DNA of 63,782 nucleotides, counting the filler, from Octopus bimaculoides (lineage: Eukaryota), in the NCBI RefSeq assembly GCF_001194135.2. It is 7 parts of 7 records of this genome, joined end to end, with 100 filler letters (N's around TTAATTAATTAA, not from the genome) between each part and the next. Parts side by side here need not be neighbours in the genome. Positions count along the whole stretch, not along the records: positions 1 to 12,559 come from NC_069010.1; 6 more parts are not named here. One strand, written 5' to 3'. The notes beneath the pieces are model-generated. The model did not search any database. It was given only the letters and a program-made list of their open reading frames with translations, and was not told the DNA's origin. The position numbers and the translations under genes were made by a program. Below, in pieces: positions 1 to 63,782 of this stretch (position 1 is the first letter of the stretch; every line of letters begins with the position of its first letter).

Positions 1-217
1 CAGTTCTCTCTGTATCTCTAGATGGGTTTCTTTGTCCTTTGTATAATAAAACATTGATAAAACACTTAAGCATTTCATTGAATGTATGAATTAGTATATT
101 GTGGGCCACAAGTACAACACTGTTGACTATTGTGACATATAATACATACGATATAATGGAATGTTTAGAAACAAAGCAAATAAAATTTGAATAAATGCGT
201 TAGAAACTTTTGCTTAC

Positions 218-270
218 CCACAATATTCAACTCTGAATGTTCCGGTTACGGTTAATAACTCATGCTCCAT
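218..270 (-). CDS. Internal exon continuing the post-Ly6 domain; gene continues left of the window
   Basis: Acceptor CGGCTTTTGCAG, donor GG|GTAAGC, 53 nt, phase 0 to 2. Reads MEHELLTVTGTFRVEYC(G); only the phase-0 frame is open, as the previous exon requires. Confidence 0.65.
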
Positions 271-367
271 CTGCAAAAGCCGGATGTGTATATATATATA
301 TATATATATGCATACATTAAATTCAAGAAACAAATTTGCTTTAGAAGCCTTGAGATATATTGAAAGA

Positions 368-717
368 TACAGATGAGGTAATAATTTAATTCTCAAACGC
401 TGGATAATGCTAATAATATAGCATGAACAGGATGAAATATCCATATTTTGCGGCTAGCTATGAGACTCAAACTCACATCCCTGTGATTACGCGTCAAGGG
501 CTTTACCATTAAGCTAAACTTCCCGAACGACAAATTCTACTGCAAATTTAAGGTATATAAATCTAGCTTTATAAGTCGCGTAACCACAGGGATGTGAGTT
601 CGAGTTTCATGACTGGTCACTGACAATTTTTTCTGCAAAATATCGATAGTTTTTATCCTGTTCATGCTATATCATTAACATCATCATGCGTTCGAGAATA
701 AAATTATTTTCTTATCT

Positions 718-720
<3 letters not shown>
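368..720. mobile_element. MITE/foldback element with long imperfect inverted arms
   Basis: Left arm (tacagatgag...catccctgtgattacgcg, ~368-493) is the reverse complement of ~577-720 (cgcgtaaccacagggatg...cttatctgta); TA at both ends. Confidence 0.7.
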
Positions 721-769
<49 letters not shown>

Positions 770-2129
770 NNNNNNNNNNTAAAATTTGAAGTGTAAATCA
801 TTAAAAAAAACGATAACAAGGAACAAGAGCATATGCGCATGGTATATATTAGCTCGACGCTCGATAAAGTGGGGGAAATAAGGGGGTCTTTAACGTTCCG
901 AACATAGCTCTTTGTCAGAAAGTAAAACAGAAAAGTAGAGACAATGAAAATATTACCAAATGTACGTGTGTAGTTACATATGTACATATGTGTGTGCGCG
1001 TGTCCGCGCGTACGTGTGTGTGTGTGTGTGTGTATGTATATTAATGTGTTTGTGTGTGTGTGTAAACACAAGATTAGTGAATAATGGGATTTTATTTACT
1101 GTCAGAATTGGAAATTATATCACGGAATATATAAATGATGTCGTTCATTTTGTGAACTTCATTTAAACAGAAAATAGTGGACAGAATAGTCTTTTCATTG
1201 ACCAGCAAAAATTCAGTGAGTTAGAAAAATTTCATTATGTAATAGTTTACTATCAGTAAATGGAGTTGATTGTCTAAATTTCATGAAACCCAAACACAAT
1301 TAATTCGCATTCTTAAAACTACGGTCTACTGCACGTTCATGTCTCAGTTAATTTACATGTCTGTATAAAAGTCTATATATACTTACATGCATACAAATTA
1401 TGAACATATGGATTGCATGAGATTGCCGAAGTTTAGTCCACTGCAGGACGAAGGTCTCATCATACTCTCTCTACCAACCCCTGTCTGATGTGGAGGCCGT
1501 TTTTACCTCGAGAGTATACTGGTTTGATGAGCCTAAGCAACCAAACTTGTTCAGCAAAAATTGGCAGTGGAGTACAGTCTGAAATACTCATACAGAGGTG
1601 CAGTAAAAACCCTCAAATTAACACAAGTGTTTAACTGGAACTCATTTTATCAACCTCGAAGGGATGAAAAGCAAAGTGGGCAGCGTAGAATTTGAACTCA
1701 AAACATAAAGAGGGATGAAATACCGCTAAGCATTTTTCCCGGCGTACAAACGATATTTCCAGCTCACCGCAGATTATGTAGGGAATTAAGTAATAAATAC
1801 ATACGCATATAATACTGATCTATATATTTGAATTTAACATGGATTTACATATGTATGTATTTATGTGTTTAAGCTGATCAGGTTAAACTTTAAAATACCT
1901 TTTATCATTTAACAAAATCGATATCACTATCTACTAAAGGCATTGAGCTCACTATTTATTTGACGTTTTCCATTTCTTCTATAAAACATGCACGTGTGCG
2001 TGTGTGTTTGTGCGTGTGTGTGTGTGTGCGTGAGTGTGTGTATGCATGTATGCGTGTGGTCAGTGCATGTGTGTGTTTGTGTTTGTGTGTGTGTGTGGAG
2101 AAATAGAGAAAGGTCAGATATCTACTCAC

Positions 2130-2212
2130 GGCTCTTGATACGCTTTCAGCAGGGATTGTATATTCGTTGAACTCTTTAAAAATCAAACGAAATACGAAGG
2201 AGTTGGTCCAGC
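2130..2212 (-). CDS. Internal exon downstream of the Ly6 domain (start of a Cys-poor domain, possibly SEA-like)
   Basis: Acceptor ATATCAATCCATAG, donor GCC|GTGAGT, 83 nt, phase 1 to 0, bridging the 5852 and 270 exons in frame. Reads (G)WTNSFVFRLIFKEFNEYTIPAESVSRA. Confidence 0.75.
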
Positions 2213-2469
2213 CTATGGATTGATATACAGAATAATCATTGCGTTTGTAAATGAGAAACACGTCATAGTTACACGTAAAACTCACATACGTAAACATAAA
2301 TGCACGTTCATGATCACATATACACTTCAAAATACTATATATATAAATATATGTAAAAACAACAACGCGTGGACGTGGTCCATGCATCCTATTACAGGAC
2401 GCTCAGGGAAGGAAAGTTTAACGTTTCGACAAAGCTATTCTTCAGAAAGAGTTAGCAGAAGAGGAAAGT

Positions 2470-2905
2470 CCAAGAGAAAAGGAAGACTGCCACTTTTCCA
2501 ATACTACCTTTATGTCACTCGTAGAGATAGCATTCCCCGTTACAATGTCCCCCTCTGCGGAACCAATCTATTCTGCCACATTCGAATGCTGCTGCTCCTG
2601 AAGCTGCAGGAATTTATTTGTCGTCAGCTCTTCTATGGGTTCTTCGACGAGATTGTTAATGTTTTCATCGTCAATGTTAATGTTTCCATCGAGGCCCATG
2701 GACTTGCCGAGAGACACTATCTCTTTAACTACATGCGCCTCAGATTCAAACCCCTCGAAGTCTCTTTCGCATTCGCAGTCAGGTCACAGCTTCCATCATG
2801 CAGAATTCAGCGTTCTCCTTGTTACACCCTGCCAGGCCATATCGATAATTTTCAAGCGGTTAACAATGTTGTAGAGCTCCTTCCAAAACTCACGAAGAGT
2901 TAGAT
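2470..2905 (-). mobile_element. Tigger/pogo-family transposase fragment (pseudogenised)
   Basis: Minus strand reads EFWKELYNIVNRLKIIDMAWQGVTRRTLNSA..KL..DCECERDFEGFE..VVKEIVSLGKSMGL...EELT with internal stops, typical of the Tigger C-terminal region. Confidence 0.75.
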
Positions 2906-3111
2906 TTGTATTTTCGGTGACGAAACTGGTTTTTGGTGTACAATTTCTTAATTTTAAAAATCACCTGTTGATTCATGGGCTGCATGGAAGTGGTGTTGGT
3001 GCGTGAAAGGTACAGAACTTTTATTAATTTTAATTCGTCCTGGATATCAGCACCGTGTCTAGGAAGGTGCTCCATTCCAATAGACGAACCGGTTTTACTT
3101 GTACTTGATTA

Positions 3112-3159
<48 letters not shown>

Positions 3160-3849
3160 CGCGTGTAGAACGTTGAAAAGTAACACACGAGTTGATATGT
3201 ATAGGGAAAATAAGACAAGGTAGAAAGTTCTAAAATAATTTTATCATGAAGAACATTTTAGTACCGGTTTCAGTCTTTGCAACTTTATCAAGTTTAGAGT
3301 AAAGCATGGGAAACAATTAAATTGTGGAAAAATTAAATGAATTTAAAAAAAAAAATATTTCCATAGTTTTCAAATACGTGGGACATTTTCCTTCTTTCTG
3401 TCTATCTCTGTCTCTTTTACTTTTNNNNNNNNNNNNNNNNNNNNNNNNNNNNNNNNNNNNNNNNNNNNNNNNNNNNNNNNNNNNNNNNNNNNNNNNNNNN
3501 NNNNNNNNNNNNNNNNNNNNNNNNNNNNNNNNNNNNNNNNNNNNNNNNNNNNNNNNNNNNNNNNNNNNGAAGAAGAAGAAGAAGAAGAAGAAGAAGAAGA
3601 AGAAGAAGAAGAAGAAGAAGGAAGAGGAGGAGAAGGAGGAGGAGGAGGAGGAGGAGGAGAAGAAGAAGAAGAAGAAGAAGAAGAAGAAGAAGAAGAAAAA
3701 GAAGAAGTAGAAGAAGAAGAAGAAGAAGAAGAAGAAGAAGAAGAAGAATACGTGCGTGGTATGACAGTCGTAGTTTGTTGTGGAATCCTCTTAAATTATC
3801 AATTGACCTAAAAGTAACCTGTTGTGTTTATAATAATAGTGATTAGAAT

Positions 3850-4950
3850 TCTCCTGAATAAATCCACAGGCAATGACAGTTCTTAATATATCGTTTTTAC
3901 TGTTTGTGTAGGTATTATTCTAAGGCGTTTGTAGTAGTGTCATTTGGGGTGGACGCATACAAAAGGGGTTTATATTTTGCGATACAATATGACTCTTTGC
4001 TAATGAGCTGACTACAAGTTGCATCGTCCCTGAATTTATAGAAGGAAAAATTCTGAGTTGGGTTGTTCATTAGTGGTGCAAATGTCAATGTGTTCACTGA
4101 ATGCTATTTTTTCTGTATTCCCGAATTTTAATCTGGGATCTGTGTAGGGTATTCATCTGGTGTAGACTATTTTGGGTTTGGCCTATGTATTGTTGTCGAC
4201 ACCCTGAGCAAGTTAATGCATATATTAGGTTTTCCGAAGCAAATGTGATGTTGTTTTTCACTGTAAATCATTGAATCTATTTGAAAGAGAACTCCTCTCC
4301 CTCAATTAGTTTCACGCATATGCCACAGTTAGGTCTCTTGCACTTTTTACTGACGGCTACAGTATGATGTTGAATGTACTTGATCTTGTATTATGAAACA
4401 TTTCATAGATTTTGGTTGTCTTTTGCTGTTTATGATGGTGTGCGCTTGGAGGATAAAATTCATTCTGTGATCCATTCTTAGTTGGTAAATGTTCTGGAGG
4501 ATTGTGTCGAAAGCTTTATTGTTAAGGGAGTTATGTATGGAGATGTATGATAGGGCTTTGGCTGTAAATCCTTCTTTAATTTGGCATGTCTGAGTTCGGG
4601 GATGTTGAGTTGTAGGGCACATTCAAAGCCTATATCAATTCGTGTCCCTGGTGTTTGTATTAGAGACTATAGTACAAATCCTTTTTGCTACGTTGAAGGG
4701 ATATTCACTCTAGAGTGTCTGGGGTGGCATGAGATAAACAGTAGATATTGCTTGGAGTCCGTGGGCTTATAATATATATCTGTTTTTATTTTGATGTTGT
4801 ATTTCTTAATGAGGATGTCGAGGAATGGAAGTTGTTGATGGCTATATTCCATCGTAAATTGAATGTTTATATCAAGTCCATTTATAAGAGCTTCAAATCC
4901 TTTAAATCTTTCTATACTTTCATGCCAAAGAATTATAGGAGTTGTCTCTG
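3850..4950 (-). mobile_element. Penelope-like element fragment (RT C-terminus to GIY-YIG region), degenerate
   Basis: INGLDINIQFTMEYSHQQLPFLDILIK...KTDIYYKPTDSKQYLLFISCHP is the PLE RT signature; frameshifts and stops downstream. Confidence 0.8.
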
Positions 4951-5581
4951 AAGACAAAGAAGCTATTCCCCAAGAGGACATTTAGCCCTTCTAATACGAA
5001 TTCGAATTCGTTTTTGATATATATATATATATAAACAAATAATAAATGAGTATATGCATATATACGTACAGGCATATGCATACCTACGTCCACCTGTATA
5101 TATAGGTGCATATCTGGGTACAAGACATTGCAAACAAAACGTAGACAAAAAAATAATAATAACCAGAGTACAGAAAACACACAAGCCACATAGAGAACAT
5201 TTTCTTTCATCAGCTACCCCCGTTTTAACACCGGCGTTTCGAAGAGTTGGGCAGGACGCATCGTTAAAACGGCTCTTCCCATGGACCACAAATTAAATTT
5301 GTATACACAAATTNNNNNNNNNNNNNNNNNNNNNNNNNNNNNNNNNNNNNNNNNNNNNNNNNNNNNNNNNNNNNNNNNNNNNNNNNNNNNNNNNNNNNNN
5401 NNNNNNNNNNNNNNNNNNNNNNNNNNNNNNNNNNNNNNNNNNNNNNNNNNNNNNNNNNNNNNNNNNNNNNNNNNNNNNNNNNNNNNNNNAGAGGCAGAAA
5501 CAAAGGGAGGAAGTAGAAGAATAAGTGAGCAATGAGAGAAAGAGAGGAAGAGAGGAATATAGTAGTAACAGAAGGAAGTAC

Positions 5582-5640
<59 letters not shown>

Positions 5641-5851
5641 AATGTATATATATATATATATACATTCAGATACGTATGTGTGTGTGTGCACGCCAGCATG
5701 TGCATACACACACACATATATATACACACATGCACACACGTATACACACATCAAACTATTTCCCTTATATTAACTATTATACAATGTTCTTATTAATTAT
5801 CAATTTGTAATAAATCTGATGGTGTTATATTAGACAATGAATAACACTTAC

Positions 5852-6035
5852 CTATGAAATCATTCTTGTTACATAAGTGTCCGACGCAACAACCAACACA
5901 AAACCTGCTTTTGGTCCATTTATTGCATGTAAGGGTATTGTTTCTCATAGCTTCAACACATTTTCTGTATGTGCTGCAAGACTTTTCAGTCTTCAGTTTA
6001 ACACCGTTCGTTGATAATGCCAATCGGCATACTGG
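5852..6035 (-). CDS. Internal exon: C-terminal half of Ly6/uPAR domain
   Basis: Acceptor TATTATTACAG, donor G|GTAAGT, 184 nt, phase 0 to 1. Reads PVCRLALSTNGVKLKTEKSCSTYRKCVEAMRNNTLTCNKWTKSRFCVGCCVGHLCNKNDFI, ending in the diagnostic CC-x4-CN motif. Confidence 0.9.
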
Positions 6036-8027
6036 CTGTAATAATAGATATCAAAATTATACACTACAACCAAAATATTTATTAGTACGATTATTGCTAA
6101 TTACAACAACAAAAACAACAGAAACAGCAACACTAGGGATGTTTACCTTGCAAGAAAGTTTAATCATTGCTTTAAAATATCCAAAAGCAATAAATGAAAC
6201 CGAAAACGACTTGGCGAATTGTTGAAAGTTAACAGCAGAGGTAAACTTTTGAAAAGTTTATTGCTATTTATCATTAAAAAATAATGTTTTGAATGCTTAG
6301 TATCCAAAGCCCTCTGATCAAATGTAGATATGGCCATCGGATACGGTCTATATGCAAACTACATCGCACTGTTACTCGTCGCCAAACTTAAAATAGGTCA
6401 AATTAGCCCAATAAAAATGTATAAATTCGCCAATTTTTTTTCTTACTGGAGGAATGCACAAGAGGAATTATTCATATAAAATTTACGAAAGATCACGCGT
6501 GTAAAACTCACCAACAACAGAAACTAATATGCCCCTACCCAAAGATGATAATGAAATAAAATTGTCAGATTGAACTCCTCAGTCCAAGCAAATAAAACAG
6601 AAAATACATAAAATGAACACAAGAGAAACTTCGTTTTATTTTGCATGTATAACGTATATGAAAATACGATATACTAGTATAAAAATTGGAGAGATAATAG
6701 CCAAGATCTAACTGTATCATCGGACCCCCAACAGAGTTGTTAACTTAATAAGGGACATTCTGAAAACGAAAAATATCAGAAGTGGAGAAGAATATTTAAA
6801 GAAAAGAATCCATCACCAAAACGCAATTGATAATCGCAAACACCTAACAACAATAAAAACAATGAAAATGTAGATATTGAAGTTAGAAATAAGATGTGTT
6901 GTGCCTTAATTTGAAATTGAAACTCGTTTCGTTCAATCTCCAAAAATTTTTAGAAAGAAAATTGGATTTCTCAAACTGAGTGAGGATGTCATGAAAAAAT
7001 AACCAATGATAGTGTCGGTAGACTGGCGTCTTAAAAAAAGGCAATGGAGTCGGTGATTGCAAATGAATGAATCTTTAAATAAGCTAACTCAGCTTCAAGA
7101 AAACAGAAAGAATTGAAAGCAGGACAGACAATAAAACAGACAACAGAATGCAGCCATGCTCTTATGTCACGCTCTATTCTCCTATATTCTCGTATATCAG
7201 ATTATGTGAAGCATTGATCTGTGTTATTACCGGTGTCTTTGTTTCTCTTGTGTTTCTTTAACCAATGTACAACTGTGTATTCAGAGATATGCCTGACAAT
7301 TTTAATTTGCGTTTTAGCTGCGTTTAATCGTATAGCTTTCACCTTTTCCAGTTGAAATAATATTACCCCCATCCATTATGTTCTGGAGAACTTATACTTT
7401 TTGATGTGAGGGAAGATTTAATCCGTTTCGAACATTTCATAACCTTGTCTATCAAACAACCTCTTTTGCTATGGCCACCATACGAAGGAAAACTGTCATT
7501 TGCTTCTTAACTTATTCATTAATCAGCTCCCTGTAATCTCTGCGAGCTGGTAGAGCAACGACCGACTTCCAGTTACCCCCTCTAAGACTAGTGACTCGAG
7601 GTCATTCTGCAAAGAACTTTGATTCCAAGATGACTCCTGGCCACAATCATTCATACATCCTACTCTAATGACAGCCATGTTTGTCGGAGAAAGGTCACTC
7701 TAAGTTCGTGTGTTCGTTTCTTGAATAGGGATTCCTGGACAGGGTAGAACGCTGTGTCCTTGAACAAGGCACTTCATTTCCCTTTGTTCCAGTCCAATCA
7801 AGTGAAATGTGTCCCAGCCTAGTGATGTTCATCTATTCCCCTCTTCAATCGTCACATCCTTGTTGTCCCATTGAGTCGTGAATAAGAAGACCGATAGGGT
7901 CTGTATGTCTACGCAGGCACATAAAAATAAACTAGCGAAAGCATAGTACAATGTGGTCTTAATGGTTTTCGAGTGACGGCTGTCGATATATTTTAACGGA
8001 AAGGAAGAAAGTAATATTCCAGTTTAC

Positions 8028-8119
8028 CTCTGATCCTGGACAGCTTTCCACTTCTGAATCATTGCACATCATTCCTGAACATGTTTGACACTGTAAATTC
8101 CTTTGAAATAACGAGTAAT
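8028..8119 (-). CDS. Internal exon: N-terminal half of Ly6/uPAR (three-finger) domain
   Basis: Acceptor CTTGTATTCTGTAG, donor GAG|GTAAAC, 92 nt, phase 1 to 0, matching both neighbours. Reads (N)YSLFQRNLQCQTCSGMMCNDSEVESCPGSE, with the L-x-C-x-x-C LU-domain start. Confidence 0.85.
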
Positions 8120-8339
8120 CTACAGAATACAAGTAAATATCTGTATTTATAAAACAAATAATGCAATGCATAGCAATAACAGGAAATATTGTCTTTCTGA
8201 TGTAAAAGAATTAATACGTGTTTGCAATGGAATCAATACATGTTAGACATATAAACCAAATTATTAACAAAGACTATAAAACTATTTTTATGTTCATTTG
8301 GAAATGTTTCAATTGTCACAAATTCAACTGAGAGAAGCA

Positions 8340-9050
8340 TGAAAGCTACTTCGCCTTTTAGTATTCTGATGTACTTGACAGTATTTTCTGGGTTTTCACA
8401 TAAATAGCTCGGATCTCATCAGGCGTCCAATAAAACAGCCCAAATGTTAGTATGAGTACTTGCTCAGAAAACACGTTGTGGGCCAATGTTTCATTGAATG
8501 CATAGATTTCTGAGGTCCAAATTTTATTTATTGAGCTGTAATGTTCTTTGTTTATACTGTAATGACACCTGTAACTTAATGGCACCTGTAACACAATGGC
8601 ACCTGTAAAAAAACACTTGTTTTGTTACAGGTGCTGTTGTGAGATATATTTTCATCCACTCCTAGATATCTGTAACATTCCTCTTCAGATATAGGGGAAA
8701 CAGTCATTGATGGTGATGTTGCTAGTCTGGTTTACAGTTTTACCCCTTTTCACAACCATATAACATTTATCCTGAACAATCTCCAAACCTACATTTTTTG
8801 AGAATGTTGTAACTTGGTCGGGGCTCTTTTTCATCTCATCCATATTCTTTGCATAAAGTTTTAAGTTATCCACACAGAAACAGTGTTCAATTTTGGTATT
8901 TCTGTTTCCTTGTGAACCAATGAGATATCCCTAACATGAATGACATGGGGTTTACAGAAAGTATAAACAATATCACAACGAGGTTGTCCCCTTGGAATAT
9001 GCCTTTGCGATATTGTATTCTGTCAGTGATAATAGTTACTCTTTGTGTTT
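8340..9050 (-). mobile_element. R4/NeSL-like (RLE-type) LINE fragment
   Basis: KLYAKNMDEMKKSPDQVTTFSKNVGLEIVQDKCY...YRYLGVDENI, then INKIWTSEIYAFNETLAHNVF...TFGLFYW: RT and thumb region with stops. Confidence 0.75.
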
Positions 9051-10265
9051 AATTTCATGATGGTGGCCCACAATGAAATCAGGTCAGCTATGGCTTTGAT
9101 TATGCTCACTAGAAATTAAGTAACTTGAAGGGCTTCTAGCATCCATGAGTATGTATGTGTGTATGGATGTAAGTATGTATGTACGTATGTATGTACGTAT
9201 GTATGCATGTATGTATGTATGTATGTATGTCCGTATGTGAAAATGTGTGAATGAATGTGTCCGCGTGTGTACATACATATACATACTGACACGTATATTT
9301 TCTTGAGTGATGTGCTTAATCGAACCCCATTTTACTTCTGTCATTTGGAACCTTCGCTGTTTATGCCGGAGTCTTCTCTGTTGTAAACAATCAAGGCATG
9401 TCTTTGATTTCAGGATATCTTCCTACTTTCCTCCAACCAATCACAGCAGCCTTTGGAATGATCATGAGCATTGACCGTCTTCCTGGTTAAGCGCTAAAAA
9501 TATACTTTACCTCTCTACTTCGTTTGCTTCCTCTCTCCTCCGTAGCATCACTCTTACCGACCCACATCCACACATTAATTGTCCCTACGCCAACATTTAC
9601 ACTTTATGCAAACTTCACACGCTAGACCACAGTTTCTACCTACATATCTCATTTTGGTAGCACAGTTACTCTCTTCACACTTTATTACACACTCACACAC
9701 ACAACTTTGTCCCTGCTTTGCTTTGTATCTATAAATCACTCACTTCTCTCTCCTCCTCCTCCATTTACCAATCACTACTGCTTGGCTGCTACTAACTGAA
9801 ACAGTTTACCTCCCATATACGCACACATACCGCAACCTTCTTCTCTCTCTTTCCATTCATGTTCACTCTTCTTCGAATAAAACCACTTTTGCTCTTCTCT
9901 CCTTCTTTCGGCAGCCATTTTCTGTCTCTCACTTAACACATGTGTACAAACCCTTTGCTTGTACCGTCTACATTATTTGACCTTCATGAAGTGTGCCATC
10001 ATCTTCAGACATTTTACGTTACTGAATTGCCTGCATTTTGCCGTTTTTATCTTGTCTTGGTATTTGATCTTCTGAAGCAACTTTTCTCTCGTATTCGAGT
10101 TTTATCCTATAGATTCTGCTGCAACTGTCCATGTCACATCTTGCTGCCTTTACAGTGTTCACAGAGCATTGAACAGCAGTGAAGGCGTCTGAATTTTGGT
10201 AACCGTCATGAATTATGATGAATACAGGTAACTCTTTTCCAATATTTAGATGGCTTTCAATGCAG

Positions 10266-10465
10266 CAAGCTGGCAGAAACGTTAGCACGCCGGGCGCAAT
10301 GCCTAGCAGTATTTCGTCTGTCTTTACGTTCTGAGTTCAAATTCCGCCGAGGTCGTCTTTGCTTTTCATCCTTTCGGGATATCAGTTGCGTACTGAGGTC
10401 GATATAACTGACTGGCCCCCTCCCCAAACATTTCGGGCCTTGTGCCTAGAGTAGAAAAGAATATT
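10266..10465 (+). mobile_element. tRNA-derived SINE, family B (gagctggcagaaacgttagcacgccgggc...)
   Basis: Repeats across the window: ~1612-1770(-), 14168-14405(+), 16676-16848(-), 22093-22320(+), 40709-40905(+), 47674-47975(+), 50428-50640(+) and fragments. B-box-like GAGTTCAAATTCC. Confidence 0.8.
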
Positions 10466-11715
10466 TACATGGCTTCCAATCCGCCATATCAGCTTTTTCT
10501 CAGCTACAAATTTATATTTATACTCTCCAATACCTTTCACTGTTTACCAATGCACTAAGTTTTCCTTAATATAATGGGACATAAAATCGTTATATTTAAT
10601 ACCGACACTCTTTATATATCCATCCTTCTACCATCTTCAACGCTCATTATTCCTGGGATGGTCATGAGGACATCTGGTGCCTCGGGTACCTCCTGCATAG
10701 GGTCCTATCAGAAGCAACTGCCAGTACACTTATTGATTGAATGCTCAAGCATGACCAACGGAGGCTATGAATATTTTATAGCCATCCCTTTCTGGTCTAC
10801 CCCTTCATTCCCTGATGTTTTGCATCATTTTAAAGAATCGATCTTGCGATTTTCTCATGTGACATCCTAATCGCATGTCCGTATTACCGGAAGTGTAATG
10901 GCACAATAAGGAAAAGTACCGACTCGATCTGGAGAGACTCCGTCATCTCCAATGTACACACTGTGTCGCGTAAAATTACTCCAGTTTTTTTGGAGGAGTC
11001 CCTTTTCGGCCGCTTCTATTTGCGATCAGACTCTTTCAGTCGTTAGCTAACATTCATGACCATAGGTGATGATGGGCACGAAAACCAAACTGAAGATTGT
11101 GTGTTTGGCTGAGGATCGAATGCTGGAACATTTTTTGTATCTCGGGAGGGTCATTAAGCCAATAATATACACACGTACTGGTTCTAGTTCACTTTATTAT
11201 TCGTCACTTTGTTAACAATTTGTTAACGAATTAACTAAATGAATGTTTGATTATCCGTTTGGTAAACCTATCAACCAGTTATGGTTGTTAGCGACTTTTT
11301 GTTGTCATTCGTAACCGCTTCAATGACTCATTTGTTTTTGTTCTATGCTTATGTAGTTCTGAGTGAGAATGTACGTGAAAGAGAGGGTTAGAGAGTATGT
11401 CTGTGAGCATATGTGTGAGTACATGGAAGTGTACATTCATCCATGTGTACGCTGTTGTGAATACTTGCATATGTATGTTTGTGTGTGTGTGCACGTGTGT
11501 GTGTGCCGTTGATGGTGTGTGTGATACAGTTGAATGTATAAGTTCATTAGAGAGAAGATGTGAATGTAAAGCGTGCGAATGCTAAAACGTTTATTTCGCA
11601 TATCTTTATCTATAGTTTCCGTTTCATAAGACATTATATTGTAAGCTTCAGAGAAGAACCCGTATTTTCTTAGTGTTAATAATAAAAGAAAAGAAGAAAC
11701 GAGAATTTTACTAAC

Positions 11716-11873
11716 TTTGACATTGCGTATAATTCAGTATAGGTATTTGTTCCTCTGAACTTTCCAGACACGTGCCATAGACATTCACAGTTCTGTTATA
11801 GACTTTTTTAACATGATTTACGAAGGCTGGCAAGTGACATCCACACCGCATAAGGTTATTATGTCGGAGATAG
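11716..11873 (-). CDS. Internal exon of LRR-Ly6/uPAR extracellular protein: end of last LRR plus LRR C-terminal cap
   Basis: Acceptor TCTTTATTGTTACAG, donor A|GTTAGT, 158 nt, phase 2 to 1. Reads (x)YLRHNNLMRCGCHLPAFVNHVKKVYNRTVNVYGTCLESSEEQIPILNYTQCQ: LxLxxN motif, then the four-Cys cap pattern CxC-x22-C-x15-C. Confidence 0.85.
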
Positions 11874-12480
11874 CTGTAACAATAAAGAGAACTCTGAATG
11901 CGTTTCAGATCAACAGAGAAATTCCTATGTGATTTGACAAGAAACAAAGATTATGAATTTTGAGCAGGTATATAAACGTTATGAAATTCATTTTTCTAAG
12001 TGTTGTTAATAACATCAATAATGTGAAATGCTTTCTAGTAGAAAGTGGGAGCATTAAGGTTCTATTCTCTTTTAGCTTACATATTGAATAATAAAGTACC
12101 TTTAAATAAGATTACTAGCCACTTGAAACGGTTCTATTTTACCGTAGTTTAGGGACACTGTAGAGTCGGGAATTTGGTGGTAGGGATCTTGCGCTTCTGT
12201 ATCTGAGAAAACTCATTCAGATCGGTGGTTTTGGCGCTAAGAAGGTCGAGTTTATTCTATGTAGCAATTGGTTTTAAAGCTAGAGACGTACCAGCGCAGA
12301 AACTGACAGATTACAGTGTTGTACATTTTATAGCTTCAGTGGCACAGACATGTATAGTAATATTCCTAATTAAGAAGGGGAAAATTAATATTCATTTTTG
12401 ATATATCAATTTGAATATTTTCAGTGTTTTTCAAAAAAGAGCAACAGCAAAACCTCATCAACAACAACAACAACAACATC

Positions 12481-12555
<75 letters not shown>

Positions 12556-12559
12556 AAGA

Positions 12560-12659
12560 NNNNNNNNNNNNNNNNNNNNNNNNNNNNNNNNNNNNNNNNN
12601 NNNTTAATTAATTAANNNNNNNNNNNNNNNNNNNNNNNNNNNNNNNNNNNNNNNNNNNN
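12560..12659. other. Artificial assembly spacer (44 N + TTAATTAATTAA + 44 N); core also at 19760, 40040, 51884, 58939, 62171
   Basis: Identical 100-nt structure six times; the 12-mer gives stops in all six frames. Confidence 0.95.
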
Positions 12660-13163
12660 AAAACAACTGCCACGTGATTTTTTAAGTATAAAAAACCTCG
12701 ATTCAATAATGCCGTTTACAAAGTCTATGCTTGGAATGACCAATTTTAAATACTACTGGAACTTAATCACAAGGCACAGGAATCTTATATGTGTACCATT
12801 CTGCCTAAATAATGGAACTGCAGATACAATATCTCTGCATATCTCACTTCTATTTTCATTCCTCCACCTCACTCTCTATTTCATATCTTATCTAGAATAA
12901 CTATTGCTTAACCATCCTCTCACACCGTCTCCGATGGAAGGATATATAAAATATCCCGGAAACAGCTGTAATACCTTCTATTTATAAATGTTCTGAAATC
13001 TTTCACACGCGCGCGCATACACACACATGCACGCATACACACACATGGACGCATACACACACGCACACACACATTCAACACACATCCACACACACATAAG
13101 CATACATAAATGACTACATATACAAACACATATATTTACAAAAATACATATACATTGTCTACC

Positions 13164-13206
<43 letters not shown>

Positions 13207-13249
13207 TGGCTCTAGGCCCATAAAATAAGTTATCATTTAATCTTTTCAG

Positions 13250-13334
13250 TAATCGTTGGTCTCCAAGTCAGATCCTGTGATGCTCTGCCGGACATAAATA
13301 GCCAAATAAAAATAGCAATTCTCAACGAGAACGG
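13250..13334 (+). CDS. ZP-domain protein exon (ZP-C, Cys5 region)
   Basis: Acceptor TTTAATCTTTTCAG, donor GG|GTAAGT, 85 nt, phase 1 to 2. Reads (x)IVGLQVRSCDALPDINSQIKIAILNENG, joining CP of the next exon to give the ZP motif ILNENGCP. Confidence 0.88.
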
Positions 13335-13479
13335 GTAAGTATTAACAAGTTTTGTTGTCGTCATTGAAGGGCAGGGATCGGTAGAGTGTCTGGCAGCGTT
13401 TAACTTTTATTTTGTCTTCCTAATACGTTCTGAAAGAGGGTAGGTGGCTGAATAGGTAAGGCAAAGGTAGGTAAATGTC

Positions 13480-13720
13480 ATCTTCTCGAATCATGCCGAC
13501 TCATAAGGGCCGGTTTCCCGGTTTCATGGTGTATGTATTCCCCACCCGGACGAGACGCCGGTCAGTCTCAGTTCTACTCGTTCTTACAAGCTGGGTGGAC
13601 TGGAGCAACGTGAAATGAAGTGTTTTGCTCAAGAACACAACACGTTGCCCGGTCCAGGAATAGAAACCACTATCCTAACCACTAAGCCGCGCACCCCCAC
13701 TGAATCGGTAAGGCATTATA
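13480..13720 (+). mobile_element. Interspersed repeat/SINE family C (ggagcaacgtgaaatgaagtgttttgctcaag core)
   Basis: The same core recurs at ~46670-46800 and ~47170-47290. Confidence 0.65.
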
Positions 13721-13733
13721 CTCTTTATTTCAG

Positions 13734-13902
13734 GTGTCCCACGGGTCAACGATTTGTGCCGCCGTTCCATGGCATCAACCAAGATGGAAGTGTTGCTATG
13801 ACCGACGTATTTGAAGCATTCAAATTTGCCGGACATTCTTCCATCTACTTCCGGTGCTCGGTCAAATTTTGTTATCGTCATTCGGAGAGTCGCTGTTCTG
13901 GT
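13734..13902 (+). CDS. ZP-domain protein exon (ZP-C core)
   Basis: Acceptor CTCTTTATTTCAG, donor GGT|GTAAGT, 169 nt, phase 2 to 0. Reads CPTGQRFVPPFHGINQDGSVAMTDVFEAFKFAGHSSIYFRCSVKFCYRHSESRCSG; the F-x-AFKF...IYF-x-C-x-V-x-x-C pattern is characteristic of ZP-C. Confidence 0.92.
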
Positions 13903-13953
13903 GTAAGTATTTCAGAAAAAAATGCTGCAGCAAATGTTTAACAGTCATGTTGA

Positions 13954-14017
<64 letters not shown>

Positions 14018-14499
14018 GCTGCCGATGCTGCCGATGCTGATCTGGCTAGCTACGGTTTCAATGTTCATGCTAATTTTGTATTTTTAACGTTGTTGTTGTT
14101 GTTACTGCTGCTGCTGCAGTTTCAATGACTGTGTTGTTCTTGTAGTCTTAATGTCTCTATTAGAACCAAGCTGCGAGCTGGCAGAATCGTTAGNNNNNNN
14201 NNNNNNNNNNNNNNNNNNNNNNNNNNNNNNNNNNNCCCCCGGGTAGAACGCTGTAGATCCTAAGTTCAAATTACGCGGGTGGTCAGTTTTGTTTTTTATT
14301 CTTTCCGGGTCGATAAAAATAAGTACCAGTAAAACATTGGGGTCGATGTAATCGACTTATCCCCTACTACAAAATTTCAGGCCTTGTGCCTATAATTGAA
14401 ATGATTATTACTAGTCTGAATCAAAGGTTTTTCGGATTTTCACTGATGATTTGGTGCACCTTATATCGCCGTGTTACTTACCCAATCATTGTCAAACAA

Positions 14500-14960
14500 G
14501 GGCGATTTGAATGAGGTCATGTAGTGTGTTTGGCGGATTTGGGGCTTGACCCAGACGGTCATGCTGTGAACGCTAACCTTTATGCTCAACAACTGCAACG
14601 AAGACATGATGCTTTGAAAGCCCGCTGCCCGACATTGGTCAATCAAAGACGCGCACTCCTACAGCATGGCAACGCCCCATCACACACTACCAATGTGACC
14701 AAGAACAAACTTGAAGAACTCGAGGTGCTGGAAGTGCTGTCTCACTCTGCCTATAGTCCAGGCCTTAGATCATTAGATTACTACCTTTTCCAAACCATGA
14801 CTCATTTCTTGCACGGAGGAAGGTTCAACAAAGTGGATGAGGTTGAAAACGGGTGCAGGCAGTTTTTGTGTCTAACCAACCAAATAATATAAGCGTTGAA
14901 TTGAGCTTCTGGCACAACGATGGCAACAGACAGTAGAATATTATGGGATATGTTTTTGAT
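14500..14960 (+). mobile_element. Mariner transposase fragment inside ZP intron
   Basis: VNANLYAQQLQR...LLQHGNAPSHT...LEVLSHSAYSPGLRSLDYYLF is a degenerate form of the mariner HDNA and YSPDLAP-DY motifs. Confidence 0.85.
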
Positions 14961-15417
14961 GAATAAATGTTTTTGTGCGTAATTCGTTTAAACTATTAAA
15001 GCTTGACATACGAAAAATCTTTTGACTTGACCTGACAATGCTGTAGCAGTTGTAATTCTTGAAGTTGTCAATATTGGTTAGGCTGTTGTTGTTATTGTTG
15101 TAGATACTATTAGAGCCTACTCTCAAGAAATATGGTAATGCTTGTAAATGTATCTCTATAGAATTTTGCATTGCTCTAGGCAAAGAATACGCAAATCATA
15201 TTTATTTGAAAATTTTCAACCATTATGAATAATTATGACCATGATGGAACAATATGGCGAAATAAGAGGAATGGGGGAAAGAAAGAGGAGAAGGGAGAGA
15301 AAAGGTTGAAGAAGAAGAAATATTTCTTCCTTCTTTCCTTTAAAGATTTTGCACTCTTCTTCTCGTTGTTCTTGTCTAACACTCTCCTCATTTCACTCTC
15401 CCTCTCTTTCTCTCTCT

Positions 15418-15477
<60 letters not shown>

Positions 15478-15805
15478 TACACACAATCACAAGATGGTTC
15501 TTTCTTTTTAGCTAAAAGAAGCCATCATTTATTCATTCTTTATTCAAATAACGACAAAGATGTTTCGACAAATACACCAATCTATTTTTCCCAATTTCTC
15601 CTTCTCATTTCTTTATGCAAGATTTCCAAGCAGCTGCTACAAAACTCCATTTCACAATATACTTCCAACAAATTACAACAAAATTATGAATGATTGATTC
15701 AGTTTTATTTTGTAACATTGTCAAAATATTAACTATTTTCTTCAAAATTTCACAATTAGATTTTTCCTGGATGATTTTAATGTACAATTTTATGTTTGTT
15801 TCCAG

Positions 15806-15910
15806 TCACATTGTACAGAAAGCGAGTTGAGCAGACGACGGCGAAGCAATAGCGGTAAACAAGCAGCTTACATTACTTTGACGACGATTCTGCAGGTCAA
15901 AACAGATTAA
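15806..15910 (+). CDS. Terminal exon of ZP protein: last Cys, furin site, external hydrophobic patch, stop
   Basis: Acceptor TTTGTTTCCAG, phase 0, 35 codons: SHCTESELSRRRRSNSGKQAAYITLTTILQVKTD*. RRRR consensus furin site; AATAAA follows the stop at 15915. Confidence 0.85.
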   Translation, partial: SHCTESELSRRRRSNSGKQAAYITLTTILQVKTD

Positions 15911-15914
15911 ATTG

Positions 15915-15920
15915 AATAAA
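15915..15920 (+). promoter_or_regulatory. Polyadenylation signal of ZP gene (candidate)
   Basis: AATAAA beginning 5 nt after the TAA stop. Confidence 0.5.
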
Positions 15921-16906
15921 AGTTATACTTCTATGATGTTTTCTAGTTTGGGGATTTCAAGCAAGCGTTTTACTTTCCATTCTTTTCTTTTCTTTTCCCA
16001 AAAACAAATTCAGAAAGACTTATTCATCATGTTCAAGAAGGCAACAGGCTTTTTCCATTAGCTATATGTAAATAGAAACACTCGTACACATGTATACATA
16101 TGTATACTTATAAATACGTGTATGTATATGAATACACACACGCACATATGAATCTACCTATGCATACATGAATCTACATATGTGGGGGGGGGAGGTATGT
16201 GTGTAGAATATATTTAAACGAGATGCTAGATAATTTTATATGAAATAACTTGCTTTTAGAGTAAGCAGTTGGAGACACACATACACATACATACTAAATA
16301 TATATCGTTGCTATTATGTTAAACTGTCGTATATCCAAATTTGTCCAAATGCGTTTCTTTTTCAATATTTATTTTTGCTTGCGATACCCGGTTCTTTTGG
16401 TCCAAGCTCTCGTATCTCCAGCAACTTAAAACGCTTAGACATCTCAAAACTGTCAAAGTGTAGTACAACGGTTTCGTTATGAAATCGTGAAACTATTTTT
16501 TAAAAATTTTTTGAAAAAGCAACGATGTGTGTGTGTATGTGTGTGTATACAGAAACACACATAGACGTTGGGGGCTAGATAGGTAGAAAGATTGATAGAT
16601 AGATAGATATATTTACATATATATTGATATCTGTAAGAATGCGTGTTTGTATGAATGTATGTATATATGTATTTGTGTTATTTCTTTACTACCCACAAGG
16701 GGCTACACACAGAGGGGACAAACAAGGACAGACAAACGGATTAAGTCGATTATATCTACCCCAGTGCGTAACTGGTACTTATTTAATCGACCCCGAAAGG
16801 ATGAAAGGCAAAGTCGACCTCAGCGGAATTTGAACTCAGAACGTAACATACAATTCAAGCCTCTTTCGCTTGTATTTACATAAATTCTTTACTGGCCAGT
16901 AAATTA

Positions 16907-17396
16907 CCGTAAATCCTCGAGTATAGTCCGCCCTTGAGTATGATATGCAGGGGATTTTTAGGGGGCTGTACCTCTGAAAAACCTAAACCTTGTGCATAAT
17001 ACGCATCCCTTCTCTAACTTGAGTCAAGGAGGTCTATATAACGTCCTTGGTTTGTGAACGTATATACGGTAACGTCCTTTATTATTATTGCATATATAAC
17101 ATAATGCAAACGTGTAGCTTTTTTGTGCACTTTGTTTGCAAAAAATAAAGAAATAACAGTAATAACGTCAGTGAAAAATAAATATTAAGTAAATTGCCTT
17201 TCACATATTTATCACTATCAGTTACAAGCCTGACATCACAAAATGCGTCTGAATAAACATTGCCGGACAGCAATTAGAGACTCGGACATTGCTTAGAAAA
17301 TATTTTTTCATTCTTAACCTCGTATATAGTACGCACTAGGGATTTTGACCTTTAAATTTTGGGGAAAAAGTGCGTATTATACTCGAGGATTTACGG
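16907..17396. mobile_element. Non-autonomous Tc1/mariner-superfamily element (MITE)
   Basis: TIRs CCGTAAATCCTCGAGTATA / TATACTCGAGGATTTACGG, each flanked by TA. Confidence 0.85.
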
Positions 17397-20356
17397 TATT
17401 TCCTTCAGAAAATACAATCAAATTTAAGCAGACGCACTTCGCCGAACTTGAACAAACCTAATGACACCAAATCAAGCAGAACAATGTCTTTCTTATCTTT
17501 CTCTGCCTATGCACCACCCTATATACGCATGCATTCTTTTTCTTTCTGCTCTCCTCTTCATCTGCTCTTTCTTATTCTATTACTTCTCTCTTCCCACACG
17601 TCATTATTTCTGGTCACTCGATTAAACTATGTATCAATGTTTCTTCAGGTGCTACAAAATATATTATTAAACTTCATCGACACTGCAGCAACTATTACCC
17701 ACCTAAGACGTGAATCAAAGCACATAAAATTCTTTGTAAACCAAAAAATGACTTTACAGTTGGACGTAGGCAATTGAGTCAAATGATCAGCAATCACTTG
17801 TCAGGCTTTACTTTGAAAAATTTCTAAAAATAAGCCATAAAAGATTTTCTGGCTAAACTCAAATGAGTACTCCACGATCCAGTTCTCAAATTATGTTCGA
17901 GTGCAAACAAATGCACCAGTAGGAATTTTTAAGTATCTGATGTTGAAAAACATCAGCATCTAGAGCGTATTCATTTTTTTTTTTAATGCGGCTATGATCC
18001 CCTAATTTTAATTTCACTTACACTGTTTTTTGTATATTGTTTATATTCTGAACTTAACTGTTTCTGTATCATTCTAAACTTTTCACAGACATCATGGCAC
18101 CAAAAAGACTTAGTTTTCTCTAATAATTGTTTAAACAACCATGAATCTTCACTTCTGGCCTCTACGATTCGTTCGTTATATACCTGAGGAGGAATTTCGT
18201 TATCGTTTACAAGTGTTTCTCCTCACCTGCTGCCATTGTTTAATATTGTTGTTTTTCAATGATTTTATTTCCTTTAGTGTTTTCATCTGTTGTTCTTTCT
18301 TCCTTGTTGGTTCTGTTGGAGGAGAGGTGAGTGTAATTGTTCATCTATTTGTGATATTAAGCCTACAGATACTTCCTTTGCTTTCCTCAGCGCTTTGGCT
18401 TTGATGTCTGGAAACTAGTGTTTGTTATTCTTTTTTGATACCGTCCTTTATTATTTTCGTTTTCATTGTTTTTGTTTAATATTCCCAGTTTTCCGGATAT
18501 CCGGTTCTAAATGTGCGCTTTATTCCGACAAATACAACTCGGCTTTCTTCCATCTTTCATCAGTCTGATACTCTTAGTCTCTGGTGTTTTCTACTGGATA
18601 TGGTTCTTGCATTGCTCTTGCAAGATTTTTCAGTATTCATTAAGACTTGCAAGAATATTTTCTTCAATTAATCCTTCACCAACTCTTTTCATTTTCATTT
18701 TCCCCTTGAACATTTAGTAGTATTTTCATTTCGCGTTGTTTTTTTAGCCATCGTACTGGTTTGTCCTGTGGCAGCCATTTTGAAAGCAGAGGTGTTGTGT
18801 ACGTAAGTACAGTTTTTAAAATTTGTCAAACAAACCTGTTTTTTAATGTTGCCTACCTCCACGAGTGGCGAAGGCAGCTCCTCCATAGATAATTATAATC
18901 GTTTTGACAAGTAGTTCTTAAACATTTGTTTGTTTGTTTTGTTTTGTCCTTCTTTCATTTTTTTTTTTAATACTTGAAACAAATCAAGTTTTGAAGGGGA
19001 AGTAAAAGAAAAAAGACATCTCCATACCTCGAGAGTCAATAACAACATTAACAACAGCATAAATGACAAGTAAACAACTAAATAAGTGACAATAAAAATA
19101 TAAAATATAATTTTATGTGAGAATATAGATTAAATGAGTTATTTCTTTATAAATCGTGTTTCTGTAATGTCTGTAGCAGCACTTAAATAGAAACTGGACT
19201 TAAAACTAAATTTAAGATAAGATTGCCATCTATATAACATTCTTAATGCATATGTGCAGTTGAAACGCCAGAAGTTACGGATTTTCATCGAGAAAAATCC
19301 CGTTATAGACGTATTGTGTTAAAAAAACACAATATATTTCAAAACTAGACGGAACGAAAGCACCTCGGAAGTGACCGTGTGATAGAAAACTACGTATTTC
19401 GTTGTGGTTGCGGCTTGTCAGTGTCACATGATTGGGACATATCCGAAACAAAAATAAATCAGCGATTCTGAGGTATAAATATGTAGCGCATAACCTACAC
19501 ACTGGTATACAAAAGGTGTTGCATGAGTAAATGACCGCTTATGAGGTTCCCATGAGTCATATGTATTAAGTATCGGCTTCGGGAAGATCTTTCTTCTGTT
19601 TCTTTTTTTTTTTTACTATACAGATAATTACATTGCAGAATTCAAATAACAAGTATTAATCACGTGTGCATCAGCGTCTCTTCTATTCGTCTTTTACCGG
19701 CTTCATACACACACANNNNNNNNNNNNNNNNNNNNNNNNNNNNNNNNNNNNNNNNNNNNTTAATTAATTAANNNNNNNNNNNNNNNNNNNNNNNNNNNNN
19801 NNNNNNNNNNNNNNNTATATATATATATATATATATATATGAATGAGTAGACAAATGAAAGAAAGGCACTCAACCAATTTATTGGGAGTTATATGTAAGG
19901 ATCAAAATAGTTAGATTCAAATTCGTTGGTACTCTTGAGTTTCAAGCATGATATTAGTCATCAGCCATTTTGAATTAGAATGATAGAAGCTGATTGTTAT
20001 TACCATAAGGTGAGCTGTGATTGGTCGAGGAAGGTGATGTGGTGTCATGGTTTGATGTTGGTATATGGGTAACAGTTAGTTGAAAAATACCACATGGTGA
20101 ATAGGAAATCAACAAGGAATAGAGCACATGGCGATTAGGAAATTGGTCAGGTTGTGGGGGTGAAATAGGAAGGGGTGGCACGTGTAAGTATATAGTTCTA
20201 TGAGTGGGTGTGTTGATGTGTTCATATGGTTTTGCATGCATGTGTGTATTGATGCGAGCGTATGTATCTGTACATGTGCATCTGTACATGGGCAAATTCA
20301 AAATGGCTGACAACTAGCATCACACTTGAAATTCAATTTGAATCAAACAGTTTTGA

Positions 20357-20399
<43 letters not shown>

Positions 20400-21141
20400 N
20401 NNNNNNNNNNNNNNNNNNNNNNNNNNNNNNNNNNNNNNNNNNNNNNNNNNNNNNNNNNNNNNNNNNNNNNNNNNNNNNNNNNNNNNNNNNNNNNNNNNNN
20501 NNNNNNNNNNNNNNNNNNNNNNNNNNNNNNNNNNNNNNNNNNNNNNNNNNNNNNNNNNNNNNNNNNNNNNNNNNNNNNNNNNNNNNNNNNNNNNNNNNNN
20601 NNNNNNNNNNNNNNNNNNNNNNNNNNNNNNNNNNNNNNNNNNNNNNNNNNNNNNNNNNNNNNNNNNNNNNNNNNNNNNNNNNNNNNNNNNNNNNNNNNNN
20701 NNNNNNNNNNNNNNNNNNNNNNNNNNNNNNNNNNNNNNNNNNNNNNNNNNNNNNNNNNNNNNNNNNNNNNNNNNNNNNNNNNNNNNNNNNNNNNNNNNNN
20801 NNNNNNNNNNNNNNNNNNNNNNNNNNNNNNNNNNNNNNNNNNNNNNNNNNNNNNNNNNNNNNNNNNNNNNNNNNNNNNNNNNNNNNNNNNNNNNNNNNNN
20901 NNNNNNNNNNNNNNNNNNNNNNNNNNNNNNNNNNNNNNNNNNNNNNNNNNNNNNNNNNNNNNNNNNNNNNNNNNNNNNNNNNNNNNNNNNNNNNNNNNNN
21001 NNNNNNNNNNNNNNNNNNNNNGGATTTATTCTTTGTAAGTCTAGTACTTATAGCATCAGTTTCTATTGCCAAACCGCTAAGTTACGGGGGCTGTAAACAC
21101 ACCAACATTGGTTGTCAAGCAATGGTGGGGGTGACAAACAT

Positions 21142-21177
<36 letters not shown>

Positions 21178-22439
21178 GACAAGCTTCTTTCAGTTTCCAT
21201 CTACCAAATCAACTTACAAGGCTTTGGTTGGCTCGAGACTATAGTAGAAGACACCTGCCCAAGATGCCACTCAATGAGACTAAACCCAGAGCCATGTAGT
21301 TGGGAAGCAAACTTCTAACCACTCACCCACTCCTGTGCCTACATGACACATTGGTGCACATGCAACCATAGAGGCACATGACACTTACACACCACAACCT
21401 CCACACACCTATGCCCACATATGTACCTTACAATTACTTTTAATCTGCAGACTTACAAGAGTTATACAAGGACCAAGAGGTTCATGCACAACACTTATGA
21501 AACCTATGTACCTTCATGTATAAACACACAACAAGGAAAAAGTATGTTCTGATGCAGAACTCAGCTGCTCTCTGGAGATCAATGGGATTAGAAGAATACA
21601 GGGGAAAGAAAACATCTGTGGATTATTGATAAGAAGTTTGCTAATCCAGCACCTAGCACACACTTTCAGTTTCAAACCTGTTATTATTGGAGCAACAGGG
21701 TACGTATCAACCAGTCTGGAGCAAAGTACAGCTTGTGGGGGGGGGGGGGNNNNNNNNNNNNNNNNNNNNNNNNNNNNNNNNNNNNNNNNNGGGGGGGGGG
21801 GGTGAATGCAACTCCTTTATCCATACACTACAAATGATCACAATATCTGGAACAATAAAAATCTTTAAGACCTGCTGAAGATTTAAAGGATGATGAATAA
21901 AACAAAGTGTTTTCCTTCACAATCTGGCTGCCAAGCTGGTGGCCAGGTCAAAAGTAGCTGCAAATTAAAAGCAGAAAATGAAAACATACATTCATTCATG
22001 CATACATGCATACATACATGCATACATGTATGCATATATACATACATACATGCATACATACATATATGCATACACACACACATACATACACGCCGCTACG
22101 TTCTGAGTTCAAATTCCGCCGAGGTCGACTTTGCCTTTCATCCTTTCGGGGTCAATTAAATAAGTACCAGTTATGCACTGGGGTCGGTATAATCAACTTA
22201 ATCCNNNNNNNNNNTAAGTACCAGTTATGCACTGGGGTCGGTATAATCAACTTAATCCGTTTGTCTGTCCTTGTTTGTCCCCTCTGTGTGTAGCCCCTTC
22301 TGGGTAGTAAAGAAATAACACATACATACACGCATACATGCATACATACACACATATACATACATCCACACATACATACATACATACAAGCATACATACA
22401 TACATACATACATACATACATACATACACTGACAAGTAC

Positions 22440-23440
22440 TAAAGCAACACTTATTGTTAAAGACAGAATTAAGCTATCAACAGGCATCTTCCAAGGTGAC
22501 AGTTTATCTGTAATGTTGTTTGTACAGGCCTGTTAACAAAATCTCAAGGCTACATGCTGGGATATGTAGAAAAGAATAAAATTAATATCACTCACACATT
22601 TTTTGTTGATGACCTAAATGTATATTCTGATAACATGAACAGTATCAAGAGACAATTAGAACTTGTCACAACATTCTCATGAGGTAGAGGAATGGAGTTT
22701 GGGCAAGATAAATCTTCATACATGATAGTCAACTGAGGACAGATTGTTGACCAGGCAGAGAACATGTACATCAATGGCTTGCCTATCTCCCCAATCTCTA
22801 ATGACAAAAACTATGTCTCAGAATCTATGAAATTGTTGCATACGTTGCTACTGTGAGTAAATTCAGAATAACAAAAGAGTATTTTTGTAAACTCAAGGAA
22901 ACATGGAACTCAGAGCTTTCTGCATTTAACAAGACCATATCTTGATATTTTTGCAGTGCCAGTGCTAGTACCAACATTTGGGATGTTGGACTGGACATCA
23001 AAACCAGAAAAGTACTGACCATCACAGGCAACTTCCACATCAACAAGCAACACCAATAGGATCTATGTAAGATGATGTGATGGTGGTAGAGCTATAAGGT
23101 TAGTTCAAACAGCCTTTGAACGATGCATTGTATCATTCAGACAACACCTGCTGAACAGTAAAGAAAGAAATGAGTACATTCCATGCATACTTAAAACTGA
23201 GAGCAACAATATCTTCAGAGTTAGAGAACTGTAGTGCAGGTACTCTGAGAACACAAGTGTCTCATGCAACCCAAAAAGAAGGTAGACTGGTCTACCTAAA
23301 CAGAAGCTTAGAGGAGAAGTAGACATCATACCAGTAAAAAGCAAAGCATGGGTACACATCCTGTAGAAGATAACAACAGCATTGACAGGAGGAATAACCT
23401 CTCCAGGGACTATGATAAAATTTATCCACCAAATGCAGAG
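22440..23440 (+). mobile_element. R4/NeSL-like LINE fragment (RT), with C-terminal zinc-knuckle piece at ~24110-24290
   Basis: GIFQGDSLSVMLFV...THTFFVDDL... and, further on, NKCRLCKSKT(E)DINHIIAKC...LPMRHNAV (CCHC), with frameshifts. An RLE-type end is also seen at ~21600-21730. Confidence 0.8.
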
Positions 23441-23473
23441 TTGAGCACTCATTTCTCAAGATTCAATGTGTGT

Positions 23474-23505
<32 letters not shown>

Positions 23506-24650
23506 ACACACCTATCCAAAGCATACGAGATAAGCTTTTCCTCATAGACATAAATATTAACTTTGTTGTAAAATCAATTTTAAATTTCATCTAATTATCT
23601 CCCCTTTATCTTTCAAAATGATCAGAAACTACCAGGAGTTCATTCCTTTCTTTCTCTGATTAAAACTCAAATTTCTATCTATTAAGAATTTTTGTGTAAG
23701 TATCAAATTCTGGACATCAACATCCATTTATATGCACAGGCATCACTCTATGGTAATAAGCTTGCTTCCTAACTGCATGGTTCCTGGTTCAGTCCTACAG
23801 CATGACACCTCAAGCAAGTGTCTTCTATAGCCTCAGGCTGATCAAAGCCTTATGAGTGGATTTGGTAGGTAGAAACTGGAAGAAGCCCTTCGTATATATA
23901 TGTGTGTGTGTGTGTGTGTTTCTTAGTGTCTGTGTTTGTCCCCATCACCCCTTGACAACTTGTGTTGGTTTGTTTCCACCCCCATAACTTAGCTAAAAAA
24001 AAATAAGTACTGGGGTCAATTCATTCAACTAAAATTTCTTGAAAGTGGTGCCCCAGCATGACCAGAGTCTAATGGCTAAAGTAACTAAAAGATCTATCTG
24101 GTTTACTTAAATTTATGCCAATGGTCTGCCGTGTAAGAGGCAGAAAACATTGATAGGCAATAAATGTAGACTGTGCAAAAGTAAAACAAGACATCAACCA
24201 CATTATTGCCAAATGCATGAGAATGTTTTGTAGATATTAGCTTCCCATGAGGCACAATGCAGTGAGCTAAAGAGTCTGGAAGAAAATAAGAAAATTTCAA
24301 TGGAGTTCACTTGGTATGTATGTAGTTAGCTTTCCTTAGCTCTTTTTTTATGTAATTATGGAAATTACACTGGTCAAAATTCTTCATAATCCATTTTTTC
24401 CAGGCTTTCTTTTTTTTTTATCCTACTTGTACAGTCTTTGTTTATTGAATAAAGCAAAAGCAAGCTCGCAAAGATTATACTTTGCAGATGATGGCCAATC
24501 ATACTGAATTATTCTTTCAACTTCTGAATTGAAAGTCAGGCTCACTCAATACAATAATAAACGTATTAAAAGTATCCAAGTTTCACTTAGCACTATAACA
24601 GCTTTTTACAAAAATGTTCTTTTCTTTTTTTTTTTTTTTCAGAATAAAAT

Positions 24651-26600
24651 ATGGCTACAGCAAAACAAGCTAGAATGAATTGTAGGCAATATAGTGTGGA
24701 CTATCTTAAGTATGGTCTTGTGCCATACCAAAAAACAAGAAGCAACCAACGTTCCAACTGGGTGAGAAAGTTTTTTTCAAACAAAACCATGAAACCTTCC
24801 AAAATGCCCTCTGAAAAAGCAGAGAAAACGTTGATATATTCCCAGTCACTTGAAGAAAACTTTCTGAAGTGAAAAATCATTGGAAATATGTTTGCTAGCA
24901 TTTCACAAGCTAGTGGTGGATTGTGTGCATCATACAGCACCTCATTGCTAATTGCTAGACCTGGCAAGCTTCATACAACAGGAGAGAAGTTTATTATGCC
25001 AGCAATAAGAGCAGTTTTGCACACAATTGTATGTAAGTCACCTGAAGAAATTATTAAAGCTATTCTTTTAAGTGATAATTCTGTTGAAAGAATAGTGGAT
25101 AAAATGCAAACATTGAAGACATGTTGTGCAGCATACTTAGAAGAACTGAATTTAGCCTACAGTTAGATGAGTCACCTCTACAAGGCAATAAAAGTTTTCT
25201 TCTTGCCTGTGTGTTCCTTTTGTCAAAGATTAGTGTTTGGTTCAAGGGTTACTATTTGCAAATGAACTAGAAACAGACACAAAAGGGGAATCGATATTTC
25301 ATGTTGTCAAGGTGTTTTTTCAAAGAGAAAGACATCCCACTTTCCAAAATTCTAGCATGTGCAACAGATGGGGATCATCGAAGGTAGGTTGTCATCATGG
25401 CTTCATTAGTTTAATGAAAAAAATTGTACCTGGTATATTGACACATGCACTATAATTCACAGGCATCAACTTGTTGCAAAAACCCCAAGTGGTAGACTTA
25501 ATAAATTATGAAGCGCTGTTATCACAGCTTTGAATAAAATCAAGGTGCATGCTCTCAGCCCTCGACTGCTCTACACACAGAATAATGAAGATTTTGAATG
25601 CTTGCTGCTGCACACAGAAATTCGAGGACTGTCAAAGGGAAACTGTCTGAAATGTTTCTATTCTCCTTTTAAAACTGTTATTGAATTCTTGCAAGACTCT
25701 AGTTCTGTTCTTTCTGATGAACTAAGAAATACCAAGCCTGACATTGCTTGCCTGGCAGATATTTCCACATAGTTCAATTAAGTAAATTTGAAACTGCAAG
25801 TGGATGAGGTTTACCTTATCAAGGTAAAAATCATCCTTCTCCCGATTTCAGTCAAAGTTACAGCTATTTAAATGTAACAGAAGCTGTCAGGAATTCTTCC
25901 AGTTTCCAAGCTGCTCTGAATTGAAGAAAGTAAAGAGCATACCAGAAGGTAGCCTTTGAATTAACTGTTCACATCTGGATGAAGTGTACAAAGAGATGTC
26001 TGAAAGATTTCAGGATGTTTTTTGTTTGACCCTTTAGTATTCACATTACTTTGTCAAATACAGTGCTTATCTATTCACATTGCTTTGAATTAAGCATGCA
26101 TAATCTCATAGCTTTGAGATTTTGATAATGTGTTTATTTATTTTTAAATGACATTGTAGGATAGGTGTGAGAGGCTGGATCTGGCCAGTTTGGATATAAA
26201 ACGAGCAAAATATTTAGGCCAGATATGACTGGTTTAAATGCTAAAGGGTTAAAGTACCAGACTGGGTGATCAATCCATTCTTAGATATTGGTCATGAGGA
26301 AACAGAAATAGTGGAGAGAAACTAGTTTCACTTCAAAATAACTTTGAGCTAAGGCCAAAGTTCCAAAAATCCTATCAGGATTTTTGGCTACAAAAAGACA
26401 TTTCTGATCGATACCCTGCAGGGTGGAACAAAGTTGAAATGTATTTCATTGCATTCCCAACACTTTATTTAGTAGAGCAAAGCTTCTGTGGAGTTGACAA
26501 GCTTCTTTCTAAGCAAAAAAAAAAACAGGCTCAAAATTATTGAACGCAGGGATCTAAGACAATTTCTTTGTAACTTTCACCCTGATATTGAGAAGCACTA
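24651..26600 (+). mobile_element. hAT (Buster/Charlie-like) transposase remnant; possible right TIR at 27720-27734
   Basis: RQYSVDYLKYG, ASYSTSLLIARPGKLHTTGEKFIMPAI, LLLHTEIRGLSKGNCL, YFIAFP...LVE motifs with many stops. GTTTGGGAAACACTG at 27720-27734 resembles a hAT TIR. Confidence 0.8.
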
Positions 26601-27900
26601 AGTACATCCATCCTGTTGAAAATATAGAAATAGCATAGTTACAGGTAAGATGTAAATTTACTCCTTCATGTCATGAAAACACCCAAATGATAGGTTTACT
26701 AAGTTACTCTTTTACTCTTTTACTTGTTTCAGTCATTTGACTGTGGCCATGCTGGAGCACCGCCTTTAGTCGAGCAAATCGACTCCAGGACTTATTCTTT
26801 GTAAGCCTAGTACTTATTTTATCCGTCTCTTTTGCCGAACCGCTAAGTTACGGGGACGTAAACACACCGGCATCAGATGTCAAGNNNNNNNNNNNNNNNN
26901 NNNNNNNNNNNNNNNNNNNNNNNNNNNNNNNNNNNNNNNNNNNNNNNNNNNNNNNNNNNNNNNNNNNNNNNNNNNNNNNNNNNNNNNNNNNNNNNNNNNN
27001 NNNNNNNNNNNNNNNNNNNNNNNNNNNNNNNNNNNNNNNNNNNNNNNNNNNNNNNNNNNNNNNNNNNNNNNNNNNNNNNNNNNNNNNNNNNNNNNNNNNN
27101 NNNNNNNNNNNNNNNNNNNNNNATATATATATACATATATACGATGGGCTTCTTTCAGTTTCTGTCAACGAAATCCACTCACAAGGCTTTGGTCAACCCA
27201 AAGCTATAGTAGAAGACACTTACCCAAGGTGCCATGCTAGGGCACTGCCTTGAAGAATTGTTAGTTGAATCAACTCCAGGACTTAATTTTGGTTAATCCA
27301 GGTACTTATTCTATCGTTCTCTTTTTGATGAACCATTAAGTTACAGGGATGTAAGCACACCATCATCAGTTGTCAAGTGGAGGGACACACACACAAACAC
27401 ACACACACACACACACGCAGGCAGGCACACACACACATATTCAACAGGCTTCTTTCATTTTCTGCCTACCAAATCTACTCACAAGGCTTTGGTTGGCCCA
27501 AGGCTATAGTAGAAGACATTTGTTCAAAGTGCCACACAATGGGACTGAACTCAGAACCGTGTGGTTGAGGAGCAAACTTCTTCCCACAAAGCCATGCCTG
27601 TAAAATAAGTTGTTTTGAGTTTCTGTAGAAAGAGGTGTTTGTTTGTGTGGTAGTAATGGTGGGGGGGGGGAGTCAATAGGAAAGTGGCCAGGGAACCAAG
27701 TATGGGCAGCCCGGAAAAAGTTTGGGAAACACTGTACCAGGTTATCAGAGCTGACCTGGGACTATACAACAATAACAATTACAAAAACATAGACATGTGC
27801 ACAGACAGACATTCATATGCAAAAACAACACTACACACATATGTATTTGTATGCATGGACATAAACAAACTCATGCACACACACATCTAAATGGAATCAT

Positions 27901-27947
<47 letters not shown>

Positions 27948-28889
27948 TATACTCTTTACTCTTTTACTCATTTACTTGTTTCAGTCTTTTGACTGTGGCC
28001 ATGCTGGAGCACTACCTTTAGTTGAGCAAATTGACCCCAGGACTTATTCTTTGGAAGCCTAGTACTTATTCTATCGGTCTCTTTTGCCGAACCGTAAACA
28101 CACCAGCATCGGTTGTCAAGTGATGTTGGGGGGACAAACACAGACACACATACATATATATATATATATATACATATATACGACAGGCTTCTTTCAGTTT
28201 CTGTCTACCAAATCCACTCACAAGGCTTTGGTCGGCCCGAGGCTATAGTAGAAGACACTTGCCCAAGGTGCCACGCAGTGGGACTGAACCCGGAACCATG
28301 TGGTTGGTAAGCAAGCTACTTACCACACAGCCACACCTACACCTATGTTCATATATGCACTCATGCATACAGCACATACATACACAATGTTACGGTGTCA
28401 GTAGCTTTTAATGTAAATAATGATGGGAAGAATTGTCACAGACCAACTGTACTACTGTCACTGATGCTGCAGCCTCTGTTGCTGCAGATGCTGCTATTGC
28501 TGCTGCCATTAGTGGTGATGGTGGTGGCAGTGGTACTGATGTTGTCGTCAAAGTAGTTTAAATTTGGTTCGGCATTAATGGAGTAGACATATGACCTAAA
28601 GCATTCAAACCCTAACTTCCTATTTTTATGGTGCAAATGTACAAAAGACAAAAGACAGAGAAAAGTGAGGGAACAACAAACAAGGTGCATTATTTTGATG
28701 CTCAGGAGAAATAGAAAAGTCTTTGATGTTTTGAGCCTATGCACTTTAACAGAAAGGAAGGAGAAAAGAAAATAGATGGAGAGAGGAAAAGAAAAACGGA
28801 GAGAGAATGTCCAGTAGGTGTAACTTACAAGCAAGCCCCACTTCTCATAACTTTTAGAAAGATGGATATTTTCTAATAAAATTTTTTAC

Positions 28890-29450
28890 AGGCGCAGGAG
28901 TGGCTGTGCGGTAAGTAGCTTGCTTACCAACCACATGGTTCTGGGTTCATTCCCTCTGCGTGGCACCTTGGGCCAAGTGTCTTCTACTATAGCCTCAGGC
29001 CGACCAAAGCCTTGTGAATGGATTTGGTAGACAGAAACTGAAAGAAGCCCGTCGTATATATATATATATNNNNNNNNNNNNNNNNNNNNNNNNNNNNNNN
29101 NNNNNNNNNNNNNNNNNNNNNNNNNNNNNNNNNNNNNNNNNNNNNNNNNNNNNNNNNNNNNNNNNNNNNNNNNNNNNNNNNNNNNNNNNNNNNNNNNNNN
29201 NNNNNNNNNNNNNNNNNNNNNNNNNNNNNNNNNNNNNNNNNNNNNNNNNNNNNNNNNNNNNNNNNNNNNNNNNNNNNNNNNNNNNNNNNNNNNNNNNNNN
29301 NNNNNNNNNNNNNNNNNNNNNNNNNNNNNNNNNNNNNNNNNNNNNNNNNNNNNNNNNNNNNNNNNNNNNNNNNNNNNNNNNNNNNNNNNNNNNNNNNNNN
29401 NNNNNNNNNNNNNNNNNNNNNNNNNNNNNNNNNNNNNNNNNNNNNNNNNN

Positions 29451-29484
<34 letters not shown>

Positions 29485-29712
29485 TTATATGTATATGTAT
29501 GTATGTGTGTATATGTTTATGTGTTTGTGTTTGTCCCCCAACATCGCTTGACAACCAATGCCGGTGTGTTTACGTCCCCATAACTTAGCAGTTCGGCAAA
29601 AGAAACTGATAGAATAAGTACTAGGCTTACAAAGAATAAGTCCTGGGATCGGTTTACTCGACTAAAGGTGGTGCTCCAGCATGGCCGCAGTCAAATGACT
29701 GAAACAAGTAAA
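28890..29712 (+). mobile_element. tRNA-derived SINE, family A (head, central microsatellite, LINE-like tail)
   Basis: Head GGCGCAGGAGTGGCTGTGCGGTAAG with A/B-box-like motifs; tail ggtgctccagcatggccgcagtcaaatgactgaaacaagtaaaagag. Other copies at ~21025-21340(-), 23745-24090(+), 26703-27235(-), 27250-27600(-), 27950-28340(-), 31720-32095(-), 36015-36395(+), 38965-39235(+), 41860-42200(-), 52100-52320(-), 52905-53045(+). Confidence 0.85.
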
Positions 29713-29849
29713 AGAGAGAAATATCTTCCAAACAGTATAGATTACAATTAAATCACAGTGTGCAGGGTAAGGTGAAATTTCATGCAATTTGACTTTGTTT
29801 CCTCATACATTTTTTGTGATGTAGAAAACAATTATGTTGGAAAAATTAC

Positions 29850-29992
29850 TTGTGAAGACTATTCCAACCTTTCCCTTCTTGAATTTGTTTAATGAATGTT
29901 TTTAACAAAATGAAATTTTCTAGAACATAATTTGAAAAAGCAAAACTGTCAAAGGTGAATTTGTTCATATGACTGTCTGGTATGGTAAAGGC
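29850..29992 (-). CDS. Candidate upstream exon with about two divergent leucine-rich repeats
   Basis: Acceptor ATGCTATTTTCAG, donor AA|GTAATT, 143 nt, one open frame: AFTIPDSHMNKFTFDSFAFSNYVLENFILLKTFIKQIQEGKGWNSLH. LENFILLKTFIKQIQEGKGWNSL fits LxxLxLxxNxIxxIxxxxxFxxL spacing. Link to the 11873 exon is inferred. Confidence 0.4.
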
Positions 29993-30126
29993 CTGAAAAT
30001 AGCATTTCATTAAAGAAAATATTCACTTGTGACACCTTGGGAAATTGTCTTCTACTGTGGCCTCAGGCCAACCAAAGCATTGTCAGTGGATTTGGTAGAT
30101 GGAAACTGAAAGAAGCCCATTGCATA

Positions 30127-30157
<31 letters not shown>

Positions 30158-30159
30158 AC

Positions 30160-30440
30160 TAAACTCTGCTTGCGAAGACCTGTTGGGGCAAGTGAAATCA
30201 AAATCGTAATTGAACCATATTCGACGAACCATATTCAATGAACCATATTCGATGACCGGCACCTGTGCCAGTGGAGCACTAACAGCACCATCCAAGTGTG
30301 ATCATTACCAGAGCAGCTGTCTGACTTCCGTGCTAGTGGCACGTAAATAGCACCATTTGAGCGTGATCGTTACCAGCGTCGCCTTACTGGCACTTGTGCC
30401 AGTGGCACGTTAGAAAATCATTCGAGTGAGGTCGTTGCCA
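30160..30440 (+). repeat. Interspersed repeat with internal tandem units
   Basis: 3x gaaccatattc(g/a)a, then repeated (t)gccagtggcac / tagtggcacg units. Confidence 0.5.
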
Positions 30441-30751
30441 NNNNNNNNNNNNNNNNNNNNNNNNNNNNNNNNNNNNNNNNNNNNNNNNNNNNNNNNNNNN
30501 NNNNNNNNNNNNNNNNNNNNNNNNNNNNNNNNNNNNNNNNNNNNNNNNNNNNNNNNNNNNNNNNNNNNNNNNNNNNNNNNNNNNNNNNNNNNNNNNNNNN
30601 NNNNNNNNNNNNNNNNNNNNNNNNNNNNNNNNNNNNNNNNNNNNNNNNNNNNNNNNNNNNNNNNNNNNNNNNNNNNNNNNNNNNNNNNNNNNNNNNNNNN
30701 NNNNNNNNNNNNNNNNNNNNNNNNNNNNNNNNNNNNNNNNNNNNNNNNNNN

Positions 30752-31091
30752 NATAAGAACGAGATACTGCAGCAGCGTCGGTTTCAGAGGACCTCAGCTC
30801 TTCAATGCCCTGCCAAAACATTTGAGAGACATGCAAGACATGGATGCGGAGGTCTTCAAGACAAAACTTGACGCTTTCCTCTCCACGATACCAGACGAAC
30901 CAATGGCTCGTAATGAGACGCAGTTTAGGGCAGCTATGTCAAATTCTCTTATACACCAGATGTGCCATCAAAACTCTTGATTGGACCATGTCAGGTTGGG
31001 GAGAAGAGCCATGCAAGGAACGTGAAAATCACGGTGGTGCACCAGCATGACCGCAGCCACTTGACTGAAACACATAAATAAATAAATAAAT
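30752..31091 (+). mobile_element. CR1/L2-group LINE 3' end
   Basis: IRTRYCSSVGFRGPQLFNALPKHLRD...FKTKLDAFLSTIPDEP; same family as 33570-34196; ends in (TAAA)n. Confidence 0.8.
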
Positions 31092-31309
31092 ATACTTCTT
31101 AGTCACAAATGGAGGAACAGTATAAAGTCTGCACAATATAGATAGGTATAAGTTCCCCAGTTTTGTAAAGTTCTATAAAATATAAGTTTGTGAATATTGC
31201 TGTAATTCACATCCTGTTGTCTTAACACCTTTCCTACCACAGGAGTCACTGATGACTTCCAGCAGTGATGTTTTTCTCTTTGTTATTTTTTGTTTTGCTT
31301 TTTTTACAG

Positions 31310-31423
31310 AGCTTCACATTTCTCTGGTTCAAACTACATTCTATGAAACGTACAAAACACATGCTTCTCAGTATTTCTTGAATGGATTTCTATTTGAATC
31401 AATAGAAACTGAGATAGAACCTG
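31310..31423 (+). CDS. Internal exon, probably the first exon of the ZP-C subdomain (out of order relative to 13250-15910)
   Basis: Strong acceptor TTTTGTTTTGCTTTTTTTACAG, donor G|GTAAGG, 114 nt, phase 1 to 1, only one open frame: LHISLVQTTFYETYKTHASQYFLNGFLFESIETEIEP. By eye resembles the ZP-C start that precedes Cys5 (uromodulin-type). Exit phase fits the 13250 exon. Confidence 0.68.
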
Positions 31424-32613
31424 GTAAGGAAGGTGCAAGTTATCGTCATCTCCATAATTGGAACACTGCCCTCTATAAAGTAATTTTGGTAGGAAAGAAG
31501 CTTTTACAGCTTATATAATATAATCTGAAATATAATCCGTAGAAAATATCCTAAATAAATGAAAAAAATTTCCATAGATCCATAAACACTTTTTAACACA
31601 TTTATCCCATGGTACAAATTGAATATAATAATCGTTCTGTAGTACAGGAGTCATCAGTGATATCCATGCTATAAACCAATGTGATATTTTATGTAGTGAA
31701 CTAGAATATATATATATATCTTTTATCTTTCACATGTTTCAGTCATTAGACTGCAGCCATACTGGGGCACCACATTGAACAATTTTTAGTTGAATAAATC
31801 AACCCCAGTACTTATTCCATTGATCTCTTTGCCAAACTGCTAAGTTATGGAGATGTAAACACACCAACACCAGTCATCAAGTGGTGGTGGGGATTGTACA
31901 AGCACGGGCACAAAGACATATGCACATAGATATATATACATATATATGACGAGCTTCTTTCAGTTTCCTTCAACCAAATCCACTCACAAGACTTTGGTCA
32001 GGCCAATACTAGAGTAGAAAATATTTGCCCAAGGTGCCATGCAGTGGAACGAAACTATGGGGTTGCGAATCAAGCTTCTTACCACACAGATATGTCTGAG
32101 CTGATACGGCTAAAAAAAAGTCTTTGACACATCATTTATAACAAAATTGGACCACTAGGTCACAAAATATTATGGCACAAAAGAGGTAGGCAAAGTGTTA
32201 ATGAGAAAAATGGGAAGAAAAAAATGAACAAAGGAGGGATGGATGGGCAAGGTGGTAGGGCATATTTGAAAATGTTGTGCGGGATTAACCATGCCTGAAA
32301 AACAAAATGGGTGAACTGGTTATAGGTGGAATTGTCTTTGATCTTGGGTCTACTCAATCAGAACTGATCAGCAACTAAACAACAACAACAAAAAAAACAA
32401 GCCATTGACTACAATGACAACCATTTCGCCCCTACCACCACCCACCAACAACAACAACAACAACAATAACACGACGTAATATGTGCATATGATCAGTTAA
32501 TCATGAAACAATAAATCACTGAGGTTAATTATTCAGGAAGAGAGAGAGAGAGAGACCTTGTTAGCATTAACTTGATTAATCACGAAACAGCCGTACTTTT
32601 AATATCATTATAT

Positions 32614-32648
<35 letters not shown>

Positions 32649-33248
32649 NNNNNNNNNNNNNNNNNNNNNNNNNNNNNNNNNNNNNNNNNNNNNNNNNNNN
32701 NNNNNNNNNNNNNNNNNNNNNNNNNNNNNNNNNNNNNNNNNNNNNNNNNNNNNNNNNNNNNNNNNNNNNNNNNNNNNNNNNNNNNNNNNNNNNNNNNNNN
32801 NNNNNNNNNNNNNNNNNNNNNNNNNNNNNNNNNNNNNNNNNNNNNNNNNNNNNNNNNNNNNNNNNNNNNNNNNNNNNNNNNNNNNNNNNNNNNNNNNNNN
32901 NNNNNNNNNNNNNNNNNNNNNNNNNNNNNNNNNNNNNNNNNNNNNNNNNNNNNNNNNNNNNNNNNNNNNNNNNNNNNNNNNNNNNNNNNNNNNNNNNNNN
33001 NNNNNNNNNNNNNNNNNNNNNNNNNNNNNNNNNNNNNNNNNNNNNNNNNNNNNNNNNNNNNNNNNNNNNNNNNNNNNNNNNNNNNNNNNNNNNNNNNNNN
33101 NNNNNNNNNNNNNNNNNNNNNNNNNNNNNNNNNNNNNNNNNNNNNNNNNNNNNNNNNNNNNNNNNNNNNNNNNNNNNNNNNNNNNNNNNNNNNNNNNNNN
33201 NNNNNNNNNNNNNNNNNNNNNNNNNNNNNNNNNNNNNNNNNNNNNNNN

Positions 33249-33293
<45 letters not shown>

Positions 33294-33569
33294 CACACAT
33301 ATATATATGTATATATATATACATATACACATACATACACATGCATATGTATGTGTGTGTATGTATGTATGTATGCATGTATGTATGTGGGTTTTTATGT
33401 ATGTATGAATTACCAATAAACATTTCCACTCAATCCAGCACACTAATTAAGTTCCCATTTGAACAATGGTCTTCTCACCTCTATACTCAGCACATTCTAT
33501 ATGTGTATATGCGTACATACACAAATATATATAAACACATACACAAAAATGTAAAAAGATATATATCAG

Positions 33570-34196
33570 GAAACCATGATGGTGCTCTGGAGGACACTTG
33601 TTCTAAGCCACTTTGACTATTGCTCTCAGCTATGGTCACCAACCAGTGTCAAATTAATCTCAGAACTTGAGGCAATTCAACGAAGTTACACGAAGAAGAT
33701 AGCCGCTATGCGGCATATAAGCTATTGGGAAAGACTCAAGAGATTAAGACTCTATTCCTTAGAGTGTAGACAAGAAAGATATGCCATAATATACATCTGG
33801 AAGATCCTCGAAGGAATTGTCCCAAATTTTGGCATCAAAAGTTACACAAATAAAAGAACTGGACGCCATTGCATAGTACCAAGGACTCCAAATTTGCCAT
33901 CAAGACGTAGGACAAGATACTGCAATAGCCTGGGCTTCAGAGGTCCACAGCTCTTCAATATCCTCCGGAAGGATCTGAGAGACCTGCATGCGGTGGATGT
34001 AGGTGTCTTCAAGATGGGGCTGGACCTCTTCCTGTCTGGTGTCCCAGATGAACCAACTTCACGGCAGGAGGTGCAGATGAGAGCAGCTGCATCAAACTCT
34101 CTCATGCACCAAATGTCAATTCCTGAAGTAAAATTTGTGAAGTAAAATTGTGTAGCAACACCAAATGGCAGTGCCCCAGCATGGCCACAGCTCACG
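33570..34196 (+). mobile_element. CR1/L2-group LINE 3' fragment (RT C-terminus)
   Basis: LVLSHFDYCSQLWSP...ELEAIQRSYTKKI...SYWERLKRLRLYSLECRQERYAIIYIWKILEG. Confidence 0.85.
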
Positions 34197-34255
34197 TATT
34201 GTATGTATATATGTGTGTGTGTGTGTGTGTGTGTATGTGTGTGTATGTATGTATG

Positions 34256-34293
<38 letters not shown>

Positions 34294-34557
34294 TGTATGT
34301 ATATATATATATATGTATATATGTGTGTGTGTGTGTGTGTATAGATATATATGTATGTTTGTACGTATGTAGTAAGAAGAGGGATATAATATCAAAGCAA
34401 ATACCGAATTTCTCTGAGTAGAAAACCAACGCTTATTTCTTCTGATGGTGTGTTTTTTGGTAATCTTCCTTTAGTTCCCTTCCAATGTTCCAGTTTATTT
34501 CTTGGCTACTTAGAGTGTAAAGTACAATATTTATTTCCAGTTAGTTTATTCATAATA

Positions 34558-35960
34558 ATAGGGGACAAAAGATACAATTTATGCCTGGAGGAATTATGCC
34601 AAATATTTACTTAAAAAAATAAATTAGTTAATACTAGACAAGAAAGAAATCCTAATTGCTTACACAAACAATGTTTCCTTTTTAAAAAATAATAATAGTC
34701 CCACACATGTTTTCATTGCACCAACTACATATTGTTGCATATTCATACGCAGCGATTTATGCATTATTAGCATGATCTCTTCAGGGCATATAAGTATGAC
34801 ATTGTTTGAAGAGGAATTTTCCCTCTGCTTTTAGTTTGAATTAGGCTTGGTAGTAGTAGTAAACTGTGACATTCTTCTATGAGGTGTTTTCTTTTAAAAA
34901 GAAAATATTGTTTGTATAAGCAATTAAAACTTCTTTCATGTCTAGTGTTAACTAATTAATTTTTTTAAGTAAATATTTGACATAATTCCTCCAGGCACAA
35001 ATTGCATCTTTCATTCCCTATTTCATAAGGCTTTGCAGTATTAATAATTTCCCATTTTAATGAATATTTAATATTTTCATCCTTAAGTGACCATATAAGT
35101 TTGCTAAGACTCATTGAAAATTTTCTAGTATTATTTCTAAATGAACTTCCATGATTTGCTATTCTTTGATTTATAAGCATGAGCTAACACCAATATAGTA
35201 ACATTTATTTTTATCTATTTATACACATCTATAGATGGTATTTCTTGCATTACAGTTATTTTAAAATTTGCATTGTGTTCTCCTATCACAATCATATTTT
35301 CCATGTATAAAGTTATCTACATTTTATTATTAGATTTTATAATGTTTGTGTTTGTTTTATATTTTTGCTGATTATCTTTACAATTACTGTTTTCATAACA
35401 GTTGCTACTCTTTCTAGTCACCATGTGTGCCTGTGACTAATAAGTCATAGAATTCAGAGAATTATTTGATTGAACAGTTTCCCTTTGATCATTATTTACT
35501 TTTTTAGCTGTAATTTCAATAGAATTTGGATTAATCATGTTACTATCGTTTTCAAAATTGGTATTATTATTATTATTTTCTTTAATTTGGTTTTCATTAT
35601 TAATCTTATTAATGTTATTGTCCTGAGCTTTTGCAATTTGTTTGGTGTTGTGGGTGACTATAATTTGAGCTAAATTTCTAGAGTTGGGGAACGCAATTCT
35701 AATTCTTCATTTATTAAATAAATTATGTTATTTATTTGTTACCAGAAAAAAATTTGTCCAGTGACTGTATATATAGACATGTATGTATTCATGTATGTAT
35801 ATGATCAAACAAACTCCAAAGAGGCTGGTGTTGGTCTGTATCAGCAATTCTTTTATTATGTTGTAAAATCTATTAAAAAGAAGACAGTGAACATGTGGTG
35901 AGGAATGGAAAATCTGACGTTTCAGACAATGTCCTTCTTCAGGGGAAAGTTGAAAGCAGA
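34558..35960 (-). mobile_element. Penelope-like element remnant (GIY-YIG C-terminus) with inverted repeat
   Basis: RIANHGSSF...LSKLIWSLKDENIKYSLKWEIINTAKPYEIGNERCNLCLEE; ~34558-34690 is an inverted copy of ~34885-35022. Confidence 0.75.
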
Positions 35961-36138
35961 GAAATACACAAGAGACAGCAGAGTTTTACATCTAAGTTAA
36001 AAAAAAAAAAAAACTAAGCAGAATAAGCTTGCTTCCTAACCAAATGGTTCTGGGTTCAGTCTCACTGTATGGTATCTTTGGCAAATGTCTTCTAACCATG
36101 TGAGTGGGTTTGGTAGATGGAAACTGAAAGAAGCTTGT

Positions 36139-36174
<36 letters not shown>

Positions 36175-36532
36175 TATTTGTGTTTGTCCCTCACAGCTGC
36201 TTGACAACCAGTGCTGGTGTGTTTATATCCCCATAAATTAGCAGTTCAGCAAAAGAGATTGATAGAATATGTACCAGCTGTAAATTAAGAAATAAGTCCT
36301 GGAGTTGATTTGTTCAACTATAAACCCTTCAAGGTGGTGCCCCAGCATGGCTACAGTCAAGTGCCTGAAACAAGTAAAAGATATAAGGTAAAAGATAACT
36401 GTTACTCAGAGATTCTTTATAGCTGATTTTCAGTCATCAGTCATAGAAAATTGGCCATCCATAGTCAATAGATTAAAAATTTATTCAAAATATATATGTA
36501 GACTGTAACTTTTCAAAAGGTTGTACAGACAT

Positions 36533-36568
<36 letters not shown>

Positions 36569-36709
36569 NNNNNNNNNNNNNNNNNNNNNNNNNNNNNNNN
36601 NNNNNNNNNNNNNNNNNNNNNNNNNNNNNNNNNNNNNNNNNNNNNNNNNNNNNNNNNNNNNNNNNNNNNNNNNNNNNNNNNNNGAGGAGGAGGAGGAGGA
36701 GGAGGAGGA

Positions 36710-37430
36710 TTGCCACAAGACAACAGCATTAGATTGCTGTGGAATAATGAGGGATATAAATACTTAAGTGTGCTGCAAGACTATAGGATAATGGAAAGAG
36801 AAATGAGAGAGAAAGTCACTAAAGAGTGTACAAGAGAATTAGGAAGGTGCCTGAAGCAAAATTAAGCGGCAGGACCATCATTAAAACCATGAATACATGG
36901 ACTATGCCTGTGTTGAGATACTCTGCTCCCTTTCTGAAGTGGACAAAGGTTGAGCTACAGAACTTAGATAGAAGAACTAGGAAGCTGTTCACAATGCACA
37001 ACACTAAAAGCAATACTGACCGACTCTACCTACCAAGAAAGGAAGGTGGCAGAGGATTACTAAATGCAGAAGGCACCGTTAATACTGCAATACTGAGTCT
37101 GAAAAGGTATGTTGTGCAGAATAAAGAAAAGATGCTATCAGCAACCAGTAAAAGAATTCAAAGAGAAAAGGAAGAATGCTGGAGCAAACAGAGAGAAAGT
37201 GATGGAACTACATGGCCAATTCATGCGACAAACACAAAAGTAAAGATTGTTGAAAGTAAAGATAGCTGACTCTGGTTTCCTAGCCTGGATGCTTTTCTGC
37301 CACTGATCCAGCCAGGATACTATGGAAGGCAAATCCACACACAAGTTATACAATTTGAATAATAAAGAGCCACATATAGTTAGAATTTTAGCACTAAAGT
37401 GTTTGCAGGAGATTAATAACCACAGCATCA
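36710..37430 (+). mobile_element. R4/NeSL-like LINE fragment (RT thumb region)
   Basis: YKYLSVL..., IIKTMNTWTMPVLRYSAPFLKWTKVELQNLDRRTRKLFTMH...DRLYLPRKEGGRGLLN. Confidence 0.8.
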
Positions 37431-38129
37431 ACAATAGAAATTATAGAATTTATTTCAAATTTTGACATACGATAATCCGCTGAGTGTTCCCCTGACATGT
37501 TTGCTATTCAAAACATATGCAGAATCAAGGTGACAGGGTATGTGTGCAATGAGGCTGTCCCTTTGAATAATAGATACAGACCATCCAATGAGATTCTGTA
37601 CAGTTTCCATCTACTCAATTTCATTCACAATATATGGGTTGGTCTGAGGCTACAGAAAATGACATTTGGCCAAGATGCCTGTGAATTATGAGATGACACA
37701 GGAAGCAACCATTACTATGTATATTCGTTATGTCATACATCATAAACTCATGCCATCACACTTAGTGTGTACATCTTAACGTAAAGTCACTTTCATTACA
37801 TCTCCCTTCTTTACAAACATTGCAAGAGGTATTATTGTAGTCAATATACACACAAAGTTTCAGTTATGGCAATATTTGGAACTTAAATTATCAACTTCAA
37901 ATAAACTCAACTATATATTCATTATCATTCTTATAAAGTAACTTTCTTCAAAGTCCCTGTATATATCTTCTTTAAATTTAACTGTCCATAAATGAATTTT
38001 TTTTTTTTTTTTTTTCGCATTAAGAAAATGATCTCTTTAACTTTTTCAAATGTGGGACAAATAATGAAATATGCTTCCTAGCAATTAACACAGTTCATGA
38101 GTCTCTCTTTTCATGGAGCACTTCTCAAA

Positions 38130-38590
38130 TTCAACAGTTGTTGATATCAGTTTCAATATTGTTCTGGCATGTTGATTTTTCATCCGGATCTTATTGTTTA
38201 ATTACAGATAGTGTCTGTAGTCTCAGCTTCATCTGTATCACAGTTGTCCACAGATGACAGCGATTTCATCAGTACTGTCTTCCATCTGACAGTGTTATGT
38301 TATAGGATCTTGGTGCGTCATCAACTGATTTGACAACTCTAGGCTTCCATGACTGCTTTTCTTGAATCCTGACTTGCTGTCCTTCTGGCTCACCAGAAGT
38401 TCTCAGCTCTCAGTCAAACCGTCAAACCTATGCCAGCATGGAAAGCGGACGTTAAATGACGATGATGATGATGATGATGATGATGATGACAGCGATTTCA
38501 TCAGTACTGTCTTCCATCTGACAGTGTTATGTCATAGGATCTTGGTGCGTCATCAACTGATTTGACAACTCTAGGCTTCCATGACTGTTA
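38130..38590 (-). mobile_element. Gypsy-like integrase C-terminal fragment, interrupted by a short insertion
   Basis: QSWKPRVVKSVDDAPRSYNITLSDGRQY**NRCHL matches the PRSY...G..YRRNR.HL motif of Gypsy Pol C-termini. Confidence 0.7.
38356..38484 (+). mobile_element. Short retroposed 3' tail (RTE-like) ending in (GAT)n, flanked by 103-bp direct repeats
   Basis: 38253-38355 equals 38485-38587 with one mismatch; the insert ends cctatgccagcatggaaagcggacgttaaatgac(gat)n. Confidence 0.65.
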
Positions 38591-38887
38591 AAATATTTGA
38601 GAAAAATTATATTAATGTGTCCTACTGGTTAAAATTCTATCTATTTATTTGTGCAGCTGAAGATGGCACTGCATTTAAATTGATGTAACGATTGCATTGT
38701 TCAATTAAATGGAGCCACTTGAAATGGCCGTACTGCATCACTACTTCATATCCTGTTGCTTATTTTGCTTTTATTTTGCTTTTATTTACCTTACTTCAAG
38801 CTGTGCGGATAATACTGGACTGGCTTGGTGCTTCAACTTAAGTACCTAATTTAACTGAATCTCAATTATTCCTTATATATGTATGTG

Positions 38888-38925
<38 letters not shown>

Positions 38926-40095
38926 TGCACACATACATACACACATACATATTCACAAAGTCATATAGTAGGCAGAAACTGAAAGAAGCCCATCATATGT
39001 GTGTGCATGTGTGTGTGTGTCTTTATGTCTGTGCTTGTCCCCCCACCACTGTTTGATAACTAGTCTTGGCGTGTTTACATCCCTGGAACTTAGCAGTTCG
39101 ACAAAAGATCTGAATTACTACCAGGCTTTAATAAATAAGTACTGGGGTAGATTCCGTGGACTAAGATAGTTCAAGGCAGTGCCCCAGCATGGTCACAGTC
39201 CAATCATTGAAGCAAGTAAATTATGCAAATAAAAGATGGAAGATGCACACAAACATAAACACACACATATGCATCATACATGCATACACATTTTCACACA
39301 AACATACATTCACACATATATGCCCACATATGTACAAACACACACACACGTGTGTGTTTGTGTTTGTATGTGTGTGAGTGTATACATGACATTTCACTCA
39401 CTACTGTTTTCTAATCATCTTCATGCGAAGGTCTTCACGATATACCATCATTCTTGGTCTGAAAATTCGATGACATACATGCTTTACTCCTTTGCTGCAA
39501 GATATTGGAACGGAATCAACTTCCCGTTGATCTTTTGTTGTCTAGTTTGATTGAAATATCTAAATATCATGCAAACTGCCTTTTATTCAGTGATTGTTAT
39601 CATATCAATGGCTGTTCTTTGATACATGCAGAGTTCAAACTTGTTTGTGTACATTCTGAACCTTAGTAACTTAAAAGAGTGGCAAGGCTCTGGAGAAGAT
39701 AGAATTTCCTCACAGAAGTTATAATTTTAAATAAAAGTATTTGTTTGCTGCACATAAAACATCTTCTGTGTGTATTCTGCTGGTGTTCTGCATGAACTAG
39801 TGCATAATTCTGTTAATCATTGGTTATAAAGGTATGAGGTGCAACAGGGCAACTGGACAATAGGACTAGTTTAGTAATACAATAACTGGGTGTCAACAAG
39901 CTTAGCTAACTAAGTGATTGGGCAGCTAGTTTTCGGTATCTTTTAAGGAAGCAGATATGTGTTTGTACGTGTGTACATATCTATATATATATATANNNNN
40001 NNNNNNNNNNNNNNNNNNNNNNNNNNNNNNNNNNNNNNNTTAATTAATTAANNNNNNNNNNNNNNNNNNNNNNNNNNNNNNNNNNNNNNNNNNNN

Positions 40096-40130
<35 letters not shown>

Positions 40131-41727
40131 TATATATATATATATGCATGTCTATATATAGATGTACGGGTGAATGGATGTGTGTGTGTGTGTATAAATT
40201 GTAGAGGAATGGCCAAATAACAGGAAAAGTAGGAAGGAGGTAAGGAAGAAACGAAAGAAAAAAGAAAGGAAGAACTAAAACAAGAATTAAAGAAAGAAAG
40301 AAAGAAAGAAAGAAAGAGAAAGAAAGAAAGAAAGAAAGGGAGACTAACAAATACACGAGTAAACAAAGAAACAGAGAGAGGGGGAGAGGGAATTCGTAAG
40401 GAAGAAAGCGAATAAAAAAACATGAACAGCAAATGCATTAAAGAACAAAGAAAAACAATGGGCAAAAGAACAAAATAAATATAAAACAAATATATAACAA
40501 ATATATATATAGACAAAAAATAGAGAGAGAGGAGGGGGATAGAAGAGGAAAGAGAATTTTTTAAAAATCAAGACAACAACCAAAAGAAAAGAACAAAAAT
40601 GACCAAAAGAAAGAATGAGAGAAAATAACCGAAGTTCTGTAATAATGCGCATGTCGATAAATAATATAAATAATAATAATAATTATCATTATTATTATTA
40701 TTGTTTCTAAGGTAGCGAGCTGGCAGAATCGTTAGCACGCTGGATGAGATGCTTATCGGAATTTCGCCCGTCGTTACGTTCTTTGCTACTTCGCTACTTT
40801 AACTTCTATCCTTTATCGGGGTCGATAAATTAAGTACCAGTTACGCACTGGAGTCTATGTAACCGACTAGCCCTCTCTCCCAAAATTTCAAGCCTTGTGC
40901 CTAGGTTTATATATATATATATATATATATNNNNNNNNNNNNNNNNNNNNNNNNNNNNNNNNNNNNNNNNNNNNNNNNNNNNNNNNNNNNNNNNNNNNNN
41001 NNNNNNNNNNNNNNNNNNNNNNNNNNNNNNNNNNNNNNNNNNNNNNNNNNNNNNNNNNNNNNNNNNNNNNNNNNNNNNNNNNNNNNNNNNNNNNNNNNNN
41101 NNNNNNNNNNNNNNNNNNNNNNNNNNNNNNNNNNNNNNNNNNNNNNNNNNNNNNNNNNNNNNNNNNNNNNNNNNNNNNNNNNNNNNNNNNNNNNNNNNNN
41201 NNNNNNNNNNNNNNNNNNNNNNNNNNNNNNNNNNNNNNNNNNNNNNNNNNNNNNNNNNNNNNNNNNNNNNNNNNNNNNNNNNNNNNNNNNNNNNNNNNNN
41301 NNNNNNNNNNNNNNNNNNNNNNNNNNNNNNNNNNNNNNNNNNNNNGGATTAAGTTTTGTATACTAATTATGAAAATGAAATACATCTTTCCTATAAACGT
41401 ATAATTAAAGAGTTATTAACCTTTAAAATTTGCAAAATGTGGGTATTTTAGTCAATCAGAAACGCGTATTTTACACATCACCATGGCGAAAACCTGTTTC
41501 GATAGTAACCAAAGATGATGTGCGTGCTCGCAAGGAGATTGAGATACGAGAAAAATAATCTTATACTATGAATGAGAAAGGAAGGGATGATAGATGAATA
41601 AGGAAGGAAGGGGTGATGGCAAACTGGTGTGATGGTGAACATTCAACGCTGAAAAGAAAAGTCAAACAGCGTTTCAACACTGAGTGAATATATGTGTGTG
41701 TATGTAAAAAGGAGGCATGTGAATATT

Positions 41728-41765
<38 letters not shown>

Positions 41766-43977
41766 TGTGCAATGGAAGTAGAATGATGCACATTCAACGC
41801 TGAAAAGAAAAATCAAACAGCGTATCAACTCTGTGTGAGTATAGGTGTGTATGTGTGTAAATTGTTTCAGTCATTTGACTGCAGCCATGCTGGAACACCG
41901 CCTTTAGTCGAACAAATCGACCCCAGGACTTGTTCTTTGTAAGCTTAGTACTTATTTTATCGGTCTCTTCATGCCGAACCGCTACGTTACGGGGACGTAA
42001 GCACTTCAACATCGGTTGTCAAGCGATGGTGGCGCAACAAACACAGACACAAGCATATACATGTATACGACAGGCTTCTTTCAGTTTCCGTCTACCAAAT
42101 TCACTCACAAGGCTTTGGTCATCCCGAGCAGAAGACACTTGCCCAACGTACCACCCGGAGCCATGTGGTTGAGAATCAAGCTTCTTACCAATCAGCCACG
42201 CCTGCGCCTATAGTAGAAAGGATTATTGCTTTGGCACACGTTCTGTAATTTAAGGGGCATGGGATTAGGAGGGTTACATTGCGGAGTAGATTTTAATGGT
42301 TATCCCCAGACACAACAAAATATTAATTCGTTGCAGGTGAAATTTTCCGTTTTCATTTGCAACGGTCTCTCACTCTATCTCACCTCTATTTTCATTAATA
42401 ATAATTGAATATATATTCATTTCAATGTTTTCATTTCAAGCTTTAACTTGCTATTTGCAAAACCCACAGTTTATTCCATATACGTAATGTAAAAAAATTA
42501 TTTATGAACGAATGCTAATGCACAAAATGGCTGTATAAATTTGCGAGGCACAATTTCAAGATTAATATCAGTTTCCGGTGTTTGTTAATGAATATTTATT
42601 AATATTCATTTTAATATACTGATATAATTTTTTGAAAATAAATTAAGAAGTGATTTTGTTAGTATGGTTGTTTGGAATGTTGTAAGGCTTACAATAATAA
42701 CTATGTGATCGCTGTTATTTCTAGCACGCTAAACGTTGTTGGATTACCTTACAGATATATTACAACTACGATAAATTACGATAAATTACTAAAAGAAATA
42801 TTTACTAAGCAAGTGAGATTTTTTATAAATTGAAGTTTTCGGGAAGATTTTCTTTCTGAACTTCCTTTTATTATTGAATATCAAGTTCACAAATTTAAAT
42901 ATTCAGTACAAGTTTTTTTTTTTTATGATCTTTTATTTATACGAGCTTTTCACTTCATGTTTATTTCATTCATTTTTTTATTTGCAAAGTTCTCTCTCAC
43001 CCTCACACACACACACTGCCTCGCTAATATAAGCATACATACACTCCAGGCTTGATTTTGCTATTACACAAATATCATATTAGAATTTTGCAATTCAACA
43101 TGGATCGTCCAAAAAGTATGCGACTGGAAAAGCTTTTTTTTTTTTTGCACACTAAACGTAGCGGGACTACCGTGATGTTTGTTTGAAAAAAAGAGATTAT
43201 AAATATGGTAAAATAATGGAAGCAATATTTACTAAGCAAGTAAGCACTATTATACAAAGAAATAAACGTAAAATATAAAAATTATTAGAATTGGGAATCA
43301 AGTGTGAAAATATTATCAAGCGGCCAGCAGAAAACTGCCCGGAGGGCGGTCTTTCTGCTAGTATGTATAAGCGGGGAATACGGATTCAAAGAATCAAACA
43401 GAGCTTACATTTGTATGAATGGGTGTGCGTATATATTCATATGTATAGTTCATACACGTTCGAATGGTGATATAATGTCAATTATACAACATTATTATGA
43501 AACAGAAGTAAACTAATGGAATAAACATCGGTTCTCTCACTTCACTTCTCTTATCTGACACAAATTGTTGGAAGTGTATGTACGTATTCATTTAGTATTT
43601 CAGTATATTCGAGTATTTTCAAATATCACTTCGTTTTGTTGCAATTGGGCATCATTATATTATTGTAGTTTATTTTTATTTTTTTAACTTTTATTAATAC
43701 CTTTGTACAAAAACCCATTTTCGTTAGAAGTGCGAAATATGACAATTATATATGTGTACATATACGGTTTCAAACATCGGTACAATATCAACAATTTAGA
43801 GAGGAGAGAACATTTACGTCGACCTCAGTACACGGCTGATACTTAATAAACCGACTCCGAAATGACGATAGATAAATTAGCTTTTGAAATGCACCTTTTG
43901 AAATGCGACTAAGCATTTTGTCCGGTGCGATACCTGTTTCTGCTGGCTCACCGTTCTTATGTATGTGTGCGTATGTA

Positions 43978-44031
<54 letters not shown>

Positions 44032-44912
44032 NNNNNNNNNNNNNNNNNNNNNNNNNNNNNNNNNNNNNNNNNNNNNNNNNNNNNNNNNNNNNNNNNNNNN
44101 NNNNNNNNNNNNNNNNNNNNNNNNNNNNNNNNNNNNNNNNNNNNNNNNNNNNNNNNNNNNNNNNNNNNNNNNNNNNNNNNNNNNNNNNNNNNNNNNNNNN
44201 NNNNNNNNNNNNNNNNNNNNNNNNNNNNNNNNNNNNNNNNNNNNNNNNNNNNNNNNNNNNNNNNNNNNNNNNNNNNNNNNNNNNNNNNNNNNNNNNNNNN
44301 NNNNNNNNNNNNNNNNNNNNNNNNNNNNNNNNNNNNNNNNNNNNNNNNNNNNNNNNNNNNNNNNNNNNNNNNNNNNNNNNNNNNNNNNNNNNNNNNNNNN
44401 NNNNNNNNNNNNNNNNNNNNNNNNNNNNNNNNNGAATACATCGTTCGTACGTCGGACAAAACGCTTAGAAGCGCTTCTTCAAAGATTTTACGTTCTGCGT
44501 TCAAGCTCAACTGAGGTCGACTTGACATTTCATCCTTTCGGTAGTCAATAAAATAGGTGCTAGTTCAATGCTAGGGAACGACGCCCTTCAAAATTGCTCA
44601 CCTAGAACCACAATTAGAAAGAATTATTAAGAATACATCGTAAGTAAATCGGTTTTGCGGCACTTATTCCAGGTCTGTACGTTCTGAATTTAAATTCCGT
44701 TGAGGCCGACTTCATCTTTCATCTTTTCTGAATCGATAAAATAGCTACCAGTTGAAATCTGAGGTCCATGTAATCGACTTCCCTATTCCTCTATAATTAC
44801 AGAACTTTTGCTAAAAGTTTTTAAAGGCGACGAAGCGACAGAGTCTCTAAGGGCGTCGAAATAAGAGGAAAGCACTGAGCGGATATGATGTTTTTACATC
44901 TTTTACCATAAG

Positions 44913-45000
44913 CAAACAATTTTGGGGACATGGTAACTACAATGAATACTCAGGCTGGCATGATTCGAAAGCAATATGAGGAAGCGCATTGTGACCAGCG
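44913..45000 (+). CDS. Unassigned candidate exon
   Basis: Pyrimidine tract + AAG acceptor, strong donor CG|GTATGT, one open frame (x)NNFGDMVTTMNTQAGMIRKQYEEAHCDQ(R). No family recognised. Confidence 0.3.
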
Positions 45001-46349
45001 GTATGTAAGAACATCCGATTGTCTTGTCAATTCACTGATACAGTGAAGTGTGTGTGTATGTGTTTATGTGTGTATATGGGTGGATATTGGTATATATGTA
45101 TGCAAAACAAAAAGAAACGGCATGAATTACAAACAAGAGCAATGAAAGATATAATAAATACCAGCCACAACAAATATCTGATTAAGTTCGAGAGGAAACA
45201 AGCACCTCGTGGTAAACTCAACCCAGCTCAGAGTAACCATGTGGTTGGGAAGCAAGCTTCTTACCACACAGCCACTCCTACATCTATATATTTAAACATA
45301 TATATATGCATACATATATATATATATATATATATATANNNNNNNNNNNNNNNNNNNNNNNNNNNNNNNNNNNNNNNNNNNNNNNNNNNNNNNNNNNNNN
45401 NNNNNNNNNNNNNNNNNNNNNNNNNNNNNNNNNNNNNNNNNNNNNNNNNNNNNNNNNNNNNNNNNNNNNNNNNNNNNNNNNNNNNNNNNNNNNNNNNNNN
45501 NNNNNNNNNNNNNNNNNNNNNNNNNNNNNNNNNNNNNNNNNNNNNNNNNNNNNNNNNNNNNNNNNNNNNNNNNNNNNNNNNNNNNNNNNNNNNNNNNNNN
45601 NNNNNNNNNNNNNNNNNNNNNNNNNNNNNNNNNNNNNNNNNNNNNNNNNNNNNNNNNNNNNNNNNNNNNNNNNNNNNNNNNNNNNNNNNNNNNNNNNNNN
45701 NNNNNNNNTATATGAAATGAGAATTTACAAAAAAAACATAAGACGAAGACAGGTGTGTAAACAACAAACAGATGTATTAGTTTAACGCTCGGGAAGTAAG
45801 AAAGTCTTTTATGTTTCGAGCCTACGCTCTTTAACAGAAAGGAACACAAAAATAAACGGGCAGAGAAAATACAAAAAGTTTTAGTGGCTAGCGATCTATC
45901 ATAGCGAATATATATACACGCACATATATATATACATACATATATGCTATACATATTGTTGCACGCATATGTTTGTGTTAGTGTGCGTGTGTGCGTGTGT
46001 GTGAGTGTGAGTGTGTGTCTGGAATGTCTACATAACAGATGGTGTTAGCTTCTTGTAAATTATTTTGCATACTTATAATTAAAAATGAAATATTTCTATT
46101 AGCAACAAAATTATAGATAAACATTCTAAGTGAGTTAGTTGTTATTGTGTTTTACATATCTAACGCTACTATCTTTCCTGGAATTAACAATATATCATTA
46201 AACAGGACTACAGCAAGCTTTTTATTATCAGGCCAACAAATGAGATTTTCGGAAGTGGTTTGCGCAGGTAGAAATAGCAACCAAATACCTCTCTAATGAC
46301 TCTCTTGAATTCTGATAAAGAAAGAAGACGGCATTGCGTAATGCAGTCC

Positions 46350-46550
46350 TTGTTGTTGTTGTCGGCACTCCGTCGCTTACGACGTCGAGGGTTCCAGTTG
46401 ATCCGATCAACGGAACAGCCTGCTCGTGAAATTAACGTGCAAGTGGCTGAGCACTCCACAGACACGTGTATCCTTAGCGTAGTTCTCGGGGATATTCAGC
46501 GTGACACACAGTGTGACAAGGCTGACCCTTTGAATTACAGGCACAACAGA
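46350..46550 (+). repeat. Interspersed repeat (ggcactccgtcg...gttccagttgatccgatcaacggaacagcc...)
   Basis: Recognised from memory as a high-copy octopus repeat; only one copy is visible here, so the call is not verified within this window. Confidence 0.55.
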
Positions 46551-48019
46551 AACAATGCTGTCTCGAATCCTAGAATCATAGGGCTGCTTTCCTGATTTCC
46601 ACGGCATATAGGTGACCGAGATCACATCCCCTAGCCTTGATCGCGACGCCAGTCCGCCGCAGAATTATTCATTCACAGCTGAGTGAACTTAGAGCAACGT
46701 GAAATGAAGTGTTTTGCTCAAAAACACAAACCACCGCCCGGTTTGAGAATTGAAATCATGATCATGTGATCTCAAGTGCAACACCCTAACAACCAGGCCA
46801 CACGCCTCTATCCTTACGAGATTCGATAAATAAAGCACCAATCAAGATCTGGGTTTGAAGTAATTGACTAATCCATGCCCCAAAATCGTGACCCTGTTTT
46901 CTTTTTTTAATAAAAATACTGCTAGGAGTTCAAAGAATTATTGTTAGTTTAAGTAATATTGCGGAGACCCCCCCCCCCCTTCGGTCAAGAATGACCATGG
47001 GATTGCACCTAGAAAGTTTCCCTCCGAGGCACAAATCCGGACAGGTTGTTTATGGGAGACTAGCAGTCGCTCATGCATACCGGCCTCCCCTCTCCGCGCC
47101 ACCGATGTTATCCAAGGGAAAGGCAAAGGAGTCGATACAGCTTGGCCTCAGTGACGTCACAACTCATTTCTACAGCTGAGTGAACTGGAGCAACGTAAAA
47201 TAAAGTATCTTGCTCAAGACCACAACACGCAGCCCAGTCCGGGATTCGAACTCACAACCTCCCGATCTAACCACTGAGCCATGCGCCTTCATAGTTTAAG
47301 CAATTAGGGTTTTATTATTAAGGTAGATTTCTTATTTACTTATTTATGTTTTGCAGGTAACAGTGAGCAGATAGGAGTGGTGCTGGTTCAAACAAAAAAA
47401 ACTGCTTTCAAATTATACCTTATGAAATCGATATTGCTAAATGGTGTTGTGTTACGAAGGGAGATAGTCAGAGGAGATACATGAAAACATAGGTGGAGGA
47501 GAGAGAATGGAAGGAATATTAATCGCTGTTACCTCTATTATTAACATGCCACCATTTCCGCCGAGACCACCACCACCACTACCACCAATGCCATCAATAA
47601 CACTGATAATCATCATCAACATCATCATCATTAACTCCTGGTCAATGCTGTGTCGAGTCCTAGAGTCATAGGCCGAAGGCGGTGAGTCGGTAGAATCGTT
47701 AGAACATCGGGCGAAATGCTCAGCGGTATTTCGTCTGCCGTTACATTCTGAGTTCAAATTCCGCCGGGGTCGACTTTGCCTTTCATCCTCTCGGAGTCGA
47801 TAAATTAAGTACCAGTTACGCACTGGGGTCGATGCAATCGACTTAAACCCTTTGTCTGTCCTTGTTTGTCCCCTCTAAGTTTATCCCCTTGTGGGCAATA
47901 AAGAAATAAGAAACGTTAGCGGCATTTCGTCTGTCTTTATGTTCTGAGTTCAAATTCCGCCGAGGCCGCCTTTCCCTTTCCCAACCACCACAAATACTAC
48001 AGCCAATACCACTATCATT

Positions 48020-48052
<33 letters not shown>

Positions 48053-48192
48053 GTCATCTCGAGTTTCTACGGCATAATTGACGGCATCTTGTCCGTCTTT
48101 ATGTCGTCAACAGCAACATAATCACTAACATCATCAGAATCACCAGCAACATAATCACCACCTTTTCGGCATTGTCGTCGTCATCGTCGTCG

Positions 48193-48237
<45 letters not shown>

Positions 48238-48326
48238 CCATTCTCCATCACCACCACCGCCACCACCAAAACCGCCAACAATAATGAGTACCACGAACAC
48301 AACCATCATTATTATCATCATTATCC

Positions 48327-48392
<66 letters not shown>

Positions 48393-48776
48393 ACCTCATA
48401 GATTAAGTCATCATTATAGATAGACCATCAACCATCATCACCGTCATTTGCATCATCATGAATATCTTCAACTATTAACGTACAAAGAACACGACCACCA
48501 CATCCGCCAACAACACCATCGCAGTCATCACCATCAGCAGCAGCAAGAACAACAACAACACCAACATTACCATTAGCAGCAGCAGCATGTTCACATTCAT
48601 ATTCCTATATGTTCTCTACACGGTAAAAGAATTTCAACCATTCTGCATCGAAAGATACCTGCTAGAAGTCACACCACTGCCTTCACTACACTCTCGCCTC
48701 ACACCCTCTCTGCACCTCTCTCTTCCTATTACCAAATCGCTTGCGCTCTTATTCTCTCTTTATCTCTTATGCACTC

Positions 48777-48815
<39 letters not shown>

Positions 48816-49002
48816 NNNNNNNNNNNNNNNNNNNNNNNNNNNNNNNNNNNNNNNNNNNNNNNNNNNNNNNNNNNNNNNNNNNNNNNNNNNNNNNNNNNNN
48901 NNNNNNNNNNNNNNNNNNNNNNNNNNNNNNNNNNNTATATATATGTATATATGCATACATACACACACACACTAGGTATAAAAGTAATGGTTTATTATTT
49001 TT

Positions 49003-50260
49003 ATTAAAAAACTAAGATATATGCATACAAATAAATGATTTGAGGTGGAATTAAGAAGTATAAAAATCATTATCATGAGTTAATATAGAAAGTCATACCG
49101 GTTTCCTCATCGCTGTTCACTGACTTTGAATCAACACCGAATTCCAAACGGTGTTAGGTCTAATGTTACCTGAGTGAAAAGGTTGCATGCAGGGAAGGTA
49201 AGCAGTTCTGAAAGTGAAGCAGTTAGGTTAATATGATTAATAGAGTATGAATGGTATACGGGATGTATGAGGATTACTGGGATTATTGATATTAGTAAGG
49301 TTAGTAGTGTCCTGTATTAAGTTGTGTGTTCATGTTAAGTTGTGGCTGATATTTATTAATGAAAGTTGCCTCTTTATTTAGTTTTTGCTGCACTGAGGTG
49401 TTCTGGGAACATTGATTAAAAAGGAAAATTAAGAAGCTGGGTTTAAGGATTCTAGCATATCTATCTATGTGCTCACTGACCAGTATCTCTATATTGTGGG
49501 AAGCGGATTTGTTCTTTGTGAAGCTTTGTTCTTCGTCTGAGGGACATTCGAGTTTGGCCTATATAGTGGTTTCCGTAACCTAAGCAGGTATTAACATAGA
49601 TTAACTTTTCAGAGGCACAAGTGAAATTTGACTTTATCTTAAATATTTCGCCTTGTTTGTAGTGAAATTCTGTACCCTCCAAAAGGTGGGGACATGTGCA
49701 ATAGTTAGGCTTCCTGCATTTTTCCACTTTTGGTTCCGTTGTTAACGGATATAGTCTTGCGCCGGTTAATATTTTTTTCAATGATTTCGGTTACATTTTG
49801 CTTTTCGTAATTTTGTGTGAGCACAAAATTTGGTTTGTTGTTTTACCTCCAGTGGGAATGGATAGATTTTTGGGTGATGATGTTGGACGCCTTATTGTTT
49901 CTTGGGTTATGTTTAGACATGTATGGGAGTACTTTTAAATTTGGTGTAGTTTCCTAATTTTCCATTTTTAATCAATGTTCCCAGAACACCTCAGTGCAGC
50001 AAAGACTAAATAAAGAGGCAACTTTCATTAATAAATTATCAACCACAACTTAGCATGAACACAACTTAATACAGGACACTACTAACCTTACTCAAGTACT
50101 ATTAGACCCAACACCGTTTGGAATTCGGTGTTGATTCAAAGTCAGTGAACAGCGATGAGGAAACCGGTATGACTTTCTATATCAACTCATGATAGTGATT
50201 TTTATACTTCTTAATTCCGTCTCAAATCATTTATTTGTATGCGTAGATCTTTGTTTTAAT
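49003..50260 (-). mobile_element. 5'-truncated Penelope-like element with inverted pseudo-LTR arms around a GIY-YIG coding remnant
   Basis: ORF 49473-49781: KCRKPNYCTCP...LIYVNTCLGYGNHYIGQTRMSLRRRTKLH (GIY-YIG). Arms ~49003-49435 and ~49950-50260 are reverse complements; the left arm has ~120 extra nt. Confidence 0.85.
50138..50176 (+). ncRNA. Hammerhead-ribozyme-like motif, G3-C8 core variant (sense copy at 49089-49127, minus strand)
   Basis: AAAGTCA-GTGAACA-GCGATGAG-GAAA-CCG-GTA-TGACTTT: 7-bp stem I, palindromic ACCGGT stem III, GUA triplet; stem II essentially unpaired. Confidence 0.4.
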
Positions 50261-50305
50261 GTAATTTCATGTAAGCTCTTGTGGCCAATAAACGAATCAT
50301 TATTA

Positions 50306-50421
<116 letters not shown>

Positions 50422-51314
50422 ATGTAAAGCGGTGAGTTTTGTTTGCAGGATCGTTAGCAAGCCTGGCAAAATGTTTAGCGGCATTTTATTGTTCACATTC
50501 AGAGTTCAAATGCCGCCAGGGTCGATCTTGCCTTTCATCATTTCGGGGTCGATAAAATAAGCACCAGTTGAATGCTGAGATCGATGTCATCGACTTACAA
50601 TCACCCCGAACTTACTGGCCTTCTGCCCAAATTTAAAACCATCGTTAGTCTTGTTGTTGTTGTTGCTGTTGTTGTTGTCATTACAGCAGCACTCGGTTCT
50701 ATAATTCAGAGAACGAAACAGGTGGAGTAGGGAACAGACGATAAGTTAAGGAAAGGAGAAAGAGTGGGCGGTGTATTTTGACGCATTGGTAGTATGAGTG
50801 GGAGGTGTGTAGAGAGGGAGGTGATGCGAAGAGAGAAAGGGTGGAAAGGATGAGGACGAGAATTATAGTGTTAGGGAGATGAGAGACAGGAAGAGACATA
50901 CATGAGGTGGGGGTGCATTATATATATATATATATATNNNNNNNNNNNNNNNNNNNNNNNNNNNNNNNNNNNNNNNNNNNNNNNNNNNNNNNNNNNNNNN
51001 NNNNNNNNNNNNNNNNNNNNNNNNNNNNNNNNNNNNNNNNNNNNNNNNNNNNNNNNNNNNNNNNNNNNNNNNNNNNNNNNNNNNNNNNNNNNNNNNNNNN
51101 NNNNNNNNNNNNNNNNNNNNNNNNNNNNNNNNNNNNNNNNNNNNNNNNNNNNNNNNNNNNNNNNNNNNNNNNNNNNNNNNNNNNNNNNNNNNNNNNNNNN
51201 NNNNNNNNNNNNNNNNNNNNNNNNNNNNNNNNNNNNNNNNNNNNNNNNNNNNNNNNNNNNNNNNNNNNNNNNNNNNNNNNNNNNNNNNNNNNNNNNNNNN
51301 NNNTATATATATAC

Positions 51315-51345
<31 letters not shown>

Positions 51346-51456
51346 ATATATTATATATTTATATATATAAAGGATACCTCGCTTTAGTCTGAAACTGGTC
51401 TAATGACACTGATCGAGAAATGGTTTTTGTAAATATTATGCTGAGTCGTAGTGGTG

Positions 51457-51488
<32 letters not shown>

Positions 51489-51802
51489 TGTTGTTGTTGT
51501 TGTTGTAGTAGTAGTAGTGTTTATTAGACCAAAGTGTTTTTAGACCAAAGTGTTGAGATCAAAGTATGTTATTAGATCAAAGTGCTTTGGACCAAAGTAC
51601 CTAGGCCTACGCACACGGACACGCATACACACACAAATGCACACACATACACACCCACGCGCGCACACACAAACACAAACACACACACAAGATCACACTG
51701 ATACAAACATACACACCATCACACACCCATGTGTATTATATATAACATTTTATGTTTACGCTTTAGCTAATTATATATATATATATATTCATATATCTAT
51801 GT

Positions 51803-51839
<37 letters not shown>

Positions 51840-52779
51840 NNNNNNNNNNNNNNNNNNNNNNNNNNNNNNNNNNNNNNNNNNNNTTAATTAATTAANNNNN
51901 NNNNNNNNNNNNNNNNNNNNNNNNNNNNNNNNNNNNNNNTATATATATATATATGTATGTATACTATATACTATATAATGCTGCAAAGACATCACAATAT
52001 TATTAATAAAGCATATTACTCTACCTCTGGTATTCGAGTACTATTTTTCCACCCAGTTTCATATTTGTGCTTACTCTGCTGTGTGTATGTGTATATATAT
52101 ATATACACGAGGACGCAAACGAACCGACACCGTCTGTCAAGCGGTGGTGGAGACACAAATGCGACGGGCATCTTTCAGTTTCTGTCTTCCAAATCCACTC
52201 AGACGGCTTTGGTCAACCCGGATCCATAGTAGAAGACACTTGCCTGAGGTGCCATGCAGTGGGACTGAACCCGGAACCATATGGCTGGGAAGCAAACATC
52301 TTACCACACAACCACGCCTGTCTAATAAAAAAGACCAAGAGTTGATAGTGGAATGCGTGTGTGTGCGTGCGTGCGTGTGCATGAATACACGCATATAAAG
52401 GTAGTTGTATGCATGTGTATATGTGTATGTGTATGGATGGATGGATGGGTGTATAGGTGAGTGAATGGATGTATATAATTGGAAAGGGAGAGAGAAGTAG
52501 TGGAAAGGGAGAAAGAATAGAATAGTAGGAGAGAGAGAGAGAGAGAGAGAGAGGTGAGAGGGCGAATAGGGAAGGGCGAGGATAAAAGAGTGAGGAAGAG
52601 GGAGTAAATGAAGGGTTTGAGAGGGAAAGAGAGAAAAAGAGGAGGAGGAGGAGGATAATATGAAGGGGGGGGGGAAGATTCCAGTCAAACTTGTAGATTA
52701 TTCCGCTCGTGTTAACCATCACTTCATCCCATCCGTACATACATACATACATACATACATGTATGTATGTACCAACACA

Positions 52780-52816
<37 letters not shown>

Positions 52817-53107
52817 CATATGCATGTATGTATATATATATGTATATATGTGTGTATATGTATATATGTGTGTATATATATGTGTGTGTGTGCGTGTGTG
52901 TGTAGGCACAGGCGTGGCTGTAAGAAGCTTGCTTCCCAACCACATGATTCCAGGTTCAGTCCCACTGCGTGGCATCTTGGGCAAGTGTCTTCTACTACAA
53001 AGCCTTGTGAGCAGATTTGGTAGACAAACTAAAAGAAGCCTGTTGTATATATATATGTATATATTTGTGTGTGTGTGTGTGTGTAATATATATATATATA
53101 TATATAT

Positions 53108-53410
53108 CGGAGTAAGCACATGAAATGTGCAACAAGGTGGAAAAAAGAGTACTCAAATACCAGAGGTAGAGTAATATACTTTATTTAAAAGCAGCAGAAA
53201 TATAACAAAAAAAAACCGTTACTCTGAGTTTCACGTTCCCGTTCATCGGACAGATTTTCTAACAAAACTGTCCGATGAACGGGAACGTGAAACTCAGAGT
53301 AACAGTCTTTTGTTATATTTCTGCTGCTTTTAAATAAAGTATATTACTCTACCTCTGGTATTTGAGTACTCTTTTTTCCACCTTGTTGCACATTTCATGT
53401 GCTTACTCCG
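53108..53410. mobile_element. 303-bp palindromic (foldback) element inserted in (TA)n
   Basis: ~146-bp arms nearly perfectly reverse-complementary around a 14-nt spacer (53254-53267). A related fragment occurs at ~52005-52065. Confidence 0.9.
53261..53313 (+). ncRNA. Minimal type I hammerhead-ribozyme-like motif (mirror copy on minus strand at ~53213-53258)
   Basis: ACTGT-CCGATGA-ACG GGAA CGT-GAAA-CTCAGAG-TA-ACAGT: stem I ACTGT/ACAGT (extendable), stem II with GGAA loop, near-palindromic stem III, GUA triplet. U4 is C. Confidence 0.55.
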
Positions 53411-54611
53411 ATATATATATATATATATATATNNNNNNNNNNNNNNNNNNNNNNNNNNNNNNNNNNNNNNNNNNNNNNNNNNNNNNNNNNNNNNNNNNNN
53501 NNNNNNNNNNNNNNNNNNNNNNNNNNNNNNNNNNNNNNNNNNNNNNNNNNNNNNNNNNNNNNNNNNNNNNNNNNNNNNNNNNNNNNNNNNNNNNNNNNNN
53601 NNNNNNNNNNNNNNNNNNNNNNNNNNNNNNNNNNNNNNNNNNNNNNNNNNNATATATGTATATGGGATCCAGAGAAAACCCCACCTAGGACAAAACCCCT
53701 TCGGACAAAATCCTCCACCCCAGGACAAAACCTCTGTGACTTTTTTTCCTGTGGCTTTATTACCTGTGACTTTTTTTTTTTTTTACCTGGTTACCTGGAT
53801 TCTGGATTCAACTGTCCTTCAGTTACACCTGAATGTCTTAGAAATTGCAATTCAGAATAAATAATGTCGTCCAAGAAAGTCCCACGACCACCAAGTCTGC
53901 ATAAAAGAAAGCATTGCTACAGCTGGGAATTCTTTAATCATAGGTCTACTGGATTTAGGTTGACCTAGGGTTAAACACCAAACGTAGCAGTAACGAAGAA
54001 CACTTTCATAAACCGTCATCAACAACAGGGGCCACTCTAGCCATTTCGAAAGCAGAACACACTCCGTAATATAGTCCTAGATATACTAGGCCTGAACATG
54101 GACGGGATTGTCATGGCTGGAATGCTTTTGACCAAAGGTATGTTTATTTAGGGTTTGGATGTAAAGACCAAGAATGGCAACAACAATTATTTGTTTTTTT
54201 ATTTGCCACAGGGGCAGAGCTGAGGGGACAACGCAAGAAGAGCCTACGAATTGTGTGTGTGGAATGGGTTTTACATAAAAGATGAGGGGAACAACAAAAT
54301 CACATCGCAACACTGCCCCCTCCCCTTCCCTCCCCCCTTCCAGAAACTACATTTCCACTGCCACCACCGCCGCCGCCACCTTCTAAGCAACGTTGTTTTC
54401 GTCACCGTTCCCACCACCTTTTACTTTCTCTCCNNNNNNNNNNCATCACCACCACCACCACCACCACCGACTTGTTACATCCCTCCTCCTGATTTTATTT
54501 CAGCCACTTAAATCCTTCCACTTTATTCTAAACGACGGGAAACCGAAATAAGCAGAAGTGAGAGAAGACGGGTCAATGAACCACAGAAGGGGAAGAGTGA
54601 AAGATACAGAA

Positions 54612-54674
<63 letters not shown>

Positions 54675-57498
54675 GAGGAGATGGAAGAAGGGAAAGAGAA
54701 AGAGAGAGAGAGGGGGAGGAGGAGGGGAGAGAAGACTAACATAGACAGAGGTAGGACGAGAAACAAGAAAAAATAAAATGGCTGTGAAAAGAGGGCGGCA
54801 AGAGAAAGATCAATAGCTTCAGGTTAGCTCACAAAACTGGAAACTNNNNNNNNNNNNNNNNNNNNNNNNNNNNNNNNNNNNNNNNNNNNNNNNNNNNNNN
54901 NNNNNNNNNNNNNNNNNNNNNNNNNNNNNNNNNNNNNNNNNNNNNNNNNNNNNNNNNNNNNNNNNNNNNNNNNNNNNNNNNNNNNNNNNNNNNNNNNNNN
55001 NNNNNNNNNNNNNNNNNNNNNNNNNNNNNNNNNNNNNNNNNNNNNNNNNNNNNNNNNNNNNNNNNNNNNNNNNNNNNNNNNNNNNNNNNNNNNNNNNNNN
55101 NNNNNNNNNNNNNNNNNNNNNNNNNNNNNNNNNNNNNNNNNNNNNNNNNNNNNNNNNNNNNNNNNNNNNNNNNNNNNNNNNNNNNNNNNNNNNNNNNNNN
55201 NNNNNNNNNNNNNNNNNNNNNNNNNNNNNNNNNNNNNNNNNNNNNNNNNNNNNNNNNNNNNNNNNNNNNNNNNNNNNNNNNNNNNNNNNNAATTAAATAT
55301 TATTAGGAAATTTATTTAAAAAATTTTTTAATATTTTGCGTATTGTAAGAAGTATTACCGATTTGTCGCAGATAAACATCAACAAGAAAATCTTATATGA
55401 ACCCCACCAAGGGTTATATGGACCCCCAATTGAGATCCGCTGTTCTCGATGAATTATGTCTAAATAAAAGACGAGGTGCTCATGTGTGGAACGTCTTTGA
55501 TCATAAGTCTTCTCAATCACGGCTAACCTGAGGCTTAGCACCACCACTCCCACCGCCACCAACAACAACAGCAACAGCAACAACAACTATAGAACTAGCA
55601 ATATGAAAGTCTGACTTTTATCTCTGCCACCCAACCGTAAAAGTGGTTTTGAAGAGGGTGGCTGTTCGGGTGGACACTGGGAATGGTAGGGAAGGAGGGG
55701 GGAGAAGAGAAGGCGGCTGATATGCACCGAAACCAATATACACTTGACCTGTTTCTATAGCAACGTACTTCAGACCTACTTGGATCTGAGAAGATCACGA
55801 TTGCGATCTCATCTTGTTCTGCCCCACTCCATATCGGACCACCACTACACCTGCCACCACTAATATCTCTTGACCGTAAAATCATATTTAAGGACAATCC
55901 ATATTTTTTTGTATAATTTTGTTAATTTCCATTTCTTGTGGATTAACGTCAACAATGTGTCCACATGTATCTACATCCACATTCACATAAGCTCCCTTTG
56001 CCGCCACATGATTTCAAGAACATTCCCACTGCGTGACACCTTTGGCAAGTCTCTTCTGCTACGACCCCCACCACACCAATGCCTTGTGAGTGAATTTGGT
56101 AGACGGAAACTGTGTGAAAGCCCGTTGTGCTTGCTCCACACATATTTCTCAGTATCATCTGTTATTTTGTTTCAGTTATTGGACCGTGGCCATGCTGGGG
56201 CACCACCTTGAAGGGTTTTGGGTTCAACGAATCGCCCCCAGTGCTTAGGTTTTGTATTAAAGTCTGGTAATTACTCTATCGGTGTCTATTTTGCCGAATC
56301 GCTACGTTACCGGGACGTAAACAAACCGACACTTGTTGTCAAGTGGTGCAGGTGGAGATAAACACCAAGACTCACACATACACACAAACAAACAAACAAA
56401 AAATAAACAAACAGATATAAGACAAACTTCCACAGTTTCCATTCACCAAGTTCATTCAGAAAACATTGGCCAACCCGGGGCTATATGTGGTAGAAGACAC
56501 TTGTCCAAGGTGCCGTTTAGTGGGACTGAACCCGCAACATGGTAGAAGACAAGCTGCTTAACTTTCTTCAAGAAATTCAATTCATTTTTCTGCAGTTTAT
56601 GTATGTGTTGTACATTTTGAAAGCCATGTATAACTTCTGTGTGTAAAAGTAATCGCACGTTCTGCGAATTCATGGCTTTAATAACCAGCAATTGATATAA
56701 TTAATTATTTGGTTTAATACCAGCTTCGACTCAGCTTATAAAGTTTCTGAAACTGATACCATCTTTGTCAAAATCGCAACGGGGGCGTACAAGATTTCCA
56801 CTTAGTTATTCTACGAGTGATACAAAAGCTGTGATTAGAATTTAACATACACGGTACCTTCGTCTGTACATATTCCAACGCATGATTGCCATGATAAATT
56901 CCATGCATGCATTCATGCATGCATGCATCCATTCATACATACATACACACACATACATACGCAGACATACATACACACACATACATACACACACATACAC
57001 ACATACATACATACATACATACATACATACATACATACACGATGGCTGCAATTCAATTTCGAGCAATGCTTTCTGTTCGGTTTTTCTCTTGAAGCAATAC
57101 AGAAACGGTCCTTCAGTCCCACTGCACTCTTTTGCACAGATGTGACAACGATGGGCGCCTCTTGCAGCAGGTGTTCAGAGAGCTTACCACCGAAGACGAC
57201 ACCTTCATCCCATCGTTGAATTTTTCCTCGAGTGCTTTGCCTTTTACGGTTACGGCCAGCCGCAGCATGAAACATAAAATTGTGATGTTGGAATAATTAT
57301 CGGTCAAGTACTGAGGTCGATGTAATCGACTTCCCCTTCCCCTCAAAAACTGCTCCTTCTGTGCCAAAATTTAGCACCATTATTATTACTATTAAAATTA
57401 GTGGCTCCCAAGCTCTTTAAAATAATTATTTATCAGTCGGTTATTGTTCTTGAAAACGCTTCGTTCCAAAGCAATCACAATAACGCTATCGATTACAC

Positions 57499-57537
<39 letters not shown>

Positions 57538-58994
57538 CACACACACACATACATACAAGCATGCAGTCACTGATTTGGGAGCAAGGAGTAATTAAGAAAA
57601 GTTACTAGAGAGAGAGAGAGAGGGATGAGCGAGTGGGGTGTAGATGGAAGGGGGTCGGACGTGAAGGACAGGACAGTTAGAAGAGATCGTCGACCCCATT
57701 GGCAGCGGTTCTTGGCTTATTATTGGACAAGCAGCCAACCAACTAACCAACCAGATAGACGGACATACTAGCAGACAAACAGACAGNNNNNNNNNNNNNN
57801 NNNNNNNNNNNNNNNNNNNNNNNNNNNNNNNNNNNNNNNNNNNNNNNNNNNNNNNNNNNNNNNNNNNNNNNNNNNNNNNNNNNNNNNNNNNNNNNNNNNN
57901 NNNNNNNNNNNNNNNNNNNNNNNNNNNNNNNNNNNNNNNNNNNNNNNNNNNNNNNNNNNNNNNNNNNNNNNNNNNNNNNNNNNNNNNNNNNNNNNNNNNN
58001 NNNNNNNNNNNNNNNNNNNNNNNNNNNNNNNNNNNNNNNNNNNNNNNNNNNNNNNNNNNNNNNNNNNNNNNNNNNNNNNNNNNNNNNNNNNNNNNNNNNN
58101 NNNNNNNNNNNNNNNNNNNNNNNNNNNNNNNNNNNNNNNNNNNNNNNNNNNNNNNNNNNNNNNNNNNNNNNNNNNNNNNNNNNNNNNNNNNNNNNNNNNN
58201 NNNNNNNNNNNNNNNNNNNNNNNNNNNNNNNNNNNNNNNNNNNNNNNNNNNNNNNNNNNNNNNNNNNNNNNNNNNNNNNNNNNNNNNNNNNNNNNNNNNN
58301 NNNNNNNNNNNNNNNNNNNNNNNNNNNNNNNNNNNNNNNNNNNNNNNNNNNNNNNNNNNNNNNNNNNNNNNCATTAGTCTAAATGGACAAAATGTTCCTC
58401 CGTGATGGTCATCACATAGAAGCACAAAACTAACACATACACACAACACATAGACACACACTGTCACCTCCGTACACAGATACACTCACACAACATTCAT
58501 GCAGATAGACACACCCAAACACACCCACAAACGAACGAATACGCACACACAGTTTAACAAACGGAATTACACGCGCAGCAATGCAAACACAGACACACCT
58601 AGAAACACACATGCACACGCACACACACACACATGCACACACACACACACATACACGTACGCGCACACGGACACACACATGCACACATACGCGCACGCAC
58701 ACGTACGTACACGCACACGTACGTACACGCACACATGCACGCATGTACACACACATGCACGCATGTACACACACATGCATACTTACCTACACATTTATAC
58801 ATTTTCTCATCCAATTTCTCCCGCGCACAGATACGCACAAACACAAACATAAACACACACACACACACTCTCCCTTACATTCCCATACACACACNNNNNN
58901 NNNNNNNNNNNNNNNNNNNNNNNNNNNNNNNNNNNNNNTTAATTAATTAANNNNNNNNNNNNNNNNNNNNNNNNNNNNNNNNNNNNNNNNNNNN

Positions 58995-59188
58995 TATTTC
59001 CTTGGTAAAGCCGTGTACTGTCTGTAGTAGTGTTTCTAGCTCTTTGTCGTTTTTTGCATATAATTTTAGGTCATCCATATATAGAAGGTGGCTGACTGTT
59101 TTTCCGTAGCATTTGTCACCGCATCCAGTTCTATTTAGCAATTCTGTTAAAGGTATGAGTGCCAGGCAGAACAGGAGTGGAGAGAGCG
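58995..59188 (-). mobile_element. R4/NeSL-like LINE RT fragment abutting (AAT)n
   Basis: DTLSPLLFCLALIPLTELLN...VSHLLYMDDLKLYAKNDKEL (YMDD catalytic motif). Confidence 0.85.
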
Positions 59189-59644
59189 TGTCTCTTATCA
59201 TTATTATTATTATTATTATTAAGGTAGCGAGCTGGCAGAATCATCACCGCGCCGGACGAGATGCCGCTAGGCATTTCGTAGGTCTTTACATGGAGGCAGA
59301 GACAACATTAATAAACCGAGAATTTCTGTCATACGTTATTTAATATACCTGCATTTGTCTGTGTTGTTCAAATAATAGCACTAGCCGTTCTGATCTATTT
59401 CTCTTGGCTCCTTTTGCTTAAAGTCATGCAAATTTTCTACGTTATAACTGCATTGTATGCTTTCATATAAACCTAAGCCCCTTCTTTGCAACGCATTGTA
59501 GAGTTGAAGGCAATTTTAGTAAATGACGACTTTATGTGGTATGGTTTTTAGTATACCCGTATTGATCTATGCATATGCACACACAGCACACACATACACT
59601 CATATTCTTTTAAATAGAAATAAGTGAAATAGAGGGTGCTAGGG

Positions 59645-60090
59645 ATACGAGGTGGTGCTGAAAATTTCCTGGCATCGGGTAAAACAAAATGCAGGAGGAT
59701 CAGTTAATTATGATTTTTTTCCAATCTCCTCTGAGATTCACACACTTATTGCAGCGGTTCTTCAGTTTGTCTACGCCTTATAGAAGAACTCGTTAAGTTG
59801 GGCCTCCAACCAGGCCTTCCATGACACCCGTAAAACCAGAAACTTTTCCCCACCTACTCGTATAGTGGGAGATATAGATGGACTCCTGGCTTTGGGTAAA
59901 AGAAAATATAGGAGGATCAGTTAATTACACTTCTTTTAGCATATTCCCCTGTCAGATTCACACACTTATTGCAGCGGTTCTTCTAAGCGGGTTTTCTAAG
60001 CCGTATAAAAGAACTCGGAAGGTTGGGCTTCCAACCAGGCCTTTTGTGACACCCTTAAAACAGGGAACTTTTCATCACCCCTACGTACAA
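59645..60090. mobile_element. Two adjacent copies of a ~220-bp mariner-derived MITE
   Basis: Ends resemble TACGAGGxGGTGCTGAAAAxTTCCTGG / CCAGxAACTTTTC...CTCGTA; the internal block gattcacacacttattgcagcggttctt is shared by both copies. Confidence 0.6.
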
Positions 60091-60485
60091 TGGGAGAGGT
60101 AGATGAACAGATAAATACAGAGAGTGAGAGAAGATACACAGAGAAATAAAAGAAAGACAGATGCAGCGAGAAGAAGTATGAATGAGAGAAAGAGAGTCGG
60201 ACATATGCGAAATGGTGGTGTGTATCTTACTCGAAGCTAGAGGTAAATTCGTTTCCATGACAAATTTAAAACTACGTGACACTTGCAGAGGTGAAAGGTC
60301 AATGTGAGCAGAGAACGTTAATTTGGAGAAAAACTGTAAAATTTAGAAATTACTACTGGATATTATCCAGATGTTGCGTCTGAATGTAAGATTTTATGAA
60401 AGTGTGTTTGTGCATGTATGTATGTAAGTGTGTATGTCTGTATGTATGTATGCGTATGTATGTATATATATATATATATATATGT

Positions 60486-60553
<68 letters not shown>

Positions 60554-61379
60554 ATGTATGCGTGTGATTATGTGTATGTACGCATGTAAGTATGCTTATA
60601 TATGATTATATATGTGTGTATATGTGTGTACGTCTGTACGTGTGTACGTGAGTATAAATATATGTATGTATGTTTATACTTTCATGCATACATAAATACA
60701 TGAAGATACATACATACACACACACACACATACATACATACAGACAGACAGACAAACAGGCATACATACATGCATACATACATACATACATACATACATA
60801 CATACATGTATACACACATACATACATACATACATGCATACATAGATGATGGTGTTGAACAGTAAGAATGAATGCTCAACATTGCATTTTGTGGATAAGT
60901 ATTCTTTATTTGTTGTTGGAGGAATTCCACAATTTAAAACGTTCCACTAAAGAACGGTGGAAATCGAGTCCATTTTAGATGAGAGGTATCCAACAAGACG
61001 GACGCGATTTTCTACATTAAACCGTTAATCGACAAATAAAGTGTGTATATATGTATGTATGTGTATGTGTCTTTGTGCGTAAATGTGTTGTGTGTGTGTA
61101 AGTGTGGGTGTGTGCTTGTGCGTAAATGTATGTATATACGAGGGGGTACACAAAAGGAACCAGTTTCAAAATCTTTATACTGATAACAAAATCAATATAG
61201 AATTTTTGACCAGCTAGAAATAGCAGTCAAATATTACTCAAAACGCATCCAGCCGTCTTAAATAAGAAGGGATAATTTGTGAATATAGATAGCTCATGAT
61301 ATACAAATATACAGCTTAGGCATGGGTGGAATACCTATGGTCATAAGTTCTTCTCCATCGACGTTTATATAACGGCAAC

Positions 61380-61860
61380 ACAACAAAAAACTATGACGCA
61401 GACGAACGGAACTATGTAGAACCTATCGGTAGTCCAGCGAGCTGCTAAAGCTAGCCGACGAATCTTCCTTAAAATGTAGTTTTTAACTGTTGTTGCAAAG
61501 CTAGCTTCTTAACCATACAGCCATGTTTGCGATTATGTCCTCTATTGATTCGTTGAAAGTTGTTTGGTTGCACCACGTGATTGATCTCTGGACCACTTCG
61601 CTATAGAGAAAAAGATGCATTAATTTTTCACATATAAGTCTAAAAGTAAGTTTGAGGGCATCTTACTCATTATTAAAACTAGAATTAAAATATATACATC
61701 ACAAGAGAAATATTTAATGTTTGCTGACAGCCAACAAGTTCCGGTTTCCGTTGAGATGATATCAGGATGAAGGCGGAAATTCTAAATTGTTATGCAGTGG
61801 ACATCGGAGCATGCGTAAAGAGTGATTTTACTGAGACGCCCGCCAGGCGGCGCTAACATC
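61380..61860. promoter_or_regulatory. CpG-enriched unique region, possible promoter with short spliced 5' exons on the minus strand
   Basis: Locally many CpG; ETS-like ttccggtttccg at ~61739-61750; minus-strand GTAAGA...CTCTATAG intron-like segment (~61601-61666) and AAACATGG. Confidence 0.3.
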
Positions 61861-62092
61861 CTGTCTTTTGAGAAATGGAGATTGTAGCTGTATATATATA
61901 TAAAAAAAAACGATTCATATATTTGTAGCTGCAGTAATTACCAAAATAGGACAAGCACGTGTTTATTATCTTCGTAAGGTTTTAAGTTTTAATTTTTCGC
62001 ACTTTTTTTCCTTATAGTAGGAAAATTGTAAATAAGTTCCCAACCCAGCGACACATACGTACGTACGTAATAGATATACATGCATATAAACA

Positions 62093-62126
<34 letters not shown>

Positions 62127-62599
62127 NNNNNNNNNNNNNNNNNNNNNNNNNNNNNNNNNNNNNNNNNNNNTTAATTAATTAANNNNNNNNNNNNNNNNNN
62201 NNNNNNNNNNNNNNNNNNNNNNNNNNATATATATATATATACACTAGCTTACACAGGGCGAGTTGGTCGCTAGAGGGTATGATAGAATGTAGAATGTCTC
62301 AATGTATATGTTATGCCTTTCTGAGGTCTGAGATCAAATCTTCATTAGCTTGTCCTTTCGGGGTCGACGAAAAAAAAAAAATTATCAATTTAGCGTAGTG
62401 GATTGGCGTAATTGTGAGGATGTCGGATTGAATGCCTTGCGAAATTATCTCGGCTCTTTGAGTTCTGAATCTAAATATCATCATGGTTCATTTGGGTGGT
62501 AGGATGACTCTTTTTCTTCTGTCTCCCAACCAGTTCCGGAGGCTCTATAAGGGGCATGGGCAGTGCCTTCCTACCTAGCTGAAAGATAAGCAAAGCTAA

Positions 62600-63120
62600 A
62601 GATATGAAACTGAATGAAAGCTGTGAACATAAACTGTAACATAAAATATGAAAATATACTTCCGTGTAAACCATAAGCATAAACTGAACACAAACCATAT
62701 ACATAGACTGAACATAAGCCATTAACAACATATTTTCTACATATGCCATAGACATATATTCGACATAAACTATAAGCAAACTTTCCACATAAATCATAAA
62801 CATGGATTCGACATAAACCATATACAATATGAACGTAAGTCATAGATATATATTCGACTTAAAACATAAACATATATTTAGACATACACGATAACCATAA
62901 ACTGAACATAAAGCATAAATATAGTTTAAGTTAAAGTAATAAACATGTCAACCATAAACATATATTCGACATTGACCATAAGCATAAATTTGACATGACC
63001 ATAAACGTATATTGGACATCGACCATAAACATGTATTCCACGTATATTATAAACACAAATTTTACATTACCATAAACATATATTCAACACAAACCATAAA
63101 CATATGTTCAACATCCTTAA
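62600..63120. repeat. Degenerate ~24-nt minisatellite (aaaccataaacatatattcgacat-like)
   Basis: Recurring ccataaacat / ttcgacat units; produces an 8-residue periodicity in the antisense ORF. Confidence 0.7.
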
Positions 63121-63371
63121 ACAACCCTTATTTGGGAACCTTTTGAGCTGAATGGGCTACACAAAATGAAGAAAATTCTAGCTGGGATCCACTTGCAAAG
63201 TCATGCATTGATTATATTGATATGAGATCACCATGTCTTGCACATATAGTTGTGATGCATGTGTCTGATGTACTCTTATCAGATGGGTTGTCATATTGGG
63301 TTGTCATATTGGGTTGTCATATTGGGTTCGTATATTTGTACCCCAGTGTCACTTCGAAGGCATGCTTTCTC

Positions 63372-63375
63372 ACTC

Positions 63376-63407
<32 letters not shown>

Positions 63408-63421
63408 TAATAATAATAATA

Positions 63422-63489
<68 letters not shown>

Positions 63490-63518
63490 TAATAAAAAAA
63501 ATAAAAAATAAAAATAAA

Positions 63519-63550
<32 letters not shown>

Positions 63551-63551
63551 G
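63372..63551. repeat. (AAT)n microsatellite; one of many (AT, AC, ATAC, AAG, GAT, AAC, AG) tracts, usually flanking N gaps
   Basis: Directly visible. Confidence 0.95.
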
Positions 63552-63782
63552 CAACTGGAAAGCACCTGGACACGACAAGATCCCCAATTTCTGGTTAAAA
63601 CACCTGCCAGCAATGCATAAAAAGCTGGCAGAAAACTTTAACAACATAATAGCAGATCCAGAAACAATGCCTGAATGGCTCACAAATGGGAAAACCATCT
63701 TAATCCCCAAATCCACGGAAACGGAGAAACCACAAAACTATAGACCTATAACCTGTCTCCCTACGATCTACAAAGCCTTTAC
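63550..63782 (+). mobile_element. R4/NeSL-like LINE RT (open frame, runs off the window) starting at the end of an (AAT)n tract
   Basis: SNWKAPGHDKIPNFWLKHLP...PEWLTNGKTILIPKS...PQNYRPITCLPTIYKAF with no stops. Confidence 0.88.

Follow-up and report, generated by a model that had tools for sequence, protein, structure and literature searches.

An exon block encoding a leucine-rich repeat cap, a Ly6/uPAR domain and a SEA-like segment, probably from an octopus-specific expansion of adhesion GPCRs

The five exons, their introns and the counterpart locus

The window, by which we mean the whole stretch of DNA analysed (63,782 nucleotides, filler included), carries on its minus strand five exons (E1-E5, Table 1) that join in frame to 570 nt and encode 190 amino acids without a stop, with twelve cysteines in the central domain of the peptide. 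Every exon is preceded by a polypyrimidine tract and AG acceptor and followed by a GT donor (GTTAGT, GTAAAC, GTAAGT, GTGAGT and GTAAGC from E1 to E5), and all ten splice signals are canonical; the five-exon GT-AG model proposed in the earlier note, including its phases, is correct. The four junctions (QCQ/NYS, GSE/PVC, FIG/WTN and SRA/MEH) are uninterrupted in many paralog proteins and contiguous also in P0079, a transcript-derived full-length relative. Protein matches to the peptide come exclusively from Octopus, as the earlier suggestion of a cephalopod lineage would have it, and since these matches reach E 2.8e-114 at 100% coverage the exon chain is not a product of chance. The model is genuine and probably encodes part of the outer region of a receptor. 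After E5, 217 nt of the window are left, and both the gene and the SEA-like domain run on past its edge.

Table 1. Exons and introns of the locus, in window coordinates
Feature	Position	Strand	Description
E1	11873-11716	-	158 nt, phase 2 in/1 out; splice sites, frame, paralog homology
E1/E2 intron	8120-11715	-	3596 nt; reverse-transcriptase-like fragment and SINE-like copy
E2	8119-8028	-	92 nt, phase 1 in/0 out; splice sites, frame
E2/E3 intron	6036-8027	-	1992 nt
E3	6035-5852	-	184 nt, phase 0 in/1 out; splice sites, frame
E3/E4 intron	2213-5851	-	3639 nt; gaps 3425-3568 and 5314-5489; decayed transposon ORFs
E4	2212-2130	-	83 nt, phase 1 in/0 out; splice sites, frame
E4/E5 intron	271-2129	-	1859 nt; gap 770-779 beside (CA)n run
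E5	270-218	-	53 nt, phase 0 in/2 out; splice sites, frame

All three assembly gaps are intronic (one in E4/E5, two in E3/E4) and touch none of the exons. The gap at 770-779 is bridged by one BLAST alignment (window 302-2282) to the O. bimaculoides counterpart locus (L001; LOC106873717, CM046630.1:586118-622491), with which the window is collinear, introns included. The flanks of the gap at 3425-3568 lie 137 nt apart in L001, and that at 5314-5489 matches an N-run there too; in paralog proteins, zero residues separate the equivalents of E3 and E4. The former of these two gaps adjoins (GAA)n and the latter TA/TG runs, and a 70-nt inverted-repeat element (arms 368-437 and 651-720) was observed in the E4/E5 intron.

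At the counterpart locus all eight comparable splice sites are kept, the E1 acceptor falling into a gap of L001, whose 13 N-runs include one that deletes half of E1. Nucleotide identity to L001 is 95.9% in the exons versus 86-96% in the intron-dominated aligned blocks, and E2 is 100% identical to its orthologous exon. Over 169 codons compared with the O. bimaculoides ortholog, dN/dS is 0.48 (dS 0.073), which indicates just moderate constraint. The window copy differs from every deposited protein (best match 93% over 122 aa).

Modules along the peptide

E1 encodes the last half of a leucine-rich repeat (LRR), (I)YLRHNNL, followed by a predicted LRR C-terminal cap that ends in ...YTQCQ and retains all four cap cysteines (CGC...C...C). 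In E1-homologous paralogs the upstream part is Pfam LRR_8; when positions 11874-12559 were searched by tblastn with paralogs that carry LRRs, no LRR exon came up. When a profile of the cap (A6) was compared with the PDB, 30 of 31 matches were C-terminal caps (LGI1, Slit, TLR3/5, FLRT3; best E 0.014), which weakly but coherently supports its identity as a cap. From the LRR plus LRR cap proposed earlier the cap is thus retained, and the LRR proper shrinks to the half-repeat inside the window.

E2 encodes NYSLFQRN as a linker, after which the putative Ly6/uPAR (LU) domain begins (LQCQTCSGMMCNDSEVESCPGSE) with cysteines 1-4 and loop I; E3 supplies the remainder (PVCRL...CVGCCVGHLCNKNDFIG) with cysteines 5-12, loops II and III and the CCxxxxCN end motif. 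All twelve cysteines are invariant in the family, cysteines 1-4 in 17 paralogs. No Pfam LU model scores above threshold against the octopus domain. The family LU profile, by comparison with the PDB, matches three-finger proteins only; for profile A3 the best match is human LYPD1/Lynx2 (6zss), end to end, with all 12 cysteines aligned (E 5e-4), and the AF2 model of paralog P0010 superposes on the same structure over 85 of 86 residues (TM 0.66, rmsd 3.5 A). Profile and model support a Lynx2-type three-finger LU domain with 12 cysteines; the Ly6/uPAR call of the earlier note therefore holds, and the structure prediction it had proposed as a check yielded, for the paralog, the three-finger fold. 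Within residues ~58-140 the disulfides would be C1-C5, C2-C3, C4-C6, C7-C10, C8-C9 and C11-C12.

Twelve cysteines had been regarded as a departure from the LU family, yet human Lynx2/LYPD1 and Lypd6 have the identical six-disulfide pattern. With these proteins the octopus domain shares the LxCxxC start and CCxxxxCN end, twelve equivalent cysteines (four core disulfides plus an additional one in each of loops I and III) and a helix leading from loop III into the head. Sequence identity to Lynx2 is only ~21%, and Lynx2 is a small GPI-anchored, single-domain modulator of nicotinic receptors, whereas the octopus LU lies inside a large ectodomain made up of several domains.

That more ectodomain follows the LU domain, as stated earlier, is borne out by E4 and E5. 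With WTNSFVFRLIFKEFNEYTIPAESVSRA, E4 opens the SEA-like domain and contributes strand 1 and the first part of helix 1; E5 adds MEHELLTVTGTFRVEYCG, in which helix 1 ends and strand 2 follows, so that the window covers the first ~46 residues of the domain. In paralog models the E4-equivalent residues form a strand and then a helix (pLDDT 74-92), and the domain as a whole is predicted confidently as a beta-alpha-beta-beta-alpha-beta fold; after E5 the paralogs proceed with ...SxxxKIFxIYCxV...LNxSQxL... and then HRM/GAIN. Pfam SEA gives one match to the domain, below threshold, the GSVVV motif is absent, and solved SEA structures are missing from the top Foldseek matches. The SEA-like call of the earlier note is thus weakly backed by the predicted fold and finds no backing in sequence.

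Membership in an octopus adhesion-GPCR expansion

Longer paralogs contain, in order, a signal peptide, LRRNT, a variable number of LRRs, LRRCT, the Cys-rich LU domain, the SEA-like domain, HRM, GAIN/GPS (HL/T) and 7tm_2; a Death domain occurs in one paralog. In full-length relatives, which bear the names ADGRA3, ADGRG6 or GPR126-like, Pfam recognises LRR_8, GPS and 7tm_2, with HRM sub-threshold. P0079, an uninterrupted, intronless ORF of 1155 aa on a 4.2-kb contig, holds the entire architecture in one molecule, and the GPS motif CxCxHLT.F is found in six distinct members (P0046, P0052, P0053, P0065, P0079, P0213). Among relatives that retain receptor parts, those nearest to the window peptide are P0041 (76.7% identity; GPS and the first TM helices), P0040 (75.3%; GAIN start) and P0043 (70.9%; HRM and 7tm_2).

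The family genes are clustered on chromosomes. Contrary to the impression of an unannotated protein, relatives do carry annotation, but their models are fragmented and the names mislead (slit-like, decorin-like, chaoptin). At one O. bimaculoides locus (L004) three adjacent same-strand models, LRR, LU plus SEA-like (P0010) and GAIN_ADGRA3 plus GPS plus 7tm_2, look like a single receptor gene split by annotation.

An octopus-specific adhesion-GPCR expansion with LRR, GPS and 7TM, and Death in one member, was described as 'group 3' (Ritschard 2019, PMC6408891). The present family is this expansion, the LRR, GPS, 7TM and single Death domain being in agreement. Its members, of which XP_014773211 'ADGRA3', XP_052827273 'ADGRG6' and XP_014788728 'GPR126-like' are O. 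bimaculoides examples in RefSeq, are directly homologous to the window peptide (35-78% identity across all 190 aa) and have equal module order. E1-E5 are thus probably interior exons of a multi-exon gene from this LRR-type expansion, and the locus presumably continues into HRM, GAIN and 7TM beyond the window. The architecture that had been assigned to no named family is the N-terminal ectodomain of these receptors. Both the publication and database annotation name only LRR, GPS, 7TM and Death, leaving LU and SEA-like unnamed; Pfam detects neither of these modules between LRR cap and HRM. No paper found by literature search mentions a Ly6/uPAR module in this family, and an LU module within an adhesion GPCR appears undescribed. 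The earlier view of a stand-alone surface protein of unknown architecture is only partly right.

Many models in three Octopus species consist of LRR/LRRCT/LU/SEA-like parts only, and five close paralog models (P0012, P0014, P0015, P0038, P0042) lack the 7TM and share the non-TM end ...TGNGTEDRAAETNF, so that the family may include soluble members. One alternative, essentially what the earlier note envisaged, is an LRR-LU-SEA recognition protein that stands alone, either secreted or anchored in the membrane; loss of the receptor's C-terminal half, or alternative termination, could have derived it from the receptor family. For the present locus we consider it unlikely: short models are mostly products of assembly gaps, as in L001, the L004 models lie head to tail on one strand, and the nearest relatives that extend further reach GAIN/GPS/TM. 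In O. bimaculoides the ortholog is modelled at just 122 aa (P0003), but this model stops at the E5 donor, and P0001 contains part of a second SEA-like repeat and ends soon behind it; with neither a TM nor a GPI signal visible, the two do not look like complete protein ends. HRM, GAIN and 7TM exons were found neither for this locus within the window nor in the 10 kb downstream of the ortholog, ~40% of which is N.

It is likewise improbable that E1-E5 are a decaying partial duplicate, a pseudogene fragment in a fast-duplicating, transposon-rich cluster from which no protein is expressed. All five exons are open, the 12 LU and 4 cap cysteines are intact, the ten splice signals are canonical and the eight comparable ones are shared with another genome at dS 0.073, most intron sequence is less conserved than the exons (95.9%), and dN/dS is below 1. 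Against this stand the recent tandem expansion of the family, in which partial copies are numerous, repeat-rich introns, a dN/dS that does not speak for strong purifying selection, and at least one relative (P0041) whose GPS is degenerate (RLK) and whose 7TM breaks off into transposon-like sequence, from which it follows that some family copies are decaying.

Possible mode of action and relation to vertebrate receptors

If the locus encodes an adhesion GPCR of this family, its signalling may be pictured by analogy with the family. The large N-terminal fragment would serve as the ligand- or adhesion-binding arm, with the LRR solenoid and LU domain as protein-binding modules and SEA-like and HRM as a stalk. 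The GAIN domain would cleave itself at HL/T, and pulling or removal of the N-terminal fragment would expose a tethered agonist (TSFALLMD...), activating the 7TM and G protein.

With vertebrate ADGRA2/ADGRA3 (GPR124/GPR125) the octopus family shares an N-terminal LRR block and LRRCT cap, then HRM, GAIN and 7TM, and paralogs match Pfam PF26588 (GAIN_ADGRA3). In ADGRA an Ig domain sits between cap and HRM, where the octopus family has LU and SEA-like. Among solved structures, the GAIN/7TM half of P0079 scores highest with ADGRG6, G2 and G4, not ADGRA, and ADGRG6 is its best sequence match (E 4e-66). Vertebrate ADGRG6 (GPR126) resembles the octopus family in its membrane-proximal half (SEA - HormR - GAIN - 7TM), the relationship of the SEA domains being not significant by sequence, and differs at its start, which has CUB and pentraxin and neither LRR nor LU. 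The zebrafish Gpr126 ectodomain was also seen as a weak Foldseek match, at rank 39.

Exon model and conservation of the locus

By homology, the minus-strand gene in the first ~12.5 kb of the window (positions 1-12559) is most likely that of an adhesion G-protein-coupled receptor (GPCR), whose N-terminal, ligand-binding fragment it encodes. The five-exon model of the earlier note, with its phases and its stop-free peptide of about 190 aa, was recovered: rejoining of the exons (E1-E5, listed in the table) yielded the same peptide (570 nt, 190 aa, no stops). Three runs of N interrupt this piece, at 770-779 (E4/E5 intron) and at 3425-3568 and 5314-5489 (both in the E3/E4 intron), and all three leave the exons untouched. 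The first is spanned by one alignment to the collinear O. bimaculoides locus CM046630.1:586118-622491 (LOC106873717; hereafter L001), the flanks of the second lie 137 nt apart in L001, and the third coincides with a gap there too. Because the protein alignments of more than 10 paralogs and a transcript-derived relative are devoid of residues between the equivalents of E3 and E4, a hidden exon in the E3/E4 gaps is not expected. Upstream, no LRR exon was found in 11874-12559, so that of the LRR region this piece holds only the last half-repeat and the cap.

Two further candidates were rejected. An upstream exon at 12152-12256 (minus-strand ORF NKLDLLSAKTTDLNEF...) is unlike any paralog LRR exon and has a poor donor, and a 254-aa plus-strand ORF at 2139-2900, considered as a gene, is antisense to E4, overlaps decayed transposon remnants and is without support. 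Just upstream of the E1 acceptor (11874-11950, minus strand), 26 codons of intron sequence can be read in frame without a stop (…HRNFSVDLKRIQSSLYCYS|YLRH…). A homologous intron-derived peptide, NFSVDLKRIQSSLYYYS, is included in the O. vulgaris model P0041 (P-numbers denote homologous proteins of the family), most likely as an annotation read-through and not as the product of a genuine alternative acceptor.

Exons, repeats and microsatellites in positions 1-12559 of the window
Feature	Coordinates	Strand or orientation	Phase	Encoded peptide	Remarks
E1	11873-11716	minus	2/1	(I)YLRHNNLMRCGCHLPAFV...YTQCQ	AG acceptor after pyrimidine tract, GT donor
E2	8119-8028	minus	1/0	NYSLFQRNLQCQTCSGMMCNDSEVESCPGSE	AG acceptor after pyrimidine tract, GT donor
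E3	6035-5852	minus	0/1	PVCRL...CVGCCVGHLCNKNDFIG	AG acceptor after pyrimidine tract, GT donor
E4	2212-2130	minus	1/0	WTNSFVFRLIFKEFNEYTIPAESVSRA	AG acceptor after pyrimidine tract, GT donor
E5	270-218	minus	0/2	MEHELLTVTGTFRVEYCG	AG acceptor after pyrimidine tract, GT donor
Inverted-repeat arms	368-437 / 651-720				E4/E5 intron; 70 nt each, 84% complementary, 213 nt apart
Short interspersed repeat	1688-1771 and 10261-10344	opposite orientations			77% identity; more copies in L001 (~4100-4220)
Microsatellite	721-769				(CA)n; abuts assembly gap
Microsatellite	3569-3750				(GAA)n with GAG variants; abuts assembly gap
Microsatellite	5580-5760				(TA)n(TG)n; abuts assembly gap
Microsatellite	12480-12559				(AAT)n(GAA)n; abuts right edge of piece

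With the spliced peptide, a homolog search returned 17 proteins of three species, O. sinensis, O. bimaculoides and O. vulgaris; the top match reached 78% identity across all 190 aa (E 2.8e-114); P0003, the product of LOC106873717, is 93% identical to the window peptide over 122 aa. A profile search of the whole library, with about 60 LRR positions kept in the profile, was for that reason swamped by LRR proteins and informative only in its top ~25 family members; an LU-only profile recovered four members, all already known. The piece is collinear with L001 at 86-96% nucleotide identity, the aligned sequence being mostly intron, and the orthologous exons are 95.9% identical, with all comparable splice sites kept. 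Coding change between the two copies comprises 7 synonymous and 14 non-synonymous differences (dS 0.073, dN/dS 0.48; Nei-Gojobori, 169 codons). The locus is therefore a conserved and fast-evolving coding block, probably functional, and stems from a close relative of O. bimaculoides or else is a very recent paralog. L001 itself contains 13 N-runs in 36 kb, and the RefSeq O. bimaculoides model is truncated because one of them deletes half of E1. About 7 kb of the E3/E4 intron of L001 (~14255-21376) are missing from the piece.

Domains of the encoded peptide

The peptide opens with YLRHNNLMRCGCHLPAFV...GTC...YTQC, in which four cysteines (CxC...C...C) stand straight after LxxNxL and are invariant in 12 family members. 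A profile of this region (A6) matched 31 PDB sequences, 30 of them LRR proteins aligned at their C-terminal cap, and over the full cap in LGI1, Slit, TLR3/5 and FLRT3, the best E being only 0.014; Pfam LRRCT (the LRR C-terminal cap model) had no match in the window peptide or the paralogs. These weak but coherent matches suggest an LRR C-terminal cap. The cap proposed in the earlier note is supported by its four-cysteine pattern and by Pfam LRR_8 immediately upstream in the paralogs, with weak profile support.

The Ly6/uPAR three-finger (LU) domain is defined by eight core cysteines forming four disulfides, an N-terminal LxCxxC, a C-terminal CCxxxxCN and a length of ~70-90 residues. Both terminal patterns are present in the 88-aa region LQCQTC...CCVGHLCN of the window peptide, the 12 cysteines of which are invariant across 17 family members. 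Compared with 177,635 PDB sequences, a profile of this region (A3) gave nine matches at E<=10, all of them three-finger proteins. The top match was human LYPD1/Lynx2 (E 5e-4), aligned end to end with 12/12 cysteines, and the others comprised the ACVR1 ectodomain, LYPD6, SLURP-1, Lynx1 and snake toxins. The single window peptide found no match among PDB sequences with phmmer, nor did the 190-aa peptide match any Pfam model even at E<=10, those of the LU clan included. Among the 17 members, LU-clan models appeared below threshold only (Activin_recp in 7/17, best 6e-4; Toxin_TOLIP and UPAR_LY6_2 in three each; CD59 in one). RefSeq labels one fragment 'ly6/PLAUR domain-containing protein 1-like'.

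The fold was judged on AF2 models of two paralogs. The LU region of the P0001 model (16 sequences) stays at pLDDT <50. That of P0010, which is 65% identical to the window peptide and was modelled from a 26-sequence alignment, reaches pLDDT 67-88, with four long strands followed by a helix and one further strand; Foldseek aligned it to the Lynx2 NMR structure 6zss with probability 1.00 and TM 0.66 (rmsd 3.5 A, 85/86 residues, E 0.03). The 12 invariant cysteines, the A3 matches and the three-finger model of P0010 thus agree with the Ly6/uPAR call of the earlier note, which had named UPAR_LY6 and the predicted structure as checks; the former gave nothing above the Pfam threshold, the latter the likeness to Lynx2. 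The 12 cysteines had further been taken as a sign of an unusual extra disulfide, a view that does not hold: Lynx2 and Lypd6 possess six disulfides, the four of the core together with a fifth in loop I and a sixth in loop III, and in Lynx2 a long helix runs from loop III into the head (Paramonov et al. 2020, PMC7582953). From the match to this six-disulfide pattern the octopus domain therefore falls into the known Lynx2/Lypd6 subtype, and its predicted disulfides would be C1-C5, C2-C3, C4-C6, C7-C10, C8-C9 and C11-C12, as in Lynx2.

Of the domain that follows, only the first ~46 residues lie in the piece. In the paralog models the region after the LU domain is arranged as beta-alpha-beta-beta-alpha-beta at an overall pLDDT of ~75-95 (P0001 residues 181-271, 74-90; P0010 residues 110-206, ~77-96), so that the order of structural elements speaks for the SEA-like call made earlier. 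By sequence the support is slight. Pfam SEA (PF01390) matched P0079 alone, the most divergent family member, and below the cut-off (E 0.007; 16.9 bits vs 26.4; profile positions 3-100 of 106), and a profile of the region (A5) yielded only noise against the PDB and a probability of 0.2% against MUC1 SEA in hhalign. Many SEA domains, not all, have an autoproteolysis motif of the G|SVVV type. It is absent from the turn between strands 2 and 3, which reads EYCG, then S, L, M or A, and is flanked by two conserved cysteines (EYC... and ...IYC). The Foldseek top 50 were generic ferredoxin-like folds with no match at E<=1e-3; the Gpr126 ectodomain, which includes a SEA domain, appeared at rank 39 and with the first model (P0001) only. 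'SEA-like' is a reasonable label for the modelled fold, short of demonstrated membership.

Receptor family and alternative readings

In the paralogs, the block is preceded by a signal peptide, an LRRNT and LRRs that vary in number (Pfam LRR_8, E to 2e-97), and followed by the rest of the alpha/beta domain, a segment resembling the hormone-receptor motif (HRM), a GAIN domain (PF26588 GAIN_ADGRA3, PF01825 GPS) and 7tm_2. The HRM-like segment, CxE.T..N..F.WP...G....I.C...ATR.C, is a sub-threshold Pfam HRM match (E 6e-4). GPS and 7tm_2 occur together in P0046, P0053, P0065 and P0079; of the two, only GPS is matched in P0041 and P0052, and only 7tm_2 in P0043. Full-length examples are P0065/P0183 (XP_014773211, 'adhesion GPCR A3'), P0053 (XP_052827273, 'adhesion GPCR G6') and P0046 ('GPR126-like', also with a C-terminal Death domain), and an unbroken full-length ORF of 1155 aa is found in P0079 (transcript run SRR21372857) on a 4.2-kb contig of an RNA-type assembly. 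Those nearest relatives of the window peptide that extend further reach GAIN/GPS/TM (P0041, 76.7% identity; P0040, 75.3%; P0043, 70.9%). On one O. bimaculoides chromosome, adjacent same-strand models hold the LRRs, the LU and SEA-like domains (P0010), and GAIN, GPS and 7TM, the model adjoining P0010 matching GAIN_ADGRA3, GPS and 7tm_2; evidently, the three are one receptor gene divided by annotation.

The GAIN/GPS, 7tm_2 and HL|T site of this locus would fall outside the 12.5-kb piece and are read from homologs. Six distinct family members have the canonical GPS (CxCxHL|T.F) with a hydrophobic tethered-agonist sequence, and HL|T-type sites include CSCNHLTSFALLMDV (P0053), CECIHLTNFALLMDI (P0079) and CSCDHLTSFALLMDV (P0213). 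The GAIN/7TM half is nearest to ADGRG6, G2, G4 and L3 (E to 4e-66). In such a receptor, the GAIN domain would cleave itself, the LRR and LU modules would bind an extracellular or cell-surface partner, and the exposed tethered agonist would activate the 7TM.

Possibly, the product is instead a stand-alone soluble LRR-LU-SEA protein. Several close paralog models are without a 7TM and have a common ...TGNGTEDRAAETNF tail: in two species the five independent models P0012, P0014, P0015, P0038 and P0042 all terminate in ...SSSTGNGTEDRAAETNF, behind a second SEA-like repeat that is shortened. These five, without GAIN or 7TM, may form a soluble branch or an isoform of the family. However, gap-driven fragmentation of the annotation makes short models untrustworthy at face value. 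Octopus annotations cut these genes into slit-, decorin- and chaoptin-like pieces, so that genes are overcounted and their domain architecture is obscured. A decaying partial duplicate, such as P0041 appears to be, is also possible, but frames, cysteines and splice sites are all intact and are conserved in L001, which argues against a pseudogene.

We retain the adhesion-GPCR reading as the most likely one. By its LRR, GPS, 7TM and single Death-domain member, the family matches 'group 3' of Ritschard et al. 2019 (PMC6408891), an octopus-specific class-B expansion described there as co-localised, positively selected and enriched in axial nerve cord, suckers and skin, and for which that paper names neither an LU nor a SEA domain. 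The architecture, which the earlier note could not place in any named family, thus belongs to an already catalogued adhesion-GPCR expansion. The window copy adds a further member to this known, annotated family and does not represent a novel type of protein. What is new is the recognition that the stretch from LRR cap to HRM in these receptors contains a Lynx2-type LU domain followed by a SEA-like one, an annotation missed by Pfam and InterPro; the literature searched contained no account of an adhesion GPCR with an LU domain.

In vertebrate ADGRA receptors (GPR124/125) the LRRCT and the HRM are separated by an Ig domain, whereas the octopus family has the LU and then usually the SEA-like domain; Pfam detected no Ig domain after the LRRCT in the window peptide or any paralog. 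The octopus receptors also differ from ADGRG6, which begins with CUB and PTX, and share with it the position of the alpha/beta domain, which has SEA topology and lies, like the SEA domain of ADGRG6, directly before HormR-GAIN.

Some members deviate in detail. The GPS of P0041 (O. vulgaris CAJ1099246) reads CSCDRLKSF rather than CSCDHLTSF (variant RLK), and its 7TM stops in transposon-like sequence; either the copy is non-cleavable or in decay, or the model has been assembled wrongly. In P0046/P0187 (O. bimaculoides LOC106882527) a long low-complexity (QSTS)n tail precedes the cytoplasmic Death domain, which follows the 7TM at residues ~1203-1277 of P0046 (Pfam E 3e-6) and matches the one mentioned in Ritschard 2019. 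The predicted O. sinensis isoforms around P0047 (XP_036355612-XP_036355623) and P0039 measure 337, 361, 385 and 409, and 477, 501 and 525 aa; these steps are exact multiples of 24 aa and correspond to complete LRR units, as would be expected if the receptor family had cassette-like LRR exons or if tandem repeats had been collapsed.

Possible roles of the LU domain, and intron content

LU proteins are known to modulate nicotinic receptors as well as other receptors at the cell surface, and the LU module is plausibly a protein-binding site. Taken together with the positive selection and the enrichment in axial nerve cord, sucker and skin reported for the receptor group, this modulator role offers a concrete idea on binding partners of the expanded ectodomains. 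Octopus suckers harbour chemotactile receptors derived from nicotinic receptors. It is conceivable, if highly improbable, that the Lynx2-type LU domain is a functional 'prototoxin' module of the adhesion GPCRs that contain it, in one of two ways. It might bind proteins of the nicotinic-receptor family, including the chemotactile receptors of the sucker; expression of the adhesion-GPCR group is reported to be enriched in sucker, skin and axial nerve cord (Ritschard 2019). Or it might, being covalently tethered, regulate the 7TM of its own receptor or serve it as a cis-ligand; action of this kind is claimed in a 2026 preprint for the free LU protein Bero on the GPCR AstC-R2. Either version, if true, would mean that a three-finger modulator is wired into G-protein signalling in a new way, and would make the module a candidate for a part in the touch-taste sense of octopuses.

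The introns contain several kinds of repetitive sequence. The inverted-repeat arms of the E4/E5 intron are those of a MITE-like palindromic element, and the region 368-720 aligns to L001 in both orientations. No tRNA was detected in the SINE-like repeats with ARAGORN. Decayed transposon ORFs lie on the minus strand at 8688-9048, 2571-2960 and 4097-4981; one intron ORF is RVT_1-like below threshold (Pfam E 0.003), another is similar to a DDE_1 transposase at its end (E 0.062), and those at 4097-4981 are retroelement-like in appearance, without Pfam support. Long microsatellites stand at every gap and at the right edge of the piece, and probably caused the assembly breaks.
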